The notes under the pieces were generated by a model. It worked only from the letters and a program-made list of their open reading frames with translations, searched no databases and was not told the DNA's origin. DNA of 36,329 bases from Candidatus Dojkabacteria bacterium (GTDB lineage: Bacteria > Patescibacteriota > Dojkabacteria > B142 > WJKM01), in assembly GCA_020429465.1 (NCBI GenBank), contig JAGQLH010000002.1:1-36329 (forward strand), given 5' to 3'. Position numbers and translations under genes: made by a program. Shown one piece after another: positions 1 to 36,329 of the stretch. Within the stretch, counting starts at the first letter, position 1; each line of letters begins with the position of its first letter.

Positions 1-495
1 AATTCCTAGTATAGGTGTACATGAATGATCTTTCATAAGGGGATTGTTTTGGAATGATGTTCGTGCAAGTTCTAGGGAGCCATCTTCCAGTACCACAAGC
101 CATGCCCAGCCACTTCCAAATACTGTACTAGCTTTTTCAGTAAATTTCTTCTTAAATTCATCGAAACTTCCGAATGTAGAATTAAGAGCATCGGCAAGTG
201 ATCCGGTTGGTTCTCCGCCTCCATCAGGACTCATAACTTCCCAGTAAAGAGAATGATTAGCATGTCCACCACCATTGTTAGTGACTGCTTGTTTTTTATC
301 GTCAGGTAGTTTGTCTAAACTAGTGAGGAGTTCATGAATATTCATAGAAAGAAAGTCATTATGTCCTTCGAGTGCAGAATTGAGATTATTCACATACCCT
401 TGGTGATGCTTAGAATGGTGAATTTCCATTGTTTGTGCATCAATATGTGGTTCAAGTGCATCATAATCATAAGATAAATCGGGAAGTGAAAACAT
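1..495 (-). CDS. sodA: Superoxide dismutase, Fe/Mn family with Mn-type signature. N-terminal 165 aa only; the C-terminus runs off the left window edge.
   Basis: Absent from the ORF track because it is open at the edge. My minus-strand translation from ATG 495..493 reads MFSLPDLSYDYDALEPHIDAQTMEIHHSKHHQGYVNNLN...NNGGGHANHSLYWEVM...FGSGWAWLV. GGAGG Shine-Dalgarno at 507..503, 7 nt upstream of the ATG. Confidence 0.9.
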   Translation of the reverse strand, partial: MFSLPDLSYDYDALEPHIDAQTMEIHHSKHHQGYVNNLNSALEGHNDFLSMNIHELLTSLDKLPDDKKQAVTNNGGGHANHSLYWEVMSPDGGGEPTGSLADALNSTFGSFDEFKKKFTEKASTVFGSGWAWLVVLEDGSLELARTSFQNNPLMKDHSCTPILGI

Positions 496-548
496 ACGTT
501 GTCCTCCGTAAGAAATAATAGTAATTCGCTAGTACTATCATAACATAC

Positions 549-1445
549 CTAAATAGCCTCCACTTTTGGTCGTTTTCGGAGTGTGAGTATAATCAGGGAA
601 CCAAGAACGATACAAGCACCAAGTAATTGGGATGGGGTAAACGTCTCACCAAAGAAGAAGAACCCTAAGATTCCTGCAATAATTATCTGGGAAAAGCCAA
701 TAATACTTGCAGCCTGAACGGTAATAAGATTGAGTGCTTTAGCAATAGCAATAAATGGTATGAGTAATCCTACTGTTGAGGTATAGACGGCTAAAGAAAC
801 ATCATTAAATGAGAAATCAGTAAAGGGAATAGCATCCGTAATAAAGAACATGAGAGGAGTGAAAATAATTGCTCCGATTGAAACAAAGAGAGGGACTAAT
901 CTATCTGGATAGTGTATTGAAATTGTTCTCATGGTAAAAATATTCACAGCATTAGTTGCAAATGCACAGAACGCAAATATCATACCAAGAGAGATGCCAC
1001 TGTTATGTTTGATCATTCCAGCAATATCAAGGAAGAGTATAAGTCCAATCATCCCCAGGATAGCAATGAAAATGTTTTGCGGAGAAAATGGTTCTTTGAT
1101 GACTAATGGAGCAATGAATACAATAACCAGTGGTATCGATGAGAGGATAAGTGTTGTGGCTCCAATAGGGAATGTCACATCAGATAATGCAAGAAATCCA
1201 AATATTCCTAAAGCCGACTGTGTAATCATGAACGGAACTGTTTTTTTGTTGAATACAATTTGTGAGAGTAGGAATTCTCTTTTGCTCACAGCATAATATA
1301 TAGTGTAGAGAAGTATTCCAAGTACATTTGAGAAAATAAGAAATGAAAAAACGTTCGTATCTAGAAATCGGGTAATAACCCCAAGAGTAGCCCAGCAGAA
1401 GTTTGCTAACAGTGCAAAAGCTATACCTTTGTTTTCTATCTTCAT
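549..1445 (-). CDS. EamA/DMT-superfamily permease, about 10 TM helices
   Basis: Uniformly hydrophobic ORF with two EamA-like halves. The start MKIENKGIAFALLANFCWA (ATG 1445..1443) is preferred over the ORF-track start at 1484, which adds 13 junk-like residues. Substrate unknown. Confidence 0.75.
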   Translation of the reverse strand: MKIENKGIAFALLANFCWATLGVITRFLDTNVFSFLIFSNVLGILLYTIYYAVSKREFLLSQIVFNKKTVPFMITQSALGIFGFLALSDVTFPIGATTLILSSIPLVIVFIAPLVIKEPFSPQNIFIAILGMIGLILFLDIAGMIKHNSGISLGMIFAFCAFATNAVNIFTMRTISIHYPDRLVPLFVSIGAIIFTPLMFFITDAIPFTDFSFNDVSLAVYTSTVGLLIPFIAIAKALNLITVQAASIIGFSQIIIAGILGFFFFGETFTPSQLLGACIVLGSLIILTLRKRPKVEAI

Positions 1446-1567
1446 AATGATAGTTCGGATATATAAAGTGGTTAAATGATACAAGAATGAAGACCGAAAG
1501 GAAAGAAATAAACCTAGAATCTTCTGATATAATCAACTAATTACAGAATTTACTAACTATTTATTCA

Positions 1568-2341
1568 ATGAGTAACGTTTCGCTTCGGTTTACAGAATTA
1601 GAAAAATACGGTGTCTGGAAAGACTATAGAAATAACTATCCAGGTGGGTTTGGTTGGAGGGGTGATCGGGCATTAAGCAATGTTGAACACCTTGTAATTC
1701 ACCATTCCGTTACTACCAAAACACGAAATGCAGATAATGATATTGCAAAGATAGCAGCAGAACATATTGATGTGAGAAAGTGGGGAGGTATAGGGTACAA
1801 CATTGTAATTACGTCAGAGGAAAGAAATGGCTATGCAGTAGTAGGATATGTTGGAGATATGGGATCAATCCGAGCACATACCCCAAACCTAAAAGGGGTG
1901 TTTGGAATTCCGGCACGACAAGGAAATGTATATCTTGCTGGAATTTGTATTGTAGGTGATTTTAGAGATCAAACGCCATCTGAAGCCCAATTACGTTCTG
2001 TTCATAGAGTTTGCCATGATTTAATCTATGCGGACGGGCGTTTTCCTAAATTGAAGAGCTGGGATAATCTTAGAATGCATAAAGATTTTGATGCGACTGC
2101 ATGCCCGGGTGATTTTGCAGCGTACCGACAACTTATTATTGATCCACCAAAGCCAGAAGTTGCTTCACTTTCAGAGTATGAATCGGTACTCAAAGCTGCA
2201 AAGGATTGGAATGAAGCAGTTGGAGCAAAATATGGAGAAAAAATTCTTGGACGTGTGGATGATTCAAATCTTTCTCGAAATGATTTACTAATTGCTCTCT
2301 ATCGATATACACAATATCTTCGAAGAAGCCCTGTGGTATAG
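1568..2341 (+). CDS. N-acetylmuramoyl-L-alanine amidase, Amidase_2/PGRP (T7-lysozyme-like) fold, with a ~75-aa C-terminal extension
   Basis: Zn-ligand pattern HLVIHHSVT ... GGIGYNIVI ... AHT ... MHKDFDATACPG is typical of Amidase_2. No N-terminal signal peptide is visible. Confidence 0.8.
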   Translation: MSNVSLRFTELEKYGVWKDYRNNYPGGFGWRGDRALSNVEHLVIHHSVTTKTRNADNDIAKIAAEHIDVRKWGGIGYNIVITSEERNGYAVVGYVGDMGSIRAHTPNLKGVFGIPARQGNVYLAGICIVGDFRDQTPSEAQLRSVHRVCHDLIYADGRFPKLKSWDNLRMHKDFDATACPGDFAAYRQLIIDPPKPEVASLSEYESVLKAAKDWNEAVGAKYGEKILGRVDDSNLSRNDLLIALYRYTQYLRRSPVV

Positions 2342-2478
2342 CTACAGTTGAGATCGTACATAGGTGAGTACGTTTTCCAGCTGTTCAGTTTGTCCAACTT
2401 CTTGTGCCATTGCAAGAAAATAGTTTTCAGTTTCTTCGCAATACATTCGGATTTATTAGGGAGAGTACTGATAGAGTA

Positions 2479-4383
2479 TTATGCGGGTATGATGCCACGG
2501 CTCAGTGATTCGATAATTTCAGGATTTACGAGTGTGGAAGTATCACCGAGTGAATCCTTTTCACCCATGGCTAGTTTTCTAAGAATTCTTCTCATAATTT
2601 TCCCTGAACGAGTTTTTGGCAGGTCAGGAACGATTTGTATTTTATCTGGGCGAGCTATTTTCCCAATTACGAGGGCAATATGATTCGTTAGTTCCGAAAT
2701 AAGATTTTCTTCGCTGTGGGTATCTTCAATACATTTCACGAATGCGTAGATGCCTTCTCCTTTAATTGAATGTGGATAACCAATTACTGCAGATTCAGAG
2801 ATGTCGGGATGAGAGTTTAATGCCTCTTCAATTTCTGCAGTACCCAATCTATGCCCCGAAACGTTTATTACATCATCAACCCTACCTATAATTTTAAGTA
2901 ACCCATCGGGAGATAATTTTGCACTATCACCGGTAAAGTAGGTACCTTTAAATCGAGAAAAATAGGTCCTTTGGAAACGTTGGTGGTCATTGTGAATAGT
3001 CCGTAGCATAGATGGCCAAGGATGTGCTATACAAAGAAATCCTTCTGTGTTTGGCGTAGTAATTTCAGCACCGTTTTCATCTAGAATGATAGGCATAATT
3101 CCTGGTAATGGATAGGCTGCATAGCCAGCTTTAGAAGGTGTAACTTGTGATAATGATGAGATGAGTATTCCTCCAGTTTCGGTTTGCCACCATGTATCAA
3201 CAATTTGGCAGTTACCTCCCCCCACAATCGTGAAATACCATTCCCAAGCGTCCTTGTTGATTGGTTCTCCAACACTCCCAAGTGTTTTAAGAGAAGTGAG
3301 ATCATATGATTTTACATATTCATCGCCAAAGGATTCTAATTTACGAATTGCTGTGGGTGACGTATAAAATTGGGTAACTTTATAATCTTGGCAAATATTC
3401 CAAAAACGACCCGGATCCGGGTACGTTGGGACACCTTCAAATAGTATGCTTTGAGCACCAGCAAGTAATGGACCGTAGACGATGTATGAATGACCAGTAA
3501 TCCAGCCAATATCTGCAGTACACCAATACGTATCATGTGGTTCATAATGAAAAACATTTCGGAAAGAGTATTCAGTATAAACCATGTACCCACCACAGGT
3601 ATGAACAATACCCTTTGGTTTTCCAGTAGATCCAGATGTGTAGAGAATAAACAAAGGATCCTCAGAATCCATTATTTCAGGGGGACATTCTGCTGGTTGA
3701 TTATCCATAAATGAATCCCAAAAAATATCTCGTTTTGGGGTCATAGTAACTTCTGAATTAGTCCTTTTATAAACAATAACATGTTCAACAGTCGTTGTTT
3801 TAGATGAAAGTGCGGTATCAACCATTTCTTTAAGAGGAATTTCTCCAGGACCACGGAATGCACCATCAGTTGTGATAACTAGTTTAGCTTCTGCATCAAT
3901 AATCCTATTCACAAGTGCTTCGGACGAGAACCCCGCAAAAACGACCGTATGAACTGCCCCTATTCGGGCACATGCAAGCATTGCAATAACCGCTTCTGGA
4001 ATCATAGGCATGTAAATACATACTCTGTCACCTTTTGTAATATTGTAAGACTTGAGGGCATTTGCGCATTTGCAAACAAGATCATAGAGTTCTTGATAGG
4101 TATAGGAACGAGAGATTTCATCAGGATTATTTGGGATCCATGTGTAAGCAACTCTATTTGAATGTTCTGGTAAGTGGCGATCTAAGCAGTTAACGGTGAT
4201 ATTAAGTTTTCCATTAACAAACCACGATATGGATGGAGTATCAAAGTCGTAGTCTAAAACAGTATCCCAAATCGAGTGCCATTCGAATGTTTGTGCTTCT
4301 TTAGCCCAGAATTTCTCTGGAGATTGTATGCTCTGATCAAAAATATTTTTATAGTCTGTAAAGGACGTGATTTGTGTAGTCAT
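2479..4383 (-). CDS. acs: Acetyl-CoA synthetase (AMP-forming)
   Basis: 634 aa. Motifs: FWAKEA...W, YTSGSTGKPKG (AMP-binding P-loop), WWQTETGG, YFTGD, GRVDDVINVSGHRLGTAEIE, LPKTRSGKIMRR. Confidence 0.95.
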   Translation of the reverse strand: MTTQITSFTDYKNIFDQSIQSPEKFWAKEAQTFEWHSIWDTVLDYDFDTPSISWFVNGKLNITVNCLDRHLPEHSNRVAYTWIPNNPDEISRSYTYQELYDLVCKCANALKSYNITKGDRVCIYMPMIPEAVIAMLACARIGAVHTVVFAGFSSEALVNRIIDAEAKLVITTDGAFRGPGEIPLKEMVDTALSSKTTTVEHVIVYKRTNSEVTMTPKRDIFWDSFMDNQPAECPPEIMDSEDPLFILYTSGSTGKPKGIVHTCGGYMVYTEYSFRNVFHYEPHDTYWCTADIGWITGHSYIVYGPLLAGAQSILFEGVPTYPDPGRFWNICQDYKVTQFYTSPTAIRKLESFGDEYVKSYDLTSLKTLGSVGEPINKDAWEWYFTIVGGGNCQIVDTWWQTETGGILISSLSQVTPSKAGYAAYPLPGIMPIILDENGAEITTPNTEGFLCIAHPWPSMLRTIHNDHQRFQRTYFSRFKGTYFTGDSAKLSPDGLLKIIGRVDDVINVSGHRLGTAEIEEALNSHPDISESAVIGYPHSIKGEGIYAFVKCIEDTHSEENLISELTNHIALVIGKIARPDKIQIVPDLPKTRSGKIMRRILRKLAMGEKDSLGDTSTLVNPEIIESLSRGIIPA

Positions 4384-4728
4384 AGCACAGTGTGTAGTGA
4401 TGAGAAATCATACAACCCAAATTCTCTTTTGACAAGCAGTTATGATAAAATACTCTAATTGAATAAAGAACGCGTCTGATTCCGATTACGTCACCGGAAA
4501 AATCATAATGATACGCAATGGGAAGAAAACTATAGTAGAACCCATCGGGTAAGCCCGAAATAGCTGTAATGAGTGTTCCTACTCGGTAGGAAAAGTAAGG
4601 TGGTACCACCTGATAAAGGTCCTTATCATGTTTTAGATATTTGTTTATCTAGTACTTGATAGGGACTTTTTTATTGTGAATTTTGATATCACGTTTTGTG
4701 ATTTCAAGTTTGTAAGCTTCTATCAATC

Positions 4729-5271
4729 ATGAAAATACAAAAACAGGCAAGACAGTTAATTGATAACAAAATTTATACTATTCGTAATCAACAAGTGATG
4801 CTGGATTCCGATCTTGCTGATTTGTATGGTATTGAAACGAAAGTACTTAACCAGGCTGTTTCAAGAAACAAAGAGCGATTTCCTGAAGATTTCATGTTTA
4901 GGTTAACTAGTAATGAGTTCGAATCTTCGAGGTCACACTTTGTGACCTCAACCAATCGGAAGGGAGGTCGTACGTATTTACCCTATGCTTTCACCGAACA
5001 GGGGGTCGCAATGTTATCAGGGGTCTTGAAAAGTAAACAAGCTATAGCAGTGAATATCACTATTATGCGGGCATTCGTTGCGATGAAACAGCTCCTGCTC
5101 TCTGAGTTTGAGATCAAAAACAGAATAGATATTTTGCAACTGCAACTCGAAAAATTAAAAAATACAACAAAAGACCAAGATACAAAGATTAATTTTATTA
5201 TTCAAGCAATCGAGAAAATGATAGAGGGAGAAGAGGAAAATACAAAAAAAATCGGCTTCGAAATTAATTAA
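4729..5271 (+). CDS. ORF6N-domain DNA-binding protein (phage antirepressor / KilA-N-related family) with a C-terminal coiled coil
   Basis: IYTIRNQQVMLDSDLADLYGIETKVLNQAVSRNKERFPEDFMFRLT ... GGRTYLPYAFTEQGVAMLSGVLKSKQAIAVNITIMRAFV matches the ORF6N family signature as I recall it. Confidence 0.8.
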   Translation: MKIQKQARQLIDNKIYTIRNQQVMLDSDLADLYGIETKVLNQAVSRNKERFPEDFMFRLTSNEFESSRSHFVTSTNRKGGRTYLPYAFTEQGVAMLSGVLKSKQAIAVNITIMRAFVAMKQLLLSEFEIKNRIDILQLQLEKLKNTTKDQDTKINFIIQAIEKMIEGEEENTKKIGFEIN

Positions 5272-5293
5272 ATTTATTTATTAGGTGAATCAT

Positions 5294-8041
5294 ATGTCAG
5301 AACTAGAAAAATTGCCAAAAGGAGCATATAAACCAAATGAAACAGAGAAAGAAATTCTCAAATATTGGTTGGACAATAAATTTTACTCTCCTGAATTTAC
5401 TTCGGAAGAAACTTTCTCTACTGCGCGTAAAGGGGAAAATCGGGAAACATATACCAATATACTACCCCCTCCAAATGCTAATGGGAATCTGCATCTTGGT
5501 CATATGTCAGGGTATGCATACCAGGATTTAATGGGACGATATCAAAGGATGAGAGGAAAGAAAGTACTATTACTTCCAGGAAAAGATCATGCGGGAATTC
5601 AGACTGAAGTTGTTTTTGAAAAAGAATTAGAAAAACAAGGAACATCTAAGCTAGAAATTGGAAGAGAGTCATTTTATGATAAATGTTTTGATTTTTGTAT
5701 GGAGAATGGTCGAATCGCTCGAGAACAAGAACAAAATTTAGGGCTTTCTGCAGATTTTGATAGAGAATTATTCACATTGGATCCGAATATTGTGGATGAA
5801 GTACTACAAACATTTGTAGATATGTATAACGATAAATTAATTTATCGGAGTAAACGACTCATCAATTGGTGTGTGCGATGTCAGTCAGCACTTGCAGATA
5901 TTGATACGGAGTATAAGGATTCTGAGACAGAATTTTTCTACTTTAAGTATGGTTCAACTTCTCCATCGGAATATGCACTCCATGTAAGGGATACCTACGC
6001 AGGCAAAGAAGTAGAAGTGAAAATTGAGAGATACAAAGGGATGGAATACACGGGGAAAGATGGGAAGACAATTGAGTGGGAATTTGATTACTATGGTGAA
6101 ATTGAGGGGGATATAAACCCAGCAGATGGAAAAAATCTTGATGTAATTTTATTAGGATTTGAAGAAGGGCTCAAACCAGGAACAGTTGTAAAAGGAAAAG
6201 CCGTCGGGATTATGATGAGGATGGATGGTGATTATAAATTGATGGTTATTAATGAAAATAATAAAGACCTGAAGATGTATAAGGAGTTTGGATGGCATTT
6301 TGATCATTTTTCTAAGTATTTTGCAGGTGTACATATTCGTGAGTTCGAGAAACAACCAGAAGACCATTACTATACTGATGGAGTAATACTCGGAACGGTA
6401 CGTCCAGAAACAAAATTTGGTGATACCGCAATTGCTGTTCATCCAGATGATAAACGTTACGAAGACTTGGTAGGAAAGGAGATGGAAGTAGCAACGCTTA
6501 ATGGTCCAGCTATGATTAAAGTTATCGCTGATGAATCAATTGATCCTGAATTTGGTAGCGGTGCGATGAAAGTAACACCAGCTCACGCACCTGATGACTG
6601 GGATATTGCTATGCGGCATCCAGAAGTAATGCCGGAGAAACAAGTAATTAATTTTGATGGTAAGCTCAATCATCTTGCGGGGAAATACGAAGGTATGGGC
6701 GTCAAAGAAGCTCGCGAAGCAATGATTCCAGATATGGAAAAATCAGGTATTCTCGTTCGACTTGATCGAGGTTATAAAAATAGGATTCAAATTTGTGAAC
6801 GATGTAAACATCAAATTGAACCACTCATTTCATACCAGTGGTTTTTGGATACAGCTCCTTTAAAGGCAAAAGCAAAGCAGCTGGTTCAAAATGATGTGAC
6901 AAATATAATGCCGGAAGGAAAAGAGAATGTGTATCTTAATTGGATGGATACTCCAGAAGACTGGTGTATTACCCGGCAATTGTGGTGGGGGTATAGGGTA
7001 CCTGTTTGGTACAAAGTTCAGCCGGAAGAATATATTACGGAAACGGGAGAGGTAAAAGAAAAAATTGGTGACAAAATCATTGAAAATTTGGATGATTATT
7101 CAGATATGATTCATGTGGGACAGGAATCTCCAGGTGAGGGATGGGTTCAAGATGAGGATGTTTTGGATACTTGGTTTAGTTCTGGACAATGGCCAGTAGT
7201 AACTTTGGCAGCTAATGGAGATGATTTTGCAGAATTCTATCCAACACAAGTTATGGAGACTGGATGGGATATTTTGATATTCTGGGTAACTCGAATGATG
7301 TTACTTTGTCCTTATAAAACTTCAAAACTCCTAGGGAAGGAATTCGATGATCTAAAAGAAGAGGATATCGCACCATTTAAAGACGTATACCTTCATGGAT
7401 TGGTGTTGGATAAGAACGGCTCGAAAATGAGTAAATCGAAAGGAAATGGAATTGATCCATTCGAAATGATGCAAAAATATGGGACAGATGCATTGAGGCT
7501 TAGTTTTATTGTGGGTAATAAAGTAGGTCAAAATTACAGACTATACGAAGAGAAAATTCAAAACTTTAGGAATTATTGTAATAAAATCTGGAATGTTTCT
7601 AAATTCACCCTCATGAACCTGGAAGGCTTTACTGCTTTGAGTATTGAGCGACCAGAATTACCATTTGAAAAAGAAGACCTTGAGATGCTCGAACATATTG
7701 AAACACTTGCTGCAGATTCTACAACAAGAATGGAAAGTTTCAACTTCGGTGTTGCAGCCAATGAACTTTATGAGTCTGTATGGCATACATTTGCAGATAT
7801 TTACCTAGAGCAGGTAAAGCAAAGGATTTATACGAAAGATCGTGATGGAAATCCAATAAACACAAGTAAAGAAGCTCAAGAATCCCGGAAAGCAGCGCAA
7901 TGGGTACTATGGAAATCACTCGATACCTATTTGCGATTATTACACCCATTTATTCCGTTTATAACAGAACGAATCTGGAAAGCATTTCCGAAAGTGGAAG
8001 GAGAATCTTCTACATTGCTTTATGCTCAATGGCCAAATTAG
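5294..8041 (+). CDS. valS: Valyl-tRNA synthetase, carrying an unusual ~140-aa insertion and lacking the C-terminal coiled-coil extension
   Basis: Class I motifs NLHLGH (HIGH) and KMSKSKGN (KMSKS); zinc knuckle WCVRCQSAL; editing-domain motifs TVRPETKFGDTAIAVHPDDKRY and GSGAMKVTPAHAPDD. ATG 5294 sits 5 nt after AGGTGA; the ORF-track GTG at 5285 lies inside that SD-like element. Confidence 0.95.
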   Translation: MSELEKLPKGAYKPNETEKEILKYWLDNKFYSPEFTSEETFSTARKGENRETYTNILPPPNANGNLHLGHMSGYAYQDLMGRYQRMRGKKVLLLPGKDHAGIQTEVVFEKELEKQGTSKLEIGRESFYDKCFDFCMENGRIAREQEQNLGLSADFDRELFTLDPNIVDEVLQTFVDMYNDKLIYRSKRLINWCVRCQSALADIDTEYKDSETEFFYFKYGSTSPSEYALHVRDTYAGKEVEVKIERYKGMEYTGKDGKTIEWEFDYYGEIEGDINPADGKNLDVILLGFEEGLKPGTVVKGKAVGIMMRMDGDYKLMVINENNKDLKMYKEFGWHFDHFSKYFAGVHIREFEKQPEDHYYTDGVILGTVRPETKFGDTAIAVHPDDKRYEDLVGKEMEVATLNGPAMIKVIADESIDPEFGSGAMKVTPAHAPDDWDIAMRHPEVMPEKQVINFDGKLNHLAGKYEGMGVKEAREAMIPDMEKSGILVRLDRGYKNRIQICERCKHQIEPLISYQWFLDTAPLKAKAKQLVQNDVTNIMPEGKENVYLNWMDTPEDWCITRQLWWGYRVPVWYKVQPEEYITETGEVKEKIGDKIIENLDDYSDMIHVGQESPGEGWVQDEDVLDTWFSSGQWPVVTLAANGDDFAEFYPTQVMETGWDILIFWVTRMMLLCPYKTSKLLGKEFDDLKEEDIAPFKDVYLHGLVLDKNGSKMSKSKGNGIDPFEMMQKYGTDALRLSFIVGNKVGQNYRLYEEKIQNFRNYCNKIWNVSKFTLMNLEGFTALSIERPELPFEKEDLEMLEHIETLAADSTTRMESFNFGVAANELYESVWHTFADIYLEQVKQRIYTKDRDGNPINTSKEAQESRKAAQWVLWKSLDTYLRLLHPFIPFITERIWKAFPKVEGESSTLLYAQWPN
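5948..6370 (+). other. In-frame insertion within valS encoding an inorganic-pyrophosphatase-like (family I PPase fold) module
   Basis: About 140 residues lie between FFYFKYG and VILGTVRPET, where canonical ValRS has about 8-15. The insert contains YYGEIEGDINPADGKNLDVILLGFEEGLKPGTVVKGKAVGIMMRMDGDYKLMVINENN, resembling the PPase core YGxIPxT..DGDPxDVLVL...PGxVv..rpiGvLxMxDe..xDxKiiaV. Assignment by eye only. Confidence 0.55.
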
Positions 8042-8149
8042 AATTTGAATGTATGGGTATTAGTAAATATGCTGTAATAGCATAAGTACAGATATTCCTG
8101 TATCTGTTGTAATATGTGTATGGGGAATTACCCATACATATATTGCAAC

Positions 8150-9223
8150 ATGAAACTAATTGATCGCACAACTATACTTGTTTATTTCTTAGTACTTCTA
8201 GGGATAGCTGCAGTGATGAATCCTCTGCAAGCCCAAGAAATGCAGGACTTAGAACTTACCGATGTGCATAGTTCTTCCATACCTTCTTCTACTGTTGAGA
8301 CAGTCGAGGTGATCTTGTACGCCCAAGCTAAAAATAATAGTGATCGTGATATTTATGGGTATGTACAATTTCAATTAAATGAATCGGATTATGGAGAGAA
8401 GCAACCGATATCCGTACTTTCAGGACAAACAGACAGTGTATTTTTTAAAACGCTGCTTCCCCCAGGTAACCAAATAATTTCAGCATATATACTATCGGAA
8501 GATTCTCAAATAGAATTTGATAAGGAGGTTGTAAAGGAAATATTTGTTGATAGAGATTATGATGGAGATAAAGTTGGAAACCAGGAAGATCCGGATGATG
8601 ACAATGACGGATTACTAGATGCAGACGAAATATATCAGGGAACTGATCAATTTAATCCAGACTCAGACGGTGATGGAATCCCTGATGGAAAGGATTCGTA
8701 TCCATTGCGTATTGGGGAACCTACGGTGCTTTCGGATAATGATGCTATTTTATCGGAAGAAGAAGTGGTTATAAACAATGAAGTTCCAGAAGAACATGAG
8801 GATCAAATTACGGGAAACAGTACACCGATTGACTCTGATAACGATGGACTTTCAGATGAAGATGAAATACGATTCAAAACTAATGTGGAGAAAGTTGATA
8901 CAGATAATGACGGATTGTCTGATGGGGAAGAGGTACATGAATACTCTCCTGATCCACTATCCCCAGATTCAGATAATGATGGATATATGGATGCAGAAGA
9001 AGTAGAATTGGGTACGGACCCAAGGGAGTTCGAATGGTTTAAAAATATTATCACATATCAAAGATGGATCCTATTGATTATTGCTGGTTTGATTTTTGTA
9101 CCGATTGGGATTCTTTTACTCGTGTTAAAAGAAAAACAGTCGCATGATGAAGAGACTGATAAACTACTACGCACACATTCTCGAAAAAAGAGCGTAACCG
9201 TTCTATCTCGAGAGAAACATTAA
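8150..9223 (+). CDS. Secreted, C-terminally membrane-anchored protein with an Ig/CARDB-like N-domain and thrombospondin type-3 (DxDxDG) calcium-binding repeats
   Basis: Signal peptide MKLIDRTTILVYFLVLLGIAAVMNPLQAQE. Five DxDxDG-type repeats: DDDNDGLLDADE, DSDGDGIPDGKD, DSDNDGLSDEDE, DTDNDGLSDGEE, DSDNDGYMDAEE. C-terminal TM WILLIIAGLIFVPIGILLLVL followed by a basic tail. The ORF-track start at 8114 is possible but lacks signal-peptide logic. Confidence 0.8.
   Translation: MKLIDRTTILVYFLVLLGIAAVMNPLQAQEMQDLELTDVHSSSIPSSTVETVEVILYAQAKNNSDRDIYGYVQFQLNESDYGEKQPISVLSGQTDSVFFKTLLPPGNQIISAYILSEDSQIEFDKEVVKEIFVDRDYDGDKVGNQEDPDDDNDGLLDADEIYQGTDQFNPDSDGDGIPDGKDSYPLRIGEPTVLSDNDAILSEEEVVINNEVPEEHEDQITGNSTPIDSDNDGLSDEDEIRFKTNVEKVDTDNDGLSDGEEVHEYSPDPLSPDSDNDGYMDAEEVELGTDPREFEWFKNIITYQRWILLIIAGLIFVPIGILLLVLKEKQSHDEETDKLLRTHSRKKSVTVLSREKH
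8549..9022 (+). repeat. Intragenic coding repeats: TSP3-like DxDxDGxxDxxE calcium-binding units
   Basis: Recurrent gat-aay-gay-gga-ytn-tcw-gat-gar units are visible at both DNA and protein level. Confidence 0.8.
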
Positions 9224-9248
9224 TACTTAATATATTACATACGTATAC

Positions 9249-9950
9249 ATGGAATATGAGACCAACCATGAATCAGTGGAAGAGCGAGTTTCAAAAACTC
9301 AGAGTAAAAAAGGGCTAAATTTTGTCGTTGTCCTTGTCATACTGGGGCTTCTTGTTGGTGCAGCATTTATCTTTTTTGGCAGAAACCAAGATGATGCAAG
9401 TACGGCATTAGATAATACAGATGATCGACAGTCTGAAACAATGGAAACAGAGTCAGGTGCTGTTATGGAAATTAATAGAGTAGAAGGAGGTGAAATGGTA
9501 CCCGAGGAGGGCAGTATTTCTGTGATTCTTAGTGAAACTGAATTTTTTGTTGCTGCTCCTGATGATGCTCAATATGGAGAAGTAATTACAGAAGATGGGG
9601 TTACAGTAACTCGAGTCCAAAATGAAAATTTCTCATTGGATATGGGAGTTGTACAAGAAGAGGGCTTAAGCTCATATGCTTCTTACTCTTCGTTTGGAGA
9701 AAATACATCACTTGGGGGAGACCTCGTTCAAGTTCGTTTGCTAGATACTGAAAATGTATTCAAATATGTTCTAGTTGGTGAAACATTTGAAGCAAGTGGA
9801 GAATGTGGATCAGAATTACCTGCTCCATGTGGGGATAATGCACTTACAATTGCTGAAGTAGGTAATTTTGATTTTGTATGTACTGCAGCAAATGATCTCG
9901 GAAAACAACAATGTAACGATATTATGAGGAAACTGGTAGTTACAAAATAA
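9249..9950 (+). CDS. Hypothetical N-terminally anchored extracytoplasmic protein with two Cys pairs
   Basis: Single TM LNFVVVLVILGLLVGAAFIFF follows a charged N-terminus. The C-terminal domain carries ECGSELPAPCG and FVCTAANDLGKQQC. No family recognised. Confidence 0.75.
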   Translation: MEYETNHESVEERVSKTQSKKGLNFVVVLVILGLLVGAAFIFFGRNQDDASTALDNTDDRQSETMETESGAVMEINRVEGGEMVPEEGSISVILSETEFFVAAPDDAQYGEVITEDGVTVTRVQNENFSLDMGVVQEEGLSSYASYSSFGENTSLGGDLVQVRLLDTENVFKYVLVGETFEASGECGSELPAPCGDNALTIAEVGNFDFVCTAANDLGKQQCNDIMRKLVVTK

Positions 9951-10021
9951 TATTAGTATTTTTGTGTAACATAAAAGAGGATAGTACGTCTTATAAGTAA
10001 TTAAATTTGTAACTATTATCT

Positions 10022-10789
10022 ATGAAAATTACCATTACAGCACTATTTGCAGCATTAGTCCTACTAATACCTTTATTTGTTACTCAAGCATTCGCATCCT
10101 TCCCAGATGTTCCATCGGACTATTTATATTACGATGCCATCAATTACGTCCAGACAGAAGAAGTAGTATCTGGATTTACCGATGGTACCTATCGTCCAGA
10201 AGATCCAATTACCCGAGCTGAATTCACAAAAATCATTGTGAATGCAAACCTACCATCAGTGAAAGATGGTATCGATTTGGCCCTAGGGTATCCGGAAGTG
10301 GCATATGATGTAAATGGACCAGTGTATTTAGTAAGAATCCCAGAGGATGATCCAAATAATTTCACAGGAAGTGAGATTTTATACTATGAACAATGCATTT
10401 ATTATAAGGGGTACGCAGATGGTGGAGATGAGGTTTTATCAGTAGTACCGGTATTTAATGATATTCAAGCAGATCATCTATTTGCCAATTATCTCTGTTA
10501 TGCCAAAGAAATGGATATAGTTGGGGGGTACACAGATGGTAACTTCTACCCAGATAATCCAATCACGGTAGGAGAGGCAAGTAAAATTATTGCAAATGCC
10601 TATGGACTTACAGATCTTGATAGCGGCCCTGAGGGAGATATTTTCAAACCGTTTATAGACGCATTAGTAGAACAAAATGCAATTCCAGAGACAGTCATTG
10701 ATATTGATGATATTTTGACACGTGGAGAAATGGCAGCATTTGTGTATTACCTTGAGACAGATAATGATTCCAGCGTAGATATAAACTAG
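10022..10789 (+). CDS. Secreted protein with two SLH-like (S-layer homology) domains
   Basis: Signal peptide MKITITALFAALVLLIPLFVTQAFA. SLH-like units FPDVPSDYLYYDAINYVQTEEVVSGFTDGTYRPEDPITRAEFTKII and FNDIQADHLFANYLCYAKEMDIVGGYTDGNFYPDNPITVGEASKII. Confidence 0.8.
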   Translation: MKITITALFAALVLLIPLFVTQAFASFPDVPSDYLYYDAINYVQTEEVVSGFTDGTYRPEDPITRAEFTKIIVNANLPSVKDGIDLALGYPEVAYDVNGPVYLVRIPEDDPNNFTGSEILYYEQCIYYKGYADGGDEVLSVVPVFNDIQADHLFANYLCYAKEMDIVGGYTDGNFYPDNPITVGEASKIIANAYGLTDLDSGPEGDIFKPFIDALVEQNAIPETVIDIDDILTRGEMAAFVYYLETDNDSSVDIN

Positions 10790-10804
10790 GGTGGTTTAAA
10801 GTGG

Positions 10805-11209
10805 GTGGTCTATGAGAATATGTATCAGGAGGGAGATATATTTACAGTCGAATGTCCAGAATCATGGTATTTTAGTGATGTATATACAGAGGGGCAGGTT
10901 GGAGAGGAAATTGCATCGTGTACATCGCCTTCAGGCACAAAAGTGAGTTATTTTAATCCAAATCTTGAACACTCTATTGTTTGTAATGGTGAGTATGTTC
11001 AAATAGCTGAAAATATAAGAAGATATAAATTCGAGGAGGATGTATGGCAGGTATTTACATATTCTAAATACTCTACCGATGGATCTACATCGAATTTAGC
11101 TCAAGGGCATATAACTGGAGTGTGGTCCTGGGGTATATCTAATACAAATACTAATGATTTAGTATCTGCAGATAGAATTGTTTCAAAAAATCTAGGGGAT
11201 ATTCTTTAA
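10805..11209 (+). CDS. Hypothetical protein, 134 aa from a GTG start (an in-frame ATG at 10820 is the alternative)
   Basis: ORF packed 15 nt after the SLH gene and 17 nt before the next gene. No signal peptide and no recognisable family. Confidence 0.6.
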   Translation: MVYENMYQEGDIFTVECPESWYFSDVYTEGQVGEEIASCTSPSGTKVSYFNPNLEHSIVCNGEYVQIAENIRRYKFEEDVWQVFTYSKYSTDGSTSNLAQGHITGVWSWGISNTNTNDLVSADRIVSKNLGDIL

Positions 11210-11226
11210 TTATTTTGCAATAAAAT

Positions 11227-11922
11227 ATGACGATAAATGACAGTAACTCAAGCAAAACATCTTCACCAAGTACAAACAAGTCTTGGCTTTTTCTACCATT
11301 GGTGATCATAGCGTTCTTTACCGGTGGATTAGCAAGCTATGTTCTTATTCCATCAACCTCGACTAGTTCTCAATCTGAAGTAGTATCGACCTTTGTGCAA
11401 AATAACAATGTCGAAGATCAGATAATTAGCATAACCGAGCATGATACCCTACGAGTAGAAGAAGTTGTTGAAGGTTTAGATGGTCGATTTGATTTTTATC
11501 GTAATTCGGATGATGTGTTAGTTTTTTCTCAATCAAATCCGATTAATGATCCCCATAGTAGGAATCAAGGATGGATAGGTAAATTAAGTGATAACGGACA
11601 GTATATTATAATTCAACGCTCTAGTTATGGTGTGCTGAGAGGACAGATTGCATCTCATTTCGCAATCTATGAATATGACTTCAAAACTAATGCGATAACA
11701 CATCTCTTTGACGCTGGTCGTATAAATCCTATCGAAATGCTTGGTGAGCATAACGATCCAATTTATGATAATTGTACAAGCTATGAGGATGGTTATTTTA
11801 CAATACGTGATACTGTGGATTGTAGAAACGAAAGTAGAATTGAACAATATGTTGAAACCATTGAATTTATAGAAGAGCTAGTCAATCAATATTCTGAAGA
11901 GTATATTAGTGTGCAAGTGTGA
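11227..11922 (+). CDS. Hypothetical N-terminally anchored extracytoplasmic protein
   Basis: Ser/Thr-rich N-terminus, then TM WLFLPLVIIAFFTGGLASYVLI. Ends with tandem in-frame TGA TGA stops (11920..11925). No family recognised. Confidence 0.75.
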   Translation: MTINDSNSSKTSSPSTNKSWLFLPLVIIAFFTGGLASYVLIPSTSTSSQSEVVSTFVQNNNVEDQIISITEHDTLRVEEVVEGLDGRFDFYRNSDDVLVFSQSNPINDPHSRNQGWIGKLSDNGQYIIIQRSSYGVLRGQIASHFAIYEYDFKTNAITHLFDAGRINPIEMLGEHNDPIYDNCTSYEDGYFTIRDTVDCRNESRIEQYVETIEFIEELVNQYSEEYISVQV

Positions 11923-11964
11923 TGATCTGACAAATAGCGTTACAGAGGTAAAGAGATAAAGAAA

Positions 11965-12000
11965 ATCCCGGATATCAAGATGGATTCTTGATTCCGGGAT
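11965..12000. terminator. Stem-loop (15 bp with one bulge) between convergent genes, with a T-rich tract on the minus-strand side
   Basis: atcccggaTatcaaga-tggat-tcttgattccgggat. The minus-strand reading is followed by TTTCTTTATCTCTT. Confidence 0.6.
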
Positions 12001-12013
12001 AGCTTCGACTAAA

Positions 12014-12048
12014 AAGGATCAAGTTCGTCGATGACGAACTTGATCCTT
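12014..12048 (-). terminator. Perfect 16-bp hairpin immediately downstream of the groEL stop; likely the groESL terminator and possibly bidirectional
   Basis: aaggatcaagttcgtc-gat-gacgaacttgatcctt. On the minus strand the stem is followed by TTTTAG. Confidence 0.7.
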
Positions 12049-12056
12049 GAGTTTCA

Positions 12057-13721
<1,665 letters not shown>

Positions 13722-13738
13722 TTATATGGATCAACGAA

Positions 13739-14044
13739 TTAGCCAATTACAGCTAATACTGCATCTTCATCCATAATTAAGTAGTCTTCTCCATCAACTT
13801 CAAATTCTTCAAGTTTTTGGGAATATTTTCTAAAGAATACAACGTCACCAACTTTAACAGTGAAATCAATCTTTTCTCCAGTTTGAGAAAGTCTTTGTGT
13901 TCCAAGTGCAATAATTTCACCTCGCTGTGGTTTTTCTTTATCAGCGGTGTCAGGTAAAACAATTCCAGACGGGGTAGTGGTATCTTGTGTAATAGGTTTA
14001 ACAAGAATATTCCCACCTACAGGGGTAATCTTTGGCTTTGCCAT
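13739..14044 (-). CDS. groS: Co-chaperonin GroES (Cpn10)
   Basis: 101 aa. ITPVGGNILVKP...TTPSGIVLPDTADKEKPQRGEIIALG...KVGDVVFF.KY; located 47 nt upstream of groEL. Confidence 0.95.
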   Translation of the reverse strand: MAKPKITPVGGNILVKPITQDTTTPSGIVLPDTADKEKPQRGEIIALGTQRLSQTGEKIDFTVKVGDVVFFRKYSQKLEEFEVDGEDYLIMDEDAVLAVIG

Positions 14045-14074
14045 AAGAAGTCTAATCTAATAAATAATGTAAGT

Positions 14075-14102
14075 GAAAAAAATAAAACTCTTATAAGAGT
14101 TT
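14075..14102 (-). terminator. Terminator-like palindrome plus U-run inside the groES leader. It could be an attenuator or the terminator of the upstream operon.
   Basis: Perfect 18-nt palindrome aaactcttataagagttt (14085..14102). On the minus strand it is followed by TATTTTTTTCAC, and it lies about 40 nt upstream of the groES ATG. Confidence 0.4.
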
Positions 14103-14129
14103 CTATATGTTTGTAGTAAAAAGTGCTAT

Positions 14130-14156
14130 TTAGCAGTCTCAGTTTCAAACTGATAA
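14130..14156 (-). promoter_or_regulatory. Degenerate CIRCE-like inverted repeat (putative HrcA operator)
   Basis: Minus strand TTATCAGTT-N9-GACTGCTAA versus consensus TTAGCACTC-N9-GAGTGCTAA: 14/18 matches with exact 9-nt spacing. It sits directly downstream of the predicted -10, as in Bacillus groE. Confidence 0.5.
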
Positions 14157-14157
14157 G

Positions 14158-14187
14158 ATCTTACCAAGAGAGTGTGAATTTTGTCAA
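14158..14187 (-). promoter_or_regulatory. Sigma70-type promoter for groES-groEL
   Basis: Minus strand reads TTGACA-N18-TAAGAT. Confidence 0.5.
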
Positions 14188-14213
14188 TGTTGTAGGTCGT
14201 GGCTGTTATTTAG

Positions 14214-16178
14214 TTATTCAACAACAATGACTTCAAAGCGATCTGGCGAGGTTGGGATGACTCTAAAAAAAGGAGGTGAGAAAAAAGGAGATATAGAGAC
14301 CTCAGCAATTTCTATTTCCTCTTGATCTTCAAGTTTCGATTTAGCTTCAGCAGGGGAAAGTCCCTGTATTTTTGAGAAAACCTCTTCTGTATCGATAATA
14401 GCTGGTACCGATACTGATTTTTTGATAGTAAAGATAGCTTTGCCATCTTCTTGGAGTTGAAGATTATCAATTTCAATTTCAGTAGAATCGAGTAGAAATT
14501 CCGAAGTTTCCTCACCATATTGCTGGGTGATAATATGATTTGCTATTTGATTTATATCGTCTTTAGCAACAACGAGTACCTTCATTTGGTATTCGAAATT
14601 AGTAATATCAAACTCCTTAGCTTCTTCTCCTACTGGAATAGATGTCTCGAGGACAACTTCCTCGTATACTTCACTACCAGGAATAATTATTTCATCATCT
14701 GATAGTTCGTTGGCTATTTTTTCTGTAAGGGAAGGTTCGATTGATTCTATTAATTTGGTTTTAAGTGTATCTACGTCTTCTTGTGACACAACAGTTATGA
14801 GATCTGAGGTACCTCCTTGTACTTTTTTGTAGATTCTTCCACTCACCTCTGAGCTTGTTTTATATTCTGCTATTTTTACATCAACCCCCGAAACATTATA
14901 TTCATCTCCATAATCTGAAGCTACTATAGGCACGTTCTCCAATGTAAAGAATGATATATCGCTGTATTTAGGCTGAAGTACGACTTGCTCAGCAAGGGTA
15001 AACACGAGATTGTCCGATAGAGTAGTTATAGGAGTACCAGCTTCTAGTGTAATTTGATCATTTGTCTTGTTTGTAATATCAACTAACCCAGTTGCCTTTT
15101 CTCCAGCGTTCGCTTCTCCCGTAGCGAGGGCGCTTTCGGATACCGATTCGGATATACTTACTTCGTGCATTGGGGCGACTTTATCTTCAAGTTGAATAGA
15201 TGAGACATCGCGTGATGCTTCTGCTTGTTCAGATATAGAAATTGATTGGTCTTGAGTTGTGATCTCTACTGAAGCCTTTCTTAATACATAAGAAAGTCCT
15301 ATATATAAGAGGATCCCAATGATAATCCAAGTAGCATACTTTTTGATTAGAGGAGATGTATTTCTACGAGTACTACGTGGAGATACTTTCTGCGATTTTT
15401 GTTTAGGTTTTGAATTGTTGTGTTGTCTTCGTTGGGCTACGAAATGTTCCTTTGGTTTGGGTGGGTCTAGGGGAATATGATGGCGAATATCTTTTACAGG
15501 AATGTTGATGTCTTCTTCTGATTCAGTTTTATCTTCATTAGTATCTACAGGGTTGATTGGTTTTTCTGGTACCTCAGGTGAACTTTTTTTTTCCTCGGGT
15601 GGTTTGATATCTTCTTCAATCATAGTAATGTCTCCACCTGCAAATATGCTAAAACCTCCTTTTTCAACGAGACGTGTCGGCGTAATTTTTTGTGTCGGTA
15701 GAGTAGGAGTTGTTATCTCAAAATTACCCGCATCTTCCGGATCTGAGTGTGTGTATTTGAATTCAGGACGAGGTTCGAGATTTTCTAAAGGTGTATTTGA
15801 TTCCTTTCGTGCTGCAATAAGCTTTTCTTTTAGTTCCTTTCGGCTTTCCGTAAGTGTAGTAATGAGAACCTGTGCATCTTCCCATATATAGTCATTAACA
15901 CTATCAACTTTTTCGAATGCAAGTAAATGTGTCTCTTCTGATTTATTCTGAGCTAGTTCACTACTCGTAATAAGAATTACTACCTTTGAAGTATCGGTAA
16001 GTTCTCTAGAAATCAACTTCAAATTGACAATGCTACTCGTGAGCGATGCATGTTTAGGAACAACTAGTAATACACGATCTGAATCCGCATGTAGTATCTT
16101 TTCAATTATGAAGACAATATCCTCATCTGCATCAACAAAAATTTTGGTACTCGCTGTTTCGCGTGTTCGTTCTGACAT
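14214..16178 (-). CDS. Hypothetical 654-aa bitopic membrane protein: cytoplasmic N-domain, Pro/Lys-rich linker, one TM, and a large beta-rich extracytoplasmic domain
   Basis: N-domain IFVDADEDIVFIIEKILHADSDRVLLVVPKHASLTSSIVNLKLISREL; basic linker ...KPKQKSQKVSPRSTRRN; TM WIIIGILLYIGLSYVL. An ectodomain segment (ATGLVDITNKTNDQITLEAGTPITT) faintly recalls baseplate-J-like proteins, which is a weak recollection. Starts 4 nt after the ftsA-like stop. Confidence 0.8.
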   Translation of the reverse strand: MSERTRETASTKIFVDADEDIVFIIEKILHADSDRVLLVVPKHASLTSSIVNLKLISRELTDTSKVVILITSSELAQNKSEETHLLAFEKVDSVNDYIWEDAQVLITTLTESRKELKEKLIAARKESNTPLENLEPRPEFKYTHSDPEDAGNFEITTPTLPTQKITPTRLVEKGGFSIFAGGDITMIEEDIKPPEEKKSSPEVPEKPINPVDTNEDKTESEEDINIPVKDIRHHIPLDPPKPKEHFVAQRRQHNNSKPKQKSQKVSPRSTRRNTSPLIKKYATWIIIGILLYIGLSYVLRKASVEITTQDQSISISEQAEASRDVSSIQLEDKVAPMHEVSISESVSESALATGEANAGEKATGLVDITNKTNDQITLEAGTPITTLSDNLVFTLAEQVVLQPKYSDISFFTLENVPIVASDYGDEYNVSGVDVKIAEYKTSSEVSGRIYKKVQGGTSDLITVVSQEDVDTLKTKLIESIEPSLTEKIANELSDDEIIIPGSEVYEEVVLETSIPVGEEAKEFDITNFEYQMKVLVVAKDDINQIANHIITQQYGEETSEFLLDSTEIEIDNLQLQEDGKAIFTIKKSVSVPAIIDTEEVFSKIQGLSPAEAKSKLEDQEEIEIAEVSISPFFSPPFFRVIPTSPDRFEVIVVE

Positions 16179-16181
16179 GGT

Positions 16182-17435
16182 TTATAGTAAGTTCTTTATA
16201 TGCTCAAAAGAAATGCTGGTAAGCGCTGCTGGTGCTACATCTCCTGTACCAATCATCATGCCCGTTCTATCTTCAATATGTTCAATTTGATTTGGGTAAA
16301 TATGATTAATTTTAGGGAATCTTTCGAAAGGTAGTACAGTGAGCCAAGGATATGCCATTAGAGCTTCTTTTAGTTCAGGTAGCTCAGATCCACCACCACT
16401 GAGGTGAATTTCTGTAGGGAATGATTCCACTTCTTTGAATTCTTCCAGTGCAATTTCCATAGCTTCAGACCAGAGGTGTGCATCTTTTGCAATTGCCACC
16501 TTCACCTTTTTCTGTGTTGTCTCTTGTACTTTTCGTAATGCATAATTAATTTTTAATTCTTCTGCGTCATGTAGCTCAAGATTAAGCGCTGTAGCGATGC
16601 GTCGTGAGAATACTCGCCCTCCAAATGCAACCATCTTAGTCCCTAAAATACCACCATCTTGAATAAGTGCAACATCTGAAGTACCTCCCCCTACATCGAT
16701 AAAGATGGAAGAGAAGTCTGATTTATGTGAACCTTTAAACATTTTTGCAATCGCATAGGGTTGGACATCGATAGTTAATATTTCTAATTCGAGTCTATCT
16801 GCGATCTCATACAAGGAGTTAATGTGGAGAGAGGGTGCAAATGTCGAGAATACACGGTAGCTTACTTCTTCACCAGTAAATCCAATGGGATCATCCACTT
16901 TTACGCCATCAATATACGTAGAGTCTATATGACTCATAATCTCTTTAATTTTATTAGGAGAAGTCCCCATTTCTTCCGCAATATCTTCAATGGAGTCTGG
17001 GAATGCCTGCTCTCGTACACTTTCAACAACATCTTGTAACTCATCATGTGTAATCCTTTCGTCTGGGTTCTCTCGTTCGTAATTCGCAACGATACTAACC
17101 CCTTTTACAAGTTCACCAGAGATACCCATGGTAACAAATTCAGGGAATGGACACTCTTCTCCAAGGATTTTATCTGCAACAGCAAGTGCTTCTCCGATTC
17201 CTCGATCGGCAGCAGAACAAACATGTTCAATATTTACCACCATCGCTCCCTCCATTGCTTTGCTATGTTGTTTAACTCGGGAATATCCAATGATCTCAGC
17301 GCCATTGTCATTAACACGGTAGATAGCTGATTTTATGAATTCAGTACCCACGTCAAGCGTCAAAAAAACGCTTTCTTCAGTAAAGAGCGAATCTTTTTCT
17401 TGTTTTTGCTTTTTAGAAAATAACGAAAATGCCAT
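16182..17435 (-). CDS. ftsA: FtsA-like actin-fold ATPase (cell division FtsA / PilM family)
   Basis: Phosphate-1 LTLDVGTEFIKSAIY, phosphate-2 IFIDVGGGTSDVALI, adenosine motif IHLSGGGSELPELKEAL. The 417-aa length fits FtsA with a 1C subdomain. Confidence 0.75.
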   Translation of the reverse strand: MAFSLFSKKQKQEKDSLFTEESVFLTLDVGTEFIKSAIYRVNDNGAEIIGYSRVKQHSKAMEGAMVVNIEHVCSAADRGIGEALAVADKILGEECPFPEFVTMGISGELVKGVSIVANYERENPDERITHDELQDVVESVREQAFPDSIEDIAEEMGTSPNKIKEIMSHIDSTYIDGVKVDDPIGFTGEEVSYRVFSTFAPSLHINSLYEIADRLELEILTIDVQPYAIAKMFKGSHKSDFSSIFIDVGGGTSDVALIQDGGILGTKMVAFGGRVFSRRIATALNLELHDAEELKINYALRKVQETTQKKVKVAIAKDAHLWSEAMEIALEEFKEVESFPTEIHLSGGGSELPELKEALMAYPWLTVLPFERFPKINHIYPNQIEHIEDRTGMMIGTGDVAPAALTSISFEHIKNLL

Positions 17436-17549
17436 AATAAGATGTACCTTCTACATTTGTCAGAGATAGCTTAACATCACCCGACTATGAGAGTAAAGAG
17501 TATGTATGTATGATGAAGGTGTAAATATTCGAATTAGTAAATATACAGT

Positions 17550-18881
17550 ATGTATCCTAGTATTAAAGTTAGAAAATATATTCAGATCGCAACAGTTGTT
17601 TTTCCTCTTATCATTGTAACGGTACTTTGGATTGGGGCTAAAATTGCATCGGATTCTCCGCTAAGCTGGATGGAAATTCCTCGCTATACCAGTCAGATTA
17701 TTTCCCTCTGGGCAATCATATTGCTCGCGATGGATTATCTTCTTGCCGCACGGGTAAGGATATTGGAAAGGGTGTTTGGTGGACTCGATCAAACGTATAA
17801 ATTACACAGACTGCTTGCTGGAGTTGCATTCGCTTTTATAATTGCACATCCAATCCTTCTTATTCCAGGTGCCATGGATAGCTTTAGTCAGGTAATGACG
17901 CTATTTATCCCGTTCCATCCAGAAGGGTTCCCAGCAAAAACTGCAGGAATTATTTCGTTGTACAGCTATATAATTTTGATTTTGTTTAGTTTTTTCAGAT
18001 TTCTTCCGTATGATGTGTGGAAATTCACCCATAAGCTTCTAGGGATTCCATTTCTTTTTGGATCTTTCCATGCATTGAATGCATTTAGTGATGTTCGAGC
18101 ATATCCTCCGCTCAAATTTTGGGTAGCGCTATGGATTGTAGTGGGGATAGGTTCGTATCTTTATAAATTAGTACTATATGATGTAATTGGACCACGGTAT
18201 CGTTACAAAGTTAAAAAACATACTAGGAATGGGAGTACGTTCGAATTGTTTTTAGAACCTGTAGGGAGAAAAATGAACTATGAGCCGGGACAATTCATTT
18301 TTATGAAATATAAAAATCATGAAATTATTCCAAACGAGAAACATCCGTTTTCTATATCTTCCCCACCATCAAAAGACTTTCTTAGAATTTCGTACCATGT
18401 TTTTGGAGATTACACTACAATACTTTCTCAAAATGCAAAAGAGGGTGATTTCGTAGATTTGTATGGTCCATACGGAGAGTTTACCTCATATGTTTATGGA
18501 ATGTATAAAAAACAGATCTGGATAGCAGGAGGAATAGGGGTAACCCCTTTTTTAAGTATGTTGCATTACGAAGCATTCAATTCCGATTCAAAAGAAATTT
18601 ACTTCTATTATTGCAATAGAGATGCCCGAGATCATACATATTACAATGAAATAGCTGACCTTATGAAACGTGGGGATGATACCCTTAACTTTGGTTCGTG
18701 TCTTACTTCTCAACGGGGAAGATTGACTGCAGATCAAGTGATTCAAATGATAGGGGATGTTTCTGAGTATGTCGTTCTTATCTGTGGGCCAAAAATTATG
18801 ATGCAAAGTTTGAAATCACAATTTATTGAAAAGGGCGTACCATCACATAAGATAATTTTTGAAGACTTTGGATTTGTATAG
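17550..18881 (+). CDS. NOX / ferric-reductase-family flavocytochrome: 6-TM bis-haem ferric-reductase domain fused to FAD- and NAD(P)H-binding domains
   Basis: His pairs spaced as in NADPH oxidases: KLHRLLAGVAFAFIIAHP (H..H offset 14) and THKLLGIPFLFGSFHA (offset 13). FAD motif HPFSISS, NAD(P)H motif AGGIGVTPFLSML, and C-terminal VLICGP. Confidence 0.8.
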   Translation: MYPSIKVRKYIQIATVVFPLIIVTVLWIGAKIASDSPLSWMEIPRYTSQIISLWAIILLAMDYLLAARVRILERVFGGLDQTYKLHRLLAGVAFAFIIAHPILLIPGAMDSFSQVMTLFIPFHPEGFPAKTAGIISLYSYIILILFSFFRFLPYDVWKFTHKLLGIPFLFGSFHALNAFSDVRAYPPLKFWVALWIVVGIGSYLYKLVLYDVIGPRYRYKVKKHTRNGSTFELFLEPVGRKMNYEPGQFIFMKYKNHEIIPNEKHPFSISSPPSKDFLRISYHVFGDYTTILSQNAKEGDFVDLYGPYGEFTSYVYGMYKKQIWIAGGIGVTPFLSMLHYEAFNSDSKEIYFYYCNRDARDHTYYNEIADLMKRGDDTLNFGSCLTSQRGRLTADQVIQMIGDVSEYVVLICGPKIMMQSLKSQFIEKGVPSHKIIFEDFGFV

Positions 18882-18940
18882 TGACAAATGTTTATGTGAA
18901 TTTGAGGTATAATTGCATCAATTAGATTGTACTATATAAC

Positions 18941-20200
18941 ATGGAAATAGGAATAATAGGTGGTGGAGCAGCTGGAATAATGGCTGCAATTGTATCTAAA
19001 CGTTCAGCCCACTTCAGCAATGTCACCCTGATAGAAAAAAATGAACAAATAGGTAAAAAAATACTTGTGTGTGGTGCAGGTAGGTGTAATCTGACAAATC
19101 GAAAAATAAAACCAGATCGCTACTATGGTGCCCCAAAGCAATTTATTGGGACCGTACTCAACCAATTCGGGAGTGAGCAAATAATTGATTTTTTTGAGAA
19201 CCTTGGTATCGAAGTATACGAAGAGGAGAAAAATGGAAAACGAAAAGGGAAAATTTTTCCAGTAACAAATCAGGCAGCAACTATTGTTGAACTTTTAGAA
19301 AGTGAGTTAAAGAGGTTAGGAGTCACTGTTTTAACCGAAACAGAGGTCAAAACACTTGAATACGATTCTTCTACTGAAAAGTTTGTAGTTGAGACTACAG
19401 AGAGAGAATTAAATTTCGACAAGTGCATATTAGCAGCTGGGGGAAAAACATATCCAAATCTAGGTGCAACAGGTATTGGATACGAACTAGCTAAGAAGTT
19501 TGGACATACAATTATTGAGCCAGTACCTTCTGCAATCCCGTTACGAGTTGATCACTGGCTTATGCCTCGATTGAGTGGTGTACGAATAACCGCAGAGGTT
19601 ACTTCCATCATTGATGGCGAAGAAGTTCATTCGGATACTGATGAGATAATGTTTACAAAATTTGGTATAACTGGACCTGCGATACTTAATATTTCCCGAG
19701 AGATTTCTGTACATATTAATCGTGAAAATAAACAAAACGCGAGGATGAGAGTGAATGTGTTCCCTGGGAAGTCATTTGATGAAGTATTTTCATTGTTTCA
19801 AGATCGTTGGTTTGCCCGTCCAGATCAGGAAGTATTGTTTAGTCTGTATGGGATTTTACCTAATAAATTCTCACAAACTATTTTGCAATTTCTCCGTATT
19901 GAACCAACAAGGCATAATGAATTATTGACTACAGAAGAAAAGAAGCAAATAGTACAGGTTTTGCAATCATTAGAAGTTGAGGTAGAAGCAACACGAACAT
20001 GGAATGAAGGTGAGTTCACTGCTGGGGGGGTATTTGTAAAGGAGATTCATCCGCAGACAATGGAATCAAAAATAATACCTAACTTATTCCTTGCAGGGGA
20101 AGTAGTTAATATCGATGGAGATGTAGGAGGGTTCAATCTTTCATGGGCATGGGCATCTGGGTATGTTGCTGGTGAGGCAGTGGCTAGTGGTGTTGACTAA
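18941..20200 (+). CDS. HI0933/BaiN-like NAD(P)/FAD-dependent flavoprotein (TIGR00275-type)
   Basis: Rossmann motif IGIIGGGAAGIMAA; family-typical VCGAGRCNLTN; C-terminal LFLAGEVVNIDGDVGGFNLSWAWASG. Confidence 0.8.
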   Translation: MEIGIIGGGAAGIMAAIVSKRSAHFSNVTLIEKNEQIGKKILVCGAGRCNLTNRKIKPDRYYGAPKQFIGTVLNQFGSEQIIDFFENLGIEVYEEEKNGKRKGKIFPVTNQAATIVELLESELKRLGVTVLTETEVKTLEYDSSTEKFVVETTERELNFDKCILAAGGKTYPNLGATGIGYELAKKFGHTIIEPVPSAIPLRVDHWLMPRLSGVRITAEVTSIIDGEEVHSDTDEIMFTKFGITGPAILNISREISVHINRENKQNARMRVNVFPGKSFDEVFSLFQDRWFARPDQEVLFSLYGILPNKFSQTILQFLRIEPTRHNELLTTEEKKQIVQVLQSLEVEVEATRTWNEGEFTAGGVFVKEIHPQTMESKIIPNLFLAGEVVNIDGDVGGFNLSWAWASGYVAGEAVASGVD

Positions 20201-20256
20201 AATCTGTTAGAATTCGAGTATTTAGTACCAGCTTATTTTTCACTATAGCAAGACAT

Positions 20257-21174
20257 ATGGATGATATAACACCGGAGAATTCAGGCGAGAAATTGGATGA
20301 TTTAACCGTGTCTAAAGATGAGGAACTTTCCTTAACGCCAGATATTGAAGATGATACAGTTAAGCCTCCTGTTAAAGAACCTAAGAAAAAACCCAAGACA
20401 AAGCTTCTGGTTATGATTCTTCTTCCATTGCTTTTTTTGTGCGTAAGTACTTTTGTATTTCTCCTCGTATCTGCATTTCTAAGAGTTCGTAACGCCGAGA
20501 CTGCAGAGTATAAAAGAGTTATGCCTGAAGTTCAAGATGTTGTAAGCATTGAATTACCCTTGAGTGATGTACAGATCATTGAAAGTGATACATCTGAAAT
20601 GAATATCTCACTTCAAGGACCAGAATACTTTATAGCAAGCTTGCGTTTAACAGAATTCTTTTCAACTACAAAATTAGGAACAAGATATTTCTCTCCAGCT
20701 TCTTCACCTTTTATTCGTATGTTTTCGCGTGATGAACAGCTTTCAGGAACGATTAGTATACCTACAGGAGTTGCCTTGGAGCTTATTGTAGATAATGAAT
20801 CAATTATACGTGTAGATGGTGTATCTACAACGTATCAAGTAGAAGCAGATGGGGATTCGCAAGTAATTATTACCAATAGTAGTGTTGAGAATGGTATTTT
20901 TTCTCTCAATAGTAATGCACATGTTGAAATTGCGGATTGTCAGGGCAATCTTTCTCTTGTTGTGAAAGATAAGGGAGATTTTGTAGCTGAAAAATGCCTA
21001 TTGGAAGAGATAACGATAGATGTTGATGGTACAGGTTCAATTGAAATACAAGATGGGACCATTACAAATGGGTTTATTTCAATGTCAGGAAAAGGATCAA
21101 TAGTAATTCCTCGTCCATCAGAACGCACAAGACAAGATGTCGATGGCACGGGCGAAGTTCAGTTTTTAAACTAA
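20257..21174 (+). CDS. Hypothetical bitopic membrane protein with a beta-helix-like (DUF2807/DUF4097-like) ectodomain
   Basis: Acidic N-terminus, KKKPKTK stop-transfer, and TM LLVMILLPLLFLCVSTFVFLLVSAFL. C-terminal repetitive VDG.G.I segments (VDGTGSIEI, MSGKGSIVI, VDGTGEVQF). The domain call is tentative. Confidence 0.7.
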   Translation: MDDITPENSGEKLDDLTVSKDEELSLTPDIEDDTVKPPVKEPKKKPKTKLLVMILLPLLFLCVSTFVFLLVSAFLRVRNAETAEYKRVMPEVQDVVSIELPLSDVQIIESDTSEMNISLQGPEYFIASLRLTEFFSTTKLGTRYFSPASSPFIRMFSRDEQLSGTISIPTGVALELIVDNESIIRVDGVSTTYQVEADGDSQVIITNSSVENGIFSLNSNAHVEIADCQGNLSLVVKDKGDFVAEKCLLEEITIDVDGTGSIEIQDGTITNGFISMSGKGSIVIPRPSERTRQDVDGTGEVQFLN

Positions 21175-21191
21175 GTTTCGATAACAATTTT

Positions 21192-22295
21192 ATGAAAAAC
21201 TCACATGCTACGCAGGCTAGGGAGACACTGCAGTTGGTACGGGAAAAATTGGATGAGAAATTAGACATATTTTTTCAACAGTTATTTAAGGATATCAAAC
21301 AGAGTTACTCGGAGTATTCGTATGAGTCTTTTAAGCCGCTGTGGGATGTAACGGCAAGAGGTGGAAAGCGACTCAGGGGGTCATTTGTAATCAAGACATA
21401 TGAGTTAATTGCACATGATATTCCAAACAGTGTGTATGATATTGGTATGGCAATAGAGATGACACACGCATATTTACTCATTTTGGATGATATTGCAGAT
21501 CGATCCAATCAAAGAAGAGGTGGTAAGACTGCTCATAAAATGATTGAACGGTATTACAAGGAAAATAAAACCTTTAAGACTGTAGATGCAGAACATTTTG
21601 GTAATTCAATTGCGATCTTTGTAGCATTAGTAAACCAGCATTTAGCATCCAATGTGATTTTAGATAGTTCATTCCCAGTAGAGAAAAAACTCGAAGTTCT
21701 ACATTTTCTTAATAGGACTATCTATGAAACTGTTCATGGTCAGTTGAATGATATTTTTAATGAAATACGTGTTGATGTTAGTGAAGAAGACATAGTAAAT
21801 GTGTTGAAATTGAAAACTGGGCTATATACTTACGAGAATCCAATATCAATCGGTGCTGCACTTGCAGGAGCAAGTATAGAGGAACAAAAAATCTTGAGAG
21901 ATTATGCGATTCCTGCAGGAATCGCATTCCAGATTCAAGATGATATTCTTGGCGTATTCGGAGATCCTGAAAAACTTGGGAAACCAAATTTAGATGATAT
22001 TAGAGAAGGAAAAATGACACTCCTTGTACATCATGCACTAAAAGTTGGAAATGAAAGTCAAAAAGCAATAATTGAGCATTCACTTGGAAATCCAGAATTT
22101 AACTCAGATATGCTCGAAGATGTTAGGAAGGTAATGATAGATACCGGGTCATTAGATTATTCCAAGACGAAAGCAACGGAATATGTTATGAAAGCTAAAC
22201 AGGAATTAAAACAGGGGTTGGAATTTAACTGGAGCGAGGAAGGGTATAACTATCTAATGGGGATAGCTGATTATATGATTCAACGTAAATTGTAA
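21192..22295 (+). CDS. crtE: Polyprenyl diphosphate synthase, probable geranylgeranyl-diphosphate synthase
   Basis: FARM LILDDIADRSNQRRG with Tyr at -5; SARM FQIQDDILGVFGD; KTG..T motif. Located 2 nt upstream of crtI. Confidence 0.85.
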   Translation: MKNSHATQARETLQLVREKLDEKLDIFFQQLFKDIKQSYSEYSYESFKPLWDVTARGGKRLRGSFVIKTYELIAHDIPNSVYDIGMAIEMTHAYLLILDDIADRSNQRRGGKTAHKMIERYYKENKTFKTVDAEHFGNSIAIFVALVNQHLASNVILDSSFPVEKKLEVLHFLNRTIYETVHGQLNDIFNEIRVDVSEEDIVNVLKLKTGLYTYENPISIGAALAGASIEEQKILRDYAIPAGIAFQIQDDILGVFGDPEKLGKPNLDDIREGKMTLLVHHALKVGNESQKAIIEHSLGNPEFNSDMLEDVRKVMIDTGSLDYSKTKATEYVMKAKQELKQGLEFNWSEEGYNYLMGIADYMIQRKL

Positions 22296-22297
22296 TC

Positions 22298-23773
22298 ATG
22301 CGAGGAAAGAAAGTCGCTATTATTGGTGCAGGTATTTCAGGTCTAGCGGTTGCTCCTATTCTGGCAAAAAAAGGGTTTGAAGTTGAAGTATATGAAAAAA
22401 ATAACCAACCAGGCGGAAGAGCTATGGTACTTGAGGACTCTGGTTTCAAATTCGATATGGGGCCATCATGGTATATGATGCCAGAAATTTTTGATCAGTG
22501 GTTTGCCAAACTTGGAAGAAAACGCGAAGATTACTTCTCAATATCTAAATTGAATCCTAATTACCGTCTATTCTTTCCAGATGATGAAAAAATTACTATC
22601 ACAACAGATTGGGATGAATTAGAAAATATCTTCGAAAAATATGAGCCCGGAAGTGGTGTGAGACTTCGGAAATATCTTGATGAATCAGAAGAGAAATATA
22701 ACGTGGCTGTTGATAAGTACCTCTCAATGAACTTTACCTCTCTGTGGCAACTTCTAGACTTTGATCTCCTTAGGAAAGCGGTTGTATGGAAAATGTGGAG
22801 ATCTTGGAACGAACATGTATGTAAATCATTCAAAAACGCAAAGCTACAGAAAGTTCTCCTGTGGCCAGCAGTATTTTTAGGTGGAAGCCCAAAAAACTTA
22901 CCGTCCTTGTATTCACTAATGTCACATGTTGATTTACAACAAGGTGTTTTTTATCCTGACAGGGGATTTCAATCATTAGTACAAGCGATGTATGAGGTTG
23001 GTACAGAAGAAGGGGTTAATTATAGCTTTAATTCAGAAGTACAGAAGATACATGTTAAGAATGGTAAAGCTGTGAGTTTAGTTGTTAATGATTCAATCAA
23101 AGAAGTAGATTTGGTCATTGGTAGTGCAGATTATCAGCACATTGAGGAGCATCTACTACCCAATACAGAAAAGCAATTTATTAATTGGGATCAAAGGGTT
23201 TTGGGTCCACATACCTTCTGCATATACCTAGGAATTTCTAAACAATTACATAACTTGACACATCATAATTACTATTTTCAAGAGGATGAAGAATGGGATG
23301 ATCATTTCTCTGCAATTTTTGGTAAAAAACAGTGGCCAAAAAATCCTTCAGTGTATATTTGCTGTCCTTCGAAAACAGATAATCAGGTAGCACCAAAAGG
23401 GCAGGAGAATATATTTATGCTTATTCCTGTAGCCTCAGGTCTGAATGATACTAATGAGGAACGTGAAAAATTATATAACTATTCAATCAATATTCTCGAA
23501 AAGGTTACGGGAGATTCGATTCAGGATCATGTAGTCTTCAAAAAGATTATCTCCCATAGGGACCATATTGAATTGTATAATGCATTTCAGGGTAATAGTC
23601 TTGGACTTGCTCAGACATTACTGCAGACAGGTCCATTTCGTTTGAAAATGAGACATCCAAATATATCGAATTTATTTTATACTGGCCACTATACTCAACC
23701 TGGAACAGGTACCCCAATTTGTGTCCGATCAGGGGAGATTGTAGCTGAAGAGGTAATGAAATACTATGAATAG
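22298..23773 (+). CDS. crtI: Phytoene desaturase (CrtI family)
   Basis: KKVAIIGAGISGLAVAPILAKKGFEVEVYEKNNQPGGRA...GFKFDMGPSW; C-terminal NLFYTGHYTQPGTGTPICVRSGE. Confidence 0.9.
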   Translation: MRGKKVAIIGAGISGLAVAPILAKKGFEVEVYEKNNQPGGRAMVLEDSGFKFDMGPSWYMMPEIFDQWFAKLGRKREDYFSISKLNPNYRLFFPDDEKITITTDWDELENIFEKYEPGSGVRLRKYLDESEEKYNVAVDKYLSMNFTSLWQLLDFDLLRKAVVWKMWRSWNEHVCKSFKNAKLQKVLLWPAVFLGGSPKNLPSLYSLMSHVDLQQGVFYPDRGFQSLVQAMYEVGTEEGVNYSFNSEVQKIHVKNGKAVSLVVNDSIKEVDLVIGSADYQHIEEHLLPNTEKQFINWDQRVLGPHTFCIYLGISKQLHNLTHHNYYFQEDEEWDDHFSAIFGKKQWPKNPSVYICCPSKTDNQVAPKGQENIFMLIPVASGLNDTNEEREKLYNYSINILEKVTGDSIQDHVVFKKIISHRDHIELYNAFQGNSLGLAQTLLQTGPFRLKMRHPNISNLFYTGHYTQPGTGTPICVRSGEIVAEEVMKYYE

Positions 23774-24590
23774 TTCGCAAGCACAAAAAATTTTCAAAGC
23801 AGCAAGTGTAACACATTATTATGCTTCAATCTTCTTTCCAAAACGCATACGAAACGATGTAATCAAATTCTATGCTTTCGTCCGAATAGCAGATGATCTA
23901 GCTGAGAATACCAAAACGAAGGAAGAATACGATGAATTCAGGGATAGTTATTTTAGAGCTCGACAAGGAGAGAAGGTAGTAAATACATTGGTGAGTGACT
24001 ATGTTAGTGTCGAGAAAAAGAGATTTATCCCGAATGAATATATGGATGCATTTTTCTCATCAATGGACGCAGATAAAAAGAAATACCAGTATGAGGATTT
24101 TAAAGAATTAGATAAGTATATCTATGGCTCTGCAGAAGTTATTGGTCTTGTACTCACAAAAATAATGCAACTCTCTGACAATTCATATGAATTTGCACAG
24201 AAATTAGGGTATGCGTATCAGTATGCTAATTTCATCCGAGACATCGATGAAGATAGGCGGATGGGGAGAACTTATATACCCATTGAAGAATTTCAAAAAT
24301 TTGGAATCGATTACCACAAAGTTCCGAAAACAGAAGATCAAAAAAAACAATTCAAGAAATTTCTACGAGCACAAATTGAAAGATATCGAGTGATTACAAA
24401 AGAGGCAGAGAAGGGATTCCATTTTATTCCATGGCGCATGAGGCTTCCAATTAAAGCATCGACACGAATGTACAATTGGACTATGGATAAAATTTATCAG
24501 GATCCCATGATTGTATACAAAAAGAAGGTTAAGCCCACAAAGAATCGTGTGATATTTTCCGTCTTCGAGTCATTATTTTCCTTATCGTAA
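23766..24590 (+). CDS. crtB: Phytoene synthase (squalene/phytoene synthase family; CrtB, or possibly CrtM)
   Basis: YYASIFFPKRIRNDVIKFYAFVRIADDLAE, YGSAEVIGL, YQYANFIRDIDEDRRMGRTYIP. Its start overlaps the crtI stop (ATGAATAG). Confidence 0.9.
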   Translation: MNSSQAQKIFKAASVTHYYASIFFPKRIRNDVIKFYAFVRIADDLAENTKTKEEYDEFRDSYFRARQGEKVVNTLVSDYVSVEKKRFIPNEYMDAFFSSMDADKKKYQYEDFKELDKYIYGSAEVIGLVLTKIMQLSDNSYEFAQKLGYAYQYANFIRDIDEDRRMGRTYIPIEEFQKFGIDYHKVPKTEDQKKQFKKFLRAQIERYRVITKEAEKGFHFIPWRMRLPIKASTRMYNWTMDKIYQDPMIVYKKKVKPTKNRVIFSVFESLFSLS

Positions 24591-25291
24591 TGGAATTTGT
24601 GTATCTCATTATAAATCTTGTAGTTTGGTGCATTCCGCTGAGCGCTTCAGTGATGGGGCTAGGTAAAAAGGAGTATTTCGTTCAACGATTCATTGCTGGA
24701 TTAGTAACTATTGGCTTTGGATTTATTATATGGGATGTATGGGCAACAGCAAATAATGTATGGTCATTTAATACAGAGTACATAACAGGACATACAATAG
24801 GGGGACTTCCAATAGAAGAAATTTTGTTTTTTATAACTATTCCGTATAGTTGTCTTGCTATCTACCATGGACTTGGGTATATAAAGTTGAAGGAAATGGA
24901 ACGATCTATCAAAGTTCCTCGATTAATCGGGATGGTACTAGCTGGTATTTGTTTAATACTAGGATTGGTTTATTGGGCAAAAAAGTATACTAGTCCGGTA
25001 TTAGTTTTGACTTCAATTATACTTTGGCTACTCCTCCGTTATTATAGATATCTTCTCCCTGTTCGCTATGTGGTATTTATGGTGATATCCTACTTCTTTT
25101 TTATTATTATAAATGGGATACTTACGGGGCTTCCAATTGTCATCTATACACCCGATCACATAGTAGGAACAAGGATATTGACTATACCCGTGGAAGATTT
25201 CTTTTATAATTTCTCGCTACTTACCTTATATTTACTAGTATATGAATATACCGGTAGATGTATTGGTATTAATAAGGAACGATACCGCTAG
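24590..25291 (+). CDS. crtY: Lycopene cyclase, fused CrtYc/CrtYd-type (two lycopene-cyclase domains)
   Basis: 233-aa polytopic protein with duplicated motifs GLPIEEILFFITIPY and LTIPVEDFFYNFSL. TAATG overlap with crtB. Confidence 0.8.
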   Translation: MEFVYLIINLVVWCIPLSASVMGLGKKEYFVQRFIAGLVTIGFGFIIWDVWATANNVWSFNTEYITGHTIGGLPIEEILFFITIPYSCLAIYHGLGYIKLKEMERSIKVPRLIGMVLAGICLILGLVYWAKKYTSPVLVLTSIILWLLLRYYRYLLPVRYVVFMVISYFFFIIINGILTGLPIVIYTPDHIVGTRILTIPVEDFFYNFSLLTLYLLVYEYTGRCIGINKERYR

Positions 25292-26378
25292 GGTTTACAC
25301 GGTTCGATCGATTAACGACGTTACTGTGTTTAGATATACTAAAGTGTAAATGTGTCCCAAAGCAATATCCCGAACATCCCATCATACCTATTTCCTCACC
25401 TCGTTTAACCGTGTCTCCAGCTGAGACTTTAAGATCTGATCCCATATGTGCATAAAGAGATTGGAGGCCGTTTTTGTGTTCGATTACTACAAAATTACCG
25501 AGAGAACGTCCGTATTCAGCTCGCAAAATTTTCCCGTCACCAATACTAACAATCGGGCAAGAAGAAATAGATGTATCTGCTCTAAGCGGAAAGTCAACAC
25601 CTGTATGACCATATGACCACCCACGACTAATGTAATAAGAATTTTCACACGATGGGTGAGAGAGTGGACTTTGTAAGACTTCTGAACAATCTTTTAGCTC
25701 TTGGACCGGCTTTGTTGGATGAGAAGTATTACCTGAATCTATACGCATAACTATATCTGCAAATTCTGAACGTGTGATTTCATCTTGGGCGCATTCGATG
25801 GATAGTGGGATTGCGTTTCTATGATTAAGCCAACCAAAGAAATCTTTCTCGGAAGGATCGGGCTCATACTTCCTCATAATGAATTTAGCTGCTGAGTCGA
25901 AGGTTAATAACTCATCTGGTCTAAAGGTATTATCAAGATAACCATTGGTTAAATTTTGTTCTAATGCTTCGCAGATGAATGGAGCGAATAAGTGTTCATT
26001 TGATATATCCTTAAACTCTTCAAGTGAGCAGGCTGGAAGTTTTTGACTTGTCGTTTCGTCTAGGGTTGTAAGTATTTTTATTGCTTCTCCACGTGTAATA
26101 GGAGAATCTGTCCGTAACTTTGATATAGCTCCTCGTTCCTGGAGGTACCGTAGAGAAGTATCTTCCCGGGCAAAGACAGGATATGTCAGGCTAAGGGTAA
26201 AGAGTGAAAATAAAACGACAGTGAAAATTGTTAATAAGCGTATTGTAGGGTAATGAAAAATTCTACCTCGAGAGGGGGGATCGGTATCGCGTAATTCAAT
26301 TAAAGTTTTCATGCAACACGCATCAAAAGTTAGATAGGTGTCCCCATTACTTTCAAAAAATTTAGCAATGGAAAGCAT
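25269..26378 (-). CDS. Secreted or anchored M23 (LytM-type) metallopeptidase with SLH-like N-terminal domains
   Basis: M23 motifs HTGVDFPL ... GNFVVIEHKNGLQSLYAHMGS ... GEEIGMMGCSG...GTHLHFSI. SLH-like FKDISNEHLFAPFICEALEQNLTNGYLDNTFRPDELLTFDSAAKFI. Signal anchor LLTIFTVVLFSLFTLSLTYPVFA. The true start may be the internal MKTLIEL at 26312. Confidence 0.85.
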   Translation of the reverse strand: MLSIAKFFESNGDTYLTFDACCMKTLIELRDTDPPSRGRIFHYPTIRLLTIFTVVLFSLFTLSLTYPVFAREDTSLRYLQERGAISKLRTDSPITRGEAIKILTTLDETTSQKLPACSLEEFKDISNEHLFAPFICEALEQNLTNGYLDNTFRPDELLTFDSAAKFIMRKYEPDPSEKDFFGWLNHRNAIPLSIECAQDEITRSEFADIVMRIDSGNTSHPTKPVQELKDCSEVLQSPLSHPSCENSYYISRGWSYGHTGVDFPLRADTSISSCPIVSIGDGKILRAEYGRSLGNFVVIEHKNGLQSLYAHMGSDLKVSAGDTVKRGEEIGMMGCSGYCFGTHLHFSISKHSNVVNRSNRVNPSGIVPY

Positions 26379-26606
26379 TGAAACAAATCAATGCTTTTTG
26401 GCAATACTTACAATCAGTATTGCAAGCTGGACAGTGTGTTCACTTAGGTTAATAAGTGGGTTTCAAGAAAACGAACCATGTTACCACAGGTAAATCATTG
26501 GATGCAACTTTAAGTCTTTTGGGAATAGACGTATACTGGAAAGAACTGCTATTGCTTGTATTTCTATCTAAGTCAATAGGGATTTTCTAGTTAGTTACTA
26601 ATTGTT

Positions 26607-27566
26607 ATGAATGCGCGATTATTTTCCCGGATAAGTATCGGTGAAAAGATTCTTATAGGACTTTCTGTGGTGTACATCATCATAATGCTTTTCACCTTAA
26701 ACTTAGGAAGAAATAGTAATTTAGTTGTTCGTTCATTTAAACAAATTGAAGAAGAAGAGCGTTATCTGTTTATTCTTGAAGAAATCTATAACGAAAATCT
26801 TTTCACACTTAGACATTTTAACGACTATATTCACACACGAAGTAGAGACTCCTTTGTTCAATATGAACAACATAGACGAATAGTTGATGTACAACTAACT
26901 GCACTTCAGGGGATAAGTAGTGTTTATACATTCAATACTTCATATGAATCCTTACTTTTACTAGATTCACTTGATGAACTGAGAGAATTTGAAGATTTTC
27001 TTTTAGATAATGTTTCCAACGGAAGGTTTGGAATGAATATCGTTTTGTATGATTCGCAATATGTTTCACTTGTGGATGATGTAGATCGTATTCTGATCCG
27101 TTTGTTAGAACAACGTAGGTCACTGTTACAAACTCTGAAACAAACGAATTCTGAACATGTTCAGTACTTCCAAGGATCGAGAATCGGTATTTTACTAGCT
27201 ACTCCTATTTTCACCATAATAGTTCTTCTTTTTATTTCAAATACAGTAAGTACACCTATTAAAAAGCTTGAACAGACAGCAGCTGAATTTGCCAAAGGTA
27301 ATTTTTCGAAACGAGTGGATATAGAAACTGGTGATGAAATTGGAAAATTGGCAAAGGTGTTTAATGATATGGCAAAAAATTTACAAACGAGGACAAAAGA
27401 GTTAGAACAAAGTAAAAAAGACTTAGAGCAAGAAGTTAGGAAAAGAACACGAGAATTAAATAAACAAGTAGATGAGTTAGAGCGGATCACAAATATAATG
27501 GTTGATAGGGAACTCAAGATGGTTCAGCTTAAAAAAGAACTTTCAAATATAAAATCAAAAAAATAA
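26607..27566 (+). CDS. Membrane sensor protein: 2 TM, helical ectodomain, HAMP and coiled coil, with no output domain
   Basis: TM1 ILIGLSVVYIIIMLFTL and TM2 IGILLATPIFTIIVLLFI. HAMP PIKKLEQTAAEFAKGNFSKRVDIETGDEIGKLAKVFNDMAKNL. Coiled coil ending ...MVDRELKMVQLKKEL. Confidence 0.8.
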   Translation: MNARLFSRISIGEKILIGLSVVYIIIMLFTLNLGRNSNLVVRSFKQIEEEERYLFILEEIYNENLFTLRHFNDYIHTRSRDSFVQYEQHRRIVDVQLTALQGISSVYTFNTSYESLLLLDSLDELREFEDFLLDNVSNGRFGMNIVLYDSQYVSLVDDVDRILIRLLEQRRSLLQTLKQTNSEHVQYFQGSRIGILLATPIFTIIVLLFISNTVSTPIKKLEQTAAEFAKGNFSKRVDIETGDEIGKLAKVFNDMAKNLQTRTKELEQSKKDLEQEVRKRTRELNKQVDELERITNIMVDRELKMVQLKKELSNIKSKK

Positions 27567-27567
27567 A

Positions 27568-29430
27568 ATGACCAGAAAGAGTGAACTTAAAAAAAGCTTA
27601 GAAGATTTCTTCTATTCAGGTGAGATGCGGACATACGAGACAGATCGCACACAGAGGCTAGCACTAGTTAATACATTTCTTACAGTTGGTCTATTCGGTT
27701 TACTTTATTTAGGTATTGCGAACATACTACGTGAGGGATATTGGCAGGGGATTGTGGAGGTATCCGCAGCATTGGTAAGTATGGTATCTATCGTATTATT
27801 GAGAAAAACGAAGGAAATAGAAACAATTGCTTTTATAGAGACAGCAAAGATCTTTGTAATAGTGCTTTATCTTTTCATAACAGGAAGTGTAGGTAATACA
27901 GGATTATTATGGCAACCATTTTTCCCAATTGTTGCCTTTGGTTTGAATAGGAGGAGAAATGGTGTGATATGGATATTTACTTACTTTGTAGCTATGGCTA
28001 CGATGTGGGTACTCAATACTAACCTTAATTTATGGACATCATATTCAACAATTCAATTAAGTCGGACAATGCTTGGGGTGGTTTTTATGACATTCTTTAT
28101 ATACATATATGAGTCAATTATGTCCGAGGATTTAAAATATATAAGAACCAAGAATAATCAATTGAGCAAAGCAAACAAAGAACTCCGGGGTCATATTGAT
28201 AAAGTAGATGAAGCAAAAAAAGAGCTAAAACACGTAGTAAAGGAGCTAAAAGACAAAAACAAACAATTAGAAGAAATAAAATCTGCAATGTTGAATGTTT
28301 TGGAGGACATAGAAGATGAGAAAGAATTCACAGCCGAGGAAAGAAATAAACTCGAGACTATTATAGAGAGTATTGGGGACGCAGTGTTTGTAGTAGATAG
28401 TAATCGAAACATTATTCTAGTAAACAATATTACTGAAGAGATGACACAATATTCTAAAAGAGACCTAATTGGGAAGAAATATAGTAAACATCTCAGATTT
28501 TTACATGAGAAGGATGATACAGATGCCAGTAGTTTTATCGAAGAGGTATTTGAATTAGGAAATGTAATTTCTATGCCAGAAGATACAGTCCTTGTTAGAA
28601 AAGATGGTACGAAGCTTGCTGTAAACGATTCAGCATCACCTGTCTTTAGTGAATCTGGGGATATCATAGGGTGTGTTGTAGTATTTAGAGATACAAGTCA
28701 GGAGCGTGAAATAGATAGGATGAAATCAGAATTCGTTTCAGTTGCATCTCATCAGCTCAAAACTCCACTTACAGGAATAAAGTGGGTGGTTGAATCGTTA
28801 TTGGATGATAAATCAGAACTAACTGATGAAAACAAAGCGCTAGTTCTAGAAATATTCAAAAGTAATGAAAGAATGATTGATCTAGTAAATGATTTATTAA
28901 ATGTTTCAAGGATTGAATCGGGTGATAAATTCATACTTGATGCTAAAGAGAATGATATTATCTCAATAATTAAGCAAGTCATCAAAGATCAATCAGCATT
29001 TGCGGCAAAGGAGAATGTTATTATCACCCTTGATGAAGATATACCTGAAGCCTTAGTTGTTTCTGTTGATAAAGATAAGATTTTACAATTATTCAACAAT
29101 TTAATCAGTAACGCTGTTAAATATGCAAAGGATGAAGGCTCTGTAAAGGTAGGAGTTGATAATACACATGAGAAAAATATTGTAATTACTGTACAAGATG
29201 ATGGAATTGGAATCCCCAGAAATCAAAGGAAACGTATATTTGAAAAATTCTTCAGGGCTGATAATGTGTATAAAAGTGAGTCAGAAGGTACAGGGCTGGG
29301 ATTATATATTTCTCGTGCAATAGCAGAGGCGCATGGAGGTGATATTTGGTTCAAATCAAATGAAGATAAAGGTTCAATTTTTTATATATCACTTCCAAAA
29401 ATTCTTGCAGTGAAAAAGGAAAACAAGTAG
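27568..29430 (+). CDS. Sensor histidine kinase: ~6-TM N-domain, coiled coil, PAS, HisKA and HATPase_c
   Basis: H-box SEFVSVASHQLKTPLT, N-box LISNAVKYA, G1 VQDDGIGIP, G2 GTGLGLYISRAIAEAHGG. PAS-like segment LETIIESIGDAVFVVDSNRNIILVN. Confidence 0.9.
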   Translation: MTRKSELKKSLEDFFYSGEMRTYETDRTQRLALVNTFLTVGLFGLLYLGIANILREGYWQGIVEVSAALVSMVSIVLLRKTKEIETIAFIETAKIFVIVLYLFITGSVGNTGLLWQPFFPIVAFGLNRRRNGVIWIFTYFVAMATMWVLNTNLNLWTSYSTIQLSRTMLGVVFMTFFIYIYESIMSEDLKYIRTKNNQLSKANKELRGHIDKVDEAKKELKHVVKELKDKNKQLEEIKSAMLNVLEDIEDEKEFTAEERNKLETIIESIGDAVFVVDSNRNIILVNNITEEMTQYSKRDLIGKKYSKHLRFLHEKDDTDASSFIEEVFELGNVISMPEDTVLVRKDGTKLAVNDSASPVFSESGDIIGCVVVFRDTSQEREIDRMKSEFVSVASHQLKTPLTGIKWVVESLLDDKSELTDENKALVLEIFKSNERMIDLVNDLLNVSRIESGDKFILDAKENDIISIIKQVIKDQSAFAAKENVIITLDEDIPEALVVSVDKDKILQLFNNLISNAVKYAKDEGSVKVGVDNTHEKNIVITVQDDGIGIPRNQRKRIFEKFFRADNVYKSESEGTGLGLYISRAIAEAHGGDIWFKSNEDKGSIFYISLPKILAVKKENK

Positions 29431-29460
29431 CATGTAACTATTATATTTGTAACGTAAGCT

Positions 29461-29838
29461 ATGCAGCGTAAAAAAGTTCTAATAGTTGAAGATGAACCGT
29501 TGTTGTCGAAAATGCTAGAAGAGGGCCTTGTTTCTAGCGGGTTCGATGTGTTGACTGCTGAAAACGGAGAAGAAGGGTTCGAAGTTGCTAAAGAAAAACA
29601 GCCGGACATAGTTTTATTAGATATTGTAATGCCTAAAATGGATGGGCTTACAGTAATGAAAAAGTTAAAACGAGAAGCTTCTACACATACAATGCCAGTA
29701 ATTATTCTCACTAATCTGGAGCCTAATGATGAAGCGATTGATAGAATTGCAAAGGATAATCCAGCATACTACCTTACTAAGTCTAATACTGAAGTTTCCG
29801 AAATAGTAGAAAAGGTAAAAGAGGTGCTTGAGGTATAA
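29461..29838 (+). CDS. Stand-alone response-regulator receiver (CheY-like, no output domain)
   Basis: KVLIVEDEPLL, phospho-acceptor context DIVLLDIVMPKMDG, VIILTN, YYLTKS. Confidence 0.9.
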   Translation: MQRKKVLIVEDEPLLSKMLEEGLVSSGFDVLTAENGEEGFEVAKEKQPDIVLLDIVMPKMDGLTVMKKLKREASTHTMPVIILTNLEPNDEAIDRIAKDNPAYYLTKSNTEVSEIVEKVKEVLEV

Positions 29839-29872
29839 TAATCTCGATCACTTATCAATATAATTACTCACT

Positions 29873-31093
29873 ATGCATTCACATTCTCACACTCATAGTC
29901 ATGGATCATCTTCAAGTCATGGTTCCCTCGAATTTGTTACAAAAATAATTGTAGGTATCATTGGGTTTAGTATTCTTACCTTTTTATTTATTCTTGCAAC
30001 TAATACGTCAGTATTGGTTGGGCTATTAGGTGGGTTCGTTGATGATTCTGAAGTAATCGAGCGTACCTATCACATAGGGGTTGTAAAGACTATTCAACAA
30101 CCAGTTGAAGAAATCGTGGATAATTCATTCCCACAGGATATACCTGTGGAAATTACATTAGAGAATGCTAGTACCGATAATTCAGAAATTATCGCAATGG
30201 TAAATCAGGCTGATAGAGCATTTGTTAGGCCCGATGGCGAAATTCTTTTACACCCTGGAGATGATGTTGTTGTTCTACAAATAGGTGATGGGGACTATGT
30301 GAATTTTTTCGTGGCTGATCATGCTCGTATCCAATCCGCAATTTTTGCAATTATCATATTTTTTCTTGTAGCTGCAGTATTTGCAGGGTACCAGGGCATC
30401 TCTTCTTTCATTGGTTTAATTGTGAGTATTCTTATCCTTGTACTGTATATTGTTCCTCAAATTTTAGGAGGAGGAAATCCTATGTTTGTTAGTTTAATTG
30501 GATCGTTGGGGATAGTAGTTCCATCAATGTATTTTGCACATGGTTTTTCAAAACGGACGACTATTGCACTTGTTAGTACATTAGCAGTAATAGTATTGAC
30601 GGTGATTTTGGCGTGGATTTTTGTTTATATGACTGGGCTTCAAGGACTCGGTAGTGAAGAGGTTATCTATATTGACTCTTTTAGTACAGAGCCCATAAAT
30701 CTCAAAGGACTTTTACTGGGAGGAATTATAATAGGAACGCTTGGTGTTCTAGATGATATAACGACTGCTCAAACTGCGGTGGTAGATGAACTTTCAAAAG
30801 CAAATAAAAGATTAACCATGAAGGAATTGTATATCAGGGCTAGTTCCGTTGGGAAGGAGCATATTTCTTCATTGATTAATACTCTCGTACTTGCGTATGC
30901 AGGGGCTGCATTTCCAATATTTATTTTGTTGGTAGCAAATCAAGGAGAGCCACTCTGGGTTATTTTGAACCGTGAATTTATTATCGAAGAGTTAGTACGT
31001 ACAATTGTTGGGAGCACAACGCTAATCCTTACAGTTCCAATAACGACACTCTTAGCAGCGACAATTTATGCTCCAAAAAAGGAGATTAGTTAG
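29873..31093 (+). CDS. YibE/F-family polytopic membrane protein with a His-rich N-terminus
   Basis: N-terminus MHSHSHTHSHGSSSSHGS. One TM, an ectodomain, then about 7 TM helices with LLGGIIIGTLGVLDDITTAQ, which resembles the YibE/F signature as I recall it. Confidence 0.65.
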   Translation: MHSHSHTHSHGSSSSHGSLEFVTKIIVGIIGFSILTFLFILATNTSVLVGLLGGFVDDSEVIERTYHIGVVKTIQQPVEEIVDNSFPQDIPVEITLENASTDNSEIIAMVNQADRAFVRPDGEILLHPGDDVVVLQIGDGDYVNFFVADHARIQSAIFAIIIFFLVAAVFAGYQGISSFIGLIVSILILVLYIVPQILGGGNPMFVSLIGSLGIVVPSMYFAHGFSKRTTIALVSTLAVIVLTVILAWIFVYMTGLQGLGSEEVIYIDSFSTEPINLKGLLLGGIIIGTLGVLDDITTAQTAVVDELSKANKRLTMKELYIRASSVGKEHISSLINTLVLAYAGAAFPIFILLVANQGEPLWVILNREFIIEELVRTIVGSTTLILTVPITTLLAATIYAPKKEIS

Positions 31094-31338
31094 ACAAGCC
31101 ACTCTGCGCTTGTCTCTTCAGACGAAACTTTAGCATCTTTGTAGTTTTTACCTGTTGCGTATACAACTCTTCGTTTCGATTGTTCATCAAGTTCAAGAGA
31201 GAGGCTTTTAGTACGAACAAATTGGGAGACTAAGGCGTTTACAACTCCACTGAGTGACATACCTAGTTCTTTGGCAATTAATTGTGCTTGTTTTTTTGTC
31301 TGTTCTTCAATTTTAACGTTGAGTACTGTTTTTGCCAT
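31090..31338 (-). CDS. RelB/DinJ-family (ribbon-helix-helix) type II antitoxin, with no adjacent toxin
   Basis: MAKTVLNVKIEEQTKKQAQLIAKELGMSLSGVVNALVSQFVRTKSLSLEL matches the DinJ N-terminal pattern. Its 3' end overlaps the convergent YibE/F gene by 4 nt. Confidence 0.75.
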   Translation of the reverse strand: MAKTVLNVKIEEQTKKQAQLIAKELGMSLSGVVNALVSQFVRTKSLSLELDEQSKRRVVYATGKNYKDAKVSSEETSAEWLV

Positions 31339-31367
31339 GTGAGAGTATAAAGAAGTAATTTAGAAGT

Positions 31368-31409
31368 TATACACATTTTATACACAACGTGTACTATCTG
31401 TGTAGTGTA
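31368..31409 (-). promoter_or_regulatory. Cluster of TACAC/GTGTA direct and inverted repeats upstream of the antitoxin gene; putative autoregulatory operator
   Basis: TATACACA at 31368..31375 and 31379..31386; palindrome TACACaacGTGTA at 31381..31393; further GTGTA at 31400..31404 and 31405..31409. Confidence 0.45.
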
Positions 31410-31432
31410 ATTTAACCGAAAGGGGATAGTTA

Positions 31433-34369
31433 TTACGGCATAAATTCAAATATAGCAATACTTCCATTCGATACAATAGTACCAGTCATCCCTCTAGAGG
31501 CAGTGGTGATTCCGTTTGATGATTGAATTTGATATACCCCATCCTCATCTTCAACAAGTCGATCTGTTGCAACAAGACGAAGTTTTGAGTTTTGTTGCAT
31601 GAATGCTTCCATTTTATTCATCTTCTTGGTAAGTGTTTGTTCTTCGGTTCGATCGAGCGAGTTTGTGTTTAGATCAACTACTAAGTAATTAAACCCAGAG
31701 TTGTGCAATTTAATAGCAAGCTCTTCATGTGAATCACTCTTTGTATAAAGTTTATTGAATGTGTCGAGCTGATTGTCATTGAAAACACGTTTATTATTAT
31801 CGTGAATGAAATAATTCATTAATGTCCCTACTTTATAAACATTTGTATCGAGGTTTTGATTGATTTCATCATATCCATCAGCATAGGCAAAGTTTATATC
31901 ACGTAATGTATCCTCGACAGATTGTGGACGAGTCATATATGATGCAATGGTTGGAACAAATAGGTTTTCGTCTCCAGGTGATTTAGGTGTAAAGAAGCTA
32001 AAAAATGCAATAAATATGTAGCAACCAATAACGAAATTTCCGACTTTGTGCCCGATGCGAGCCCAGGTAGATGTGGGTGATTCTATAGTAATTTTTTCTA
32101 ATACTATGACCAAGAATAAATAGAGCAGGATAAATCCAATGAGACCATACCAATAGATCCCTGTTCCAATAAAGAGCCAGATGAGAAGATAGAGAATTGT
32201 TCCCCCACTCAGGAGCTGAAGTTCTTCATGTTCTCTGAATATCTTTGTAGTAAAGTAAAGAGAAACTACCGAAGTAATAAGTACTAGTGCTACCCCAAAT
32301 GATTCTCCTAGGAAACTATATGCGGTAAGGAGTATCCCCCAGACTGGATTTAGAATAAGTAGGGGGTAGTAGGCTATTCGGTAGAGTACTGTTTGTTCGG
32401 ACCGAGATATAAATTCATCTGTGTAGCACGAAAAGCTTAGTTGAGAGCAAAGGTCTGCATCTAACGTCGAGAGGATTGATGGGACCAAGAGTAAGATAAA
32501 GAAACTAGAAATAGAAATAGCCGCTAACCGGGGGTGCCGTTTATACAGTAATATGAATGAAATAATTGGAAGCAGGCTAAGCAGTAATGGACCGATATCT
32601 GCAATTGCACTACTAACATTTGTATTCATAATTACATCGTATGGAAGGGAAAGTATTCTAAGTGCACCTTCTTCATATCCGATGTATCGTGTTACTGCTT
32701 CTGTCACTCCTGTCGTTGCTACTGATTGTTCGCCAACATTGTTCGTTGGTGATACTTGTTCTACTCCGATCTCTTCGAGTGAAATTTTTTGCTGAGATAA
32801 TTTATTAATTTCGAGTCTAGGAGATTCTGTGGTACCTCGCAATAGGGTACTTATTTCTATGTTGTTAGTTGATTGAGTCAAATGAAATAAAATCCAAGGA
32901 GAAAATCCAATTATAAGGGAAGTCCCGAAAAGTAATAATGAAGTTACGAAGTTTCGAGTATTACTTTTATTGCTATTTAATTTCAAATAACGTAGTGCAG
33001 AATAAATTGTAAGTAGAGTAGAAATGCTTAATACTACCCATGGAGCAGGAATAGACAATGGAACACCTGGTAGTTCACTATGCGCGAATAAGGTTATAGA
33101 AGCTAGACTTGCTAGAATAATACAAAAACTAGAGAATGCAATACTTAACCATTGCTTCCCAAAATAATAAGCAATACTTGTAGCTATCAAAACAATAAAA
33201 ATAGTGCTAGTGTACTTTACTCCAAAAAGAAAGCCACAAAGTATTCCAAGTATTATAATGATTGCCTTTGTTGAAATATTCTGTGAGTCGTTCTGTGGGA
33301 ATATCCATGAAAAAGTGAGTGAAAGCACGGTAAAAGAGAGAAATAGCAACCCTAAGTCTATTTTCATATCACGTGAGAGCATGAAAATAATAGAAGGAAG
33401 CAGTACGAGTAATACAAGCAATAATTTCACATAGCTTTCTGAGAGATATCGTTTTGAAAATGAAGCAATTACACCCAATGCAAGTACTCCACCAAGCCAT
33501 GATAGCCCCATGACAACCTCAATACTATTGAAAAGCAATGTCCCCAGTGACATAAATAATGACCAATTATAAGCATCTATACCTTGGACTAAAGTACCTT
33601 GTCGAGCAATTAAATTTGGAATATTTACATATAAATTAGACGCATCCCAACCAATAGGGAACGGTTTAATTTGGTGCATCAGACTAAGAAGTATAGCTAA
33701 GCTTATAATCCAGACAAAACCGAGATCTTTTAAGGTAATTTCTGATGAAACAGTGTGTTTCTTTAAAAGCGTTAATACGAGAAATCCTTTTACATGACGA
33801 TACCCCAGGAGTAGGAGTGTCAAACAGAGGATCCAGACTGGTATTGGTGACAGTAACGAAGTGGTACCAAGTAGAAAAAGTCCGGTTGTCAGCACTACAA
33901 TTCCAAAAGCAATTTTAGTGTAGAACCCATTTGCAAGAGACCCAATCCATTTTTGCAGTGAATTTTCTACAAACGCACCGATTGTATAGCAGACACCAAC
34001 TATGAAATATAATTGGAACGAGAGTATTAAAAACTTAAACAAGAAATAGCTTATACCTGAGAAATATCCGATGTCAGTAAATACAGAGTTCGAAAGACCA
34101 TATACGCTCATTAGTGTAAATACAAAGATGATTGCATACAGTATGACTTGCCACCCATAGAACGAAAAGTGATTATTAGATTGGGGGAGTTTTCGTATAA
34201 AGAAATAGGTAATAAGAGTTACGCCAAACGTCGTTAACGCAACAAAAGCAAATGGAAAATCCCACAATGCGCGTTCATAAGTGGGATGCTGTAAGAAATA
34301 TTCACTTAAGGTAAGTGCTAACCATAGAGTTGCAATGGTACCAAATATTCCAGATAAAAGTTTTTTCAT
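31433..34369 (-). CDS. Very large (978 aa) polytopic membrane protein with more than 20 TM helices and a ~180-aa C-terminal soluble domain; putative GT-C-type glycosyltransferase
   Basis: Almost continuous hydrophobic helices to about aa 790, then a hydrophilic C-domain. The function is inferred from size, topology and the divergently adjacent GT2/DUF2304 pair. No catalytic motif was confidently identified. Confidence 0.8.
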   Translation of the reverse strand: MKKLLSGIFGTIATLWLALTLSEYFLQHPTYERALWDFPFAFVALTTFGVTLITYFFIRKLPQSNNHFSFYGWQVILYAIIFVFTLMSVYGLSNSVFTDIGYFSGISYFLFKFLILSFQLYFIVGVCYTIGAFVENSLQKWIGSLANGFYTKIAFGIVVLTTGLFLLGTTSLLSPIPVWILCLTLLLLGYRHVKGFLVLTLLKKHTVSSEITLKDLGFVWIISLAILLSLMHQIKPFPIGWDASNLYVNIPNLIARQGTLVQGIDAYNWSLFMSLGTLLFNSIEVVMGLSWLGGVLALGVIASFSKRYLSESYVKLLLVLLVLLPSIIFMLSRDMKIDLGLLFLSFTVLSLTFSWIFPQNDSQNISTKAIIIILGILCGFLFGVKYTSTIFIVLIATSIAYYFGKQWLSIAFSSFCIILASLASITLFAHSELPGVPLSIPAPWVVLSISTLLTIYSALRYLKLNSNKSNTRNFVTSLLLFGTSLIIGFSPWILFHLTQSTNNIEISTLLRGTTESPRLEINKLSQQKISLEEIGVEQVSPTNNVGEQSVATTGVTEAVTRYIGYEEGALRILSLPYDVIMNTNVSSAIADIGPLLLSLLPIISFILLYKRHPRLAAISISSFFILLLVPSILSTLDADLCSQLSFSCYTDEFISRSEQTVLYRIAYYPLLILNPVWGILLTAYSFLGESFGVALVLITSVVSLYFTTKIFREHEELQLLSGGTILYLLIWLFIGTGIYWYGLIGFILLYLFLVIVLEKITIESPTSTWARIGHKVGNFVIGCYIFIAFFSFFTPKSPGDENLFVPTIASYMTRPQSVEDTLRDINFAYADGYDEINQNLDTNVYKVGTLMNYFIHDNNKRVFNDNQLDTFNKLYTKSDSHEELAIKLHNSGFNYLVVDLNTNSLDRTEEQTLTKKMNKMEAFMQQNSKLRLVATDRLVEDEDGVYQIQSSNGITTASRGMTGTIVSNGSIAIFEFMP

Positions 34370-34495
34370 ATCGATCGAGAGCTTAATAACGGAACCTGTT
34401 CAATTGTATCAAAAACCGTACGATCAACTGAGCATTTCTTTGGTATTTACTGTATTCGCAGTATAATAGTGCATAACTAATATTTGTAGTTTCGA

Positions 34496-35182
34496 ATGGT
34501 GGATACCTCAAAAGTTTGGATTATTATTCCAGCATTGAATGAAGAACGGTACATCGGTGATGTTATTACTGCAGTTCAAGCAGAAGGGTACAGTAATATT
34601 GTTGTGATAAATGATGGATCAACTGATAATACGGCAAACATTGCCAAAGAAAATGGGGCGATAGTAGTATCTCATTCTATTAATCGTGGTCCTGGAGCAG
34701 CTACCCAAACGGGATTGGATTATGTTACATCAAGGGAGGGTGGTATGGCAATCACACTTGATGCGGATGGGCAACATAATCCTGCTGACATTCACAAACT
34801 TGTTGATGCTCTCAAAAAATTTAAATCGGATATTATCATCGGAAGTAGGTTTTTGGGAGAAAATTCTCATATACCAACTATTCGTCGGATATTTAATTTA
34901 GTAGCAAATATAGTAACATTTGTACTATCTTCAAGGTGGGTAAGTGATAGTCAGTCAGGGATGAAGGCATTTTCAGAGCGAGCGCGTAAGTTGTTGTCTA
35001 TAGAAACAAATGGGTATGAGTTCTGCACAGAGATATTTATGGAATGTAAGGAACATAATTTAACCATCACAGAAGTTCCGATCTCAGTGACGTATACAAA
35101 GGAATCAATGAATAAAGGTCAAAATTTCGCTACTGGTTTGCAAACAGTAGGTAAATTATTTCTTCAAGCATTATCTAAATGA
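34496..35182 (+). CDS. GT2-family polyprenyl-phosphate glycosyltransferase (DPM1/GtrB/ArnC-like)
   Basis: WIIIPALNEERYIGDVI, VVINDGSTDNTA, LDADGQHNPADI (DxD), IIIGSRF. Confidence 0.85.
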   Translation: MVDTSKVWIIIPALNEERYIGDVITAVQAEGYSNIVVINDGSTDNTANIAKENGAIVVSHSINRGPGAATQTGLDYVTSREGGMAITLDADGQHNPADIHKLVDALKKFKSDIIIGSRFLGENSHIPTIRRIFNLVANIVTFVLSSRWVSDSQSGMKAFSERARKLLSIETNGYEFCTEIFMECKEHNLTITEVPISVTYTKESMNKGQNFATGLQTVGKLFLQALSK

Positions 35183-35514
35183 GTCTTGCTTTATACCAAA
35201 TTATTGTCCCCTGTATAGCGGGCGTATTTATTCTAAGGGCATTTTCAAATTTCATTAGGCATAGAAGAACTATTAGGGAATTAGTAGCTGTTTCTGGTTT
35301 TTGGTCAGGATTGGCGGCATTCTCGATTTTCCCTGATGCACTCGCTGAGCTTGCACAATTTATTGGAATAAAAGACTATATTAATGGGATTACATTTTTC
35401 TCTTTAGGATTGTTATTCTACGCAGTTTTCAAAATACTATTAGCACTTTATAGAAATGAGAAACAAATTACAAGGCTAGTGCGTAAAGAGGCATTGGCAA
35501 AGGTTAAAGAGTGA
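35179..35514 (+). CDS. DUF2304-like small membrane protein, commonly paired with GT2 enzymes
   Basis: 111 aa with about 3 TM helices and a C-terminal amphipathic helix NEKQITRLVRKEALAK. ATGA overlap with the GT2 gene. Confidence 0.7.
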   Translation: MSLALYQIIVPCIAGVFILRAFSNFIRHRRTIRELVAVSGFWSGLAAFSIFPDALAELAQFIGIKDYINGITFFSLGLLFYAVFKILLALYRNEKQITRLVRKEALAKVKE

Positions 35515-35519
35515 TGTTA

Positions 35520-36308
35520 TTAGTAAGCTTCGTTATCTTCTTGTAATTCAAAATCAGTAAAAAGTGGTTGTATACTTTCCACAATATCCTTTGCAGTCTC
35601 AAATTCTTTGTCTGTTGTAATATATTCAGTCAAATTAGCTGAGTTACAATTCTCAGGTGTCTCCAATCCACAATTAGGACTTGAATCTGTATAACCATAA
35701 AACGAGTATAGAGATACTCCAAGATCATCTCGTAACTTAGTAAAATAGCTTATGTTGTATCCACCAGAGTCTGGAAATCCCTCACCAAAAATTGTAGAAG
35801 TTATTTGATATACCAATCCATTAATTTTGATACTGTCTAAATTTTTGTATGCGTTTGGTTTGTCATTGGAGTTAATTTCGCCCCGATATTCAGTACTACT
35901 TAAAAATCCTTCCAATGAGGAAATTTCAACGAAAATAAGATTGTGTACTGAATCTATTACTGCGATTGAATCCCCAGTGTCTTTTATAATATAGCTTTCT
36001 GGGAATTTAAATAGGACACCCAAATTTGTGGAGATATAGGTCTGTATGGAATTCTTATCTTCTTGAGGTAGTATAAATCCTGTCGGAATAATAGTTGGTT
36101 CCAAAGTTGGAGAAGCTGTCGGCGTTGTGTTTGGGTCTTCAGTTAGGGTTGGAGACGATGTTGGGGTTACTTCAGGTTTCGTAAATTCATTCATGTGGGT
36201 AGTGCCTTTATATGAAATATTCATAGCTAGGAAGTACCCAGTCATGATTAATAGGATAAAGCAAACAGCAATAATTATTTTTAGGGGAAGGTGCTTTAAA
36301 TCATTCAT
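35520..36308 (-). CDS. Hypothetical N-terminally anchored extracytoplasmic protein with a Pro/Thr-rich linker and a Cys pair
   Basis: TM LKIIIAVCFILLIMTGYFLAM; linker TPTSSPTLTEDPNTTPTASPTLEPTIIPT; C-terminal NCGLETPENCN, similar to the motif in the 9249..9950 protein. Confidence 0.75.
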   Translation of the reverse strand: MNDLKHLPLKIIIAVCFILLIMTGYFLAMNISYKGTTHMNEFTKPEVTPTSSPTLTEDPNTTPTASPTLEPTIIPTGFILPQEDKNSIQTYISTNLGVLFKFPESYIIKDTGDSIAVIDSVHNLIFVEISSLEGFLSSTEYRGEINSNDKPNAYKNLDSIKINGLVYQITSTIFGEGFPDSGGYNISYFTKLRDDLGVSLYSFYGYTDSSPNCGLETPENCNSANLTEYITTDKEFETAKDIVESIQPLFTDFELQEDNEAY

Positions 36309-36329
36309 TATCTAAATGTAACACAATTA

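Follow-up and report, generated by a model that had tools for sequence, protein, structure and literature searches.

The four crt genes described here probably form a carotenoid operon that is native to Candidatus Dojkabacteria and translationally coupled; it is predicted to encode a C40 route to a monocyclic or bicyclic carotene. The genes lie in a contig stretch of 36,329 nt, referred to as the window, and are preceded on the same strand by three further genes:

17550-18881, + strand: NOX-like ferric-reductase/FAD/NAD protein gene, upstream of crtE
18941-20200, + strand: HI0933/TIGR00275 flavoprotein gene, upstream of crtE
20257-21174, + strand: single-TM DUF2807 beta-helix protein gene, directly upstream of crtE
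21192..22295, + strand: crtE-like short-chain trans-polyprenyl diphosphate synthase, presumed GGPP synthase (367 aa; PF00348)
22298..23773, + strand: crtI-family carotenoid desaturase, presumed phytoene desaturase (491 aa; TIGR02734)
23766..24590, + strand: crtB-like phytoene synthase (274 aa; PF00494)
24590..25291, + strand: fused two-domain CrtYc/CrtYd-type lycopene cyclase (233 aa; PF18916/TIGR03462, twice)

The four-gene layout of the original prediction, with a 2-nt gap followed by overlaps of 8 and 1 nt, agrees exactly with the list of open reading frames and with the letters at the junctions, which read TAA-TC-ATG between crtE and crtI, ATGAATAG between crtI and crtB, and TAATG between crtB and the cyclase gene. 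The 3' end of the cyclase gene overlaps a convergent M23 gene by 23 nt. Predicted start codons and overlaps are credible because the N-termini of the operon proteins line up with those of their homologues, and at the level of the sequence the crt genes are confirmed as a real four-gene operon. The three upstream genes (17550..21174) were found as claimed, based on the open reading frames and Pfam; the spacings across them up to crtE are 59, 56 and 17 nt. They are possibly co-transcribed with the operon, and their role in the pathway is only a candidate one. At loci L081-L094, no homologue of these three genes adjoins crt genes. A consensus scan for promoter- and terminator-like sites gave a count not above that of shuffled sequence.

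Profile matches well outside what chance would give bear out the claim that all four families required to convert GGPP through phytoene and lycopene to a cyclised carotene are encoded, and the four proteins retain intact catalytic motifs. CrtE matched PF00348 Polyprenyl_synt (1.1e-56), and its top PDB match was the Corynebacterium GGPP synthase 3lk5 (1.3e-34). The first Asp-rich motif is DDIAD (residues 99-103), with a Tyr at position -5, which is aromatic as in short-chain synthases. The second is the variant DDILG (residues 250-254), which lacks the third Asp and is common to the crtE of L081, L083, L087 and L193. CrtE is presumed to be a GGPP synthase; since it reached the cut-off of no equivalog-level NCBIfam model, its chain length is something that we infer. 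The cyclase contains two Lycopene_cyc domains (residues 4-91 and 133-220), each of which clears the profile cut-offs (PF18916, 3.6e-27; TIGR03462, 96.8 bits with a cut-off of 39.4), so that the earlier concern that this protein might fail such searches was not borne out. It has PxE(E/D) motifs at residues 74 (PIEE) and 200 (PVED) and five strongly hydrophobic segments, and its nearest relatives come from WOR-3, Ignavibacteria and Bacteroidota (40-43% identity). Two Lycopene_cyc domains, PxE(E/D) motifs and hydrophobic helices are likewise features of the CrtYc/CrtYd heterodimers of Actinobacteria and the fused forms of Archaea and fungi, although characterised members of this family are no closer than ~35-40% identity to the window cyclase. 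The C50 cyclases of the family act with a UbiA elongase, unlike the window protein, which has no such partner in the window.

CrtI scored 421.5 bits on TIGR02734 (cut-off 238) and carries a GxGxxG motif at residue 10. It is presumed to be a phytoene desaturase. Its nearest relatives, P0002 and P0003 (55 and 53% identity), are followed by proteins of Bacteroidota, Thermoplasmatota, Spirochaetes and CPR at ~38-46%; in sequence terms the window CrtI is a divergent branch. P0002 and P0003 adjoin a gene for a CruF-like hydratase and not crtB, which is reminiscent of bacterioruberin-type sets, and desaturases of this branch could therefore use other substrates. Like CrtE, neither CrtI nor CrtB met an equivalog-level NCBIfam model, so that the substrate and product specificities of the three proteins are assigned from context.

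CrtB matched SQS_PSY PF00494 (2.7e-48), has the Asp-rich motifs DDLAE (43-47, the last residue of this first motif being Glu, not Asp) and DIDED (159-163), and is 37-42% identical to the crtB products of CPR-labelled and Thermoplasmatota clusters. Its highest NCBIfam score was for HpnD, and its top PDB match, 5iys, which we take to be a C30 enzyme itself, has a Phe at the CrtM Phe26 site, as do the solved C30 CrtM enzymes. Based on these two matches, the pathway could be one to C30 diapocarotenoids (CrtM/CrtN) or to squalene (HpnC/HpnD/HpnE) that has been misread as C40, but we consider this very improbable. The scores for HpnD (133 bits, cut-off 278.6) and HpnC (112 bits, cut-off 250.5) fall far short of these thresholds. 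As a control, the CrtB of a Bacteroidota cluster with crtI, cyclase and hydroxylase genes gave the same ranking with HpnD at the top. Furthermore, the chain-limiting Phe26 of CrtM, which is Phe in three solved C30 synthases, aligns with Ser21 of the window synthase. The Hpn route needs two SQS_PSY genes and one is present here; for the desaturase, the HpnE score was 46 bits and the CrtI-family score 421; and the synthase is translationally coupled with a lycopene cyclase and a prenyl synthase. An HpnD or CrtM identity for the synthase, which the original prediction had named as a possible objection, is thus unsupported. With Ser at the Phe26 site and the synthase paired with a prenyl synthase and a lycopene cyclase, C40 and not C30 is the best reading of these sequences.

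It is also possible, although we hold this tentatively, that the same enzymes yield another product, with a 3,4-desaturating CrtI and a one-end cyclase leading to γ-carotene or to a torulene-like monocyclic or 3',4'-didehydro carotene. CrtYc/Yd-type cyclases occur in makers of monocyclic or bicyclic carotenoids. By a wide margin, the best model for CrtI is NF058655 (bifunctional phytoene/3,4-desaturase), the cut-off of which is passed by proteins from Bacteroidota and Thermoplasmatota and by the CPR-labelled L081 and L082 proteins. The window CrtI itself, however, is slightly short of this cut-off (593.8 bits against 640), the window has no CruF hydratase or hydroxylase for a myxol-type continuation, and neither desaturation nor ring number is predictable from sequence alone.

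For the C40 route, CrtE would condense IPP and DMAPP to GGPP, with precursors probably supplied by the mevalonate pathway; Dojkabacteria have been reported to retain enzymes of this pathway (PMC6107057), and isoprenoid precursors are therefore not unexpected. CrtB would join two GGPP head-to-head to phytoene, which a single CrtI-family flavoenzyme would convert to lycopene and, going by the NCBIfam clade model, maybe on to the 3,4-didehydro form. The membrane-embedded, fused CrtYc/Yd-type cyclase would then close one or both psi-ends to give γ- and/or β-carotene. Since genes for a hydroxylase, ketolase, hydratase, elongase or cleavage enzyme are all missing from the window, the pathway as encoded locally would end in a carotene hydrocarbon residing in the membrane. 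The most likely role of this lipid would be antioxidant or photoprotective and/or the ordering of the membrane. We infer the C20/C40 chain length, desaturation count, ring number and type, expression, role and precursor supply from sequence.

The contig is assigned by its marker genes to CPR, Candidatus Dojkabacteria (WS6), in line with the CPR placement proposed originally and not with a conventional pigmented phylum. IleRS is 68 and 66% identical to proteins of Candidatus Dojkabacteria MAGs; FtsA is 63% identical to its Candidatus Dojkabacteria match, and its named matches are all Dojkabacteria or WS6. The order FtsA, hypothetical protein (~650 aa), GroES and GroEL is kept in three related Dojkabacteria contigs. 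The source bacterium is probably tiny and host-dependent. Given that the nearest named relatives of CrtI and the cyclase are from Bacteroidota, Thermoplasmatota, WOR-3 and Ignavibacteria, and that the seven-gene block is not at the ftsA locus in the three closest Dojkabacteria contigs, we considered whether the cluster is foreign, through chimeric assembly, a mis-binned contig or a transfer in the very recent past, with an archaeon or a pigmented bacterium of the FCB group as donor. Several MAG labels are unreliable; the CrtI of the "Gammaproteobacteria" locus L083 is 93% identical to that of the "Levyibacteriota" locus L087. Nevertheless, we give such an origin very little credence. The Dojkabacteria-type ftsA lies directly to the left of the seven-gene block, at most 4 kb away from the operon, and in GC (0.35-0.37), GC3, codon usage (RSCU correlation 0.67-0.86) and tetranucleotide profile the operon does not differ from the rest of the contig, including the genes for IleRS, FtsA and GroEL. 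In addition, positions 24187-25624, spanning the 3' end of crtB, the cyclase gene and the 3' end of the M23 gene, recur at 100% identity in two further public ENA assembly records; all non-CPR homologues are only ~35-46% identical, leaving no donor candidate; and a second Dojkabacteria genome (L082) has a like cluster. An ancient transfer of the cluster is likely, and is compatible with a native operon. It is unlikely that the operon mainly feeds β-carotene to retinal for a rhodopsin or heliorhodopsin encoded elsewhere in the genome, although heliorhodopsins are reported from 7 genomes of Dojkabacteria (PMC9166423), Saccharibacteria that have rhodopsins are without blh and presumably import retinal (PMC9296517), and some heliorhodopsins in other phyla are flanked by carotenoid genes (PMC8612252). 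Pfam scans of all ORFs of at least 100 aa, minus short ones overlapping longer genes in another frame or strand, detected no rhodopsin, heliorhodopsin, Blh/Brp-type dioxygenase, CrtZ/CrtW, CruF or UbiA elongase in the 36-kb window, upholding the original statement on rhodopsin, blh/brp, ketolase and hydroxylase. The small unannotated proteins of the window are single-TM and secreted-type, not 7-TM, and the inspected crt loci of CPR relatives have no adjacent rhodopsin.

The rarity of carotenoid synthesis in CPR had been overstated, as like clusters exist in public CPR genomes and the operon is thus not unprecedented; a four-gene cyclic C40 carotenoid operon in CPR is uncommon, yet has precedent, and its novelty is limited. 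Clusters of crtI, crtB and crtE are present in MAGs labelled Saccharibacteria, Parcubacteria, Paceibacteria and Levyibacteriota, in the orders crtI-crtB-crtE or crtE-crtB-crtI; in an unplaced MAG the order is crtY-crtI-crtB-crtE. The loci L081, L084, L086, L087 and L193 carry crt clusters. Bacterioruberin genes (lyeJ, crtD and cruF) of Patescibacteria from Lake Baikal were published in 2023 (PMC9948471) and, together with crtI-crtB-crtE-UbiA at L081, resemble the window in placing CrtI-family or other carotenoid genes in CPR. In contrast to these sets, the window has a cyclase and lacks the UbiA elongase and CruF hydratase, which favours a C40 route with ring closure over an acyclic C50 one.

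The closest precedent within the same candidate phylum is WS6 (Dojkabacteria) OLB20 (JYNZ01000003.1, locus L082), which has the same order crtI-crtB-crtYcd on a 744,746-bp contig shared with an FtsA gene whose product is 52% identical to that of the window. Its CrtI belongs to the same clade, its PSY is of the same short type (~275 aa) and its fused two-domain cyclase also has 233 aa, with identities of 41% (CrtI), 37% (CrtB) and 32% (cyclase). Unlike the window, OLB20 has no crtE within 8 kb, its upstream gene is a DUF1295/alpha-beta-hydrolase fusion instead of the DUF2807 protein gene, and its CrtI passes the NF058655 cut-off. Carotenoid clusters of Sphingobacteriales (Bacteroidota), for example that of Hufsiella arboris/Pedobacter sp. 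HMF7647, share three enzyme subfamilies with the window, namely an NF058655-type CrtI, a CrtB of 279 aa that repeats the NCBIfam score pattern and a fused Lycopene_cyc cyclase of 227 aa (42, 35 and 35% identity, respectively). In this example the genes are divergently arranged with FA_hydroxylase (CrtZ-like) and cytochrome-b5 genes nearby and no crtE in the cluster, and this host, unlike that of the window, belongs to a free-living pigmented phylum. The Pantoea-type cluster crtE-X-Y-I-B-Z follows the same logic of GGPP synthase, phytoene synthase, a single four-step CrtI and a cyclase, whereas the window lacks crtX and crtZ. The Pantoea cyclase is the FAD-type CrtY, unrelated to the CrtYc/Yd membrane type of the window, and Pantoea CrtI (PDB 4dgk) is a distant match to the window CrtI at 165 bits.

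The carotenoid operon of this CPR (Dojkabacteria) genome is real, correctly read and divergent. The ORF list placed all four genes on the forward strand, in exact agreement with the coordinates of the original prediction.

Genes of the carotenoid operon
21192-22295, forward strand: crtE-like gene, 367 aa
22298-23773, forward strand: crtI-family gene, 491 aa
23766-24590, forward strand: crtB-like gene, 274 aa
24590-25291, forward strand: fused cyclase gene, 233 aa

The junctions were also found as described, i.e., a 2-nt gap between crtE and crtI (TAA-TC-ATG), an 8-nt overlap of crtI and crtB (ATGAATAG) and a 1-nt overlap of crtB and the cyclase gene (TAATG). In alignments, the N-termini of all four products line up with those of their homologues, which makes the chosen start codons credible and, with them, the overlaps. 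The crtI/crtB overlap recurs in the clade, with 8 nt in a Thermoplasmatota locus (L109) and 14 nt in both a CPR-labelled locus (L081) and an unplaced MAG (L193). At its 3' end the cyclase gene overlaps a convergent M23-peptidase gene by 23 nt. Positions 24187-25624 are present at 100% identity in two further ENA assembly records; an exact look-up of the cyclase matched two 1.4-kb contigs only, the same look-up with the CrtI protein returned no identical record, and we found no mention of the sample accession SAMN08389196 in the literature.

A CPR host had been suspected from the surrounding genes, and IleRS, FtsA and synteny are indeed closest to Candidatus Dojkabacteria (WS6). Among GTDB species representatives, IleRS (5285-8041) matched only Dojkabacteria and CPR MAGs, and its best matches (68% and 66%) were both Candidatus Dojkabacteria. 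FtsA (16182-17435), encoded directly to the left of the co-directional block that holds the operon, shares 63% identity with a Dojkabacteria protein and 52% with that of WS6 OLB20; its named hits are all Dojkabacteria/WS6 except for one '[bacterium]' and one Candidatus Doudnabacteria, another CPR lineage. The order FtsA, ~650-aa hypothetical protein, GroES and GroEL is kept on three related contigs. GroEL was uninformative as a taxonomic marker, with best matches of 57-63% spread over many phyla. The crt genes are like the rest of the contig in GC, GC3, codon usage and tetranucleotide profile, and on this composition we rejected a recent horizontal transfer or a chimeric assembly. Based on IleRS, FtsA, synteny and composition, the operon is most probably resident in a Dojkabacteria genome, and neither chimeric nor newly imported. 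At the opposite flank of ftsA, the three relatives have unrelated genes and no crt block; since the block is absent from this site in the nearest known relatives, it appears to be lineage-specific or relocated. None of the products examined has a close relative (see below), and the cluster appears to be old and ameliorated, with a donor that is not identifiable.

The IleRS genes of several Dojkabacteria/CPR relatives (L097-L104) are longer by 0.5-1.1 kb, inserted between the positions that correspond to window residues ~617 and ~620; the window, L095 and L096 do not have this stretch, which may be an intein or an additional domain. A protein of 654 aa that matches no Pfam family is encoded between ftsA and groES (14214-16178, reverse strand). 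Three Dojkabacteria contigs have a protein of 639-692 aa at the same place, and it appears to be an FtsA partner specific to the lineage.

The rarity of such an operon in CPR had been overstated, since comparable clusters are present in several CPR-labelled public genomes. Peptide 8-mers of the window CrtI recur in nine GTDB loci, five of which are labelled as CPR phyla.

Carotenoid clusters in comparison loci
L081 (CPR-labelled): crtI-crtB-crtE, then a UbiA prenyltransferase gene
L084 and L086 (CPR-labelled): crtE-crtB-crtI
L087 (CPR-labelled): crtI-crtB-crtE
L082 (WS6 OLB20, Dojkabacteria): crtI-crtB and a 233-aa fused cyclase gene, together with its own FtsA on one 744,746-bp contig
L193 (unplaced MAG): cyclase-crtI-crtB-crtE, overlapping genes adjoining ribosomal protein genes

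In addition, lyeJ, crtD and cruF have been described in Patescibacteria (Haro-Moreno et al. 2023; PMC9948471). Our literature searches found no description of a crtE-I-B-Y operon in Dojkabacteria and nothing relevant on 'CrtID'; searches on carotenoids with Dojkabacteria, or with Saccharibacteria and crtI, found no carotenoid-gene link to either lineage. The window operon extends, and does not overturn, the published and database precedents. With regard to the labels themselves, a 'Gammaproteobacteria' bin (L083) and the 'Candidatus Levyibacteriota' bin L087 both contain crtI-crtB-crtE, with CrtI proteins that are 93% identical; one of these bins is probably mislabelled. Among the binchicken MAGs, 'Candidatus Saccharibacteria' may likewise have served as a collective label for Patescibacteria.

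The crtE product matched Polyprenyl_synt (PF00348) with 192.4 bits against a Pfam cut-off of 27 (E = 1.1e-56), and its best solved relative is a Corynebacterium GGPP synthase. Its first aspartate-rich motif (FARM, DDxxD) is DDIAD at residues 99-103, directly preceded by Y-L-L-I-L with Tyr at position -5; a FARM with an aromatic residue five positions upstream is a feature of short-chain (up to C20) prenyl synthases. The second motif (SARM) reads DDILG at 250-254, compared with the consensus DDxxD, and is followed by VFGD. This DDxxG variant is common to the crtE products of L081, L083, L087 and L193, while those of L084 and L086 have DDLLD. CrtE scored below the equivalog cut-offs for GGPP synthases (163.7 vs 500 for NF041003; 83.5 vs 460 for NF045685, CrtE), and the name 'GGPP synthase' is therefore assigned from context.

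The desaturase CrtI exceeded the cut-off of the TIGR02734 family model (421.5 vs 238.1 bits) and has the N-terminal FAD fold GxGxxG as GAGISG at residues 10-15. Its score against NF058655, a bifunctional phytoene desaturase/3,4-desaturase, was slightly below the cut-off (593.8 vs 640 bits). The closest relatives of the window CrtI, P0002 and P0003, also fell under this cut-off (569 and 580), which was passed by the CrtI proteins of Bacteroidota, Thermoplasmatota, L081 and L082. When 5.8 billion proteins were searched, these two relatives were the best matches, at 55% and 53% identity, and the remaining matches from Bacteroidota, Thermoplasmatota, Spirochaetes and CPR were ~38-46% identical. 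In a neighbour-joining tree, which is crude and whose deep branching should not be over-read, the window CrtI groups with P0002, P0003 and the homologues P0004, P0016, P0013 and P0086, apart from the Bacteroidota group and WS6 OLB20. The closest CrtI relatives (53-55%), in L090/L091 and L092/L093, are solitary desaturase genes with no crtB or crtE within 10 kb. Their neighbours include a PF04240 (CruF-like) gene, MscL and an Ogt-like gene, and a VirB4/TraG-like ATPase is encoded on the same contigs.

The crtB product belongs to the SQS_PSY family (PF00494; 165.4 bits vs a cut-off of 26, E = 2.7e-48) and has two Asp-rich Mg-binding motifs, DDLAE at 43-47, with Glu in place of the final Asp, and DIDED at 159-163. 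Its nearest relatives (37-42%) come from CPR-labelled and Thermoplasmatota clusters. The product scored 90, 77 and 73 bits against equivalog-level CrtB models with cut-offs of 500, 550 and 480. A control CrtB from a Bacteroidota carotenoid cluster was also below these models (57-71 bits), indicating that they do not cover the clade of the window CrtB.

An alternative that we consider very unlikely is that the synthase belongs to a C30 or squalene route, in which case the enzyme would be of the CrtM or HpnD type. The highest NCBIfam score for this gene was that of HpnD, at 133.4 bits under half the cut-off of 278.6; HpnC reached 112.1 against 250.5, and the desaturase scored 46 against 283 for HpnE. 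The same HpnD-first ranking was observed for the control CrtB (L108), whose cluster contains crtI, cyclase and hydroxylase genes, as well as for crtB of a Thermoplasmatota locus and of two CPR-labelled loci. Because these crtB genes rank alike, the order of scores is a property of this clade of short PSY enzymes and does not speak for HpnD, and we rejected an HpnD identity on the basis of the control. The window contains one SQS_PSY gene only, with no second paralogue for the HpnC/HpnD squalene route. Alignment to solved structures placed window Ser21 opposite Phe26 of S. aureus CrtM, a residue that we take to restrict the product to C30, with a small residue there permitting C40. Phe occupies this position in three aligned chains (8is6 among them), i.e., two CrtM/dehydrosqualene-synthase entries and 5iys, and Ser or Thr is found there in the homologues from CPR-labelled and Thermoplasmatota clusters. 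The original reading as a phytoene synthase thus survives, with HpnD and HpnC below cut-off and Ser at the Phe26 position. A C40 product is well supported as a prediction by Ser21, by the scores and by the coupled prenyl synthase and lycopene cyclase.

The fourth gene had been called a lycopene cyclase, and its product scored above the cut-offs of both Lycopene_cyc models (PF18916, 95.2 bits vs 27, in two matched stretches; TIGR03462, 96.8 vs 39.4). It has five hydrophobic segments and two PxE(E/D) motifs, PIEE at 74 and PVED at 200. With two above-cut-off domains and one such motif in each, we assign it as a fused CrtYc/CrtYd-type cyclase. Its nearest relatives (40-43%) are WOR-3, Ignavibacteria and Bacteroidota proteins.

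If expressed, the operon would be predicted to convert IPP and DMAPP into GGPP (CrtE), GGPP into phytoene (CrtB), phytoene into lycopene by four desaturations and possibly on to the 3,4-didehydro form (CrtI), and lycopene into γ- and/or β-carotene (CrtYcd-type cyclase). No hydroxylase, ketolase, hydratase, elongase or carotenoid-attributable glycosyltransferase was detected in the scanned ORFs of the window, so the local end product would be a carotene hydrocarbon. Furthermore, the window has no UbiA (PF01040) or Caroten_synth (PF04240) match that would point to a C50 pathway of the bacterioruberin/decaprenoxanthin type; both families occur in relatives (UbiA in L081; PF04240 in L090, L092 and L109). 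The likely role of the carotene is to protect against light or oxidative damage, or to order the membrane. In the usual description, CPR bacteria can make neither membrane lipids of their own nor most secondary products. A complete operon native to the genome would mean that at least some Dojkabacteria devote part of a small genome to a self-made membrane isoprenoid, which may reflect exposure to light or oxidative stress, or the tuning of a membrane built from scavenged lipids. The supply of isoprenoid precursors is plausible, since mevalonate-pathway enzymes have been reported in Dojkabacteria (Hoshino and Gaucher 2018; PMC6107057). The four genes can be cloned together as a test case for CPR pigment synthesis.

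The operon also bears on the open question of the retinal source for CPR rhodopsins and heliorhodopsins. Heliorhodopsins occur in Dojkabacteria (PMC9166423), so a role as retinal precursor is possible, although nothing in the window supports it. A dioxygenase encoded elsewhere, or one that is unrecognised, might cleave β-carotene from the operon into retinal for these heliorhodopsins; we consider such a chromophore-autonomous CPR bacterium unlikely. If true, this autonomy would contrast with the host-supplied retinal proposed for Saccharibacteria. Consistent with the original prediction, the Pfam scan of window ORFs detected no family of rhodopsin, blh/brp, ketolase or hydroxylase; rhodopsin, heliorhodopsin and Blh/Brp dioxygenase were likewise missing from the scanned ORFs, for unannotated ones even at E = 10. 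Unannotated ORFs of 231-262 aa were considered as hidden rhodopsin or Blh genes and rejected, being single-TM proteins with no Pfam match at E = 10.

Genes flanking the operon
17550-18881, forward strand: NOX-like protein with a ferric-reductase transmembrane domain, first gene of the same-strand block whose last genes are the crt operon
18941-21174, forward strand: HI0933/TIGR00275 'aminoacetone oxidase family' flavoprotein and DUF2807 beta-helix protein
26607-29838, forward strand: HAMP-domain protein, MASE6-PAS histidine kinase and stand-alone receiver domain, shortly downstream of the operon

The NOX-like protein, unexpected in a CPR genome, has the His pairs H86/H100 and H161/H174, the FAD motif HPFS at 265 and the NAD(P)H motif GGIGVTPF at 327. 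The HI0933 flavoprotein reached 423 bits (cut-off 184), and the DUF2807 protein has a single TM, its gene ending 17 nt before crtE. With gaps of 59, 56 and 17 nt, these three co-directional genes could be co-transcribed with the crt operon. It is also possible, though less likely than the retinal reading, that all seven genes form one unit, in which membrane ROS or electron transfer would be accompanied by carotenoid protection. In L081-L094 no counterparts of the three genes adjoin the crt genes. A scan of the window for consensus promoters and terminators gave counts equal to those of shuffled sequence and did not resolve the operon borders. The PAS histidine kinase (27568-29430) was rejected as a LOV photoreceptor, its PAS domain being without the NCRFLQ-type flavin-cysteine motif. 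Rfam and tRNA scans of the window gave no matches. Further downstream, a protein of 978 aa is encoded on the reverse strand (31433-34369); it has at least 15 hydrophobic segments, and Pfam gave nothing for it even at E = 10. An ORF6N/KilA-N-type phage-associated gene (4729-5271, forward strand) lies directly upstream of ileS, and its codon usage is deviant, with an RSCU r of 0.41 vs 0.7-0.86 in its neighbours.
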